Made by a program: the position numbers and the translations under genes | The notes under the pieces: model-generated | Told to the model about the DNA's origin: nothing | Database searches by the model: none | Seen by the model: only the letters and a program-made list of their open reading frames with translations | Shown: piece by piece, positions 1 to 64,000 of the stretch | Layout: every line of letters begins with the position of its first letter | Numbering within the stretch: the stretch's first letter is position 1 | NCBI GenBank assembly: GCA_965649765.1 | Contig: OZ287753.1 | Location: 28,086,001-28,150,000 of the forward strand | Length of the DNA stretch: 64,000 nucleotides | Reading direction: 5' to 3' | Source: Bispira polyomma | Taxonomy: Eukaryota

Positions 1-1
1 C

Positions 2-1477
2 CCTCTTGATGTGTGTCAAAAAATTCATACCGAATCGAATGAAACTAACCATAAGTCGGCGGAGGAATGTCCTGAACATGTAGACGCCTATATGAGGGAA
101 GAATGTGACTTTGGGGCAATTCTTGGTCCTTTCGACACCCCACCAATTCAGAATTTGCATTGTTCCCCTTTAATGACCAGACATAAACCAAACTCGCTTA
201 ACAGGCGTGTGATTGTGGATTTGAGTTGGCCTCAGGGGGCTTCAGTAAATGCAGGTGCTTCCCCGACTTCGTATCTGGGTGTCGATTTTTTACTGTCTTA
301 CCCTTCTATTGATCATCTTACTGCTGAAGTGTCTAAATTGGGAAAGGGTTGTCAGATATTTAAAATAGACGTAAGTCGGGCGTTTCGCCACGTCCCCATC
401 GACCTTGGCGACATTGACCTCTTAGGGTTGAAGTGGAAATCTTACTATGTTGATAAATTGCTGCCGTTCGGTTATTTGAATGGCAGTACTATTTTCCAAC
501 GAATTTCGGATGCAGTGCATTTCATAATGCACTCAGAAAATCATAACGTCCACAATTATATCGACGATTTATTATGTGTATCACTTCCCAGCAAAATTCA
601 GAAAACGTTCATAAGATTGCAAGAATTGCTTGCTGAACTGGGTCTTACAGTTAGCCAGAAAAAATTGGTTTCCCCCAGCACTGAGGTAGTCTGTTTAGGC
701 ATAATAATAGACACAGTCAAATGCACAACTTCTATCCCGTCTGAAAAAATGGCAGAAATCCAGAGCAAGTGCAGGGATTGGGATTCAAAACATTATTGTA
801 CCAAGAGAGAACTACAGTCCTTACTGGGCCTTTTGCTATACATCTCTAAATGTATTAAATATGCTCGGGTTTTCTTGAATAGAATGTTGGAACTGCTACG
901 AGATAATCATAGTAAAAATAAAATTGTAATAAGTGATGCATTTAGACGTGACTTAAATTGGTTTACAACTTTTGCAGAGCAGTTCAATGGTGTTTCCTTT
1001 TTCTTACATAAACCCATATCAGGTGAGATAGAATTGGATGCCTGCCTCACAGGTATGGGGGGGATTTATGGAAATCAAGTATACCAAATTAAAGTTCCTA
1101 CAAGTATGGCAGAGTATAACATAGCTTCTCTTGAAATGTTGAACATTTTGGTAGCAATAAAATTATGGATTCAAAAATGGAAGGGTCAGAGAATTTTAGT
1201 AAGATGTGACAATCAGGCAGTAGTCAGTGTCTTACAGACAGGACGTACTAGAGACCCCATATTGGCCACCTATACTAGAAACATATACATGTTAGCCAGT
1301 AAGTTTGACATTGAAATTGTTGTGGTCCATATTCTAGGTAGAGAAAATAAAGTGGCTGACTTACTTTCCAGATGGGCCGAGACAGAAAGTAACCACCTAT
1401 TACTAAACCAATTGGCTGGACCTATTCAATGGCTTCCTGCTCCTGGAAATCTGCTTTTTGTGAACACTCTTATATAG
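2..1477 (+). CDS. E1 pol: reverse transcriptase + RNase H (5'-partial)
   Basis: Frame is open from the window edge (PLDV, matching E2 GFPLDF). Motifs RVIVDLS, KIDVSRAFRH, LPFG, YIDD, CLGI; RNase H ELDACLTGMGG, LEMLN, CDN, NKVADLLSR. Stop TAG at 1475-1477. Confidence 0.95.
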   Translation, partial: PLDVCQKIHTESNETNHKSAEECPEHVDAYMREECDFGAILGPFDTPPIQNLHCSPLMTRHKPNSLNRRVIVDLSWPQGASVNAGASPTSYLGVDFLLSYPSIDHLTAEVSKLGKGCQIFKIDVSRAFRHVPIDLGDIDLLGLKWKSYYVDKLLPFGYLNGSTIFQRISDAVHFIMHSENHNVHNYIDDLLCVSLPSKIQKTFIRLQELLAELGLTVSQKKLVSPSTEVVCLGIIIDTVKCTTSIPSEKMAEIQSKCRDWDSKHYCTKRELQSLLGLLLYISKCIKYARVFLNRMLELLRDNHSKNKIVISDAFRRDLNWFTTFAEQFNGVSFFLHKPISGEIELDACLTGMGGIYGNQVYQIKVPTSMAEYNIASLEMLNILVAIKLWIQKWKGQRILVRCDNQAVVSVLQTGRTRDPILATYTRNIYMLASKFDIEIVVVHILGRENKVADLLSRWAETESNHLLLNQLAGPIQWLPAPGNLLFVNTLI

Positions 1478-1501
1478 CAGGTTGTAGTTTTCTTTTTTCA
1501 G

Positions 1502-2487
1502 GCACTCACCCTGTGGGTCTGGCTCTGATGAGACGGGCTTGTGATAGGCTGAACTCAGCTCTCACTCCAGCCACTAATAAAGCATATGACAGGATGTTCC
1601 GACAGTTCCTAGCTTTTGGAGTCTTTATGTCTTGGCCTCCCCACAAGGTGACTGTGTTGCAAATTTTAGCATATCTAGAGTTCATAAATTTCAATGGTGT
1701 TTCGGCCTCTCAGGTAGTAAATCACATGTCGGCTGTGAAGGCAAAATGTGTCATGTTTCATATAGATGTGCAAGTATTTTCTGATCAGAGAATTTCTTAT
1801 TTCACTAAGGCCATGGCTATGCATAGACCTTTACAGGTGAAGTTGAAGTCAATTTTTGATGTGCACTTGCTTAGGGCTCTGATTAGTAAATGTGATAGTA
1901 CTTACATGGGGCAGATTTTCAAGGCTGTTTATTTGACAAATTTTTTCACATTTTTGCATTTATCCAATCTGTGTCCTCATTCAATGGGGTCATACTCTCC
2001 CCTTAAGCAACTAGCTAGAGCTGATGTTTTCTTCAAGCCAGGGTATGCGGTTATCATGGTCAAATGGTCTAAGACACTGCAGAGAAATGATGCAGTTCGT
2101 TTGTTAACCATCCCAAGTATACAAAATTCAATTAGCTGTCCTGTTCAGGCCTTGAAAGCTGTGTTAGCCATCTCACCAAAAGGGAAAAATCTCCCATTAT
2201 TTCAGTTTAAACTCCAAGGCTCGTGGGTTCCACTAACGGACACACGTGTGCGAAGGCACCTCAAAAATGTACTATCCTTACTTGGTACTCAGTACTCTGG
2301 CTTGACCTTTCACGCCTTCCGACGTTCAGGTGCCACCTTTGCGTTTAACAATAATGTCAAGATTCAAGATATTCAAAAGCAAGGCACCTGGACATCGGAT
2401 TGCGTTTGGCGTTACATCTCAGACTCTGTTGATGCTGGTACTCAGGTTGCTGATTCCTTTAAAAATGTCCTACAAAACACCTACTAG
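1502..2487 (+). CDS. E1 tyrosine recombinase (predicted 3' exon; ORF track 1429-2487)
   Basis: WSKT, CPV, HAFRRSGAT, GTWTSDCVWRY motifs. The first catalytic Arg is replaced by His (FLH, CAT at 1957-1959; E2 has FLR). Homology to E2/E3 begins right after the ttttcag acceptor at 1500-1501. Confidence 0.93.
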
Positions 2488-2562
2488 TTTGGGGCTTGTT
2501 GGTCTAACTTAAATATTCAGGCTTAAGATCTGTCAAAATAACAATAAATATTATACCTTTTT

Positions 2563-2871
2563 GGACATAAGGTTCCCCCCTTTATTATATTAGTACATAT
2601 TGTACTCAAGTATCTAAAGTTCGACTTAAAACCCTAAGTCAAACTTTAGACTAGCATAAATTTAAAGTTTAATCTCTTAAGTTTGCACTTAAATCAAAAT
2701 TTTTACCACACCTAAACTCATAACCTTAAACTCAAATCCTCTAAGTTTGGACTCAAAGTCAACTTTGGCACACTTACACTCTTAAACTCATTCTACTTAA
2801 GGTCACCTAAACGTAAGCTTTGTATAAGCTCTAGGCCTTAAACTCACTTGAGTTAAGGGGACCTTATGCCC
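2563..2871 (+). other. E1 structured 3' non-coding domain
   Basis: Closing inverted repeat ggacataaggttcccc (2563-2578) / ggggaccttatgccc (2857-2871). Internal 16-bp stem 2613-2628/2635-2650 with 1 mismatch, plus smaller hairpins. About 9-10 CTTAAA(C)TCA-like motifs. Confidence 0.75.
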
Positions 2872-5800
2872 ACAACAGTATTACGTATTCTACAAAGAAA
2901 TTGTACATAAAAAATGTGTTAGTAGTAGAAATCATATACATATAATAAAGTTTTTAACCGCAATCTTTTCTTACTGTGAGTTGTTGGTTAAATAACTATT
3001 ATCTGCCCACACACCGAGGAACTGCCTCCCCACAGTTGTAGTAGAAAGATAGTCTGTTACACTACAGACAATACATCACTGAGTGACTGAAATACATTAC
3101 ATAATCACATACCCAATTACATTACATCTTCACTCACGTCAGGAGCTACAGAGGTGCCCATTATTTTGTTAAATGACTTTCCTCAGGTTCAGTTTTTTTA
3201 ATTCAAAATCGGTATTGCATTTAATGAATTGTGTGAAATAATTGTTTCTCCCAAAGGCTGTCTCCAAATTTTAACCCTTTATAACAAATATATATTACAA
3301 AATAGTAGCCATATATTACTAATCCTTTTATTACATCTATTATAAAAATTAAAAATAATTAGGATTTTGTTTATAATGTATTAATGTTTGCACAATTAAT
3401 ACCCATATGTTTACATTCTGCATAAACTTGCTTTCAAAGAATAAACCTTTTTTATCAAATGTTTTTTAGAATTTGGTTCAGAATAACATAATCACTAAAG
3501 TGATACAGTTTCAACTAGTCTACTGGTTAAGTAGTTCAACCTATGTACCGTATACCATGCTATGTCATTGGTTATTCCTGAAAGAAATCCAGAAACTAGT
3601 TCTTTTATAGAGAATCACTGTCAACCTCTGTGATTCACCGGTTATTATCTCAACAATTTCTGCTTCACTGACCTTTGAAGGATACTTATAAGAAGTGGGT
3701 CATTATTTACTTTCACTTCGTATTGTCGTATCTTATTTAGGTTTATGACAGGATGAAATCATCTTTCTTGTATCTACAAATTTTACAATTGACATACTCT
3801 TTGTATAAAAGGGATCTCTATATTTACCAGGGACAATAAAATAAATTTTAATTTTTACAAACTTAGCAGAAAAATTCCACTTCTAAGTTAAGAAGCAAGA
3901 TTTTTTGTTTGTTTTACATTTTGACTTGAAATGATTATTTTCATCATTAAAGTAATATAATCAAAGTGACATATAGCATGTACAGTTACTTCATAAAAAA
4001 GAAGAGTTGTCTCTGTCTACTGCTGTCTCAAGACTTGCATCCTCGAAGTCATATAAAAATCATAGAAAATAAGTTTGGCATTTATTTTATTACAGGATCT
4101 GTCTTAGCTTTTATAATGTGGGATAGATATAATACTGATTTAAACTTACTGACAAAATTAGATCACTTGAAGTCGCTAACAAATTTATTTTGAAATGGAG
4201 GCAGGTGAAGTAAATGCTGAGACCAGTTACCCATGGAAAAGTCCTCAGTATTTTTAGGACAGCAGTCTGGGGAACAATGTGACATTGGAGAAAGAAGCCT
4301 GTGTTGTCAAAGAAATGGTTGCATCAAGGCAAAGAAGTGGATGTGATGTCACAGTATATACTGCTGTTACTTCTGTGCAACTAGCATGAATACATCTTGA
4401 CCATGATAGGTTGACTTGTGTAGGCACAATTTTGCTCAAATCAAAAAGCTATACTTGTTGTAATTGGGGATGATAGAAATGTATAGGTCACATCTTGGAT
4501 CTAAGGATCAAGTTACAATTGTATCCTTTTTATCAGTTCTTAAAAAAGGCTGTTTTTGAGCATGATCAACTATTCACCAGAGCATAACTTGTAAAGAAAA
4601 TGCTTAAGAAGAACTAAAAGAACTTTGCAGTAAATTGTAGTTAATATCATCCACAAATCTAATTTAACAATAAAAGCCTTTTGATTGACTTGGACTCATA
4701 TTCACTCTGATGATTATTCACCTTATCTGGCAAAGGGAACCTTACATTTCAAGCAGGAAAATATAGCCCCCAGTTCCATAGGTCTTTAACCTATATAGCA
4801 AAAGCTGACATTCTTGAAAGCAGTTATACAGACTTGACATTTAGATGACTTAGCCAGGACATTGATGGATGTTATTAGCTATGGTATATATCTATAGCCA
4901 TCTAATATGGCCGCTGTGTTTAAAAGGGGGTGTTGACCAACACACATTTATGGAAGCATAATAAGCTAGGGTATACAGAGTACTATTCAGACAAAATTAT
5001 TGTTGCTCACACAATATTTTCTCCATTCTGAAGTTAAGTAGTTTCCATCCTTTGCTAAAACCCCCTCAAAAGGAGTCTTCACTGAAATCCCTTTGTCATT
5101 ATTTGACAAAGCTCATCCTAAAACTAATAGAAATGCAATGACCATGCACTGAGTATTACCGTTTACTTCAATTTTGATTTAAAAATAATTATAAATATTT
5201 GGATATTAAATTGTTTATCAGAACAAGATTATCTCATGGAAATACTATAATTAACTTTGTTATAAAGATAACGTGTCATTTTAGCAATTATTCCACTTTG
5301 AATATTAAGAAAATTTGTCTTATATTCAGAACAACTTGAGATTCAGCTTAATATGGAGGCACAGTTTAATATGGAGTCACAAGAGTGTTCTAGTAATCTC
5401 TGGTTACATGACAATAATGCCCAAAATCTATGGCTATCACTTCTGAAACATTTCACCCCTTCTATCTGCTCATTTTTATTTGTATAATCTTACACATTTA
5501 GCCTAAATATAATTCGAAATACTTGATACTCAAATATAGGGACATTAAATACTGCATCAAAATTTAAATACATCGTTTAAAGCAACCTACTTTCTTATTA
5601 TTTTGTAAACTATTTAAAGTGTAATGTCATTTTATGCAATAGTGGTTCCTAAATGGTTGTCGACAATGTTTTTGAATTCACCTTCTACACCATCAGTTGT
5701 CACCATGTGTCACCAACACCATCTCTTATCAGCATTAGGTTGCAGTGTGTGGTGTTACTTTAAATTAACAAGCTGGATTATGCCTCAGAATATTGGATCT

Positions 5801-6451
5801 GTGGCTAAATCTAGATTAAAGCAAAACGTCCCTCAATTTAAGTCTTCCTTTTATTTAAGCTTTTATTTAAGCTGCCAAAGTATAATATTACTCAAGGTAT
5901 TTCATTTCAACAGGGTTTTTATGACATGTTTAAATATTGGTATAGTGTAAGTAATATTTTTTTCAAGTAAACCATCTTAATATTCAAGATGTATTTAAAT
6001 GATGTCTCAAATTTTCTTATACAATTTTTTATATAACCTTTAACTGAAAAGACCTTTCATGACAACTTGTATAATTCTTAATGATCCCATGATCTATTGA
6101 TTACTTGTCATTTGCCATCAACTTGCTTATTACACATGTCCAAATTAGTTGTGTGAGTGGTGTATTAAATTGGCATTCACTTTTAAGTCACTTACTTGAA
6201 TTGTGGCCCACCTTAAAACAATGTCGCCAAATAAAAATGAAACTAGTGAAGAATTTGGTGAATATTATAAAGTAATAATGTGGAATAATAAGGTGTTATA
6301 ATGTAACAGTAATACAATGCATATCAAACCAATTAATCTTTAAAATCTATTTAATGGGCTTTTTACTAATACGTGGTAGGGTAGTCGTAAAGTACAGAAT
6401 TGATGTCAGTATAACATGGGTCACTCTGACTCAAAGCTGTAAATTCTCTCT

Positions 6452-6695
6452 AGGCCGTAGTGGCCTAGTGGTAATAATAAGCATCTACTTTAATGTCACT
6501 AGCCCCTCTTTCTCCCATCTGAGGACGGTGACTTTAATTCCCATTGTTTCTCTGTCATGTGATAAAGTTTGTGGTCAAGTACGTGATGTATGGTAAGTGG
6601 TTTAAACAGTACAAACACTACTTGTTTTCCTTCACCAATACACTAGGCGGTCACCAATGATGTGTTGAAAGTGACAAAACACTCAAATAAATTCA
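6452..6695 (+). mobile_element. Degenerate tRNA-derived SINE (Meta/MESC-like core)
   Basis: A-box tggcctagtgg, core tttccttcaccaat, tail tgttgaaagtgacaaaacac. Related pieces at ~20850-20930 (minus) and ~24840-25005. Confidence 0.6.
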
Positions 6696-7079
6696 GATTC
6701 TTACTTTTCCTTATCTTAATGGCATTATATTATTCTGTAGTATCACATAACATAATTTGTTGTGGTTGTTACTATGCTGCTTTGACATGATATTACACAT
6801 ACACCTTCTATAAAGCTCTTGTATAAAAAATAATTCAGACCTCAGAAGTCCCAAAGATTGGCAAGATTTACTATAAAAGCCACAAATATTGTATTTTACT
6901 CTTGGAACAACTATATCTACTTCAATTTGTTTTTGAAAGGGACTAAATAAAGTTGCTTTTATACCACCAAGCCTTTACTTAACTAAAGCTTTCTTTATAT
7001 TTCAGAAAGTTCTTCATGAGATGAGGATTAATAGCTTCGTATACATGTTTTAAACTGTTCACAAAATAGCGTCAAAGAT

Positions 7080-7640
7080 GTGACAATTATGGCAGGTATT
7101 TTTGTTAAAAGTGAACATTTGTGTAACAAGTGACAGTATGATCCGTACACGTTGCAGAAGGCCACAGAAGGTCTGGGTTAGTGGGCATAAGTCTGCAAAC
7201 ACGAGGATGAGTTACCAAACACATTGAAGATGGTTTTGAGGAAATGATAGCAACTGTTGCAGCGTTCGTTGACCTCTCACCTGCTTATGACTTAGTTAAC
7301 CACAAATGCCTTTCTTCACAAAATTCTAGAACTTAATATATTCACCTAACAGGACTGATTAAAAACATGCTTGGGAACAGGCCTTTCTTTATTCAATTGG
7401 GCGCTAAAAAGAGCAAATGGTGAAGTGGACTTAAACCACCTCAGTGCCAACCCATCGAAGACAGAGATGTGTGCTTTCATCTGCGCAATTGTGAAGCAAA
7501 ACGCAAGCTGTAATCACTTAGCATATCTAGGTGTCACCCAAGATCGATGCATCTCCTACAAAACGTATGTTGAGAAGACAAAAGCAAAAGTCTGTAGACT
7601 TTCTGTGCTGTCCACTACTAGAGCAACAAAGCAATGCTAA
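7080..7640 (+). pseudogene. Decayed non-LTR retrotransposon RT fragment
   Basis: Frameshifted translation gives VAAFVDLSPAYDLVNH, LSANPSKTEMCAF and YLGVTQDRCISYKTYVEKTKAKV, typical of LINE RT subdomains. Confidence 0.75.
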
Positions 7641-8796
7641 AGACCTTGTGGAATACAATGATAGAGCTAAAGACTGTATTCAACTATGGCTGAAACACAA
7701 CATGTAACCTGTGGCTGTTTGGACAAAAACATAATAATAAGAACAGTTACCACAAGTAACTACTTCATGTACATTTTTGTAGGAATTTGTGGGACTAGTG
7801 ACCATAAGTGTGGATTGGTGTCCACGGTCGTGACATATCTGTGATATGTTAGTATCAGCAGGTAACACAAACGTGATGTCAGAAGGCGTAACTTTCATTT
7901 ACTTAGGTAAGTGTAAATGAGGCCTGGCCATTAGTCATTACAATACTCTTCGAAGTAAGATAGGCCTCTGTTAAATATAATTCAGGTAATAGTTTCCATA
8001 TATATCCAGCATTGGTGAGACCTTTGCTGGTGTATATGTATGGGGTTTTCGCTTACAAAATACATCAAATCCAATAAATAATAAAAGGCTTAGCTATAAA
8101 CGGATACCGGTAGATATCCAAATATAGCTTTCCCTTTTACTTCGTCTTCCCCCTTCTAACTGGGTACTCAGGAGAAACATTTGGAGATGTGGGTGTTATG
8201 CAAGAAAGATAGAGATGTATTGCAGCTGGGCAATCTTTTTCAATTGGTTTGGCACTAGAATGATGTTATCTACATGAGATCTCCTACACAGCTTACATAA
8301 TTGCACTGAGTGGATAGAATGAGGCATAAGTAGATGAATAGGTAACAAAAGAGGGAATATATAGTTACCTGCTACTGAATAATATACATATATGTGTTGG
8401 AGCCCAACTTAAGATTGGGCCAATCTTAAGATGGACTGTAGCCATTTTAAGAGTTTTTTTTTTCAAATGAAGTTAAGAGCCGTGAATTACCAACATGTGA
8501 ATTAATTATCAAATATTTATTTAAGATATGTATTTCATAAACCAGATATAGTTACTCGATTTAAATTGTAATGTTGTTTTTGTGGTGCCTGTCATCTTCT
8601 AAAGCACAAAACAAGAATCGACAATCCATTAATTACGAACCTAAGTCATAGCCAATATTTATAAGTAGGAAATATTACTTGTTTACATTTTTCCCGATGA
8701 TGATGCCCCTCATGACTGTGATCATATTACCAGGACTCAGACAGGGTACCTTTACAAACAATGTAGACAACAATACCATCATTGACCATGTGAAGT

Positions 8797-9126
8797 AATG
8801 AAATGAATAAATGAAATAGGACATTGGTTATAGCGCACTTACATAACACACTGGCTGCTTCTAAGGGCACAGAGGCTTGCTTGAGGATGATCATTTGTCA
8901 ACGTCCCTAATGATCTTTAATCTGACCTTTAATCTGGAGATAGTACTCAGTGACAGAGGACTGTCATTTTAAGTGGTCGTCCGAGCCACTTGGCAAACTC
9001 CTATTTACATCTTGCCCAAGGATGTTATTCCACCAAATGAAACTAGTAGTTGTTACCAAGAATAGAACCGGAGACCTACTGATCATCAGACCACTAGATG
9101 ACCATAACCACTAGACCACAGGGATC
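8797..9126 (-). mobile_element. tRNA-derived SINE family A, near full length
   Basis: Reverse complement matches the head at 40895-41140 and the tail at 58650-58787 (gtaagtgcgctataa...atttcatttcat). Confidence 0.8.
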
Positions 9127-9679
9127 ACACTGTGTAATCACACAGTGTAATCTAATTCATTCACAACATATGTCTCATGCTGAAGCATGCTAAACCATAG
9201 ACCTTGTAGCATAGTGACCTTCATAGGGTCCCTAATACAGGTTACAATTTTTTTGGTCACAATTGAGGAATTGTTGATTAAATATACAATGAGACAATAG
9301 CTATATGAACATTTTTTGGCTAACGATTGATCAAATTTAGGACACAAACAAATCTTAAACCAGACAGGATTGAATATTCCTATAAAAGTCAATGCATGTC
9401 ATACAGGCTGCATAAACTGGGTATTTATAGCTCTTTATATGGATTATCTGTGGATGTCAGGGCAAACATCAATAGCAAGTAAAACCTGATATACCAGTAA
9501 CAAGTTAATACAAATCGAATATGCATGAACCTGTTTGTAAATATTACCTAAAAGAGAAGAACATTAATATAGAAAAATTATCACAACTTCTTCAAGAAAA
9601 TTGTTATGTTTACAGAAAAAAAGAATGTGTCCCACTGTGGTCGCTAATGTGTCACTAACATGCGAATAGGAATCCACAC

Positions 9680-9972
9680 TTCTGGTCACTAATCATCATT
9701 TTTACAGACAAATGCCCACAAAACTGTACACAAGTTACTTACTTATGGTCATTAATCCTCACTTTTGTAGACTTGTTAAAACGAACCCACACCTTCTACC
9801 ACATACTACACGTTTACGACACAAATAAACAAATTCGTCACATAAATGGTCGCTTTTAACAAAAATAGGGAAACTCCCTCAAATCTTCCACGAAAGGTAC
9901 ACCTGTAATTCTATTTTTGAATGGTTTAAAGCATTCATGGCAGAGCCACTAATCCTCACTTATCAAGAGGTT
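9680..9972. repeat. Dispersed repeat, copy 1
   Basis: Aligns by eye with 20978-21162 (cactaatcctcact..gtagacttgtt..aaggtacacctgt..ctaatcctcacttatcaaga). Confidence 0.7.
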
Positions 9973-10699
9973 TCTAAAACATTTTAAATGATCCGACACG
10001 TAGGATAACATTTTGCACAGATTTATTTGTGACATATTCAGAGTGGTGATTCATGTGAATGAACAAGAAACAAATGTTCCAAAAGAAGAAGGAAGCTTTG
10101 GAGACATAACTACTGCGGTGTTTACAAGATAAAAAAGGGAAAGGAAACCCTGGGAAAACTTTGGCTCTTCCACCCTTGGAATTGGCCTTGACATTTTCAC
10201 CAAATGGGCCATATATGTAATGAGGTGTTTAATCTCGTCCTAGGAAATCAACAAGGGCCAGAATTAAATGTAGAGCCATGTAAAAGGAATTACTAGTGAT
10301 CTCTGCATTATCTTAAATGTTCGTTCACCTTTTATTTGGCTATTTATCTTCAGAAATCATCTATTTTTGTCAAGATGGGAAAACCTAGCAGCTGAAGGGA
10401 TTAGTAGTTTTCTGAGGCAAGCTATTTATTTAGTGGCTTTTCATTAAATCCAGAATACTGGACCCCAGAATGGAGCTTGTTACACTTGCGTAACTGGGAT
10501 GTTTTACACTCATAGTTCATAGACAGAAATTCACACTAAATGGCATTAAGTAACAATTATAGCAAACTGTATTGATATGGTTATAGCATATTACTGCTGA
10601 CACACCGATTATCTCATTACTATTTTCTTGTGCTATTCTTTTTGCTTTCTGTTTTACATATCCATTGTCCCTGTTTCAACTCCCAGTAGGAGACTTGTT

Positions 10700-10850
10700 T
10701 TGGTGATCGAAAGGGCCCGGTTCGATTTCTGATAAAAAAAAAATGCTGCTAGGTTCATTGGTGGGATAACATTCTTAGGTAAGATGTGAATATGCCATTG
10801 CCTACTGATGACGACCCAGGCTACGCTGTAGGATACATGATCGGTTGATT
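10700..10850 (+). mobile_element. SINE family A fragment
   Basis: B-box ggttcgattt and core gctgctag..ttcattggtgggataacatt shared with the 40895 copy. Confidence 0.65.
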
Positions 10851-12373
10851 GATTCGGTTGCTAAGCTTTAGAAGATGCCTCGCATCAAAATATAAAAGTA
10901 AAAAAATTTCTAAATATAAACGTAAGACATACAATTCAGTGTTACTGTTGTTGATTTCAGTTGATGATTAGTAAAATTTGGTTAAAACCTTTGCAAATCA
11001 TTTCCCCTTTAATTGTGCAGGTCACAAAGTATTTGTGGTTTCCACTTTATCAATAGCAAATATTGTGGGGTTCTGGCAGTGGCATTATAAAGGCTGTACT
11101 TTATAATTGGAAACAAGCAACTAGCCAATAAAAATGGAAACACCCTAAAATATTTACAATACCACACTTTGTGTGGGTTAGGGTATTAATGTCATTTCTA
11201 TATTGTAGTTTGTTTTTATTTAATTTAATTTAATTTATTTAATTGGCTCAAACAAGTATTCACATCAGAATACTTTTAAAACAGTCACAGTCTATGGGGC
11301 TTCATTTCCAGGTCGCTTTGCATTCATCTCAGGGGAAATAACGAAGATAACATGTTTTTGACTGCAGGATTTTTGTAGCACAGCAAAATACAATTTAATG
11401 GTTGATGGTTAAAAAATATCCCGATGCCTTCGAGTTCAAATACAAGTTAGACATTATAAAAGCCACTATTTTAAATATTAAAGCATTCATTTATCTTTAG
11501 TGACAGTCAATTCAGTAAACAAAACAATGCAAAACACATTGTTAACCTTGCATTGTTAATATGACTTAACATAAGTTAATTTATATTCATACAAGTGACA
11601 GAAGTTACACTAAAAATAGTTATGAACAGTGTTATGTATTGACACATTTAAAACTGCAGTGACAATATGATAGAATTCTATATTTGTTGTAATTAACATG
11701 CTGAACTGTTTCCAATAATAGTTTCCAATAACACACTATCGAGTTGTATAAATATAACCAAGGTAATTTTATTTTTATTATTATTTTGGTAGGATAATCG
11801 TTTACATGTTTCTGAGACACAACAAGATGTTCGTAAGGGTCATAGATATTGATTTACTATAATTTGTAAGGTAGCCCGAAGGGGCTAGCAGGGTCAGTGT
11901 TAAGCAGGGACTTTATTAAGAACCTTTCTGGTCTGTATGACCCCAGTTTTCATTGGCTGTCAAATAACCTAATTTACACAGATTCCCGCCAAATAGCCTA
12001 AGGGGTTGACTTACTAAACCAAAGTCAAGCAGGCAACACACCATATTTAAATATAAACAATTTACCTTTATTTTATTTTATTTTTACATTTATGTGTTAT
12101 CTTGGAAGTCTAATACCTCACAGAGATTCAACTGATGGTTGCTGATCTTACTGGAGTGTTACAGACGGCATAATGCTTTGATATATGCGAATATTGCTCT
12201 GCTGTTTGTTGGAGCAGATTCTTGGGGGAAGTATTTCACTTCTACTCTTACTGTGGTATAAGTACAATTTATGTCACATCCAGCTCAGTATCCGCAGATA
12301 TCAAAGCACGGTCTTGTTTATATTGTGTTTTAGTGACATTTAAATTAACTGATTATAAGGAACTATCAAAGGA

Positions 12374-13448
12374 ATGGCACCCCGTAGACTTTATAAATGC
12401 ACGGCTTGTAAGACAAAGCATATAAAGCCAATTAATGAACAATGCCCTTGGCAGGATTTGGATAGCGACACGGAAGAAGCACAAAATGACAATACTATAT
12501 CAACAGCAGAGGTAAACCTTCGTATACTCCAAGAGTTAAAGGAACTTGGTAATAGAATGGCAAACAACCAGTGAGTAGCACACGGATACGACAGACACAG
12601 GCATTTGGCAGGTAGCAGGCACTGCAGCAACCCCAGGATCAGGCATTTGGCAGGCAGCAGGTGGTACAACAGACTCACAACGTGGAGGCAATTGGCAGGC
12701 AACAGAACCAATGGCCCACAGATGCAGAAGACCTGGTAGTCCCCTCTATCGAGACCTTAAGGCAGTCAGACCAGCTCCAGCTGCCAGTTGACAGCAGGCT
12801 GAAAGATTTGCAAGGATCAATGAGACAGGTAATTTCAAGTCTCAAAGGGGAGCACAGAAACAGTGTGGGTAAAGCAACATGTCCCTCGGCCCCAAAATTT
12901 TATTCTTGGAGGTCAGAGTAAAAATCGTATGTCTTACGACAATCTTTCCATGGCTCAGTGGGTTTCGGGGGTTTAGTGTTATAGCGCAAGAAGAAACAAA
13001 TGTAGAAATTAAAAATGCAATGCTGGAATACCTCGTAGAAATGATGGAAGATTGTCATGACTTCAGCTGGTCAGCTGCTAAAGGCAGCCATGCCGTCCTC
13101 CTATGTAAAATGGAGGAAGGCAAAATATCCTGGCTCGATACACATAAAATCGACAGGGTCAGACGAGCTCATGCTCAGAAACATGTACCTGCTCAAAGCT
13201 CCTCTTAATCATATAGCAGTAAAAGTGGCAGTAGCAAAGGCATGCCATGCAAATTCTACCAAAAAGGAACATGTCCCCATAAAAGTGACCATGAAACTAG
13301 TGGTAAATTTTATATACATGTATGTGCGACTTGTTCTGCAACGGGCAAGAACTTTCCCCACCCGGAAAAAGATTGTAGGAAAAAGATAGCTGCTGGGGCA
13401 AAAAACAAAATAGGCACTGCGAAACGGCAGTGCAACCAGATGAAATAA
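12374..13448 (+). pseudogene. E2 gag-like ORF (several frameshifts/stops)
   Basis: N-terminal CTACKTKHIKPINEQC Zn-binding motif and coiled-coil-like segment. Central GNFKSQRG..PQNFILG..YDNLSMAQWVSGF..CHDFSWSAAKGSHAVLLCKMEEGKISW. C-terminal CKFYQKGTCPH and CATC..HPEKDC zinc fingers. Homologous to E3 gag. Confidence 0.85.
13400..13433 (+). promoter_or_regulatory. Predicted -1 programmed ribosomal frameshift signal (E2 gag-pol)
   Basis: A-AAA-AAC at 13400-13406 in gag codon phase, a 7-nt spacer, then stem-loop gcactgc/gcagtgc (13414-13433). The -1 frame is open into ORF 13430-13753. Confidence 0.75.
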
Positions 13449-15764
13449 TTATGAAATGTTCGGATAGCATGAACAATTCAGAAAAAAGAACAAATTGCAC
13501 GTTGTCTCGAATTGTTTCTAACTCAAGTAATAGCAATGACATAAGTAATAACTGGAGAGCTGATTGGTCTCGGTTCGTAAACAAAACGTATGCACAAGTT
13601 GTGCAACAGGGCAGTAGTCAGAAAAAGGGCTCAAATGCAAATAAAATAAAACATAGTCTCCCCAGTTGTTCCTTCAAAGCCATTGCAAATGTAAATGTAA
13701 ATGTCAACAAATGTCATAGTGTACATACAAATGTCGGTAAAGTACATAAATAAAAATGTCATAACACAGAAAAGGTGAGTGCTGGCAAGTTGCCAGGGCC
13801 TAAATCACCAATTGTTGAGAACAATGGGGTTATAGTACAAAATCACTTTGACCCGCTTCTCTCCCTCAATGAAACGCCCCCCCCCCTCAAAATGTCACAA
13901 AGGTGGGTACACACACTGCAGGGTCACACAGGTGTACTGAACCAGCTAAAATAAATACTGAAACTTGTGCAATACAGGAGGACAAGTATAACCTCCAACT
14001 CCAAGTAAAAAACAGACATAAGGATATAGTTGCAAAGGCAAAAAATGGAATAGCCAGACAAAAGGTAAGTTCGGCTTCATTCCACTTAGTGAACTCATAA
14101 ATCTGGACACTGAAAAACCGAGTTTCAGAAATCACTCGGCTATCGAAATGCATACAGAGGTGAAAAGTAGTGCACAGCACAACTTTGTGAACAAACAGTT
14201 GGTAGTACATTCGCAGCTTAATTATGACAAATGGAAAGAACTTCTTAAAAACTACTGGGATACACAGTTACCATATTTGATTCGCTATGGCTTCCCACTA
14301 GATTTTGATAGGAAGTGTGAGTTAAAGCATAATGAACAAAATCACCACTCAGCTCGTGAGTTTACAGAAGACGTTAGGGCATATTTGAAAGAGGAAAAGG
14401 ATCACGGGGCAATTTTGGGTCCGTTTAACCGACCTTCTATTTAAGGACTGCATATATCACCATTCATGACCAGGGAGAAGCCTGGGGCCCCTCATAGGAG
14501 GGTGATAATTGATCTCCAGTTTTCTCCATGGCCATACAGTTAATGCAGCAATACACCAAAATCAGTATCTGGGAACGGAATTTCTATTAACCCTCCCAAC
14601 AATTGATGACGTCACAAATGAATTAACCAAATTGGGTAAAAACGCATTAATTTACAAGCTGGACATAAGTCGCGCCTTTCGTCACGTAAAATTAGATCCA
14701 GCTGATTATGACCTTTTAGACTTGAAGTTAGATTAGTACTACATTGACACGTGTCTACCATTTGGCTACAGACACGGCAGTGCCATATTCCAACGTTTAA
14801 GCGACGCAATGCATTACGTCATGCGTACCAAGGGATATGACGTAATAAATTATATAGACGACGTCATAGGGTACGGCAAAGCTCCTCACGTCCAAGATGC
14901 GTTTGACGCACTGTACAATCTTGTTCGAGAACTAGGTTTTGCAATAAGTGATAAGAAACTGGTAGCTCCTAGCAAAAGAGTAACGTGTCTGGGAGTACTC
15001 ATTGATACTGAAAATTTTACAGTAGAAGTTCCTCCAAAGAAACTAAGACAAATTTTACAAGTTTGTGATAGCTGGATAGGTAAAAAAGAATGCTCAAAAA
15101 GAGAACTCCAATCACTGCTCGGTTTCCTCCTTTACATATCAAAATGTGTGCGAGTAGCAAGAATTTTTCTCAACAGGATGCTAGACGTCCTGCGCAACGC
15201 ACCTGACGTAAAACGTATCAAATTAGAACTCCCCTTCTTCCAAGACCTGAATTGGTTCACTAAATTCACCAAAAAATTTAATGGTAAGGCCTTTTTCGAC
15301 CATAACCCAGTCACTGACCAGATGGAATTAGATGCCTGCTTAACAGGATTAGGTGGTCAATGCAATAATATAGTATATACAAAAATGCTCCCACTTCACT
15401 ACTTACAACTTAACATAGCTCATTTAGAAATGCTAAATATTCTAGTTGCTCTGCGGCTCTGGAAAAATGCATGGCAAGGCAAAAAACTAGTTGTACATTG
15501 TGACAACCAAGCAGTAGTCACTATTCTGAACTCGGGTAAGACAAAAAACTTAATTCTTGCAGCTATTACGCTTAACATCTTCATGGAAGTAGCAGAGGCA
15601 GACATTAACCTAAGGCCTGTGCACATATTAGGCAAACTTAATGTCAGAGCTGACTTGCTATCTAGATGGCATAAAACCTCTAAACCAAATACTGAATTGT
15701 GACAACTAGTGTCGAATGGGTAGAAGTCTCAGATAACATGTTAAATATTGACTGGAGTATTTAA
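13400..15764 (+). pseudogene. E2 pol: long N-terminal linker + RT + RNase H, disrupted
   Basis: Fragments 13430-13753, 13903-14100, 14148-14444, 14509-14736 and 14809-15702. Motifs KLDISRAFRH, LPFGYRHG, YIDD, ELDACLTGLGG, HCDN, ADLLSR. Likely original stop TAA at 15762-15764. Confidence 0.92.
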
Positions 15765-15774
15765 TCTATTTCAG

Positions 15775-16762
15775 ATATATCACCCCTGTCGCTCAATTAG
15801 CTGACCAGGCAGCATACACAGCCCATCAGGCCTTTAGGCCTGCTACACAGCATGCGTATAAAAGCATGTTTAGGGTATGTTTAGCCTACACCATATTTGC
15901 AAGCATTGACATTATCTACACTTCACCCACAGTTTTACTGTCATTTCTCCAAGTATTGGTAGCAAGTAAAGTCTCCCAGCCATCAATTGCCAATTATTTG
16001 GCTGCCATCAAAGCCAACCTTAGCTTGTATGGAATCAATGTCTTGGCCTTCTCAGACCAGCGTCTCAAATATTTCTAAAAGGCCCTAGTATTGCAAAGAC
16101 CATTCAGAGCAAGAATTAACAAGGTAATTGACATCCATCTGCTTACTCAAATAGTACAAATCTGTGACACTATGTATATGGGCCAAATCTTCAAATCAGC
16201 TTACTTATTAGCTTTCTTTTCCTTTCTTAGAATATCAAACCTGGTACCTCACACACTACATTCATTTAACCCACTGGAACAGTTAGCCATGGGGGATGTG
16301 TTCTTTGCTCCTCCTGGTCTACATTTATTAATTAAGTGGTCCAAAACCCTCCAGGACAAAAATCCAGTCAGAATAATTAAGATTCCCCGTATATATAACT
16401 CACCACTTTGTCCAGTAGTGGCCATAAGAAACACACTTGCTCTTTCACCCGGAACTCAAAACTCCCCTTTGTTTCAGTTTAAAAGTACAACAGGTTGGGG
16501 CCCACTCACAGACTCAAAACTAAGACATAATCTGAAGCAAATTCTCTCAAGACTTAACATGTCAGACTCCCCTATTACATTCCATGACTTTAGAAGATCT
16601 GGGGCCATGATGGCCTCCAACAATCATGTTCCCCTCCAGGATATCCAAAGCCATGGCACATGGACATCAGAATGTGTTTGGAAATATGTCACAAAAGACC
16701 ATAATGCATCCGACCAAGTAGCCATGGCATTTCAAAACCTACTATACAACCCTACTCCCTAA
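15775..16762 (+). pseudogene. E2 tyrosine recombinase, disrupted
   Basis: FLRISN, WSKT, LCPV, HDFRRSGA, HGTWTSECVWKY. In-frame TAA at 16076-16078 and an inferred 1-nt deletion near 15788. Confidence 0.92.
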
Positions 16763-16822
16763 TTTGGGTTTGGTGCTTTCTTTTAATCTCTTATATACTA
16801 TAAATACCATATCATGTATCTT

Positions 16823-17057
16823 AGACTAAGGTCACCTTTAAGCAGTAAACGTAAACTCAAATCTAACCTTAAATCACTAAGATTACCCTACCTTAAATCA
16901 CCATCTTAATCTAAGATGGCCTTAAATTCATATGGCATCTTGGGCTAAGATGACCTTAAATTCAAACTTATACTCAACATAGGGTAACCTTAAACTCTTA
17001 ACTTAATCTCAGTTAAGTTGTGACTTTACGACCATCTTAAACTGGTGACCTTAGTCT
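16823..17057 (+). other. E2 structured 3' non-coding domain
   Basis: Perfect 14-bp inverted repeat agactaaggtcacc (16823-16836) / ggtgaccttagtct (17044-17057). Nested stems ttacccta/tagggtaa, ccatctta/taagatgg, catctt/aagatg and aacttaa/ttaagtt. About 9 CTTAAA(T/C)TCA-like motifs. Confidence 0.8.
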
Positions 17058-17221
17058 TTCAGTTTGTACATAAAAGTAGATTAACAAAAAAGTAGAATAA
17101 ACTAATTACCCCAAAGGTTATGTTATCACTCTGTTATAAACCAACTACAAGGTCACCCTAGGACACTGAAATTATGCACAAATAAACACAACTAAAACAA
17201 ATCTGATTTCTTAAAACTGGA

Positions 17222-20200
17222 TCAATTGCAGGTAAAAACCATACTCAAAACTTTTGTCACTACATTTTTACTCAAGAATAAAAGATTTTAATGTACTTAG
17301 GGCTGGCCCGTCTCTATATTTTGTAAATATAAATTGATGGAAACAAACAAGGAATTACCAAAACTCTAAAATAAAAATAAAACAAATTCCAATTCACAGA
17401 TAGGCCAGATATGAGTCCCCAATGGTGTTTGAAGATAGGGAAGTTAGAGTGGGGCAGCAGAATGATGTCAATAAAGTATTTGATTTCTGCAACAGTAATA
17501 TATAGTATTTTGCACAGAAACAGCCATTTCTATCTGATGCTTAAATGTCAAGAAAAAAATTTAAGGGACCCTTACTTTCAAGATTAAGACAACATATCTT
17601 GATGAATGGCGATACATACTTTATCACTACTATTTATTTAATGTTAAAAATTTTTAATTTGTGCATGCCGTGAAGCTATACTTAAAAACTGAACTGATAA
17701 TTGTATGTTAGTTCAGTTTATACATTAGATGGTATAATAGACTAGATAGAGTCTTATAAAACAGTAGGCTTAACTCTAAACGTGTACAAAATTATCAAAT
17801 ATTGAAACCTACCAAGAGGGCTGGATGTACAACTTTCTGTTGCTGCCCCTATGTTATGGAATAATCTCCCTGTTAAGCTTAGATCACCCGAAACATTTTC
17901 TGGTTTTAGGAAAAACCCCGTAGTTCTATCTCTAAACACCCCAAATCCACCCTTACCGCGATGGCTATGTTTTATACTTCTCTATTGGTTAATTGGTTCT
18001 GATGGTGGGCATCAATAACGTGCTTTAAAAATACAATAATGTAATATCGCTTTCAGGTGTTTAATATCCATATTAGCAGGTGTTAAGTTACAATTATGTA
18101 ATAATGCAGCAAGTTCCCTTCTAACTCAGTGCATCTGAATAAATTGTAACCCACCTTTTTCAAATTTGTTCCCTGTTAAAACTTAAAAAAAAAAACCTTT
18201 ACACTTCTCCCTAACATACCACTGGCCAATCGCCACACAGGTACCTGTTTAGCATAGCGTTCACGCCTATCCACAAAATTCATTTTCACATTGAATGCAA
18301 ACAAGGAAGGACGTTTCAAGAAATTTAATTGCCATTGGACCACCTCCTAAGTATTAAAATCAAGTTCAATATATATTTATTTAACTTGACTTTCAACATC
18401 TTTGGTGACAGCCATATTTATTGCTGGATGAAACAATCCTTTCAAGCTTTATTTTATATGTCCTGATGAGGTTTATTTTCGTCAGACTTCAACCAATTTT
18501 TGTTTCCATCCACCCTACAGACATATGTTTCTATCTGTCTCATTTCATTGCAATTATGTGCTGAAAGATGTATATATGTAGTTATGTAAAGTTTGGATGA
18601 GTTTCTGCTGCTTTCTGCAGCATATTGGTATGACATCAGCCGAAAGAGGGAACAAAGCGAAATTCACATGTACATATTTGTCACATGGGTTTCATCATAT
18701 TAATAAATTCACAACAAAAAAACCATTACCACTATAGTAGCTAACAATTGATAATTTTGGAAAGACCACAATCAAGTTATCCAGTACAGTGCAAATGCTT
18801 TAGCAGAAACATTGAAACAGATTCAGTACATAATGAGCCAAAAATCGGCCAGATCTCTCTGTAAAAACAAAAAAAAAATGGGAAGCTTCTGTCGACATTT
18901 AATATATTAGGATAAAAGTATTAGGATAAAAAAAATCGGCCAACGTCGGCCGATATATGTCTGAGAAATGGAAGCCTCGGCTAAATCAATGACATACAAC
19001 AAGTACAGCAATTTTTTCCACGCCAAAAGACCTACTGGGATTTAATCCCATTGTCCTCAGATGTCAGTGGTAGTCTCTCAGAAGCTATTGACAATTAAAG
19101 CAGACACACATAACCACCAGGCCACTAAATATTGGGAAAATGCCTACTTTCTACTTTTGCTGGAAATTGTTAAGGAAATACTTTTGAACTTCCTTCAACG
19201 CCACAGAAAAAATACTAACTTTTTGTCAAACCTAAAGTTTAAATACATGTGCAGCAGATTTTGTTTACCAAGAAATGAGAATAACTTTCATAGTCGTAAT
19301 TAGGGCAAGGTGAGTAATTAGGTATACTTTGGACACACTGTACTGATCCTTGACAATAAAAAGAAAGCTTTTCTGGCGTTAATATTATGGAGAAGACATT
19401 TGATCATATAAAAATGTCAAAACCTCACCAGAGACAGGATCTAGTGGCCAGTGCTCTGCATTCCTATACCATGAAAGATTAAAACTAAGTATACTCATGC
19501 ATGATAATAGCTTCACCTATGGATTACTGTATATTGTCTTTATGGACCTACTTTATATAATACCTTGCCACACATCACAGTAGAACTGCCTGGACATTAC
19601 AATCAATTAATGGTTTTTGTATTGATGCCTTTGCCCCATAATTTTTATTCTCTCCACAGTTGTCTGATTGATGTTGATCTCTTTCTGACGCTAGCTGATG
19701 ATGTTTGTCTTCCAATATGTGTTTTTAACAGTGCCTTAGAATTTGGCTTCAGTGGGAAATGAAGTACTATAAGTACCCTATGGTACCTTATAGTCTAATG
19801 TAATAATTAATAATACACCGTAAGAGGCATTGTGGCATCCGTACTGATGTCTCTTCATACCTTAAAAAAATGCCTTTAGCTTCTCGTTCATTATCGAATT
19901 CTGTTTAAAAATCCATGTCACTACTTGCAAAGCTGTTGTCTCTCCCTTCCACTTTGCTACTGGCCTTTCCTTCAGTAACCTCAAGAGTGAAAATATACTT
20001 CCTGTTAAACCCACCAAGTGTACTGAATCTAAAGCTTTCTCAATCGCTGCCCCATCTTATGGAATGCTCTCTTAGTAGAGATTAGATCACAAGAACAACT
20101 TTCTGGGTCTTAAATTGCCGGGGGTAATCTAAAATTACAGTGGAGTAATTTAAAGGAGGGGGGGGGGGGGGGGGGTAATATAGAAAGGCTTCACCGGGAT

Positions 20201-20850
20201 ATAGAGACCTTGAATATTGAAATGTAAATCAAAATCTTCTTGTTTACTTATCTGCCCTAGCTACTAAATAATGGCAATGTCAGTGGAAATTTCGAGTTTT
20301 ATCGCACCAAATCAATGTCTTCTCAATCATGACATTAAGGACAATTAGACTAAAGAGATAGTCCTATAACACAGCATTTGCCGTTATCAGTGTGCATTGG
20401 TGTGCTCACATCCTTCCCTAGTATGTTATCTCCCAGCAACCATTTTTTGTATTAATGAAAGTTGAAATGGAGGTTTTCTTATCAGCAGGCCAACTCCCTA
20501 ACCATAAGGGAACCGGAGTTCACCCGGCATTAGCTTTATACCTGTAAAATGGCATGTCACTTCAGCCAGTGGGTCTTTTAAATAGAGCACTGGTGATTTA
20601 ATGCAACATGTTGTGACAAACCTGAGAAAACCATTACAACTAGCATAAACTGGCCCGTCTCTCTAATTCTTGGCCTTTTTGTACCTAATAAAATGACACC
20701 AGGGTACATTCATTAGACATGACACCACAGTTATCCATGCAAGGAAAATAGCTTTTAAGGACCTACATTTGGTTAGAGGTGGCGGTAGTTGCTCTAGTGA
20801 TCCAAGGGTTCCCGGTTTAACCCTGCTACCTTTATAGTGGAATTTAGAAT
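17222..20850 (+). repeat. Old tandem segmental duplication, copy 1 (~3.6 kb)
   Basis: Colinear similarity to 21168-24640, from caatt(g/a)caggtaaaaa to tccaagggttccc..gtggaa, with copy-specific indels. Confidence 0.9.
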
Positions 20851-21167
20851 TTAGTTGTTTTTTAACGTCACTTTCAACAGCTTAGGTCATATCTCAATGA
20901 ACAGATTGAATGGCGGAAGAAACCAATGTTACATTCTAACACTAATAATTCACTTATCTTTTATTGTAACACTCTGAGAGTCACTAATCCTCATTTTTAT
21001 AGACTTGTTGAAACGGAACCATTTACAGCACATTTGTCACACGGATGGTCATGTTTAACAATAACAGGGAAAACCCACCTCAAACCTACCATGTAAGGTA
21101 CATCTGTGATGTTATTTTTAACCATTTGTGGTGGAGCAACTAATCCTGACTTATCAAGATGATATAC

Positions 21168-24100
21168 TCAATTACAGGTAAAAAACATACCCAAAACTTT
21201 TGTCACCACATTTTTACTTAAGAATAAAAGATTTTAATGTAGTTTTGGGCTTTTTTGTAAATATAAATTGATAACAAACAAGGAATCATTTGAACTATAA
21301 AATTTAAAAAAAATAAAATTCCAATTTACAGATAGGCCAGATATGAGTCCCCAATGGTGTTTGAAGATAGGACAAGTTAGAGTAGGGCAGCAGAATGATG
21401 TCAATAAAGTATTTGATTTCTGCAACAGTAATATATAGTATTTTCCAGAGAAACAGCCATTTCTATCTGATGCCATAATGTCAAGAAAACTTTTAAGGGA
21501 CCAATACTTTCAAGACTAAGAGAATATATCTTGATGAATGGCAATACATACTTTATCACTAATATTTATTTCATGCCAAATTTTAAATTTGTGCATACCA
21601 TAACTCTATATTTATGAACTGAATTTATAACAATGATATGTTAGATGAGTATAAACCATAGATGGTATATATTAGCACAGTAAAATAGACTAATTACAAT
21701 CGTATAAAACAGGAGGTTTAACTCTACAATTTTACAAATCTAATTTAATGTAAGCTGGCTTTCAGGTATAACTTTAATTTCAGAATCTTTGGTCAAAGAG
21801 TGAGAGCCTTGATTTATTGGTGGAGGAAACCAGTAGTATATTGTACTGTAAGCCCAAGCTTCCATGTCGACGATAAAAATATGTTCCTATCTGTCATATG
21901 TCCTTGTGATCATGTTTTGTAAGATAGATATACTGTCATATGTAGTTGTATGCTATGTAGTTATATGATATGTAGTTATATGATATGTAGATATGATGAG
22001 GTTTTGCTGCTTGATACAGAAATATTTTTATTATTTCAGCCAAAATAGGGAACAAAAGAGGAAATATAAATTCATAAAGAAATTCACATGTCAATTTTTG
22101 TCACATTGGTTTCATGGTATGTCAAAAAACATTATTGCCACAATAGTAGCTAACAGTTCATAATTTTGTAAATAGCACAATAGAGTTCTCCAATACAGTG
22201 CTTTTGTAGTAACACTGAAATAAATTTATTAGATAATGTTCAATGGCACCGGTCAAAATTACCACCACAAATCGAATCTCAAGTGCCTACACTTACTGTG
22301 GCTTTTGGAATAAAAAAAATTGGCCAATTGTTATCTGAGACATATGGAAGCCTAGGCTTAGTCTTTGGCCTACAACTAGTACTTGACAAACTTTCCCACA
22401 CAAAAGGACCCACTGGGATTTAATCCCATTGTCCTCTGAGGTCAGTGGTAACCTCCCACAAGCTAATGATAATTAAATCAGACACTTTTAACCCCTAGGC
22501 CACTAAATATTGGAAAAAGTGTCTACTTACTAGTTTTGCTAGAAATTGGAAATACTTTAATTTAGTAATTACTTTAGAAGTAATAGAATATGTATTAGAG
22601 GTACATTTACAATTAATGTCATCCAATAGTGCATTGTGCTAGCAACATTGCATATAATTGTCATAAACTGTTTTTGAAGGCTGCCATTGCTTAAGACATA
22701 CAAGCTATTTTTGTTTCTTTATAAAGATTCTGAAAAATGCTGCAAAATATATTCGTAGCAGTTATCAAAATATAACTTTTTCAAGAACCAATGTGGTTCA
22801 TTTTAAAGAAGTATAACACTATTTCTTAAAGTCATTCATCTTTGAAAATACACAGATATCATCAAAAATCCCTTAATTGTTTACTGACCATTGTCATAAC
22901 TTCTGAGCTGACAACTTCTGAAACTGATTTAAAGGTTTGATTTCTGATAACTTCTGAAACTGATTTAAAGGTTTGATTTTTCTCTGGTCATTTTGTTGTT
23001 GGCGCATCTGTTCCCTGTAATTTCTGTTTTACATTCTAACTTAAAGTCTTCAATTTCCGACAATGCAAGTTTATGAGCCAGCTAGATTTCTATTACCAAG
23101 AAATGAGAATGGCTTCACTAGCCCTTAATTAAGGCAAGATGAGTCATTAGGTACACTCTAGAGTAGAGACACAGAACTGATCCCTGACAATAAAAAGAAA
23201 GCTCTCCTATCATTAACATTATGCAGAAGACAATCATACGAAAATGTCAAAATCCCACCAGATACATGATCCAGTACATAACAGTAAATTAAAGATTCAT
23301 CTTTGTAATGATGCTTTAGCCCCAGAGTTTCCATGTTATTTCATAGTTGTCTTGCTGATGTTGATTCCTTTCTAACACTGGCTAATAAACATTTGGCTTC
23401 TAATAATCTTTTCAACAGTACCCTAGAATTTGGCTTGAGTGTGACATTAAGTACTATAGATACCCTATGTTACTTTAAAGTATGATGTAACAAAGAGTAA
23501 TATATTGTAAGAGGCATTTGAGCATCTGTACTGATGCCTCTCCATTTATATTGGCTACTCATTCATTGTTGAAATTTTGTTTAAAATCTATGCCACTACT
23601 TGCAAAGCTGTTGCCTTTCAAAAGCCCTCCTGCCTTGCTTCTCATCTTTTCCTTTAGTAACCCCCAAAGAGGAAACTGATACTCTTTGTTTCCTCTGTTA
23701 AACCCACCAAGAGGGCTGGATCTAGCACTTTCTCAAATGCTGCCCCTATGTCATAGAAAATGGTCCCAGTTGAGCTTAGATCAATAGAAACATTTTCTGA
23801 AGTGTAAATTTAAACAACTATACCTGTTCACTTACCCGCCCTGGCTACCACAAAATGCTAATGGCAGAGATAATTAGGAATTTATTTTACTCAATCGATG
23901 TCAGGGGTCTTCCAAGGAGCACCATCATTGACAGTAAAACTAAAGAGATAGTCCTAGTATTTGTCGTTATCAGTGGGCATTGGTGTGCTCACATCCTGCC
24001 CAAGTATGTTATCCCCCAGTAACCATTATGGTATTAATGAAAGTCGAACCGGGTCTTTCCATCAACAAGCCAACTCCCTAACCATTAGGGAATTGGAATT

Positions 24101-24640
24101 TACCCTGCAGTATTGGCTTTATACCTGTATAATAGCAAATATAAAACAATAAAAACTCTTCGAAAATCCTCTAGTATGGTGATAAGAAGCCTAAAATTCT
24201 GATGAAATTAGATTAGGTTACAATTTGGCAAATTATGACTCGCCGCTTAGATTTTAAGGGCCACAAAAAAGTCTACATCACTCCTGCTCTTTAGCAGCTG
24301 TGTGAAAGAAACCATTCTATTAAATATAAAATGGCATGTCACTTCAGCCAGTCACTTCAGCCAAGAGGAGTCTTATAAATAGAGCACTGGTGATTTAATG
24401 CAACATGTTGTCATAAACCAGAAAAAAAACATTATGACTAGAATAAAATGGCATGTCTCTCTAATTCTCAGCCTTTTTGCACCTAATACAATAACACCAG
24501 GGTACATTCATTAGACATGACACCAGTTATCCATGCAAGGAAAATAGCTTTTTGATAACTACATTGTGCTAGTGGAAGTTGTTCTAGTGATCCAAGGGTT
24601 CCCAGTTCAACCCCCACTACCTTCATGGTGGAACTTGGAA
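21168..24640 (+). repeat. Old tandem segmental duplication, copy 2
   Basis: See copy 1. For example, cagataggccagatatgagtccccaatggtgtttgaagatagg occurs at ~17397 and ~21329. Confidence 0.9.
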
Positions 24641-27457
24641 AATTTTGTTGTGTTCTGATCATATCACAACAGCCAGATTCAGAAACCAGTATTGACACAC
24701 TGTAAACCACCAACCTGATAACTACCATGGCAACTATCTGACAAACATGCCCACAAGAAGTAACGAAGAGAATTCAAACCCACATTGCTGGGATGCCAGT
24801 GATTTTATATAGCAGGCACTTCTAACCACCAGGTTTCACAATCACTGGCCTCTTATCAATGTGGATTTGAATCTTGTTCATTCCTATTTAAGGTGGAAAG
24901 TTTGTCAGCTACTGACCATAGCTTCAGCACTAGTTTCTTCCACTGATAAATGTCATGGCATAACCCTAGTTGTTGAAAGCGACGTAAAACCCAAAAGCAA
25001 ACATAAGAACACTTTTCCAGACAAGGAAGAAAAGTAAGAGTTTTAATGCTTAAAGCATAAAGTTAACAAGTCATATTTGTGTAACCTATTCACAGAAATA
25101 GTTTTCTCATGTTGTTATTGCTGTTTTTAGATTTTTTGTTTTGGCTCAATAAAGGATTGATCTACTAACAAGCAAAACCTACAGATCATCTAAAAAGGCA
25201 GAAAGAAACACAAAACAAATTGTTGTCATTTGTATAGCTTACTCTGTTAATAATTTTTGTTGATGCTGATTTACTATACCAAGGTTCCCTTCTCGGTTTG
25301 TTAGCAGCAAATAAATGACCTTAAAATGGTATTTTCTGACATTTTTGAGAGGTTTTTTAAAATATTTGTTTTATTGTTACTGTTTTATATGACTCAAATT
25401 ATGGCACTTGTTGGATAAGGGGCTTGTCACAACATTTGTTTTAATAAAAAAAATAAAGACTGGGTTGTTTTTTTAAATACAATGTTTATCTATGGTGGAT
25501 CTAATATCTATCTCAGTGTCTGTTTGATTGTTCACATAATGTTTACAGTTTATTTGTATTAATATTCTGTAAACATTCAACATAGGAAGTGTCCTCACTA
25601 ATACTAAACAAATAATATTCTATATCTATAAAATACAAGTATAAAGGTACTCAGTGGACCACACTCCTGAAGCAAAATGGCATGTCAAAGTCAACCAACA
25701 GACACATGCCGAAAACATAATCTCCTTGACTGAGGTAAAAACAGAATAATATACTTATATCTACTGAGAGTTGTAAATCAATAAGCTCATCTTTGTTTAC
25801 GTGTCACAGACTCCCGTGTTGTCTCTCACTGATGTCCAGATCTTTTGTATCTTATACAATTAGAGTTACAGTCACATAACCAAGGAACCAAGGCCATCAG
25901 AGATATGTGTCAAACGATTTGTCTCAACAGCAAAAAGTTTGAAAGCACAGAATTTGAGACACTAAATAGCATATTCCATTTTTTTCACTCTACACAAAAA
26001 GCGCAAAAAGATACATTCACTAGCCAACTAAAAGCAACAATAAAACCTTAATTCCATTATGTATGAGGGGCTGTCAAAAGTGTCAAAACTGCTTATACAG
26101 TGGACCAAATCATCCTTTACTGCAACATGTGTGTTATCTAATACCTCTGAAAACTGTGTTCGTGACAAAGTCAAATTCATATTTCCTGCTTTAGTCCTGG
26201 CTTTACAAGTGATCACTTTTGACCAGAGAAAGCTGTTTTGGGGGGCAGGCTCTGACTATAAATTGAATTACACTCTGAATGGCTGCTTTCTGAACTATAT
26301 TTGCAGCACTGAAAGCCCCTCAAGAATTAAAGCTGCAACTTAGATATTGGAAATATTTAATTCTTCACATAGAAGTTTGAATTTTGTTAAACCCTTTTAA
26401 GCTTTAGCATAGGAAGTATAATGCACTATATAAGAATAAAAGCAATATGCTCACATTTCTGCTGACACAGGAATATTGAGGACAACTTCATGGCATACCT
26501 ACATATGCTGAATGTAAAAATGAATCTAAATTACCATTTTTGTTAAAAAGTCATATGATGCCGTAAATCACTCCACGCCACATGAATAATAAGTAAGATG
26601 TGAGATGTATTTAACAGTAAGTTGAGGTCCTACCATAGAGTCTTATGTATTTGAAACACTTGAAAGGTATAACTCATTTTTAATTTTACCAATTTACCCG
26701 TTAGCTATTATATTTATTACAAAGTTGTCCTTAGCTTTGCAATTGCCTTGAATATTATCACATGTGTAGAAAATAAATCTTGTCTATGAGCATAGCTGAT
26801 GACATTAGTACATACACAAAGCCTCACTAATCCATAATAGCTGTTTCTTTGTGAGATGATATCACTTCTTCTGGTAAAGTGAGACAATGTATACAATGAA
26901 TCATCTCATATCATGTTCTGACCAATATTTCTCCATGATGGTTATTGTGAATAATCTGACGTACAGTTATATACACAATTTTAGTACTCATCTAGTACTT
27001 ATCATGTGCAGCAAACTAACCATCAACTGAAGAAGGCATTTGATCATTCTTATCTGAAAACTGCTGAATCACCACAAACAAACATACATGCAACTACTAC
27101 AACTATCGCTAAAACCAAGAATAAAAAATGGCAAGGTAATCAGGAAAAGTAAAACTGTCAGGAAATGTCTCACAATCATCCAGTGATACATAGATTTATG
27201 TCACTTTCGACCCTAAACGTGCCGACAACATAGCGTTCGAAAGGATTAAGACCTTTATGCGGTCATGCTTAGATTTTAGGATTAGCGTGTGTAATTCTTT
27301 CTGACACCAAGCCGTCAAAACATAGGGGTAGAAAGCTTTAAGACCGTTCTACAGTCATGCTTAGGGAATTTGAGATGATATTGTGAGCATTTTAAGACTT
27401 TATCAAACACATTCCCTTTTCTGCTATCAGTACCCCCACCACACCCCTCCCCCTTAC

Positions 27458-27648
27458 CTGTGCCTCCAGCGCTCCCTCTGTGGCGACATCCGATAAGGCA
27501 GGTGTCTGGGCGAGCTATCTTCATCAGTAGACGTGTCCCCTGACATGGTCCTAAACGCGGTAAGGGGGATCTCCTCCGGGGACCAGTACTTATTGTTGTT
27601 ATGGTAACCAAACCGGCCCACACGGCCACCCTTAGGCTTGTTATACAT
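27458..27648 (-). CDS. Candidate first coding exon of an unidentified host gene (MYNKPKGGRVGRFGYHNNNKYWSPEEIPLTAFRTMSGDTSTDEDSSPRHLPYRMSPQRERWRH..)
   Basis: GC/CpG-rich island in an AT-rich background. Open frame ends in a strong donor CAG|GTAAGG. Upstream poly-T tract and acceptor (ttcag at 27653 or gag at ~27669). Confidence 0.65.
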
Positions 27649-28915
27649 GTTCCTGAATATGATGATCCTCCCCAAAAAAAAAAAAAAAAAATGCAGTTGG
27701 TGATCACTGTAAGGGCCACACAGTATTTAATGTATGGTTTATATTTTAACTAATAGTGACATATTGCTACATTTAAATGTCATTGTTGAGGTATTATTGC
27801 TTGGGTAGGCCACTAGTAGCATTGTCTTTTGTCGAATTAAACTAGTATATTTTTTCTGTATAAACATCCTTTAACACACCAGCTGAAGCACACATTTTTT
27901 TAAAAACTAACACAACACACCTGGAAATGATTTACACAGTTAATATATCCCATGCCTATGAAGAATTGTTGTTGCAGATTACCTGTATGTTTAGCTAGAC
28001 ACACTTGACAATGATTAATACTTGAAACACCTTTTTTGTTTAAAAGATACCACCTGGTAAACATGTACTAAGTTATGTTAATAGATTTCATGCCCAGGAA
28101 GAATGGTCTTTTAAATGACCATTATTGCTAAAATGTACAGATTACACATATGTAATATTATTATTGTCTCCATTGGTCCGCATATATATCCACACTTTTC
28201 TACCACTCAATTGTCTCAGTAAACTCCAAGCAGCAGAGGCATCAGAGTCAATGTTGCATAACATCATATTTGCCTCATATATCCTTGTTTAGGTTACATA
28301 GCAAGTGTTTTTATGTTGCCAGTTTGATAAATATATATTCCTTCATACATAATAATGGTCACACAGCTTCAGTTTCCCTCACCATTTAGAGTTTTTTGTA
28401 CACGTATATTTTAATGAAATTCTTCTTTTAATTTGTTATCCTTATTTGCACGTTTTGTTATATTTCCATTGGCTTATTATATATGTTATGTTGTTTTTAC
28501 AGTTTGTCTAAAATATTGAAGCCAGTTCTGGAAACAGAATAATAATATTTAAAGTACAAAAGTACACATATGTGTTATCCAGTGGTAGATTTTAACATCA
28601 TATCACACAACATTGACTTACTTTTGTCACTATTACTGTTTTTCCATTTTGACATCTCAAAGAATGTCAAAGAAGAGTCTTCAAATAAATTCCTAGAATC
28701 GTTAAGTTCAAAAGTATGACTGATACTTTCACAATCTTTCCTGCCTAAAACAGACTTTAGGTGTGACATGAAAATTATTCCCCCTAATACAATTGTTACC
28801 TATTGATTTATCAGGAGCAGTAAAACATTGTGGCATTTAGTGAGCACATATTATTAATGTATGGGTGGCTGTGTGTGTAGGAGGAAGGCCAAACATGTCA
28901 CTTTAGTAGACCTCA

Positions 28916-29096
28916 CCATTCATCTTTACTTTATCCAACACATGCGACCAGTGGTCAGTCCCAAACATGAGTTCCTGTCAAGTTGGTTTTCCTCAGGGCC
29001 TATTTCTGTGCCCAGGTAATTCAGTGTGTGGGTGGATTAAAGCTATAACAGAACACTCGGGAAGAACATCTACTGTCTTGGTGATACCATAACACC
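28916..29096 (-). other. Candidate non-coding (5' UTR) exon of the same minus-strand gene
   Basis: Acceptor ctctcttattgtacag| and donor ATG|gtgagg flank a GC-richer ~180 bp block. All three frames contain stops. Confidence 0.35.
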
Positions 29097-32000
29097 TGTA
29101 CAATAAGAGAGCAGAAGTATTAGATGCAGTTATTTGTTATACATACCATACTTATCGTAATAAAGGCCCTCTCTCTAATTAGATCTAGATCACTAAATGC
29201 CAATATTTCAGCAGGTCCCACACTAAAATATAATGAAAAATCAATATATCTCTCCTTCAGTAAACAATAGTGACCTGTATTTAGATAATTGCATGATAAT
29301 GCAGATCAGCAAGTACAAGTCATTGGCCTTATGGCGAAGTATCAAGGCATTCTTTGGGTAGTTTAATTGTTTTTATACATACTACAATGATATTTGTAAC
29401 AATATGTTACACCACCATATATCATCATTGTTTTTTTTTTAATAATAGCCGCCCTTTTGGAAAAAGCAAAAGCCCTGGTGTTGTTTATTACAGGAATTAC
29501 AATCTATAAGTACCAGTGGCCACCTGAGATGCTCTAAAAATATCAACTTTGTTTTCTTTAAAAATAGCCACCCCAGGGGTGATTATAACAGAAATTACAG
29601 TATTTTTGGTTATTATGTGAGTTAAATTTAAATCAGATGCACTTGATCTAGCTACAGTTGCAACAAATGATAATGTCAGCTGCTACGAGTAACGTGCATT
29701 GTAATTACAGAACACAAAGCTATACTGTGTATTTTTTGTAATCTTAATTGTAGTGTATTTAGTAGTAGAATATCACGACTCTCACAGGTCATTCTAGGTT
29801 CTCAGCACCCCAAGCTGACCAGCAATCAGCTCAAAGGTTAAAAGTTGTTATAGCCATAATGAGCCATGGAGGGGGATACTGAAAACCTATTAGACCTTGA
29901 TAAAAATCATTGTCACTATTATTACCAGCTACTTTGGCAAGCTGGCTAACTTATGTCCAAGCTATGGTTCAAGGCAGGGGCTTGAGGATGGCTATTTATT
30001 AATGGTGCTTCAGTTCTTTGGCCTGCCACTGGCTATTCGACACCATGACAGATAATTGAAACAGCTATGAATGTGGCTGCACCTGGTTATCCCAGGCTGG
30101 GTCCTCTGCATTCCTAAGTGGGGGTCTAACCAACAAGACCTGATAATAGTGGTAGATAATATGCTAGTAATGATAGTAACACATAGAACATGTAGTAGTT
30201 ATATATTAATTACACCCTCACAGGTATGCATCAATCGGTAGTTGGTTTACAGAATTCTTAAACTTGCTACACAAATATACATACTTGAATTAATTGTGGT
30301 GATCTATAAAGTAGTGTAACATAAGCCAATTCAGCATTTCATGTGCGCATGCCCAACTCGGGTTAAATGTGATGATATTTAAAATAAATTAATAACACAG
30401 AACTTTTTAAATATGAGTAAATATCCTAGTATTCACATTATAGCCCAAGGTAGAATGAATCCATTAGTGTGTATAACACTTAATCCATTACTTTCCATTT
30501 TGTATGTAATTATCTGGGCATTTTATCAATGTTAAATATCTATTCGAAATATGTGGATTGTATTTTACATCCCTTTTTAGTGTGGCATTAAATAGCAATT
30601 TGCATATATCTATTCCTGTGTTAGGTCACACAAAGTAATTATTTACTTATGTTTTTTTTTAAATAAAAAAATAGTATCACGCACCAATTGTTCCGTACAC
30701 ACATTTGTCATGCTACTTGACTCAGTTCCTTGTAATAATTTCTTTTCCAATATCCAATGCAACCGGTGTTCAAAGTTGAATCAATAATTTGCTGAATATT
30801 TTTTTTCTTATCTCATTGAAAAGAGAAAAGGCTACACCATACCATGGATGAGTTATAAGAACTACATAAGAACTTCAATAAACTTTTAGCTTAATACAAA
30901 AGTGAATAAAAAAAATTATAAATCAAGTTTAAAAGGAAGTAGTAAAATCGCCTATTAATCTCCATTTTTTGTACTTTCAATCCACAATCTAAAAGTTGCA
31001 AACACTTTATTTGCTATTTTGTTCATAAAAGTAAAAGTCACATTTACATTATATTATTTAAAACAAAACAGCTATATCGTCGTATTTGTCTTTGTTTTAC
31101 CTTTTTTTTATACAAAATACAATAATAACTGTATCCTCCTTAGATCCACCTATATGCTCAATCAGTGGCCTCCATAACAAGGCAATCCACCTTTTTTGGT
31201 TTTATCTATGCATAATACGCCTTGTAAGGGGTCGTCTTTTAACTTGAGACCAGTTCATTACTTCGACACAAATCAAACCGCAAGTTTTCTCCCCCGCATT
31301 TTTTTTCTCTACACCAATCATCGATGTCTCCTTTTTTCCTGGGCGAGTGAAATGATTCCAAATATACTCAAACACTTTATTTGTAGAATGAGATGCTTTC
31401 ATTAAAGGGGGACATTTACTTGTGTACACCTATCTCGATATTCTTACATTTCTTATCCTTTATGTAATCATACTGTTCATAACAAGCCTATTTATTCTAG
31501 TTTATTACAGCTTTCTCATATAAAAAACAGGACCTAGTGTTTAGAATAAAATAACAGAGTATATAACTTTCTCCAGTTATATTAAAAAAGTTGTGTATGT
31601 ATTTGACATCATGACAGTTCAAAAACATTTGTAATCACTTCTCTGTAACCAAAACGTGTTTTGATATTTACAAAAATTTGTTTTTCAAAACATCAAAGTT
31701 TTTATTGGCATATTTATTTGCAAAGCATCTTAAGTGTGATGTTGAAAATGTTAAGAACTAAAAAATTTGAATATACCAGATTTTGGTACAATGACTATAA
31801 TTAAGTATTTTTCTAACATAGTGTTTGTTTTCTATTTAGTATATAAGGTGCTTATATCTCTAATGATGGTACTTAAAATAAGGTCTAAGTCTAAACTTAG
31901 TTTTAAGTCAAGATTTTCTTAAATATGTTATACTGCCTACAAATATCTGCTTTATTAGCATGGACTTCCTTTCAGCATGTTTTTCGGCTGATTTTATCTG

Positions 32001-33656
32001 TCATTATTTATTATTAAGAGGTGCTTCCTTTCAACATATTTCCCTCATATCAGATCGGATGTCGGCCGACATCTGTTCTCCTATCATAATTTATCGGTCA
32101 GAGAGAGAAAAAATCGGGACGTCGGTCCAATTTTTAAACTAAAATTAAGAAAAAGAATAATTCTCACACCATTTCACATAGTAGATATTGGATAAAAGGA
32201 AGCGCTACATCGGCTGATGTCGGCTCGGCTCAGAATTAAATAAATTGGCCGACGTCGGTGACTGCTGAAAGGAAGCCCAGGCTTAATGTTACTTGGTCTA
32301 AGGACATTTATATGAATACAAACTTCTGCAATTTAAATTGTGCAAGTATAAAACAGAATTTAATAATACTTAAATAGTATTGGCAATGAATTGGAAAGAA
32401 GAACAAGCCACAAAGTCAAGCCATTAAAAATAACATAAGTGAACAATAAATATTAAAATGTGAATGAAATATCAGATATAATTTGAACTGTACATCAATT
32501 ACTTAATGATCATTTTATATGTGAGCAAAATACATGTTGTACAGAAAAATTCCCGTCCATTTTACATTTTATATTCTTGTTCACAATTTCTATCCTAGCA
32601 CTCCTGTTGTGGGTGTTTCAATGACTATGTATCATAGATTCTGGTCATATTCCATTCTGTGGCTTACAACATTTTGAAAAATGACGTTAGAGGCACTTTA
32701 CTGGAGGAATCAACTGACAACAAAAAAAGTCGTCTACTCAAATAGGAAAAAGTCTCCCCAATATCGCTCAGGAAAGAGGAGGGATAGACTTATCTCGCTG
32801 CTGTATCTCCATGACAGATTCTTTATGGTGTGTTTTCCTTTTTCAGCCATCTTAACCCCCACAGTTTATCCCTAAGGTATCTTCTCCAACTGTTACTTCT
32901 CACAAAAACTCATTTTAAGGCTATTCATTTTAAATTTATAGTATCATAAAAACAAATTGTTTATGATACCAGTGCGTGTAGAAATTAATAAGACCAAAGA
33001 ATTGTTACTTTCTTTGTATTTATGCACTGACAATTTTAATGTTATGGCATATGAGAATAGTAAATGTTTTGCATGCAATGTCTAGGAGATGATTCAGACC
33101 ATTCCTGTGTAGCTTTGCGGCTTATAGCTGTCCCCAAAACAGGCTTGGCAATTTTAGAAGGCCAATGTTGCAATTTTCTGGGTGAAAGGCAAATTGTGGT
33201 TGTTTTATTGCTATCATGTATTTTCTGCCTTTGTTCTTAATGTTTGTTTTCCTTTTTTTATATTGGAAGTAACAACATTATAGAAAAGAGTGCTATCAAT
33301 TATACTGTGTTTTACAACTATCAAGTTTTTTTCTTCTGTTGATGTTTTCAAAGCAATAGTACAGAGCTTTTATTTTTGTGTTGAGGCAATTTAATTTGGT
33401 TTTAGCTAGAATTTTCATACTGCACAGTGTTGTATCATGTGTTAATGCAATTTAATTCAAAATGAATTAAAACCCCAATACGTTCGAGCCACTCTATATC
33501 TATAAATGTTATAAATGGGGTATTTGACTTTCATCAATGTTTTTTTTTAAACTTGGAGTAATGAAAAAACAACTTCTTTAAGCTTTTCAAGACAAAGGTG
33601 TCATACATTAGTATCAGAGAGTATATGTAGACAATTATTGTATGCGTGTGAATATG

Positions 33657-33885
33657 TGATCTCTGTGGCCTGGCGGTTAAACTGTCAGACTTTGGATCTT
33701 TTAAAGATCTGAGTGTCTCGGTTGGATCCTCACTGCTGGCCTGGCGATTTTACTCTTGGAAAAGGTACTTTACACAAAATTGTCCCTCTCTACCCAGGTG
33801 TATAAATGGGTACCTGGCCGCTAATGGGTGTTAGTCTTTGTGCGCCTTATGTGACAGCACGGCTAGTATGCTTCCTGAGGGTGCT
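33657..33885 (+). mobile_element. tRNA-derived SINE with Nin/Deu-like core
   Basis: A-box tggcctggcgg, B-box ggttggatcc, core ctctacccaggtgtataaatgggtacctggc. An older copy lies at ~59895-60050. Confidence 0.7.
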
Positions 33886-35426
33886 AAGACTAAAAAAATA
33901 GTTGACAAGTAAACTTTTAACCCCAAATAGGGTAAAATAATCATTAATGTTAATCATAATGTTTCAGTATTTCGTAATGCCTCATTTGATGTCAAGTACC
34001 ATTTATTTAAATCTTGATGCATGTTTCTCTATGGCTGTGTATTGTAGGATTATTCTGCTCCTTACATCGAAAAGCTTTATGTCACTTGTAGAAAAAGTGT
34101 TAGACAGATTTTAGGTTTACCTTATAATAACAACTGTGGTCTTTTGAAAGTCATGTAAAACCCCAAAATAAAACAAAATTAATACTTGTTGACAGACAAA
34201 AATTTACTGAACTAGTGTAAAACACTATTGTATAGAATGCTATTTGATCTATATGGCATAAAACTGAGTTATTCCTTTTCTCAAGTTAGTATATAATTCA
34301 TAATTATTCATAAGTATTTATATGCTTAGAAACATCAAACAAACATTGCATCTACCACATCTATTAAAATGTATCAATTACTGAAAATTAAATGTTTACA
34401 CATTTGACATCAGCAAACCAAAATTCGGCCTTACAATATACTCAATCATAAATTCATATTTGACTCACATGTAGCCCTGTAGTAAGAATCTATTAACAAT
34501 ATCGATATATAAAATCTTACCTCAAAATGGAATGCAGCATTGAAATTTTAACCAAAGGGAATAGTCAAAGGTGTTGGATATTTCTATAGCAGTATATTCC
34601 TCTACCACGCCATATTTCAAACAGGACTCTTGTCAAAACTAACTCTCTTACATCTGTTAACAGTCAAAAGAAATTTTTTACTTTAACATTGAATTCAGCA
34701 TTGAAATCCTTACTTAAAAGAGTTGGCAAAGATGAAGGGGTACAACATGTTTCATTTTGAAGTATCTTCTTTAACATTGCTGTCAAGTTGTCAGTAGATG
34801 TTCCACTCTGCAGCTGGACCAATAGAACACCTCTTGTAATAATTGCTGCTGTCAATAAAAGATGGACTAGGTAAACTGCTGTAGACAGTTTACTTCCATA
34901 TTGGAACTTTTTAATGACGATGATGTTTTTTGTTTTAACTTACTCTGAAGGAGTATAATTCATTTATAATGTCTACAACATCTGTTAGCAACATTATACA
35001 ACATACTCCAACTCATCAGGAAAACTTTAAAAGAATCATTTTCTTTCATGTTAATAGTTTGTATTTCACTGGCATATGCCTAATAACCATTTAAAGTAGG
35101 CTTTATTGCTTAAAAAGCTGAAGAGCCAAACTATCGTCAAACTTGTTCATAAAGATCAAGTGGTTGGTCGCGCTTTTTGTGAAGTTTGATATTGGTCTCT
35201 TTGATTATAGGGGCTCTTGACATAGGGTTTTTGGGTATGTTTGACTTGACAGTTTAATGTGTAACTCACAGTTCAATTAGATAAACATCTGTTGACAGTT
35301 AACAGCACTAGATCAACGAAAAAATATCAGACTGGTTTATTTTCCAGACAACTTTGTCCTCTGATATGCTGTATCCCAAGGCTCTGTGCTGGTTTAACTT
35401 AGCTTTATCGTATAGAACTTCTCTTA

Positions 35427-36468
35427 TACCCCAGACATACCCCAGTCACACTCATATTCCGATCTCCTACAGACCACCTACAACCACACAATAAAAAATC
35501 AGTTTTGCTGTTCTCTGGTAGTCTTCAGTACTTGTATGACCAGTTTAGTCGGAAGCAGGTTTTCGCTTTGCATACAAAATCCTGCTGGCGATCAAAGTGG
35601 TCTTCAGCAATTCACCAATTACACAAAAGTTCCCCACCACCTAAATTATCTCCAGTCAGACAGAGGTTGTGATCTCCTACAGACCACATGCAACCTCCCA
35701 TTGACAGTAAGTTTATATGATTAACTTAAGAAATTGGCCGAGTGATTTTCGTTTTCTTTAGTAGTCTTCAGTTGTTATAGATGGAGGTAGTCTGAATGGG
35801 GATGCATGTGGTTTTACCAACCACAGTTTACACACCTTGAAGCAATTTATGGACCATTGCATCCTTACTTAGGTAATTCTGGCTCTCCAGTTCAAGCGTC
35901 AGGTTCACCATACTGCAGCCGTCTGGTGATCCATGGCCACACCCAAAACATCTGTTCTATTCGAATCCTCCTTCTGTCATATAGCAGTACGGCTACAGCA
36001 GAAACATTTTGTTGTTCTTGTGCCATTAGTGTGAGTATATTGAGAGGTTATCTGGCTATAGGAAGTGCCATGTTAAAATGTTGTCTGTTCAAAACAAGAT
36101 AAATGGTATTGGATCATCGGTGTCAGGCTGTATTCATACCACCTTGAATTTAACAGTCTTAGGTTATCTTTTAAAATCAGCACTTGACGTACAATGGTCT
36201 GCCATCTCTCTTTGCCGGTCTCACCAAGATCATACAGCAGTGGCTGAAATTCGCACATTGTTAAACAGTCATACGATCGATCCTCAATTATCTTACCAAT
36301 TCGGTAAAATTTTGCACAAAGGTGGGCCACCAATTTTGTGATCAGCTGCAGACTGATAAAGACACCAAACAAAAGAATTGCGGGCAATCCATGGTAGGCG
36401 TAGTTTTTAGGGTTGCTGGTGATCTGCCACAGCTTGGATGTAAGTCAGATGGTCTGTGTGACTGTGGC
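35427..36468 (-). mobile_element. PIF/Harbinger deletion derivative
   Basis: Imperfect TIRs (cccagtcacac / gtgtgactgtgg) flanked by tta. Minus-strand remnants of a MADF/Myb-like domain (QPLLYDL..KERWQTI..LLNSRWY) and of the Harbinger nuclease N-terminal motif (RRRIR..FWVWPWITRRLQYG, ~35975-35905). Confidence 0.7.
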
Positions 36469-39039
36469 TTATTGGTGAAGTCAAGTATCAGTCCAATGAC
36501 AATAATTGCATCCATGCATATGACAACCAAATTAAGTAGCCATAGGGTAGGAATATAGATTCTTTGGTTTTCAAACTCTCGTAGCAGTCTTGATGCCATT
36601 GAAAATTAAATGAAAAAGGTTAAACTGAACTCGATACCGACATAAGAGATTTTATCATTACCATTTTTATCATTCACTGAAGTCACATTTACCTACATGT
36701 GACACTCTTGAACCATCACAAGGTAATCACTGAAGTGACATTTACCTGTCAAATTGCTAAACCATAAGGTGTAACCTACTTCATGTCTAAACAGGCAAAT
36801 GTGGCTTTTTGTCATAGCTGTTCCAGTTGAGTGAAATAAATTCCCACAAGTTTTAACATTACAAAGTATCCCATTTAGAAGTCAGGTGTAAACTTATCTT
36901 TTCAAGTTTTTCCTATCCCACTTTTTTAGTTCGAGGACTTGTTTGGTAGAATTCTAATAATTTTTTTTCTGTAAATGGACTATACCTTTTTTTGGAGAAT
37001 TGCAACCTTAGAGAATGTTTGATGATTTTGGCGCTTTACGAATTGTTTTATTAAATTTCAAAGCAAATATTAAACTAGTCATTGATTACATCTTAAATAT
37101 ATTCAGAATTTAACATCACCTTAGAATTTTTTACGAATAACCTCATTGTCCAGAAAACTATAAACCTTTACTATAAAAAAATAGGATAAAAGTAGAACTC
37201 AAGATGCCATTTATTGTATTTATGACAACATATGGTATAATATAATTAAAATAACTCTTTGCAATTTAGAGTCTGACGGCTGAACAGCTCATTAGATTCG
37301 ATTATACAAACTGAAAAGAGAAAACGCCTCTTATGGTAAAACTGTTTACTAGATCACTTTATAATAATAAGCTGGTGATTTTTTAAATGACATGGGCATA
37401 CATGTAAGCAGCCTTTCCTCTGAACATTTTCAGTAGCAGAGTTAAAAAATGATCAAATTACCTGTCTTGAAGCATACTTACACAGACACACTATTAGTCT
37501 TAGTGATATTACATTTAAGTTAAAACTCCCACTCAAATTTTCAACGGAGTTTATCTGCAAACTACTGTATGCACAAATTAACTACAACTGTTAATCATCA
37601 TTTTAACAAAGCGGTCAATGTTCTATTTAAATAGGGATCTCATATATTTAGATATATTGTCTGATGATGGGATATTTTGGAACTTTAGTTTTCAGTCTGA
37701 GTTTGTGTGGTAGACATTTTTACTGTATTTATGGGATACTACACATGTTGTACAAATGATATTTCTACATGAGACATCACACATCTTACTGGGTAGACTG
37801 GCGCCTACCTCACCTCTTAAAGATGCCACTTCAGCTGCTAGAAATGCAGCAAAAAAAACACCATAAGGCTGTCATTAACTGGACTCGCAGACAAGGGGTT
37901 ATCTGTGTGTGTGTATGTGTGTGTTTAGGTTTAAACCTTCACATCGTAGAACATATGGCAATAATGAAGAATGTCATGGTCAGCCAGCTGATTACACTGA
38001 CAACCATTTTCTTTGAAAATACTGAATGCACTTTACTTTGCACTTAAGTCTGGTTTTACATGATGAAACTGATCGCACGCGAATAATTGCATCAGACAAA
38101 AATGTATAAAACTTAACATTTTTACATATTGTCAGCATTTTGGGGGTTTATTTTTCTTCATTTTGCGACATTTGTATGGGACAAAGAACTTAAGGTTCGT
38201 ACTATACAACTTTGTCTCAGGCGATTAATTCCATGCCAGTACTTGTATGTTGTGGACCAGGCTTTATATGATACAAATTCAGTTTAGTGGCTCTAATTTA
38301 GGCGATTTTCACAGAATTTAGGGTAAAAATGTTCAATTGTTGAATAAAAGTGTTGTTGGTTTTACTGGGGGGGGAGGGGAGGGGAGTCCTAATAAATGGA
38401 AACTTGGAGAGCATTTGTATGCTGTCAAATGGTTACAATGCAAAGTATGGTTTAAATTGCCTGAATATTAACGATCACAAAAACATGCAGGCACGTAAAC
38501 TGCAGTGTATTTTAAAGCATAGTCCAATGCAGGATTTCGCAAAAAGGGGATCCACTCCCATATTTTATTCTGAATATCAATGTTAAGATTTAGTTGTTAG
38601 ACTCGTGTTAGCAGCGGAAAGGAAATACCTCCGTGCTTCCAATTATCGATCACTTAATTTCTTTTATCATTGCTAATACAATTCCTCATTAACATACAAT
38701 ACACAATGACAATGACAACACAATTACTTTCAAATTATTTCAAGTCCATGTGATTTTCCACTAATGATCTAGCAAAGTTCTCGTTAACATTATTTGACAT
38801 AGACAATTAAGCCTATATTGATAATGCCTTTTCACCCCTGCCAATTCCTACTACACTATTTGGTGGCATCAAATAATGCCTACTCCCTCTCGATTTAGTT
38901 TGCAAAAACTGAAATTAATTTTATTTTTACTACTCTCTGAGAAGCAATAGCTTTTAAAAAAACACTCAAGGTAGAAATCGATTTAGACATATAATACGTG
39001 ACCACAATGCACACAAGTAATGTACTATTACTCACAAAA

Positions 39040-39770
39040 CAAGAGTTGTCTTTTAAGAAAGACTTAGGTGCACGTGTGAAATACACTAACGTCGATATGG
39101 CCAATATAAATTCTCAGGCCAACTTGGCATCCCTACAAAATTAATCGGACACCCCTCAGTTTGGCCGGGTTGATTGCTTACAACCAATCCATGAAGGCCT
39201 TACGTATTATTTCTAAAGTTGGTGGCACTCTTTTCAAAACGAAAATAATATCAGGCTGTGCCTTATAAAAAATTATGAAACATTCCATGATGAAAAAAAT
39301 GGATGAAAGATATGAGGGGCTATAAAAGGGAGCATCCAATTTCTCATCAATTTTCTCAATACAGAGAGAATGGGTTCTATTGTGGAAAGTCATGAGGTTA
39401 TTGGCTAAATATCTCAATAAACCACACACAATCTGCAGCCAAACAGGACAGCTCAAATATAAACTTTATGGCTAAAAGAGAAATTTGTAAAACTCCCCAA
39501 TTATCGTCCACTGACATTGTCCTTGAGATACTTGTGTAATGATAAAGATCATATATAACATAACAAGAGTTGCCTTTTTTAAAAGACACAGGCACGCAGT
39601 TTGAAATGCACTAACGTTGATATGTTCACTATAAACTCAGACAGGCTGAGCCTAATAACAATAAATCTGACACCCCTCACTTTGCCCCGGTCGATTACTT
39701 CGAACCAATCCATGTAGGCCTCATAGAATTTTTCAAAACAATATCAGGCTGGGCTTGATAAAAATGCTAA
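39040..39770 (+). repeat. Diverged ~230-bp direct repeat pair (39040-39270, 39563-39770)
   Basis: Shared acaagagttg..cactaacgt(c/t)gatatg..cacccctca..aaccaatccatg..aggcc..atatcaggctg. Confidence 0.7.
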
Positions 39771-40000
39771 AACATGAGAAACTTCTGAATATTTTTAGTT
39801 GAAGCCACACCTATTGTTTGAGCCAGTGACCCCTAACCAACAATCGAATGGTCAGTCAAACATGGGACGGAAATCCTTCTATAACAAAAGACCACTCGGT
39901 GGATTTCAATCCTCCATCACAGAGGAACAAAATTGAAGGTGTCTGAGCTGTAGCTGCCATCTGACAGCAAATCAAAAAGTAGTATTCCCAAGTAGTTTTG

Positions 40001-40258
40001 GGGCCGCGGTGACCTAGTGGTTAGCAAGCATTGCACTTCACAATCACTGGTCTCTCACCTCTGGGCGGCGTGAGTTCGAATCCCGTCGATGCCTATGTGG
40101 GAAAGGTGGTAGTTCCTTACTGTGGGCCGCTGGTTTTTCTGCAGAACCTTGACCGAATGTATGCAGTGTTTCCTCCAGCCTTTCCAACTACCCGTCCCAA
40201 TATAACCTACAAAAAGGTACTAGAGTGGACGTTAAAAATATCCAAATTCAAATTCAAA
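40001..40258 (+). mobile_element. Young full-length tRNA-derived SINE family B with 15-bp TSD
   Basis: A-box tgacctagtgg, B-box gagttcgaatcc, (caaatt)n tail. Perfect TSD tcccaagtagttttg at 39986-40000 and 40259-40273. Tail fragments at 42370-42441 (minus) and 49672-49707 (minus). Confidence 0.92.
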
Positions 40259-40894
40259 TCCCAAGTAGTTTTGAGGTGTAAGGAAAATACTTCAAGTACA
40301 TAGAAAGTACTCAGTACTGCCATCGATTTATACAGATCTTCACCAAGGTATCTTCTGTGGGCCATGGCCTAACCCTTCCACAATGTTTGGTCAAAATTGG
40401 TTCAGTAGTTTTTTTTGCGTAACCCTGCTAACAAACAAAACAATCAGACAAACCAAAATTCAGCAGTGAAAACATGACTTTCTTGGTGAAGGTCTCATAA
40501 AATATCATGGAATTTACATCATTTTAATTATTAAAAAACCAATTTCCTGCGAGTTTGAAACCTCAGCCTTCAGTAAGTTCACTGCCAATTGATCATATGA
40601 TATAAATGCTAATAACTTGTTACCATGAACTATGGGTCACAACAAAACCCAAGCTGCTTCAGTGGGCAAATGTGTAGACTCATGCATGGTTTATTTTAAT
40701 GTTCGTTCTTGGCTTATTTTGAAATTCCAAGTTCACAAATGTGAGGAACGCATAATTGTACTCGATTGAAGATTGGCATTCATGATTTTAAAATCTAAAG
40801 TCTTAATCGATCTTGGGCAAACATGATCGGTGTAAAATTTCTGTACACAGACTTTTTTGTTGTATTGTAAATTGAATGTACACTTTACACATTT

Positions 40895-41140
40895 GGTTCC
40901 CGTGGCCTAGTGGTTAGGGAGTTGGTCTGATGATCAGAAGGTCCCCGGTTCTATTCCCGGTACAGGCTGCTAGTTTCATTGGTGGGATAACATCCTTGGG
41001 AAAGATGTGTACACACGTTTGCCTAGTGGCTCAGATGACCACTTAAAATGGCTGGTACTCTGTCACTGGGTCCTATCCCCCAGTGGCAGGCTAAAGATCT
41101 TTGGGGATGTTGATAAATGGTGTCATCCTCAAACCTCTCT
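40895..41140 (+). mobile_element. tRNA-derived SINE family A (3'-truncated)
   Basis: A-box tggcctagtgg, B-box ggttctattcc. Matches the 8797-9126 minus-strand copy. Confidence 0.82.
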
Positions 41141-42443
41141 ATTCAGTTAGGGAGAATGACAGTAACTGAGGCAATTGACCATTGCAGACAGGAAAGTGTT
41201 AATTAGCCCTCTGAATACCAGATGAAGATACTAATAACTGTCATCCCATAACTCAAGAGACAGGCTCAATTATCAAAGTCCACATGGTTCCGTAAAGTGA
41301 CACGTAGGATAGGACCAAATTTAGATGTCATTTTAGCCACTATATCAGTATTAGGCAGTACGCAGTATCCAAGGCTGGAGTCAAACCCAGGTCCTATGCA
41401 TTTCCAACTCGTATGTTATCCACAAACAAGATCCAATACACATTTCCCATGTTTATTCTGTCTGCCAAATGTTTTATTTCCAACTCGTCTGCTATTAAAA
41501 TAGTATTTATTAACTGCACTGAAATAAAATATTTAAGGCAATTCACAACAAGAGAAAGGTAAAAGTAATTTGTACAATTATGAGGCCGTTATAAAACACT
41601 GACCTTCTGGATATATATTGAGTACATTATGATTCTTTTCTTTCGTTGAGGTTGGTGTCAGGAGAGGCTTACATTCATTATGTGCTCCAATAGAACAGTT
41701 ACATAGAATGACTTAAGTAAATCAACCTACTATATTTGTGTGCTACCATGTTAGGTTTAAGTTATTACTGGTGACTCTAGTCTAATTTACATTTAACACA
41801 GGTCCTTTATGAGCCCTTCTCATTGCATTACAAGCAACTTTATATGGAAAGCAAGTAAATAGGTTATAATTTCTGTTTATTATGTCATGGACATATTACT
41901 CCAGTCAATTTAAGCCCAAAAATGACTCAACCTAGTAATAATTGAAACATAAATCCTTATTGCTGTATAAGGTAGAGAAATATGTCACTGATCAGATATC
42001 AAAAATTTAGTAAAATATAATAGGTGGAAAATTTGACTGTTTATAATGCCTCCACAGCAATTATTTCTACTGAAAATTGTGATACTGGATGAGCATGGTA
42101 AGGAGTAAAGAAGACATATTTTTGTTATATTTCCTTGTCAACCAGTTTTAAACAATATAAAATTGTCTTTGTCCATAAAAATTATATAAATATCAGTTAG
42201 TACTTTCCATTTTTCCATTAGTTTTAGGCATAGTGTACACCTAGGCTTTGCCTTTAAGCTACGCCGCCAAGCGTGGTCAAATTCCTGGTATATCTGTGGA
42301 ATATTCCGTAAATGGTATCTTTTAAGTGGAAACAATGTGGGTGTTATGTTTTAAAGTAGTTGAATAGGGATATTTAATGTCCACTCTAGTACCTGTTTAG
42401 GTTATATTGTGACGGGTAGTTGGAAACGCTGGAGCAAACACTG

Positions 42444-43686
42444 TATATGTTAAAGTGAATATGTGTAATCAGGGAACACGCATATTCCCTGAAAATTTCA
42501 TGAAATACATGTATTCCCTGATATTATTAGGTAGTTCTTACACATATTCCCTGAACCAAATTCAGTGAGTATGTGTAAGGGATAAAAGTCATTTTTACTA
42601 AAAGTTAATGTAACATTATGCACATAAAATAGTTCATGGATTCCATTGATGACAATTAATTAATATCAGATAGAAGTACATTGTATAACTATTCAGTTTC
42701 TCAATTTCATTGATGTTTAAGGGATCAAAGTCATTTAAATAAAATAATGTTAAAATATACACACAAAAAAAGTTTATAGATTCTTTTAATATAATGAATT
42801 AATTTATGTGTATGGACATTATACATATACTGTATTGTTACTAATAGGATAAAAAAAATTTAAGTTATAACCTCATTGGCTTCCTATGATAAACTAGAAA
42901 TTGTTCTTAAATATGTCTTAAATGTTCCAAAATAAGCTGATGTCTTTATATCATTAAATGATACCAATACCTTCTAACCAAGAAATTAACATAAGATAAG
43001 TATAATTATTATTAATGCACAGGTAATTCTCAGGATTATAATGCTAATAGGATTACTTGAAGATGTACAGTTGGTTGCTGTGAAGTATAAAGTAAAGTAT
43101 TCGGGTGAAATAGGCTTATTTGAGATGTACACTTAATTGTAATGGCTTCTCACCTAAATATTCTTTTTAAGGTGTTGTTTTTATTCTAATGCACATCAAA
43201 TACCATTCAATGTAAAAGTATAAATTTCAGAACTCTTTGGAATTATAATCAATAGCCATTTTATAAAAGACTGACATATTTCGGTTGATATGTAAGCTGA
43301 GATGTTTCAGTTATTTTCATTCCTGATTTAATAAACAGTACCATGGATAGGTCAATTAAAAATCAATTTATAGAAATTTAAAAAAAAAAAAGTTCGAAAA
43401 ATTCAAAATTGCTAGCAATATTTAAAAACAAGATATGAATACTACCTTTTGACAAAGTATCTTCTTAACTGGGTTACAAAAGTCAAGTTCACATTTTCTT
43501 TTAAAAATTCTGCATAGAATTTAAATTGTATTTTACTTCAGATATGAACTATAATTTACAATAAGTTTGATATATTTGTGGGTTCAAAGTTGTTTCAATA
43601 CAGTTTCAAACATTGCAATAACTTTGATAAACCATATTCAGGAGATACGTGTATTCCCTGATTACACATATTCACTGTAACATATA
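42444..43686. mobile_element. Non-autonomous TIR element (MITE-like, ~1.24 kb)
   Basis: ~50-bp terminal inverted repeats tatatgtta(a/c)agtgaatatgtgtaatcagggaa.. / ..ttccctgattacacatattcactgtaacatata. AT-rich non-coding interior. Confidence 0.8.
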
Positions 43687-45376
43687 CATAACATATGACA
43701 TAACCTTTGCCTTGACCACAGAAATTTTGAACGGTCATAAACTCCATAGAAAATTAAATGGAGTGAAATGTGGCTATATGGAAAGAAAACAAAGTCAAAT
43801 TTAAACAGAGCGCGAAAAATCCTGTGAGTATACTTGGAGATATCATGTATATATGTAAGTACGTGCGAGGTAACTTGTTTATATTTAGCCATAACTTGTA
43901 GATCTGCAACGAAAATGGTGTCAGTTTCCAGCTTTTTTTAGTGCATGTCCATGGGCAATGTACATGATCTATCTGCGTATATCCAGGAGCTTTCCAGCTT
44001 AACAGCTTAAAAGTTTGCAACCATAATCTAATGACTCTAACATGAAATTCAGTAGGTCATTCCTACTAAGTAGGAGCTTTAGAAACAGTGTAGCAACCTT
44101 GTCTATAACTCCACTAAAGGTAGGACTTAGTAGAATAATAGCTCCTAATTTCGGGAAGGCTTTGTGAAATATGGGCATTACCTTTTCAATGTAATTAGCA
44201 ATCATTTTGTTTTTGTATGTATGCAATCAATGCTGTCTCCACGTAGAAAGACACTATGAGATTGAAGTCAAATTTATTGTTGGGAATTGCCTTCATAAAA
44301 GGCCTACATACACTATTATTAAACAAAATATATAGAATTGAAAAAAATTACATTTATATTTTCTAAACGAAGCATCTGGTGAATTTTTCCCTTTGGCACT
44401 CATACTGGGAATGGACTTTTCAACTATTTAGAGGAAATTGTCAAATAGAAAATAATAAATTAAAATTAATCATATATAAGATGTGCTTAAGCATTAAATC
44501 ATACATATCAAGTTTTTGTTAATACAATCTGTTCTATGCAAAATCTGTTCCATGCAAATCATGTGATTTGGTCTAAAAGAAAAAACACACCTCAAATATA
44601 ACTTAACCACGGCACTCACAGCCAATCTTTCTAGTATCATTTTGTTGTCCATACACCAATCACTCTCTCTAGTTCCCTATTATCCGCCGTCAGATTTGGC
44701 AGATTTGGTGAGATTTGGTGTTACTGTAATTCACATTACACAGAGCATTAATATATTTTACTGGGATATAAAAGAAGCATAATGAAAAACACTCACCAAA
44801 AGAAAAGACACAGCAGCATTTATATGAAGTTTCACTGATTTTAATGAAATCTTTTATACTTGATATATAGCCAAACCACATGTATGATGTCATATATCAG
44901 GAACATCATTTCTACACTAAAGAAATTTACCTAACATTATATAGTTATGTATTATATTAGTCATGTAACAATCTGAAAAAAATGTCACCAAATAGGTTTG
45001 CATCTTTCAATTCAATAAAATTCCCCAGAAAAACAACATGCCATAGAATAGAAATGGTGTCCCTTTTACATTAGAGTAAAAAGGGAATCAATTTAGCTTT
45101 GGATACAAAGTAAATAACTTGAGAGGAGCTAGCAATTATGGGAAAATATTCTTGTGTCATCAGCAAAAAGTTATTTTTGCATTATCTCAAGAGTATTTAT
45201 CTCCCTCTCCCTCTTAGTCAATATCTGAAGGTTTTTCTATCTGCATCAGAGGCCCATCTATTTATTCATACATACACCCAGACATCCATACACTAAGGCA
45301 TATATCCACACATACACACCCAATCGTTTTTGTAAATGCACACCCATCTAACCAAATACACCCATGTTTCTGAATC

Positions 45377-45787
45377 TGATATGGGCGAAGTGCGCCCAGG
45401 TTCAGTCAACTGTGCAAGTTATAATCAAATCACTATTATGCAAGTTTATACTAGGGTCTCTTCAGGGCTTCCATAGGGTCACCTCACTTTGTGGCTGGGG
45501 AATAATTCCATACCTCAGACATATCAACCTTCACACTTTTCTGGTAGGGAAAAGCTCACTTTCAAACACTGCAATTTGTCATGTACACATTTTTATTTCA
45601 GACATTCCAATTTGTCATGTACACACTTTTATCCCAGACTTCAATTTGTCATGTACACACTTTATTAACTTCTCGCTTTTCCGCTGTATTTTTCCCCACC
45701 TGTCCAAAGTCTTGGTCCCTATATAAACCCCTTTCCCCCTGGGTTCTTTGCATTTGATTGTTGTTGTGCTGCCAGTAATTTTCTTGC
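45377..45787 (+). repeat. E3 repeat A1
   Basis: Four differences counted by eye against A2. Begins with hairpin gggcg-aagtg-cgccc and contains three ~35-bp subrepeats aatttgtcatgtacaca. Confidence 0.95.
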
Positions 45788-46324
45788 ACGTTTGGGGCAT
45801 CACAAAATAATCTCTTGCCATTCATAGCACTGAGCGGACAAGGTAGTAGTGCTGTACCAGATTTGATATTTAAACTGTTACGGACAAACTTGAGTCAAGT
45901 GGGTGAGAACACTGTGATCCTGGGTTACGCTACAGTGCCACTAGTTTCGTTTAGTTTTTTAGTTGATCTTTATGTCCTAAGGGTGGGCATGCTGTGAACG
46001 GACAACCAATAGTGTAGCAACTGTGGGACAGTTGTGTGGGGTCTGTGGGACAGGCCCGGTATTAGTGAACCAATAGTAAAGGTGACCCAGATAATGTATG
46101 ACTGATCCTGATAGTACACATAGAGTTAAAAATTGGTGGGCGTTGGTGTAAGAGTACGTTGTGATCTGGTACGAGGTACTGTGTTGGTGACCGTTTGGTT
46201 AAGTCGTGGGTGAGAAGCAGAATTGGGGCCAGTACTGGGGAATCTATGCAGGTAGAGAGAAAACTGCTGGTAGTGGCATGATTCCACCTGGTAGGGTAGC
46301 CAAGAAGTCTGCGTTCTGTAATCA

Positions 46325-47490
46325 TTGTTTAGTCAAACACGACAGGCCAGTTGGCGACTCTGTCGTTTTGTTGTAAGGACAAACACTAGAACTATGATTG
46401 ACCAAACCAAATTGTTCACTGATACTCAGATACCCCCAGGCCAGACACCTCGTGGTGAACTCTCTGGTGATAACACCGTGGTATTGGACCAAGGGTCCGA
46501 AACGAGGGCACCAGTCAATAAGTTGGACCAGATAATGGCTCATTTACAGAGACTAGAGGGTCAGGTAAAACAGGACAGAGAGAAAGATATGAACCTTTTC
46601 CTGGCGACCAGAGCTGCCGACGCTCCAGTGACGCCGGCTCCTGCCCCTGCTGTCCAGGCTGTTCCTGTCACTACCCAGAGGACTGGGTATGTGCTGTCCA
46701 CTGCAACTACCGAAGCCAGAGCCACCAGACCTGCTCCTGCCAGAGACTACCATGCTGAACTGGACGAATTGGAGTGAGGAGTCTTGCCCACCATGAGTTT
46801 TCTGAAGGAGAACCAGCCCATACAGCAGGAAGTTAATAGACATTTGACACAGCTAGATTTAGCAGACAGACATGACCACCTCGATGGGGTGCAAGGTAAA
46901 AAGATTAAATCTGGTCTATAGAGTAGGGGACACATTTGCTAAAGTAAACATAAATTTGCCTCATGAATTTTGTCTGGGACCTGATAGAGAATCTCCTGTG
47001 TATGATGAGCTTAGCTCAATTCAATTTTGCCAAGGGTTTATGGGATGTGTCCTTCAAGAGGAAAATGCTGTAGTGAAACAAAACATGTTAAGGTATGGCC
47101 ATCAGTTACTTCAGGATGCTCAAGAGACGAGCTGGTTTACGGCTAAAACGGCACATAAAATATTGCTCCAAGAAATGGAGAAAGGTAAAATCACTTGGTT
47201 AGATTTTCAGGACATTTCCAATATCAGAAGTAGATACACCCGAAGGGTGGTTCAGCCCCCTAATAATGCATCAAAATTGAAAGCCGCTCAGTCTCCGACA
47301 GCTGTACCTTGTAACTATAACAAAGGCCAATGTCACCTTAGATCAGATCATGTAGAGAGAAATGAACTGCACAAACATGGGTGTTCGTATTGTCATGGCA
47401 TAATTTAAGTTTTTTGGCCACAGCGAAAGTACCTGTAATAGGAAATTAAAGGAAGTGAGGCCTCCAAAAAATGAGGTGGCCAAACAGTAA
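46325..47490 (+). pseudogene. E3 gag-like ORF, disrupted
   Basis: Coiled-coil LDQIMAHLQRLEGQV. VLPTMSFLKENQPIQQEV aligns with E2 VVPSIETLRQSDQLQLPV. Further motifs GKKIKSG, YDELSSIQFCQGF, SWFTAKTAHKILLQEMEKGKITW, and Zn fingers CNYNKGQC..H and CSYC..HSESTC. Start codon not resolved. Confidence 0.85.
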
Positions 47491-49614
47491 ATTTGTTTAG
47501 GCGTACACGAATATTTAACTCTAATAGAGGTAAAGCTTTTATTGCCAAGTTTCACAAATCAAATAACCTTTACGACGAACCCATATTTGTGCATTCTAGA
47601 GTTTTTGTTAATTCTAAATTTCATAGACACAATTCACGTGTTGTGTCAGATGTTGGTAATAATGCTGAAAACATTCGTGTTCCCTTACAAACTATTGCTG
47701 ATGGCCCTACGGTAGCCTGTAATACTGAAGTAAATGTTGGTTTAGAGAGTGTCATTGACAATGAGAATTCTAGCAAGGTCTGTCCCTGGTAGATGCAAGT
47801 TCCACGTTACCTAATATAGACCATAATGTCACAAGTATTAACACACGTACTTCCTCTGGGGTCGATACTCGCCCTATTTACAGACTTTCTAACGAGTCTC
47901 AGTACACCCAGCAATTTGGGTTCGTGCGTCCATGCAGGAGTGATTACAGTCTGTCTGGTTCATATTCTCAAGTGGCTGCCTCTTCCTTTGATGACTGGGT
48001 TTTAAAAACACATGCTATTGTCTCCAAAACAGGCGTTTCTAATTATAAATCTTGTATTAAAGTTCCTTTCAGAACTGAATTTGCCTTTATGGTTAGATTT
48101 GTTTAAAAGATTACACTGACCCAATTCTCTATGAATATTTGATATTTGGATTTCCACTATGTGTGGATAGGAAAAGTTTTCGGTTTAATACTAGGGTGGA
48201 TAATCATAATTCAGCCCTTGCGTTTCCTAAGGACTTTGTATTTTTCTACAGAAACCAGTCACAAGGCTATGGCAGGCCCCTATGATAGGCAACCATTCGA
48301 ACATATGCATTTTTCGCCTTTACTTTCAAGGCCTAAATCTAACGACACACGTCGTATCATTGTTAATCTGTTTTACCCACAAAACATGTCTGTAAATAGT
48401 TGTGTACAGGATAACGTTTACGACGGATACGATTTGTTTGACATATCCCACTATAGACCACATTATAGATGAAATTGTTAGTGTAGGAAAAGATGCTTAT
48501 TTATACAAAATCAACGTAAGTCGCGCGTTTAAGAGCCTCCGAATTGACCCGGTTGATTATGACGTCATGGGGTTGTCTTGGGAAAAATAAGTTCTAATAT
48601 AGACGTGGCGGTAGCGTTTGGCTACAAACACGGATCTGGGCTCATGCAGCAATTGGTTGACTTTTTGTGTTTTGTTATGCATTCCCAAAATTATACTATC
48701 CTAGGATACATCGATGACGTCATTGGCGTCCAACGAGTTGATAGGGCTAGTGCTGCTTATCAAACCCTTTTATAACTTAATGGACAACTTAGGTTTGCCA
48801 ATCAACAGTGAAAAGCTAGTTCCCCCTAGTCGTAGAGTTACATGTATGGGTATTTTGACTGATGCTGAAAATGGTACAGTTCAAATTCCTGAGGAAAAGT
48901 TATCTGAAATTAGAACTTGTTGTAGACGTTGGGTAAATAGACGTTTTGCATCTAAGCGGGGTTTTCAGTCACTTTTGGGTCGGTTATTGTATGTCCATCG
49001 CTGTGTGCGCCCTGCACGTTTGTTAATCGCATGCTCCAATGCTTTAGGTCGGCTACTACAGATAGAATACCCCTTTCTGATGGCTTTCATCGTGACCTAG
49101 CTTGGTTTAATCAGTTTTGGTATTTAATGGCACTGTGATGATACACGACCAGAAACATATTGACCTTGAAGTACATGTGGACGCTACCTTTTCGGGTATA
49201 GGTGCAAAATGTGGCAATAATGTTTATGCAGCCACTTATCCTATTAATACTCTCGAGTTGTATACCATAGTTCGCCTAGAAATGGCCAATATTTGGGTTA
49301 TGCTAAACACGTGGCAAACAATGTTTAAGGGTAAACTCATAAGAGTACACTGTGATAATGAGGCCGTTGTGTCTGTTCTCAACACGGGTCGCTCTAGAGA
49401 TTCTATACTCATGGCTTATGCTCGTTCTATTTGGCTGTTAACAGCTAGTCTAGATGAACAGGTTCAATATGCCCATGTATATGGTGTGAATAATCAAGAC
49501 GCAGACTGTTTATCACGTTGGTTTTCTGGTCGTGTCTCTATTGAGCTATGCGAAAAGTTTTATAATTGTAAGTGGTGGGAAATTGACCCACAGGTGTTTT
49601 ATTCCAAATACTGA
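47466..49614 (+). pseudogene. E3 pol (linker + RT + RNase H), heavily frameshifted
   Basis: RRIIVNL, KINVSRAFK, AFGYKHG, YIDD, VTCMGI, FQSLLGRLLY, HVDATFSGIGA, LEMAN, HCDN, ADCLSRW. Confidence 0.92.
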
Positions 49615-49627
49615 CGTATAATTTCAG

Positions 49628-50296
49628 ATTCTCCCTTGGGTACTGCTTTGGCTAGGTTTGCTCTGCAAAGAATTTGAATTTGGATATTTAACGTCCACTC
49701 TAGTACCTTTGCTCTGCAAAGAGTCCCTTTGGCGTATAAACAGAAAACAAGGTCGGCATATTTTGCACAGTTTCGGTTGTTTTTGGCTTTTGCCATGTTC
49801 ATAGGTATAGACGGTTACACTTCGTGTGCGTACGTCATAATATTTCTGGAGTATTTAGTCCAAAATGATTTGAAGCCACCTACGGTAGCAAATTATCTGT
49901 CAGTTATTAGACATTATTTTATAGATTGTCATTACTGGGTGTAAATCACCTAAAGGTTAGAATGTTCATGAAGTCAGTTACTAATAATTTGCCTTATGCT
50001 CCCAAGGTGAAGGGTTTTATTGGTATTGATATGTTGAAGCAAATTGTTACTAAGTGTGACTCTATCAGAAACGGGTTGGTTTTGGCTTCTATCATTAACT
50101 CTTTAGGCCTTGACCCTTCACATTTCATAGCTTCAGGCGTAGTGTTGCTACATATGCTTTCAATACTAATGTTGCTTTCCAAAACATACGTATACATGGC
50201 AATTGGCGCAGTGACGCTATATATTCTTACCTTACTTCCACAAATGCCGCCCATAAAGTGGCTATGAATTTCAAACTAAAACTACAAAATACTTAA
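49628..50296 (+). pseudogene. E3 tyrosine recombinase, internally deleted and interrupted
   Basis: The N-terminal part aligns with E1/E2. The region with the first catalytic Arg and WSKT is missing (junction ~50075). HSFRRS and HGNWRSDAIYSY are retained. Stop TAA at 50294-50296. Confidence 0.9.
49672..49707 (-). mobile_element. 36-bp 5'-truncated tail of SINE family B (or its partner LINE) inserted in E3 YR
   Basis: Reverse complement of the 40217-40258 tail. Perfect TSD tttgctctgcaaaga at 49657-49671 and 49708-49722. Confidence 0.92.
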
Positions 50297-50304
50297 TTGG
50301 GTTT

Positions 50305-51285
50305 GGCATTAGCCCTTTTTCTTCGCTTGGTAGAATGTAGTATATTGATGTTTTAACCTACTAATATATTCAATGAGAATAAAAATACCCAAACGAGTAT
50401 TTATACTAACTTTTATTTGTCTGTGTTCACACACTACACTCATTCACACATCAAGGTCATGCTTCACCACATAGTCCCAACTATGCTTTACATACTAAGC
50501 TTGGGGACTGTGATATGGGCGAAGTGCGCCCAGGTTCAGTCAACTGTGCAAGTTATAATCAAATCACTATTATGCAAGTTTATACTAGGGTCTCTTCAGG
50601 GCTTCCATAGGGTCACCTCACTTTGTGGCTGGGGAATAATTCCATACCTCAGACATATCAACCTTCACACTTTTCTGGTAGGGAAAAGCTCACTTTCAAA
50701 CACTGCAATTTGTCATGTACACATTTTTAATTTCAGACATTCAAATTTGTCATGTACACACTTTTATCCCAGACTTCAATTTGTCATGTACACACTTTAT
50801 TAACTTCTCACTTTTCCGCTGTATTTTTCCCCACCTGTTCAAAGTCTTGGTCCCTATATAAACCCCTTTCCCCCTGGGTTCTTTGCATTTGATTGTTGTT
50901 GTGCTGCCAGTAATTTTCTTGCCCATCCTTAGTCCCTCCCCTTTATTGGGTTTTATTTTTATGGTTTTTAATTTGGGTTTCTTTGTTATTAATGTACAGG
51001 TCAAGGACCTTTGTGTTAACCCTTTGTGGGTTGTGTTAATTTTATATTGTATTAATGTCATATGTATATGTATGGGGCAGGCATTAGCCCTTTTTCTTCT
51101 CTTGGTAGAATGTAGTATATTGATGTTTTAACCTACTAATATATTCAATGAGAATAAAAATGCCCAAACGAGTATTTATACTAACTTTTATTTGTCTGTG
51201 TTCACACACTACACTCATTCACACATCAAGGTCACGCTTCACCACATAGTCCCAACTATGCTTTACATACTAAGCTTGGGGACTG
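50305..51285 (+). repeat. E3 3' repeat block B1 (50305-50510), A2 (50511-50922), unique spacer (50923-51079), B2 (51080-51285)
   Basis: Direct sequence comparison; three differences between B1 and B2. Each B carries AATAAA and ends in an agtccc../..gggact stem. Confidence 0.95.
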
Positions 51286-53039
51286 CATGACAAAATGCCA
51301 GTCAAATTGGCAAAGGTGGAATAATTGCCGGACTACAGTTGTCGGGCCGTTTCGAGGGTGGGTAGACCAAATGCTGGTATTGTCCAAGATATAAAATCAT
51401 GCTTTATGCTTATGAAAATATATATCAGTAATGGGGCATTTTTCGGGGTGGACATAATGAAGGATGTTTTGACAATACCGACTTTTTGGTTTATCCCACC
51501 CCAAAACTGGCCCACATTTTGTTCCACGTCCACAAAATCTCAGCCCTGGCAAATATAAGAAAAAGTTGGTAGTAGACTGGCTGGAAGTGGCCGTTTCGAG
51601 AGCAGGATCCCCTTGGCCAACTACCCTGTTCTAATTTCATTCCACCAGTGAACTGTCCATCATGATATAATACAAGATTATAATACAATCTTGAAAATGA
51701 ATCCCACTTACATAGTCACTCACACACAGCCAGACACTCACTTATACACATCCTGGGATATACAACTACTCATTCGCCCATAACCATTGAACCATACTTA
51801 CGCCATTTACATAGTCACTCACAGTCAGACACTCACTCATACACATACTTGGATATACAACTACCCATCACCTACAACCATTGAGCCATACTTGCAGCCA
51901 TTCACAGACATACAGTCACACCTTACACAAATCCAATCCCTACACTCTATCTATCTACCCCCCCCCCCCCCCCCCCCCCCGTCCCCTCTGCTATGTACAC
52001 ACACTCACACTGTCATTTGATCTGGAGTACCCCATTAAAGAGATCCCAGTAGAGTAGTATCATCTCCCAAGCTAACCCCCCTCCCTGCCTCTCCCCCTGG
52101 TTTAATTGGCAAGCTGTACCCAAAGTGACACAAACAGGATAGAGCCACACACACTGACATCCCCCCCCCTCCTCTCCCTCCTCCTCTTTGGACGTATGAC
52201 AAGGGCTTCCCTAATATTGTCCCCCTCGTTGCCAGGGATACAGACCTGAAGAAATCAATACAATATTGCAGGTAGAGTAAGCACACAAACTGCTGGCAAT
52301 TATCTAGTGACATGTTTGGATTGCATATAGAGACACTGATATGTTATAAGCCAGTCCTATGTGTACACCTGACAACGGATGGATTTGTGTATGTTGCAGC
52401 ATGGTTAAATAATGAGACTTTTTGTGGGGTAATAGGCTAACCTAGGCAGCAAGTCTATCTTATTTGGATCCAGCAGAGCTGTTAATAAGGGAGGACAAAA
52501 CAGAGATGCGAGTGTCCACAAAGTTGTTTTAATAAAAAGTTAACTTCACATTGATTGTTAAATCTGTTATTCTAGTTGACAATGTTCACATACAAGGATC
52601 TGAGAATAAACATTTATGAAAAACAAAAAAATTATGACAAACAAGATGTTGGGATGGTGATGATATAATAACATTCTTAGAGATAGTAATCAAGTTGTAT
52701 TGGTGAAAGGGAGATAACAAGGCTGGAAAACGTGTTTTTGTTCATCTTCTTCAACAACAGGATCAAAGCTGAGATTTCTTTCACCCATGGATAGCTTGTC
52801 ACACTGAAGAAGATATATTGCTTGAATACATATTTAGTGCTTTACCTATCAAAGATTTACAACAGTAAGTACTGTAGAGCTTTAAATGCTATATTGACTG
52901 TACATAACATGTGTCACTGTGATTTATTGGTTTTGGAAAATATTAGAACCTGGAATTTATATCAATTATAACAATAAGAAATACTTACAGATGCTGTTTC
53001 TGGTATACGCAATACCAATATGCACAATTCCTGTATTAA

Positions 53040-53905
53040 GGCTTTGGTGACGTAAACACAAAATGATTGCCGCAAAACCACGTTTTGTGTACTTGAGCTT
53101 CTCAGAAACTGCACAACCTTTACTTTGTGGCCTTAAACTCGATTTATAGATAACATATTTACATTTTCATAAGTAGAAATAATAGAGAATGACATATATT
53201 TTAATTATATATTCATATTTTTTACGTATCATTTTAATAGGTATCTTGAGACAAAAGATAAAGCAGCGTGTCAAATTGTAACTAAAATGGGTAATATTTT
53301 CAAAGTACATGCTTCACAAACGTGACACAATTCATATACCAAGAAGGGATCAATACTGAAGTATTGTGCATGACTAGAAAAAGGAAAACAGCAGCAATAT
53401 TTTGAATGAATTCGTTTTGTAATAAAAGCACAAAAATGGGGATAATTTTTGAAAACCATTAAAGTTACACTTTTCTAAACAGAAAGATGTTTTGTATTCT
53501 TCGTTTTTGTAAAATAAGGAAACATATTGAAAAATGTAAATCATTCAAAATAATATACATGTTTTTTAAAGTTGTGTAGGGTATATATTGTGTTCATATA
53601 TGCTGGATCAATACTCGTATTATGTCACAATAGAAAGGCCTCTCTGCGAGAATTGTTTACAAATATGACGTTCCACCATAGATTTCAAATTGTGTGACGT
53701 CACAATACAAGATTCGCTATACTACTGTTTTAATCATTTTTTAATGAAAAATTGAAGTTTTAAATTGTTTTTGCACATAAAAATGGTTAAAACGGCCACT
53801 AAGACATATTTTAAGGCTGCTATAGCAGGTGGTTGTGGTTAAAATATTTTCGTAAGTGCAGTATAATTACAGGCCGCGCATTTGTGTGTTTATGTTAATA
53901 AAACC
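53040..53905. mobile_element. Non-autonomous DNA transposon with TTAA TSD (Kolobok-like)
   Basis: ttaa|ggctttggtgacgtaaacacaaaatg ... catttgtgtgtttatgttaataaaacc|ttaa: imperfect TIRs with GG..CC termini. Confidence 0.7.
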
Positions 53906-54349
53906 TTAAAGAACGAAGTGTAACTTTGCAAGGTAGCAAGGTATTTAAGTGTGAGCGAGTAAATGGTGTATGTTATTAAAACTATGTATAGACAGTAACA
54001 AATTCGATTAAAAACATGACGATTCTGTAGTTTATTAAGATTTACCTTTTTTTAATTGTCATTTAGATAATATCATTTACAATATATGCAATAGAAAACA
54101 ATATGAAATTTACAAGGAAGACACAGTTAATGTGTAATACTTTACACATAATCTCATTCTTAATACTTAACATTATACATTTCAACTTGAGGAACCCCAA
54201 TGAAATTCAATATTTTTTGCATGCTTTAAATAAGTCAATGTTTGCCCTATGTGGTCTCCCTCAGCAGCCATAGTAGATTTTTTAAAATTTGAAATATGCA
54301 TTTTCATTGCCTTACTATAGGCTACACTGAGGCCTAAAATAAAATAAAT

Positions 54350-54730
54350 CCACTTCATAGGATCCAGGCTGCGCATACCTGTTTGAGAAGACACTGCAAA
54401 TATGATATAATATGATAGATTTTTCGGAAAGGCAGTAATGAGGCAAGATATGGTGGCTGACTTGATTGACAGCCTTGTATGTAGTTATATTGGGCTTGAA
54501 GATGTGCTACTTGATAGTGATGCCAGTGGAGACTTTGGAGAAAAGGAGTCATATTGATGTTGGATTCCATTCGGCACACAACTCTGCACAAGTGATTCTG
54601 GATTGACTGTAACCTTTGCAACTGTACTTCTTGAGTCCAAGAAGTGGAGATTTGCAGTAGTCCAATCGACTGCTAACAAGCGCATTGGCTATGACTTTGA
54701 CAGTTTGATGGGATAGGAGTTTTCTTATTC
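54350..54730 (-). pseudogene. L2/CR1-group LINE RT C-terminal fragment
   Basis: SRLDYCKS-LLG, LQSIQNHLCRVV, LQSLHW, QPPYLASLL across frames. Confidence 0.75.
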
Positions 54731-55204
54731 TCTTGCTGTCATAGATATAGACATTGCAACATTAAGCCTCAGAAATGGCCTTGGTCAGTACAGTTAATTT
54801 TCTTCTTTTATTGCCTCCCACGGTGACCATATTGTGTTTACAGTGCCTAACTATTGGTTACAGTCAATCTCTTCAAAATCACCAGGGTGCCAAGGGAAGA
54901 CTCAATCCCCCCCCCCCCCCCCCCCCCTGCTCTCTAGGATTACAGCCTGTTGAAATTATATGTCATTCGTTTATCGGCAGTAACATGTAGCTATGCTTTA
55001 ACATTGTGACATCACAATTTGTTCAGCATATTTGTGATGTCATAGTATTAACTTTTATTTCACAGCTTTGTGTATTTGTGTGTCAACAAAATACTGTGAT
55101 GATTGTAGAAATTTTAGATTCATAATGGACATAATAACCGAAATCTGGGATGGTTTTACAACCATATGACGGTTACAGCCACTATCCCTGGGCTATAAAG
55201 TTTC

Positions 55205-56660
55205 AAATCTATATCACTTTCACACAGTTTCTGAGAATGATGGTTTTAAACTCATAAAATCCTCTTGTATCGAATCCTGTGAACTGGATCCTATCCCTTC
55301 CAGTATTCTCTCTGAATGCCTGGACATTCTCATAACCCCCATTACAAACATTATTAACTTCTAAATTTGTGACTGTATTTTCCCCTTGTCTTTCTTTATG
55401 CTGCTCCTTGTCTTTCTTTATGTTGCTCCTTACTGAAAAAATAAGGCCTTGATAAAAATGTGCCGATAAGTTTTAGACCAGTCTTTGACCTTAGCTTCGT
55501 CCCTAAATTCATTAAGAAACTGTAGCAAAATACCACCTTAATAAACATAATCTTATTAACTCCGACCAGTCTGCTTACAGAAAGTTCCATGCCACAGAAA
55601 TGCCCTCCTTTTCATCAATGATGACATGAACCTTGTCTTGGATCGGCATGAAACTGTAGCCATTGACCATGGTCTACTGCTTGACATCCTAAAACAGTGG
55701 TTTGGACTAAATGGCAATGTCCTTGATTTGGTTAGGTCCTATCTCGCTTTCAGAAACCAAAAAATCAAACTAAATGATTACTTCTCATCCTCTTTCTACC
55801 TACCTTTCGGAGTACTCCGGGGATCAGTCTTTTACAAACACCCCCTTAGCACAGTCATCAATAGTCACAATGTTAAACACCATGTGTATGCTGGTGATAC
55901 TCAAATTTACCTTTTACTCGACCCTGATAATGCCCACAAAAATATAGGTCTAATTGCTGACTGCCTCTCCCTAGTACAGACTTGCATGATTTACTACAAA
56001 TTAAATTCTGACAAAACTGAATTCATTCTCATTGATAATAAGAAACACAGTGAGTATGTAAGATCGTTATTCCCCGTTACACTGTTGGGCAATGATAATC
56101 AGCTCTCCGCTAATGTCAAAAAGCTTGGTGTCACCATTGATCCACTTGGTCATTTCATACACACACGAGCAACATTTGTTGCTCCTGTTACTATCACATT
56201 CATGTCAGCAAAAGAATCCGAAATCATTTGTTACTGGATACTGCCATTACTGTGGCTAACTTCCGTGTTAGCTGCTGTCTGGACTACTGTAATTCCCTTT
56301 TGCTTGGAGCAAAAGAGTCTCACATATACAAATTGCAGTTCATTCAAAACTGTTTGTGTCGAATAATCTTTTGTCTGGGTATCCATACTGATGTCTCTCC
56401 ATACCTCAAAAAAATTACATTATTCACTATAAAATTTTGTTTAAAGTCAATGTGACCACTTTCACAGCCCTCATACCTCGCTGCTCACCTTTCCTTCAGC
56501 AACCTTAAAATATTTGTTCTAACCTCTGTTTGATCAACCAAGAAGGCTGGGTCAAGAGCTTCCTCTATTGCTGCCCCTATGTTATGGAATGGTCTCCCAG
56601 TTGAGTTAAGATCACTAAAGCTTAAAACATATTGCTTCAAACTCGGCTAACCGCTTAGTT
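55205..56660 (+). pseudogene. Decayed L2-like LINE ORF2 (RT) with 3' end
   Basis: CELDPIPSSILSECLDILITPITNIIN, IDHGLLL, PFGVLRGSV, HVYAGDTQIY, KLNSDKTEF, LDYCNSLL. The 3' block ttgctgcccctatgttatggaat also occurs at ~17840, ~20045 and ~23740. Confidence 0.88.
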
Positions 56661-59600
56661 CCTTCCCTGTGCACCCCACATCCTTCCTTACAACCTTGGC
56701 TATTTTTTTGGAATTCTCTAATGGCTTACTGACTCTGTTGTTGCTAGTTGGTGAATTATGTTATAATTATTATCGAAAAAAATTGTTATCAATAAGAAGA
56801 GTACTTAATTTATTCCCTAGGTTCCTCAAGGTGAGATGTTTAATGCTAAGTATAAAGCATGAGATTATATGAGTACATGTATTACACATCAACTAAAAGA
56901 GAATTTCATGAGCTTTTCAATGGTATGCATGATTGTTAAAACACAATTAGTTATGAACCATTAAATTGATCTTATGTGTGAAACCCTAGAAAAAAGTTAT
57001 GAACCATTAAATTGATCTTATGTGTGAAACCCTAGAAAAAAGTCAGTCATGAAATGGCGAATAACCTGCACTGGGGTAGATGTGCAATTTCATGTTTTTT
57101 TTCACAAAAAGCTGCCACACATACAATGCTATCATGCATTTTCCAAATTAGTACATATGTGGCTTTAAAAAAAATATAGATAGCATTTGTCCATCTTTTT
57201 GGTAATGGTCAGTGCTCCGGCTGATAGACTGGATATTCAACAAAGACATTTTGTATAGTTGTTTACAAAAGCTGCTTCATTTTATTAATATAGATGTAGA
57301 ATCTATCACTAGAAAGCTCTTATTGTGTACTTTGTGATATCTGTCACAAATTTCAATTCAAATGATATGGTAATGAATATATTATTAGTTAGAGTTGGAC
57401 TGTATTTCCAAAATTGATTAAAATGCAAGTTTTTACAGTGGAGATTATTAATTATAACAAATACTTCACTTGCCCCAAGAGCTTCCCTTTTTTGGAGCTT
57501 TCCTGCTTTTTAATCGCTGATGTTTCTGCGGTTTTATAACAAAAAAAAACTACTCTTCAGCTTTGAGAAATCAATTAAATGTCTGCCAAATATTAAAATG
57601 TCATTCCAAGAAACAAATATATATTATATTTGTTAGAGAACAATTGGTTTGAAAATAGGTATTGCAAGGATACTGCTCTGATTTATACTGTAATTAAACC
57701 TTGTTATAAAGTAAGAACACATCAACAGAGGTTTTTATACAGAACAGCTGATACCTGGGGTAAAATTTTGGGGTAAAAGCTGACCCCATATTAAACAAGT
57801 CAATGCTAACGCTGTTGTTGTTTTTCTTACATATCTCAGTAGTACTACATGGTACTGGTGGCAGACCAATTAACACCTGTGTAAGATTCGATGCCCCACC
57901 TAGAATCAAAAAAAAAAACAATAGGAATATCTATTTCAGACACATCCTGGTTGTGAAAATATATACTAATATACTATACCTGACAAACATGATACTTGCT
58001 AATTATGATGTTTGCTTCATTGTTAAAAATCGATTTGCAATCGTTTACAGGCCAGTCATTAATTAGCTGGTACACAGGCATTAATTGGTCTGACACAACT
58101 AAGCACACTTGTGTATTAATAACATAGATGACAAAATTTAACCTCAACAAAAAAATTCTATAAAATATGGCTTCAATGGAAGATCATTTTTTTTTTTGGC
58201 TGTTTAAATATAAAAGAGGAAATTTTCTGCATTACAAACCACCAGCCGTCAGAAAGTGTACTGTCCACTTTCCCAAAAAGATACCATGCTTGAGACAGGA
58301 ATCCTAATTGCAAAGTTGGGAGGCAGGAGTGTTGTCCCTACACCACTGAGTCCCCTATATAATTGATTTAATTACCACAAAATAAATGCACCTGGGGCCA
58401 AACAAAACTCAAACTTAAACTGAGACTTAACTTAAATCAAGGCTATGTGCAGAAGTCCTGGTATATGAAGATAATCTGTACTTATGACGATTCATTTTAA
58501 TGAGAGCGTTCAGTGCCAAATGCAAATACATGTATACATACTTAGATTTGACTTAACTGCATCATCATTGTACTACACACGTACAGTACAATAACCACTT
58601 GCTAGTTTCTCGTAAATAGATTTTTTTTTTTACTAATACATGGATATTATAGATCCTTGAGGACGTTGATAAATGGTCATCCTCAAGCACCTCGGTGGCG
58701 CCCATAGTGGCTGCTTATGAGGAAGTGCATTTGAAAGGACGCTGTGTTCTGTAAGTGCGCTATAAGAAATGTACTATTTCATTTCATATTTTTACATTTT
58801 TGACACACCCTGTTAGATCACCCTTTGGAAAACTTTCTGAAGATGACATGAACCCCAAAAAATATTAAACTTGCTTGTTACCTTGTTTTTTTCTTAAAGA
58901 CTACTCAGCCAAATTGAATGACATTTCCAGGTAGACTTGGGTAAAACTGGGGTCATCAAGGATATTTCTGTGGGCTCCTCAAAGTTACGAGTAAGGTTCT
59001 GAACCTTATAGATCTGTTGCAAGGTAACTTCTATTACCCCCGAAAAGAGTCTACTTTAATAGAGGTTTCTTCAAAAATCTCCTTTACTGGTGGTTTTTAC
59101 AGCCTTGGAATACATTGTGACTGTATAGAGTCAGAGAAGCTGTGACCTTGGGTTCAACATCAAAATGTGGTGTCATAAAGGTCAATTCCGAGTATTTGGT
59201 GTCATATCTAATTCTTGAAACATGGCTTAGTATGTATGTAGCATTTTTTAACACTGCAAAGGAGATTTACACCATGGCTGTTCGGACATTCAGTTTTTGT
59301 ATATACTGTACCACTTTAAGATTCACGAAGAAAAAAAATTTAATCCTGAAATTGTACAAATACATGTATATGATTAGATCAGATTGAAACACTGTTTTAC
59401 TTTAAACACTTTTTACGTATTGACTTTATAATTAATTAATCTACTTTTTGTAAGCACTGGTCTTACATTTATCAAAATCTGTTTAATCTGTGTGCACATA
59501 TATAGACGAAATATGAGGACAGGCTTTCCCACATTTAATGACTGGCTTAATGTCCAGGCAGTATGCTGTTAATTACACCTCCAGTTATGTTACAGATTTG

Positions 59601-60282
59601 ATGTTTCACTAGATGTTTCATGTTAATTTTTTGAGTATTTATGCAACAAAAAATTTAATGACAAAACATTGTTTAGGCTGCTTATTCTTTGACAAGGGGA
59701 TAGTCCTACAACATGGCAATGATGACCATAATAAGGCAATGATGTGTTCACATTTTGCCAAAGCTTGTTATCACACAATGACTATTGTTGCTTTTCCCGG
59801 AGTTGAACCTTCTGGTTAGCAGACTCACTGCCTAACCATTAGGCCATGTATAAATGTGTGTGTGTGATTTAGATGTTTAATGTTTCTAATGGTCTCTATA
59901 GCATAATGGTTAGGGTGTTTGACGTTAAATCAGGGGGACAACAAGTTGAATCTTTGCTGCAGGCCTGGAGTTTTAACCCTTGGCCAAAGTATTTCACATA
60001 AACCTGTTCAACTTCACCAGGGTGTATAAATAGATACCTGAAAGGTGTTAATCTTTGAGCGGTATTATATGGCAGCATTGCTAGCATATATGCTCCATGC
60101 ATACAGAGCTAAATCTGAAACCATTGGTTAACAACTGGTAGAATCCAGGCTGGGGGTTGTACTGTGATGTCAGATGAGGCCCACATTGAGGATGATATCA
60201 GACTATATATATATAAACCTTTATACATCATTTACACTGTTTTTATATCTGTGTTTTTTGTTGTTGTAGTTCCTATCTCACC

Positions 60283-60379
60283 ATGGGGAGTGGCGCTAGT
60301 GTATCCACACCTGACTCATCTCCAGCCAAACACAGCAGTAAGAGGCCTCAGAATGGACAAGGACCAGGGAAAGGAAAAG
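60283..60379 (+). CDS. Candidate first coding exon of a host gene with an N-myristoylation signal (MGSGASVSTPDSSPAKHSSKRPQNGQGPGKGK..)
   Basis: Acceptor gtgttttttgttgttgtag| at 60269, Kozak ACCATGG, MGxxxS motif, consensus donor AAG|GTAAGT at 60379/60380. Confidence 0.75.
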
Positions 60380-61859
60380 GTAAGTCACATGGTATAGTTT
60401 CTTCTGAGTCGTGTTCACAACTTCTGCACAATCAATGCCCTACCAGTTTTAGACATGTAGTGAACCAAAACCTTTATACCCTTTTTAGGTTGTCGACTAG
60501 GAGTCAACACAAAAAATTGTTACTACAGCATACTTCACCATTTAAAAAAAAATTATATGTAAGGCCATTATATTGTAAAACTATCGCCAATAAATGAAGG
60601 AAATTTTCAGATAATAGGTAAACAGATAGCTGGAGTCACTAAAACACACACCACAGACATTAACTTCTGGCATTCAGCAACACATATATTTTCAGAAACA
60701 AATGAGTCAACGGTACTAACAATTTCCTATTGTGAGAAACTGAAGGAAAATATATACCGACAGACATATAGATTCTGAGAGTAACAAATGTTGTTGACTG
60801 CTTGCAGACAACATATGGGTTGAAAGGGTTAAAGCCACCCTTAGACATTGCAAAAACCACACTACTTCATTCAACGTTTTATAGGCTATTAGTTTTGTAA
60901 ACGTGATATCAATTTATTTTTTTTTTCTTTAGATGAGTTCAACAACCTATTTCTAACAGTTAACCAATACTGGGTTCATGCCATGAGTTGACAAAGGACA
61001 CAATTTTTCTAGCTAATAAACTACATGTATACTAATAATAAACTTATCATTCTTCCAAATAGTACACATGAAAAACTTAAATGACTATTTTCTTCTGCAT
61101 TTATTTTGTTATATGGATCCCATTCTTCTTTGTCTCGTGTTTCTTGTGCAATCTTGTTGTGTGAATCAATATCGGTTCCCTCGTAGGTGTTTTCCACTAT
61201 AAAGCAGTATTACAGGTATGACCAGTATTTATAGTGTACCCTTTATAGTTTATCCTCTAAATGCCCCACTAATTATACCTATCATATAACATCCAGAACA
61301 CACCGGAACTGCCTTAGGACCATATGTGTTTATCTTCCCTGTTACATTAGGCTCTCCCCCCCATTGGCTAAGACATTCACTTCCTGTTTTTGTGGACCAA
61401 ATTATTTGAGGTGTCTTTCTGACAAGATCAATATATCCAATTACTGCAGATAGTGTAAGCCTTGTAAGTGCAGGATTTTAGTTGTTATTTTGTTGCAGAT
61501 GGGGTATTTATTGCCTTGCTATTATATCTTTTTTAAACTTTTTATCAGGCTCGAACTCATAGTGTTTTCTTTGTGAAAAGGGTGCTGCCATCTTATAAAA
61601 AGCAAACCCTTTATTTAGTAACAATTGTCTACAGTAGAATTTTGTCAGGATGTGTCATACCTACTCCTGTGTTTTAGCTGACGTGTGATTCAACTGAACA
61701 CAACGGTTACATAGCTACAACTGTTGGCTAATTAAATAATATTCCAACAATAGAAAGTACAGAAAACAACATACAACTTGTTAGTCACAATGTTAGATAA
61801 GGGAACCATAATTAATTAAGGGAATTCAAGTGATATGTAATACTGGAAAACAGGCCGCA

Positions 61860-62887
61860 AAAGACTTTGGGTCCCTCCTTCAAGGTCATACGAGGATAAC
61901 CAAACTTAAAAGTGCTTATAACTCGCTTATTATTGGTTCTAGAGGTTTGCAATGTGAAACCAACTTATAGGTAATCATGGGCTAGGACTCTTCTAATGTG
62001 GTGAGATTTGACCTTCGGCCCCTTCTTCAAGGTCAGACAAGGGTAGTTAAACTTAAAAGTGCTTATAACTCGCTTATTATTGGTTCTAGAGGTTTGCAAT
62101 GTGAAACCAACTTATAGGTAATCATGGGCTAGGACTCTTCTAATGTGGTGAGATTTGACCTTCGGCCCCTTCTTCAAGGTCAGACGAGGGTAGTTAAACT
62201 TAAAAGTGCTTATAACTCGCTTATTATTAGTCCTACAGTTTTGAGATGTGAAACCAACCAATAGGAAATAATGGACTAGGAATCTTCTGATGTGGTCAGG
62301 TTTGACTTTGGGCCCCCGCCTTCAAGGTCAAGTGAGGATAACCAAACTTAAAAGTGCTTATAACTTGCTTATTATTGGTCCTAGAGGTTTGCAATGTGAA
62401 ACCAACTTACAGGAAACCACAGGCTAGGACTCTTCTGATGTGATCAGATTTGATTTTGGGCCCCTTCTTCAAGGTTAAACGAGGGTAGTTAAACTTAAAA
62501 GTGCTTATAACTCGCTTATTGTTGGTCCTACAGTTTTGAGATGTGAAACCAACCAATAGGAAATCATGGACTGGAAATCTTCTGATGTGGTCAGGTTTGA
62601 CTTTGGCATTCAAGGTCAAGTGAGGATAACCAAACTTAAAAGTGCTTATAACTTGCTTATTATTGGTCCTAGAGATTTGCAATATGAAACCAACTTATAG
62701 GTAATCATGGGCTAGAACTCTTCTGGTGTGGTCAGATTTGACCTTGGGCCCCTCCTTCAATGTCAGACGAGGGTAGTTAAACTTAAAAGTGCTTATAACT
62801 GGCTTATTGTTGGTCCTACAGTTTTGAGATGTGAAACCAACCTATAAGAAATCATCGGCTGGGAGTCTTCTGATGTGGTCAGGTTTT
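61860..62887. repeat. Tandem repeat, ~147-bp unit, ~7 copies
   Basis: caa(g/t)gtca anchors at 61881, 62028, 62175, 62323, 62470, 62611 and 62758. Confidence 0.95.
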
Positions 62888-62899
62888 GTGGAACAACTT

Positions 62900-63508
62900 T
62901 TTATGTCGTAATTATGACATAAGGTTATGTCGTATATCTTGTAATTACGATATATAAACTGTAATTAGTTAAGTCTTAATTAAGACTTAACCTTATGTCG
63001 TAATTGAGAGATAACACTATCTTGTAATTACGACCTCAGGTTATCTTGTAATTACGACCTCAGGTTATCTTGTAATTTCAACATAAGGCTATCTCATAAT
63101 TTCAACATAAGATTACGTCGTAATTTCAACAAAAGGTTATCTTGTAATTTTAACATCTTTCTCTATAATACAAAATCCATCCGAAAATGTAGGTAATTTT
63201 GTTTATCATTTTATTTATTAAATAAACACGGATGTTGTAATTATGAGAAAGCCTAATCTCTTAAATATAAGACAGTTTTATATTGACATTATGAGATAGC
63301 ACTATGTTGGAATTACAAGATAGCACTATGTCGAAATTACGACATACCATATATTTGTTTTCCCATTTTTAAAAAAAGTTTGTTTTATGTTTAAAAAAAA
63401 GTTGGTTTTCCGTTTAAAAAAAAAAATTATCTCGTAATTTTGACATAGCACTATCTTGTAATTACAAGATAATTATTTATTTTTTATGACCTGTATAGGC
63501 TTCCGTAC
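62900..63508. repeat. Array of ~22-bp palindromic units (tatc/gtcgtaattacgaca..), probably a truncated MITE-like element
   Basis: More than 15 degenerate copies of ttatcttgtaattacgac; ends in aggcttccgta. Confidence 0.7.
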
Positions 63509-64000
63509 TATTATAACCTCATGGGCCCATTGATTCAATGTGAGAGTCGAACTCAGATTTCTATGCTTTTTGCAGTTACTCAGAATGAAGTGTGATGTCT
63601 TTATTTTTTCACATTGTTCTTCTGAGTCTTTTCAAATTCTACAGTAAATATAGTTCGGTAGTATAATACGTAACCTGCACAATATTGAAGAATTATTAAC
63701 CCTTTTGACCCCAATAGAAAACTATCGCTGGGAACTGAAGGAAATTTTTCATAATAGCCTAGAGATAGCTGGCGTCACTAAAACACACCCACACTACTTA
63801 CGACATTCAATAAGGGCTTCATGTACAATTTCCTATTATGAGGAACTGAAAGAAAAACAAATTAATGTTTTTGGGTGTTGGCTGGTTGCCAACAGACATA
63901 GGTTCTGGTAGTAAAACATACTGCTGGTTGCTTGCCAACAACCAAAGAGTTAAAAAAGAGTTCAATAATTTACACCATTCAAAAGGGTATTTTATACAGG

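Follow-up and report, generated by a model that had tools for sequence, protein, structure and literature searches.

The window analyzed here, a stretch of 64,000 nucleotides from the 1.04-Gb genome of Bispira polyomma, contains at about 11865-17168 a tyrosine recombinase (YR) retrotransposon, denoted E2, in which a gag-like ORF, a reverse transcriptase (RT)/RNase H region and a tyrosine recombinase follow one another on the same strand (Table 1). The matches of this copy to the Pfam families RVT_1, RT_RNaseH and Phage_integrase are all just below the curated cut-offs, and the match of the gag-like ORF to zf_CCCH_4 is weak (E 0.016). The RT/RNase H region closes with a DWSI-stop tail and lacks a methyltransferase extension: the Pfam scan of the window pieces gave no methyltransferase match, and pol ends soon after RNase H, with the YR next. 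The N-terminus of Pol carries a conserved motif, W-x-x-D-W...Y-A-x-V-V (from 13553 onward in the window; 40 of 120 Pol homologs), for which no convincing Pfam match was obtained.

Table 1. Features of the E2 element, with positions numbered from the first letter of the window.
Feature	Position	Strand	Basis or remark
5' split direct repeat A1	11865-12033	+	93% match to A repeat of sibling L068
gag-like ORF1, C-terminal Cys/His zinc-finger region	12374-13448	+	reading frame disrupted (frame changes, stops)
Predicted phase-1 splice donor in gag, CAG/GTAATT (slash, splice point)	12829-12834	+	G/GT at this place in relatives
-1 frame ORF, N-terminal part of Pol	13379-13753	+	W-x-x-D-W motif at 13553; in-frame ATGs 13451, 13469
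Slippery heptamer A AAA AAC	13400-13406	+	gag phase, read from sequence
7-nt spacer AAAATAG	13407-13413	+	no gag stop in gag phase here
Predicted stimulatory hairpin GCACTGC-N6-GCAGTGC	13414-13433	+	fold; arms constant, loop variable in relatives
RT/RNase H region, in pieces	14022-15764	+	Pfam RVT_1 E 2.3e-6, RT_RNaseH E 4.7e-4
Predicted splice acceptor TCTATTTCAG/ just after pol stop	15765-15774	+	YR phase matched in siblings
Tyrosine recombinase ORF, broken	15775-16762	+	Pfam Phage_integrase E 1e-5
3' split direct repeat B	16773-17168	+	92% match to B repeat of L068

Only A1 and one B repeat were found in the window, where the second A and B copies known from siblings were not detected; complete A..B A..B split direct repeats were identified in five of the 12 siblings examined (L062, L064, L068, L069 and L070). 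By the structural definitions given in the available portions of the literature (PMC4157794, PMC8547959, PMC3783388), E2 is a Ngaro-like element, an assignment made on structure, and the available text of PMC4157794 cautions that structure by itself can mislead in classifying such elements. The gag of the window copy aligns to that of a sibling in several frames, and its pol and YR contain stops and frame breaks. The window copy is a fossil that is unable to bring ribosomes from the gag ATG to the slippery site in frame.

Two other element families are represented in the window, namely E1, another Ngaro-like family (window 1-2487 and L031), and E3 (window 45372-51285), the split direct repeats of which are near-identical (97-99%). 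Additional repeats include a tandem array of roughly 147-nt units (61872-62894) and an array of 24-nt repeats with inverted arms (62980-63472). A 268-codon open frame at 55560-56366, with related short 3' fragments at 17841, 20044, 23738 and 56569, resembles, by eye, a non-LTR (LINE-type) reverse transcriptase in a decayed state.

At the gag-pol junction of E2, the codons GCA AAA AAC, in frame with the upstream Cys/His zinc-finger region of Gag, contain the slippery heptamer, which is followed by the spacer and by a predicted hairpin with a stem of 7 bp, five of them G-C pairs (arms GCACTGC at 13414-13420 and GCAGTGC at 13427-13433; loop GAAACG). The hairpin folds with -13.7 kcal/mol (z -3.8), a value that none of 200 shuffles equals. 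The heptamer in gag phase, the 7-nt spacer and the 7-bp stem are all present as claimed in the original prediction, and the arrangement as a whole, with an in-phase X XXY YYZ, a spacer within 5-9 nt, a predicted 3' structure and a downstream frame in -1, is the standard eukaryotic layout for -1 programmed ribosomal frameshifting that had been recognized there. Two further details of that prediction hold in part. The gag-frame TAA expected at 13446-13448 is indeed there, but it is not where most relatives stop (see below); and the -1 frame, which had been described as an ORF at 13430-13753, is in fact open over 13379-13753, but 13430 is only a GTG, and the frame stops at 13753, short of the RT. 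Unlike in the window, the spacer of most relatives contains the gag stop (GAN TRR G). A search against Rfam returned just a chance match to mir-384 (E 2.5). Given that a generic slippery heptamer followed by a hairpin of -12 kcal/mol or lower occurs at three places in the window (both strands, E2 site included), the layout by itself is within chance; it is the position, phase and conservation of the cassette that go beyond it.

The pattern composed of the heptamer, GAN, a stop and GGCACTG has 455 exact matches in the genome, compared with none for a reversed-pattern control, and 507 when synonymous codons are allowed; among the first 100 listed of these 507, AAG does not occur, AAT occurs nine times and the first A is missing twice. 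Because circularity was to be avoided, relatives were also sampled independently of the junction: a gag motif located ~300 nt upstream of it has 362 matches, and the first 90 of these were taken. The exact heptamer is present within a 190-nt junction window in 76 of these 90 relatives, as against 5-13 in six downstream control windows and five in an upstream one, and the heptamer together with the hairpin in 64, as against none in the controls. The end of gag is intact in 46 of the 90 loci, and 42 of the 46 encode a K-N tail (one of the 42 is a mis-pick in a frameshifted copy). Within this tail, Lys is encoded by AAA in all 42 loci (background 69%) and Asn by AAC in 39 (background 38%), and the codon preceding AAA AAC has A as its last letter in 41 (background 24%), whereas the residue that it encodes differs: Ala (21 loci), Ser (7), Thr (6), Val (5) and also Ile, Pro and Arg. 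The gag stop is TAA in 23, TAG in 13 and TGA in six of these loci, and it is located one codon past the heptamer in 37 of the 42, so that the stop at 13446 in the window is atypical. When the sequences are grouped at 85% identity, 20 of the 23 clusters agree, although the clusters share kinship and the counts are not independent events. A stem-anchored genome listing is consistent with the link between heptamer and hairpin and was left out of the counts; a loose search for the heptamer with a GC pattern was drowned by background matches.

The arms of the main-clade hairpin are almost constant: among 511 cells, 488 are the same, eight are G-U and 15 are broken, without a single compensatory change, and the loop varies while the arms stay constant. 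Accordingly, the case for a structure in the main clade rests on the constancy of the arms against the variable loop. A pseudoknot stimulator of the MMTV type was considered for this clade and rejected, as the pairing of the loop with the downstream sequence is about the same as in shuffled sequences (mean run 3.88 vs 3.81, n=49).

The W-x-x-D-W motif of Pol was found in 28 of the 35 loci with an in-phase heptamer, and in 25 of the 28 it lies in the -1 frame; elements that combine long gag and long pol frames in the -1 register were identified as well (L237, L242 and L246). This register agrees with the original prediction, but gag runs into pol in one frame in three (L236, L243 and L244) of 20 regions selected on the length of their open frames; of these, L243 is set apart from its sibling L242 by a deletion of 11 nt, the A-run of L244 is longer, and in L236 the frame changes inside gag. 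In seven of the 15 copies shown of the window subfamily, a -1-frame stop directly follows the stem; six of the seven have ~99% identity, and the two that were compared over their full length have common flanks, which suggests duplication of a single decayed copy. The ~99% identical copies L002-L005, L008 and L009, three of which are located about 46 kb apart on C8, are likely segmental duplicates. In another family (L254-L265), the hairpin stem contains a C-run that spans 7 to 15 bases among the 12 copies, and the register is -1 in six copies, 0 in three and +1 in three; this variation may reflect assembly error, a mutation hot spot or slippage.

The same heptamer is found next to other hairpins in more distant relatives, whose RTs, in the families compared, are 40-63% identical to that of the E2 clade. 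In a sample consisting of the best 30 of 150 scored loci retrieved with a distant RT query, 21 loci have a recognizable zinc finger, and the heptamer is in phase in 16 of the 21. Together with the 76 of 90 gag-picked relatives, this speaks, at the family level, for the conservation of heptamer and phase in better-preserved copies that the original prediction had named as a check. The hairpin of the RT-picked clade differs in sequence from that of E2; across 15 aligned representatives, 92.7% of the cells pair and 11 are unpaired, with 24 one-sided and three two-sided compatible changes, and the covariation score is above that of 496 of 500 shuffles (four reach it), a rank that relatedness can inflate. 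In the E1 family, the heptamer is present in 17 of 20 cases, and the siblings read A AAA AAC TGA followed by a hairpin with arms CCACTGC/GCAGTGG, in which the first pair is flipped relative to E2; the heptamer of the E1 copy in the window is changed. A further group has the hairpin arms GCCAGCAC/GTGCTGGC. The E3 family retains the heptamer in 14 of the 18 junctions found (20 loci), with no convincing hairpin in this family (consensus fold -0.28 kcal/mol). Its conserved CAGTAAA, GTACAC and TTTAC blocks could, by eye, form a weak pseudoknot.

Support from other assemblies is at the protein level only. KNE or KND is the C-terminus of 24 of 49 Gag relatives in these assemblies (at most 61% identical to the loci here), some Gag proteins from other assemblies also read through the stem, and seven of 120 Pol predictions show K-K-R/L, as would be expected from translation in the -1 frame. 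No DNA relatives from other species were detected in the metagenome and viral contigs searched, and a protein atlas search with Gag returned unnamed clusters with a recognition value under the threshold.

The heptamer is thus conserved in sequence and in phase, the N-terminus of Pol is in the -1 register, and pol has no conserved ATG. We consider it likely that, at the family level, the heptamer and the hairpin at the gag-pol junction constitute a -1 programmed ribosomal frameshift signal that gives Gag-Pol. The available portion of PMC5009743 counts A_AAA_AAC among the eukaryotic heptamers most prone to shifting and gives 5-9 nt as the usual spacer of eukaryotic -1 signals. The hairpin would make ribosomes that translate gag pause while AAA AAC occupies the P and A sites, and tRNA-Lys and tRNA-Asn would then slip in tandem from AAA AAC to AAA AAA. 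A minority of ribosomes, now one base back, would read pol and produce a Gag-Pol (RT/RNase H) fusion, and most would stop just past the heptamer and release Gag, resulting in a low Pol:Gag ratio. The claim that Pol is made as Gag-Pol is therefore supported for the family by heptamer, phase and register, but not for the window copy, which is too broken to work.

Several other ways to express pol, or to interpret the palindrome, have to be weighed against this proposal. Pol could start at its own AUG downstream of gag, through internal initiation or from a separate transcript, with the heptamer merely coding for the K-N tail. In-frame ATGs are present in the window at 13451, just after the stem, and at 13469, the former being common to 14 of the 15 copies shown of the window subfamily (L001-L016), and in the E1 family codon 43 is a Met in most cases. 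However, there is no Met between the heptamer and the W-x-x-D-W motif in 21 of the 25 loci with the motif in the -1 frame or in the upstream overlap of the -1 frame in any of the 35 loci, and the first Met of Pol can come after codon 300 (L047, L155 and L174). Moreover, a K-N tail does not need the fixed synonymous positions of the heptamer. A separate pol ATG, which the original prediction regarded as evidence against frameshifting, is present in the window subfamily but not in most loci, and we find initiation of Pol at such an ATG very improbable. Termination followed by reinitiation, either at an AUGA overlapping the gag stop or at the in-frame GUG of the 3' arm, appears even less probable. 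An overlapping ATG does occur in the copies with GAA TGA (L052, L127 and L168), as does an in-frame GTG in the 3' arm of the main clade and E1, yet TGA is the stop in just six of 42 loci, the position of the stop varies (0, 1 or 7 codons; 5 in the E3 family), and the heptamer is retained in the L145/L162, RT-picked and E3 families, which lack that GTG.

The lowest probability is assigned, in equal measure, to the two remaining interpretations. Production of Pol from a spliced mRNA with an acceptor near the spacer would be compatible with the AG that most spacers contain (TAAG, TGAG, TAGG) and with the conserved donor in the gag of these elements, but the sequence upstream is A-rich and lacks a pyrimidine tract, the AG moves by one base between stop types, and the fixed letters of the heptamer are left unexplained. 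The palindrome, for its part, could be a DNA- or protein-binding site (a recombinase core site or a packaging or dimerization signal) and not a frameshift stimulator, as the main clade combines 8-bp arms with a 6-bp variable center and shows no covariation, an architecture that, we presume, resembles a recombinase core site. In other families, however, the hairpins at an equal distance from the same heptamer differ in their arms and have longer loops as well as bulges and G-U pairs. A second role of the palindrome alongside frameshifting may exist. None of these alternatives accounts for the fixed synonymous positions and the replaced hairpins together.

In addition to the proposed frameshift at the gag-pol junction, these elements contain predicted splice sites that could account for the expression of the recombinase. 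A phase-1 G/GT donor is located at the same place of gag in 83 of 91 motif hits from the E1, E2 and E3 families (loci overlap between searches), and the acceptor lies 6-16 nt past the pol stop in siblings. Downstream of the acceptor AG, the YR is in the matching phase in all 11 full-length relatives in which the junction was found (12 examined), while relative to pol it occurs in each of the three frames among siblings. Sites of the same kind are found in the RT-picked clade and in E1, where the acceptor is in some cases immediately preceded by an in-frame ATG; conserved donor/acceptor pairs were noted in the siblings L062-L073 and L234-L252. Phase-matched conserved sites combined with a varying YR frame favor a putative GagN-YR splice over frameshifting as the mode of YR expression. 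Frameshifting into the YR was rejected on account of this variation and because only one of 10 elements has a slippery heptamer in the 90 nt that precede the pol stop. As for the splice that the original prediction had invoked, the conserved, phase-matched sites argue for it, but the phase no longer matches in the window copy. The predicted splice is not among the 15 joints shown of 73 (three runs of unrecorded type, all 30 bins), an observation that bears neither way.

Combining the two parts, we lean somewhat toward a scheme in which one transcript would give three products: Gag; Gag-Pol, through a -1 frameshift on an A AAA AAC that stays invariant while its hairpin would have been replaced several times; and a GagN-recombinase, through a phase-1 splice excising pol entirely together with the remainder of gag. 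If true, this three-product program replaces the published suggestion of a frameshifted YR for the E2-type clade, and the recombinase gains a Gag-derived N-terminus for packaging or targeting.

In the portions of the literature available to us, the expression of the second and third ORFs of YR retrotransposons is only guessed. The available text of PMC13003380 quotes Poulter and Butler 2015 for the proposal of programmed frameshifting for the Ngaro YR ORF. No description of a gag-pol slippery site or of a GagN-YR splice in DIRS, PAT or Ngaro was found in the accessible parts of the literature, including PMC6681497, PMC3266345, PMC9210276, PMC7192593 and bioRxiv 10.1101/2021.01.25.428050; Goodwin and Poulter 2004 or Poulter and Butler 2015 may already propose the gag-pol case, and paper supplements or Repbase annotations could bear on priority. 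The portion of PMC5009743 searched makes no mention of DIRS or Ngaro. The frameshift mechanism itself is canonical, the element group seems to be one in which such a signal was not previously defined, and the pairing of the frameshift signal with a likely GagN-YR splice is the more novel part. A defined cassette of 35 nt makes the expression question directly testable in a reporter, and for annotators it follows that a Ngaro-like pol ORF without a start codon is not necessarily broken. Furthermore, hundreds of copies with several hairpins and one fixed heptamer amount to a natural series on the replacement of frameshift stimulators.

The cassette resembles the retroviral gag-pro and gag-pol signals and those of Ty3/Gypsy elements in the X XXY YYZ in the upstream frame, the spacer of 5-9 nt, the 3' structure and the enzyme ORF in -1; the heptamer of MMTV gag-pro is likewise A AAA AAC. 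Unlike in those systems, the gag stop of the E2 clade is usually within the spacer, and, unlike the MMTV-type stimulator, that of the main clade is a plain hairpin, for which no sign of a pseudoknot was obtained. The host also differs, E2-type elements being YR retrotransposons; the described group to which E2 is likened lacks a protease and a DDE integrase, according to the available portion of PMC3783388. Among animal LTR retroelements, pol is in -1 in 28 of 51 according to a survey cited in the available portion of PMC5009743. With Ngaro (order DIRS), as defined in the available text of PMC4157794, PMC8547959 and PMC3783388, E2 shares the order of gag, RT/RH and YR, the lack of a methyltransferase extension and the A1..B1 A2..B2 repeats, and it differs from Ngaro in the gap of roughly 550-870 nt between the matched A2 and B2 repeats of its siblings. 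In contrast to the frameshifting proposed for the Ngaro YR ORF, the slippery site described here is at the gag-pol junction, and the YR is found in varying frames behind a conserved acceptor.

What the first reader, a model, noticed from the sequence alone, without database searches (positions are those of the whole stretch)
16823..17075. E2 3' domain: multibranch fold with a repeated CCTTAAA(T/C)TCA motif displayed between stems
Seen: a perfect 14-bp closing stem (16823-16836/17044-17057) encloses stem ttacccta/tagggtaa (16883-16890/16980-16987). That stem in turn encloses hairpins ccatctta/taagatgg (16901-16919) and catctt/aagatg (16936-16952), followed by aacttaa/ttaagtt (17000-17019). The motif ccttaaa(t/c)tca sits in the unpaired junction right after almost every stem arm (~16868, 16891, 16920, 16954, 16988). 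TGTACATAAAA follows at 17065. This strict stem/motif alternation is not explained by ORFs or terminal repeats. Inference: a cis-acting RNA or ssDNA scaffold presenting several protein-binding sites, for packaging, priming, circularisation or localisation. YR retrotransposons have no clearly established primer or packaging signal, so this may be an undescribed functional module.
Basis: partly seen in the sequence, partly recalled or inferred. Interest (0 to 1): 0.85.

Follow-up and report, generated by a model that had tools for sequence, protein, structure and literature searches.

The report
Conserved palindrome array in Ngaro tail
The folded-looking 250-base stretch is a decayed copy of a control region that sits after the recombinase gene of many Ngaro-type jumping genes; it is built from repeats of one 13-base palindrome, and its binding partner and exact job are still unknown.

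Summary
The fold z-score is -7.2 on the + strand and -9.6 on the - strand. CCTTAAA occurs 5 times in 141 nt against 0.03 expected.

The region is the 3' non-coding domain (the Ngaro 'B' region) of E2, a dead Ngaro-like YR retrotransposon at about 11866-17168. The real unit is a strict 13-nt two-fold-symmetric element, TAAGG-N3-CCTTA, whose spacer is almost always TCA, TGA, CCA or TGG. On the + strand only, it is often followed by AAAYTCA.

The same unit, layout and downstream boxes (UGUANAUA, AATAAA, terminal GGRCACTG) recur after the YR gene in 14 of the 15 Ngaro families compared. These share 45-64% YR identity and come from at least three assemblies. The module is therefore conserved and almost certainly functional.

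The stems are simply C-centred copies pairing with G-centred copies of this one motif. Covariation beyond the motif is weak and there is no G·U strand signature. In the same elements the B|A circle-junction hairpin covaries strongly.

An RNA or ssDNA scaffold is therefore plausible but unproven. A double-stranded binding-site array remains a serious rival.

The parts
11866..17168 (+). E2, a decayed Ngaro-like YR retrotransposon (gag-like ORF1, RT/RNase H, YR; no methyltransferase). It has the A-ORFs-B form, without the A2-x-B2 repeat part.
   Evidence: Pfam RVT/RNase H and Phage_integrase hits. tblastn against E1 proteins. The 5' end aligns to the A regions of L001 and L024. The virtual 3'|5' junction folds like the B|A junctions of relatives. 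The 3' domain has no second copy anywhere in the window. The ends are inferred by homology, good to a few nt.
15797..16762 (+). YR (tyrosine recombinase) coding remnant of E2. It has an in-frame stop at 16076-16078 and further stops at 15707-15751 in the N-terminal part. Its stop codon is at 16760-16762.
   Evidence: 46% identity to the E1 YR over 318 aa; translation; PF00589 hit at E = 9.5e-6.
16763..17168 (+). E2 3' non-coding domain, equivalent to the Ngaro 'B' region. It contains everything in the finding.
   Evidence: B1 repeats of relatives start directly after the YR stop. The landmark order is shared with them.
16763..16773 (+). G/T-rich box TTTGGGTTTGG directly after the stop codon. 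It is conserved and strand-specific.
   Evidence: GGTTTGG is present in 8 of 13 families and its reverse complement in none. Seen.
16823..16836 (+). P1 5' arm, a C-centred 13-mer unit (TAAGG-TCA-CCTTt, centre 16833) plus an E2-specific 4-nt outward extension.
17044..17057 (+). P1 3' arm, a G-centred unit (centre 17047). It is the exact complement of 16823-16836.
16878..16890 (+). P2 5' arm, a variant unit TAAGATTACCCTA (centre T at 16884).
   Evidence: 12 of 13 Watson-Crick pairs with 16980-16992. It carries 3 compensated pair changes (offsets -1, 0 and +4) relative to the GGCCACC/GGTGGCC stems of relatives.
16980..16992 (+). P2 3' arm, TAGGGTAACCTTA (centre A at 16986).
16901..16919 (+). Apical hairpin a: CCATCTTA / TAAGATGG. 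The 3' arm is the left half of the unit centred at 16918.
16936..16952 (+). Apical hairpin b: CATCTT / AAGATG. The 3' arm is the left half of the unit centred at 16952. It looks like a diverged 34-nt duplicate of hairpin a plus its tail.
   Evidence: The motif spacing is 34 nt. TRF did not score it as a tandem repeat.
17000..17019 (+). Small hairpin AACTTAA / TTAAGTT.
16867..16998 (+). Five + strand copies of CCTTAAA(Y)TCA, starting at 16867, 16891, 16920, 16954 and 16988. Each is the right half-site plus a strand-specific tail.
   Evidence: Across families TTAAACT occurs 13 times against 2 for its reverse complement.
17065..17072 (+). TGTACATA box (UGUANAUA in RNA), conserved about 20-30 nt after the last unit.
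   Evidence: Present in the same relative position in 12 of the first 13 families and in both added later.
17096..17101 (+). AATAAA, the likely poly(A) signal. It is followed by the AATTACCCCA box at 17104-17113.
   Evidence: The order UGUANAUA - AATAAA - AAT(C)CCCA - end is conserved. That it functions as a poly(A) signal is inferred.
17148..17160 (+). An extra C-centred unit (CAAGG-TCA-CCCTA) just before the element's end.
   Evidence: L022 has one in the same place.
17161..17168 (+). Terminal GGACACTG, the 5' arm of the conserved stem that spans the B|A junction.
2488..3025 (+). E1 3' domain, the counterpart in a second Ngaro family with intact ORFs. It has units centred at 2804 (C) and 2860 (G), CTTAAACTCA tails at 2724/2780/2836, TGTACATA at 2902 and AATAAA at 2944. 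The end is inferred at about 3025 (GAGGAACTG).
   Evidence: The covariance-model hit at 2792-2905 has E = 0.085. The end is inferred from L022.

Best explanation
What it is (confidence about 0.9). The stretch is the central part of the 3' non-coding 'B' domain of a dead Ngaro-type tyrosine-recombinase retrotransposon. It is a conserved cis-module made of 2-7 copies of a strict 13-nt two-fold-symmetric unit, TAAGG-N3-CCTTA. The spacer is TCA or CCA in the 5' copies and TGA or TGG in the 3' copies. On the + strand only, the unit is often followed by AAAYTCA. The module lies between the YR stop codon and a conserved UGUANAUA-AATAAA 3'-end region.

How it most likely works (confidence about 0.4; inferred, not shown). 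The module is transcribed into the 3' UTR of the element's RNA. C-centred and G-centred units pair there, or in the single-stranded cDNA copied from it. This gives a long, imperfect, branched hairpin whose helices and AAAYUCA tails form a repeated docking platform for an element-encoded nucleic-acid-binding protein. The best candidate is the Gag-like ORF1 protein. It has an invariant N-terminal Cys-Cys-His-Cys knuckle followed by a conserved heptad-like segment that I read by eye as a possible coiled coil (not tested), and a C-terminal Cys/His cluster. RT is the alternative. Docking would mark the element's own RNA for assembly into the replication particle and for the start of cDNA synthesis near the 3' end.

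Shown: the motif, its conservation, its position, its pairing potential and its linkage to YR genes. Inferred: that it is transcribed, that pairing occurs in vivo, and what binds it.
For: 1. Conservation. AAGGT[CG]ACC occurs almost only in the domain after the YR stop in every family sampled. The most widely shared 7-mers across 13 family 3' domains are all pieces of this unit: more than 45 words are shared by 6 or more families, against 2.5 expected.
2. Strict unit. Exact TAAGG..CCTTA occurs 17 times with a 3-nt spacer and no more than twice at any other spacing. With up to one half-site mismatch allowed, the spacers are TCA 9, TGA 9, CCA 8 and TGG 7, plus four single others, so complementary types are balanced.
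3. Layout. The order c1..(c2..g2)..g1 - UGUANAUA - AATAAA - AATCCCA - GGGGCACTG is shared by E2, L014, L015 and L016, and partly by L022, L024, L025, L026, L001 and L007. By my hand tally from those listings, the C-centred arm precedes the G-centred arm in about 15 of 16 pairs.
4. Mirror order. The outer and inner stem types are arranged as a hairpin requires.
5. Some compensated changes: L016 P1 (A-T to G-C), E2 P2 (offsets -1, 0 and +4), the two L026 units, and family-specific stem extensions in E2 (4 bp) and L022 (up to 18 bp perfect). In L003, L007, L023 and L025, units are paired by minimal partner arms (GGTCAC, TGGCC) that are not full units.
6. All families fold better than shuffles (z from -3 to -8 except E1).
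7. The main array lies upstream of AATAAA in every family with an array, and the tail TTAAACT is strand-specific (13 against 2). Both fit a transcribed, single-stranded reading.
8. ORF1 has invariant Cys8, Cys11, His15 and Cys23 and a conserved I-L-x-x-L segment.
9. How cDNA synthesis starts is unknown for YR retrotransposons, and a 3' hairpin has been suggested for DIRS-1 (PMC7192593).
Against: 1. Covariation beyond the motif is weak. The own-family rank in an arm-complementarity test is 0.43-0.49, where 0.5 is the null. The central 7 pairs are nearly invariant and so uninformative. By my hand tally, uncompensated single-side changes at offsets 4-6 (about 18) outnumber compensated ones (about 6).
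2. There is no RNA-type signature: G·U 10 against A·C 11 among 260 stem cells, and no consistent strand preference in z-scores. The B|A junction hairpin of the same elements shows G·U about 14 against A·C 4 (my tally of the per-pair listings) and strong covariation.
3. An invariant helix sequence is hard to explain by protein recognition of an A-form RNA helix. A fixed two-fold-symmetric 13-mer is the classic signature of a dimeric protein on duplex DNA.
4. Topology is not conserved: serial in L001, local hairpins in L003, L007 and L024.
5. E2 and L022 carry an extra unit downstream of AATAAA.
6. There are no expression, probing or binding data. Only 15 families from about 3 assemblies were sampled, most from one assembly.
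Confidence: 0.4

Rival explanations
1. The module is a double-stranded DNA site array. Each 13-mer is a complete palindromic site for a dimeric DNA-binding protein acting on the integrated, circular or duplex-cDNA form. The protein could be element-encoded: accessory 'arm-type' sites for the YR, or ORF1. It could also be a host transcription factor. One strand of every unit reads T(T/C)AAGG(T/C)CA, which resembles NR5A/FTZ-F1 (YCAAGGYCR) and ERR (TNAAGGTCA) extended half-sites. In complete elements B lies 300-500 bp upstream of the A-region TATA box. On this view the apparent fold is a by-product of having palindromic sites in both orientations.
For: The core is invariant, the 3-nt spacing is fixed and the unit is two-fold symmetric. 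Covariation beyond the motif is absent. G·U equals A·C. Site arrangement varies between families. Extra units lie downstream of AATAAA near the terminus in E2 and L022, and one lies in the A region of E3. Both variants, AAGGTCA and AAGGCCA, fit the Y position of the NR5A consensus cited in PMC7239656 and PMC3861103.
Against: When sites are anchored only on AGG[TC]CA, the downstream CC-TTA is as conserved as the upstream flank: +6 is 41 of 51 and +10 is 40 of 51. A nuclear-receptor monomer site does not explain that. Position 2 is T or A rather than the consensus C. A 3-nt spacer is too short for a YR core site, which needs 6-8 bp between arms (established knowledge of Cre, Flp and Xer). The C-before-G order and the mirror order of the two variants are unexplained unless inherited. 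Partial partner arms that are not sites occur (L003, L007, L023). In L023 the GTCAC/GTGAC pairs persist while the AAGG part is lost. The + strand-only AAAYTCA tail is not symmetric.
Confidence: 0.3
2. The module is a host-directed 3'-UTR element. The structured array works on the RNA through host factors rather than element proteins. It could act as a nuclear-export element for an intronless transcript, like the mirror-symmetric constitutive transport element of simian type D retroviruses. It could instead control use or read-through of the adjacent poly(A) signal, which must be bypassed in B1 and used in B2 of complete elements.
For: The array lies directly upstream of a conserved UGUANAUA - AATAAA - CA - G/U-rich region in all families. 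UGUA is the CFIm upstream element and UGUANAUA is the Pumilio element (both from my own knowledge). A conserved host partner would explain motif invariance across families that share only 38-59% ORF1 identity. The layout is mirror-symmetric.
Against: There is no sequence similarity to any Rfam family. The helix sequence is invariant rather than loop or bulge sequences. There is no G·U signature. B1 and B2 are identical, so a cis element alone cannot distinguish them.
Confidence: 0.15
3. The module has no function of its own. The pattern is left over from local tandem and inverted duplications of a short palindromic seed in a decaying element.
For: E2 is dead: it has in-frame stops and a frameshift. 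Its two apical hairpins and tails look like a diverged 34-nt duplication. E1 has 56-nt direct repeats and L026 has 127-nt direct repeats in the same region.
Against: The same 13-mer sits in the same position with the same flanking boxes in 14 of 15 families, which share 45-64% YR identity and come from several assemblies. These include young copies with intact ORFs and 99-100% identical B1/B2 repeats. The surrounding B sequence cannot be aligned between families.
Confidence: 0.05
4. The block is an independent MITE-like repeat that happens to lie next to the YR gene.
For: None was found.
Against: The covariance model and motif scans over the window plus 15 loci (222 kb) find it only directly after YR stop codons or in B2 copies. 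The one other hit (window 26293-26411, E = 0.18) has no units. Its position relative to the stop codon and the element end is fixed.
Confidence: 0.02

Closest known systems
Ngaro split direct repeats (A1-ORFs-B1-A2-B2; Goodwin and Poulter 2004, as summarised in PMC9210276)
   Same: The finding lies in the region that is the 'B' repeat in complete relatives. B1 starts right after the YR stop. E3 in this window is a textbook example (45372-51285).
   Different: E2, E1 and L001 carry only one B and no A2, like L018, which is a one-B copy of a family that normally has the repeats. The internal palindrome array of B has not, to my knowledge, been described. In the relatives an extra unique segment x (0.6-1.6 kb) separates A2 from B2.
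DIRS-1 internal complementary region and the proposed 3' priming hairpin (PMC7192593)
   Same: Both are non-coding cis-elements near the 3' end of a YR retrotransposon thought to act on single-stranded nucleic acid. The primer for cDNA synthesis is unknown in both.
   Different: The ICR is complementary to the element's termini and is needed for circle-junction repair. Here the analogous covarying structure is the B|A junction hairpin, not the palindrome array. There is no sequence similarity.
3'-UTR stem-loops of stringent-type LINEs recognised by their own RT (for example PMC5135761 and references in it)
   Same: Both are structured elements in the 3' UTR just upstream of the poly(A) region of a retroelement RNA, and both could serve as a recognition point for starting reverse transcription.
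   Different: LINE stem-loops are single, family-specific hairpins recognised by shape and loop. Here the element is a multi-copy, sequence-invariant palindrome shared across deeply diverged families.
Integron attC sites (folded single-stranded substrates of a tyrosine recombinase)
   Same: Both have two nested pairs of inverted repeats (outer and inner) around a variable centre, both are associated with a tyrosine recombinase, and a single-stranded DNA intermediate is plausible for YR retroelements (PMC7192593).
   Different: The arms are 20-50 nt apart rather than forming two boxes around a 5-7 bp spacer. No extrahelical bases were identified. The array is 110-330 nt away from the actual recombination junction. 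The element boundary lies in a different hairpin.
NR5A/FTZ-F1 and ERR monomer response elements (YCAAGGYCR; TNAAGGTCA)
   Same: One strand of each unit contains AAGG(T/C)CA, with the same T/C choice as the consensus.
   Different: Conservation extends symmetrically to CC-TTA. Position 2 differs from the consensus. The units sit in a 3' UTR.
Retroviral constitutive transport element and packaging or dimerisation palindromes
   Same: All are long 3'- or 5'-UTR hairpins with two-fold symmetric repeated elements, or palindromes that can pair within or between RNA molecules.
   Different: There is no sequence or Rfam similarity. The function here is untested.

Membership tests
Ngaro-like YR retrotransposon (host element E2) | RT/RNase H followed by a tyrosine recombinase ORF | tested here: met
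   RNase H-type Pfam hits (RT_RNaseH, RVT_3) on the ORF at 14809-15702 and PF00589 on 16091-16762. 50% identity to the E1 RT and 46% to the E1 YR.
Ngaro-like YR retrotransposon (host element E2) | No methyltransferase domain between RT/RNase H and YR (this distinguishes Ngaro from DIRS-like elements) | tested here: met
   The RT/RH ORF ends at 15702 and YR homology starts at 15797. In E1 the two ORFs overlap.
Ngaro-like YR retrotransposon (host element E2) | Split direct repeats A1 ... B1-A2-B2 | tested here: not met
   16763-17110 has no second copy in the window and no long direct repeats were found. Close relatives L024, L014-L016 and L022 have them, and L018 shows that one-B copies arise within such families. 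I read E2 as a one-B derivative, so it is filed as Ngaro-like by genes and termini rather than as a complete element.
Ngaro-like YR retrotransposon (host element E2) | Termini homologous to Ngaro A start and B end | tested here: met
   The 5' end aligns with the A regions of L001 and L024. The terminal GGACACTG and the A-side CAGTGT form the junction stem seen in 8 families.
Any Rfam RNA family | Covariance-model match | tested here: not met
   No match up to E = 1 in 16000-18000 on either strand.
Conserved structured RNA (generic criterion) | Folding significantly better than dinucleotide shuffles | tested here: met
   z = -7.2 and -9.6 for E2; z from -3 to -8 in 10 other families on both strands; E1 is weaker at -1.2.
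Conserved structured RNA (generic criterion) | Compensatory covariation across homologues | tested here: inconclusive
   A few compensated pairs were found. The core pairs never vary, own-family and cross-family complementarity do not differ, and G·U equals A·C. The positive control in the same elements, the B|A junction, passes clearly.
Integron attC-like folded ssDNA recombination site | Two recombinase-binding boxes formed by nested inverted repeats around a 5-7 bp spacer, with the crossover inside the site | tested here: not met
   The outer and inner arms are about 35-50 nt apart on the 5' side. The element boundary lies 110-330 nt downstream, in another hairpin.
Tyrosine-recombinase core site (lox/FRT/dif type) | Inverted 11-13 bp arms flanking a 6-8 bp crossover spacer | tested here: not met
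   The unit has 5-bp half-sites and a strict 3-nt spacer.
NR5A/ERR response element | Match to YCAAGGYCR or TNAAGGTCA | tested here: inconclusive
   AAGG(T/C)CA is present in all units, but position 2 is T or A rather than C, and conservation continues symmetrically beyond the 9-mer. The consensus was taken from PMC7239656 and PMC3861103. Binding is not testable here.
MITE or other autonomous short repeat | Copies unlinked to YR genes, with their own target-site duplications | tested here: not met
   None was found in the 222 kb searched with the model or the motif. A search of the whole source genome was not possible.

The most novel reading that the evidence does not exclude
The palindrome array, together with the covarying B|A junction hairpin, is the long-missing cis machinery of YR-retrotransposon replication. 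The units would be docking sites that a dimeric element protein (the ORF1 zinc-knuckle protein or the YR) reads on folded single-stranded cDNA or RNA, either to start cDNA synthesis or to assemble the recombination complex. That would be a eukaryotic counterpart of folded single-strand substrates such as integron attC.
Probability: 0.15. Interest if true: 0.8.

Novelty: new variant of a known kind. Interest (0 to 1): 0.5.

Why it matters
How YR retrotransposons prime reverse transcription, select their RNA and rebuild their ends is still largely unknown. The only experimental work concerns the DIRS-1 ICR (PMC7192593).

This analysis gives the field concrete mutable targets in Ngaro elements, and they behave differently in evolution:
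- A sequence-invariant, multi-copy 13-nt palindrome array in the 3' domain.
- A G/T-rich box placed at the start of B, as a polypurine tract is placed before a 3' LTR.
- A strongly covarying double hairpin exactly at the circle junction.

The array also gives a cheap annotation signature for the 3' domain of this Ngaro clade, including copies that lack split direct repeats and are otherwise called 'degenerate' (compare DIRS-54_XT in PMC9210276).

The E2 copy itself is dead and has no consequence for its host.

Tried and rejected
1. Rfam scan of 16000-18000 at E up to 1: nothing.
2. BLAST of the E2 and E1 3' domains against the whole window: no other copy and no E1-E2 similarity at the DNA level. 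I therefore dropped the idea that E2 has diverged split repeats.
3. MAFFT alignment of 3' domains across families misplaced the 3' arms of E2, L001 and L022. It was not used for pair counts.
4. A covariance model built from L014-L016 found E2, E1, L001, L022 and L024 only weakly (E = 0.001-0.3) and registered E2 on its inner stem. I judged it too unreliable for R-scape-like statistics, so I made centre-anchored pair tables by script instead.
5. The metagenome scan with a YR alignment gave 3 short, distant loci without usable 3' flanks.
6. A primer-binding-site reading (TGG + tRNA 3' end) fits only the E2 3' arm and no other family. Rejected by inspection of the sites.
7. A U1 or 5'-splice-site-like reading of AAG|GUSA is weak. 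Not pursued.
8. A second transcription unit A2-x-B2 encoding a small protein: no ORF in x is conserved between families. Dropped.
9. TRF did not support a formal tandem repeat in 16860-17000.
10. The window hit at 26293-26411 and the motif near 55500 contain no units.
11. Goodwin and Poulter 2004 is not in the held library.
Full report
**Setting**

The window has no N runs and about 35% G+C. It carries three retroelements that encode RT/RNase H followed directly by a tyrosine recombinase, with no methyltransferase. That is the Ngaro-like gene order.
- E1 runs off the left end of the window. Its YR stop is at 2487 and its ORFs are intact.
- E2 is the element in the finding.
- E3 (45372-51285) has textbook split direct repeats A1 ... 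B1-A2-B2.

Elements of the DIRS order (which includes Ngaro) are reported absent from birds and mammals (PMC9210276). I do not take this contig for human.

E2 is a dead copy. The RT homology is split between frames near 14520-14534. The YR homology has an in-frame stop at 16076-16078, and there are further stops at 15707-15751. I built no repaired or consensus version of any gene. The consensus lines printed by the alignment tools were not used.

**Check of the observation**

- The region folds far better than dinucleotide shuffles on both strands: z = -7.2 on + and -9.6 on -.
- CCTTAAA occurs five times in 141 nt against 0.03 expected.
- The precise multibranch drawing is one of several nearly equivalent pairings, because the arms are repeats of each other. 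The MFE has an ensemble frequency of 0.0008.

**Relatives**

The E2 and E1 recombinases have no close relatives in the protein collection. The best matches share 64% and 57% identity. There are hundreds of relatives at 40-64% identity, nearly all from one ENA assembly (ERZ22147071).

I fetched the genomic context of 12 of them. With E1, E2 and E3 this gives 15 distinct families, including one from a second assembly (L023, ERZ25073805).
- Copies of the same family define the element ends. Most families have A1-ORFs-B1-A2-x-B2, with B1 starting just after the YR stop.
- L018 is a one-B copy of a family that normally has the repeats.
- L001 is the closest relative of E2. It sits inside a 682-bp satellite, which fixes its ends to the base (1665-7435, no target duplication), and it also has a single B.
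- L024 is close to L001 and keeps the repeats.

I therefore read E2 (and probably E1) as A-ORFs-B derivatives. Homology to the L001 and L024 A regions and to the conserved termini places E2 at about 11866-17168.

**What the block is made of**

In all families except E3, the domain after the YR stop contains copies of one unit.
- The 9-mer AAGGT[CG]ACC is almost confined to that domain in about 300 kb of sequence.
- The most widely shared 7-mers among 13 family 3' domains are all fragments of the unit.
- The unit is a strict TAAGG-N3-CCTTA: exact matches occur 17 times with a 3-nt spacer and no more than twice with any other spacer. With up to one half-site mismatch allowed, the spacer is TCA (9), TGA (9), CCA (8) or TGG (7), plus four single others.
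- When sites are anchored only on the non-symmetric word AGG[TC]CA, the downstream CC-TTA is as conserved as the upstream TA. The whole 13-mer is therefore two-fold symmetric.
- On the + strand only, the right half is often followed by AAAYTCA (TTAAACT 13 times, reverse complement 2).

In E2 the units are centred at 16833 (C), 16884 (T), 16918 (G), 16952 (G), 16986 (A), 17047 (G) and 17154 (C).

**Layout**

The order of landmarks is conserved:
1. a G/T-rich box at the stop codon;
2. a C-centred unit of type GGTCACC;
3. a C-centred unit of type GGCCACC;
4. a variable apical part;
5. GGTGGCC;
6. GGTGACC;
7. UGUANAUA about 30 nt later;
8. AATAAA about 30 nt later;
9. an AAT(C)CCCA box;
10. a terminal GGRCACTG about 50 nt later.

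E2, L014, L015 and L016 share the full nested form. L022 and E1 have P1 only.

In L001 the pairs are serial. L003, L007, L024, L025 and L026 have local hairpins or a different nesting. L023 keeps only GTCAC/GTGAC pairs. By my tally from those listings, the C-centred arm comes first in about 15 of 16 pairs.

**Is it a selected fold?**

For pairing:
- The two unit variants are in mirror order.
- Complementary spacer types are balanced.
- Some arms have minimal partners that are not full units.
- There are family-specific stem extensions (E2 4 bp; L022 up to 18 bp perfect).
- There are several compensated changes: L016 P1; E2 P2 at offsets -1, 0 and +4; the two L026 units.

Against pairing:
- The central seven pairs never vary, so they say nothing.
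- Beyond the 13-mer, pairing is at chance level.
- Arms are no more complementary to arms of their own family than to arms of other families (normalised rank 0.43-0.49).
- Of 260 stem cells, 217 are Watson-Crick, 10 G·U, 11 A·C and 22 other, so neither strand is favoured.
- z-scores are negative on both strands with no consistent preference.

The same elements provide a positive control. The B|A junction forms a double hairpin (GGCACTG | inner hairpin | CAGTGCC).
- 11 of its 17 pairs show compensatory changes.
- 90.8% of cells are paired.
- 0 of 500 shuffles reach the observed values, and the slid controls are far lower.
- By my tally of the per-pair listings, G·U outnumbers A·C 14 to 4.

Real covariation is therefore detectable in this data set, and the palindrome array does not show it to anything like that degree.

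A covariance model built from L014-L016 finds E2 (E = 0.03), E1 (0.085), L001, L024 and L022. It finds nothing unlinked to a YR gene in 222 kb.

**Interpretation**

The invariance of a two-fold-symmetric 13-mer across families that share only 38-59% ORF1 identity and 45-64% YR identity points to sequence-specific recognition by a protein, probably a dimer.

Three physical readings remain open:
- each unit as a 5-7 bp mini-hairpin with a triloop;
- each unit as a duplex-DNA site.

I favour a transcribed, single-stranded platform, at about 0.4. My reasons are the strand-specific tail, the array's constant position upstream of the poly(A) signal, the mirror order and the compensated variants. The elements also encode a plausible partner, an ORF1 protein with an invariant N-terminal CX2CX3HX7C knuckle, a conserved heptad-like segment that I read by eye as a possible coiled coil (not tested), and a C-terminal Cys/His cluster (no Pfam match).

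A duplex-DNA site array gets about 0.3. It could be YR accessory sites. It could also be host nuclear-receptor-like sites, since AAGG(T/C)CA resembles YCAAGGYCR. Its support comes from the lack of covariation and of any G·U signature.

A host-directed 3'-UTR role in export or poly(A) control gets about 0.15. A non-functional duplication relic or a MITE is unlikely given the conservation.

**Limits**

- Relatives come mostly from one assembly of unknown taxon.
- The source genome of the window could not be searched.
- The E2 ends are inferred by homology.
- Poly(A) signal function, transcription and any binding are inferences.
- The resemblances to CFIm and Pumilio motifs, the constitutive transport element, attC and YR core-site geometry rest on my own knowledge.
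- Several counts are my own hand tallies from the cited listings rather than printed outputs: C-before-G order, compensated versus uncompensated changes, and G·U versus A·C at the junction.

Noticed in passing
B1|A2 junctions: L014 7413-7468, L015 7409-7464, L016 7443-7498, L024 7479-7534, L003 7455-7510, L022 7411-7470, L007 7564-7625; window 50493-50548 (E3); virtual junction of E2 (17161-17168 joined to 11866-11905): The circle junction of Ngaro elements forms a conserved double hairpin. The last 6-9 nt of B (GGCACTG-like) pair with A +33-39 (CAGTGCC-like) around an inner hairpin, and the element boundary sits right after the outer 5' arm. 11 of 17 pairs show compensatory changes, 0 of 500 shuffles reach the observed values, and by my tally G·U exceeds A·C 14 to 4 on the + strand. 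It is probably the recombination or end-repair site.
   Followed up: yes
window 17065-17113; same relative position in L001, L003, L007, L014-L016, L022-L026 and E1 (2902-2949): A conserved, strand-specific series UGUANAUA - about 25 nt - AATAAA - about 8 nt - AAT(C)CCCA, followed by a G/U-rich stretch. It looks like a complete poly(A) region (a UGUA upstream element, also a perfect Pumilio-type 8-mer). RNA ending there would lack the last 50-90 nt of the element.
   Followed up: partly
window 16763-16773, 2488-2500, 50297-50306; L003 6940-6952, L007 6899-6910, L025 5018-5030 and others: A G/T-rich box (TTGGGGTTTGGGG-like) lies immediately after the YR stop codon at the start of B. It is strand-specific (GGTTTGG in 8 families, reverse complement in none). 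Its position recalls a polypurine tract in front of a 3' LTR.
   Followed up: no
window 45372-51285: E3 is a more distant Ngaro with classic split direct repeats: A1 from 45372; B1 50298-50510; A2 from 50506; B2 51073-51285; 97-99% identical. Its B lacks the 13-mer array. One unit-like site lies in A (45480 and 50614).
   Followed up: partly
L001 1-1664 and 7436-12996: The closest relative of E2 is inserted in a 682-bp satellite. The uninterrupted repeat shows a precise insertion with at most 1 nt of ambiguity and no target-site duplication, as expected for tyrosine-recombinase integration.
   Followed up: yes
L018 1677-7457 compared with L016/L017 1850-8870; L008 6906-10626: Within single families there are one-B copies (A-ORFs-B) and copies with an extra A-x-B unit. 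The repeat part therefore expands and contracts, presumably by recombination between B copies.
   Followed up: partly
ORF1: window 12374-12568 (E2 N-terminus); L001 2157-3101; L014 2463-3443; L022 2292-3302 and others: The gag-like ORF1 has an invariant N-terminal Cys-X2-Cys-X3-His-X7-Cys knuckle, a conserved ILxELKxL segment and a C-terminal Cys/His-rich cluster. It has no significant Pfam match.
   Followed up: partly
window 12598-12706: Three 42-45-nt tandem copies of CAGGCATTTGGCAGG(T/C)AGCAGG lie inside the E2 gag-like region.
   Followed up: no
window 61863-62886: A 147-bp (or 295-bp) tandem repeat with 7 copies. Each unit starts with the inverted repeat GACCTTG ... CAAGGTC, which contains a perfect TCAAGGTCA. 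I saw no link to the Ngaro elements.
   Followed up: no
between A2 and B2 in L003 (7682-9254), L007 (7783-8429), L014 (7611-8502), L016 (7642-8425), L022, L024: A unique 0.6-1.6 kb segment 'x' separates A2 from B2 in these families. It has no ORF conserved between families and is not part of the textbook Ngaro scheme.
   Followed up: partly
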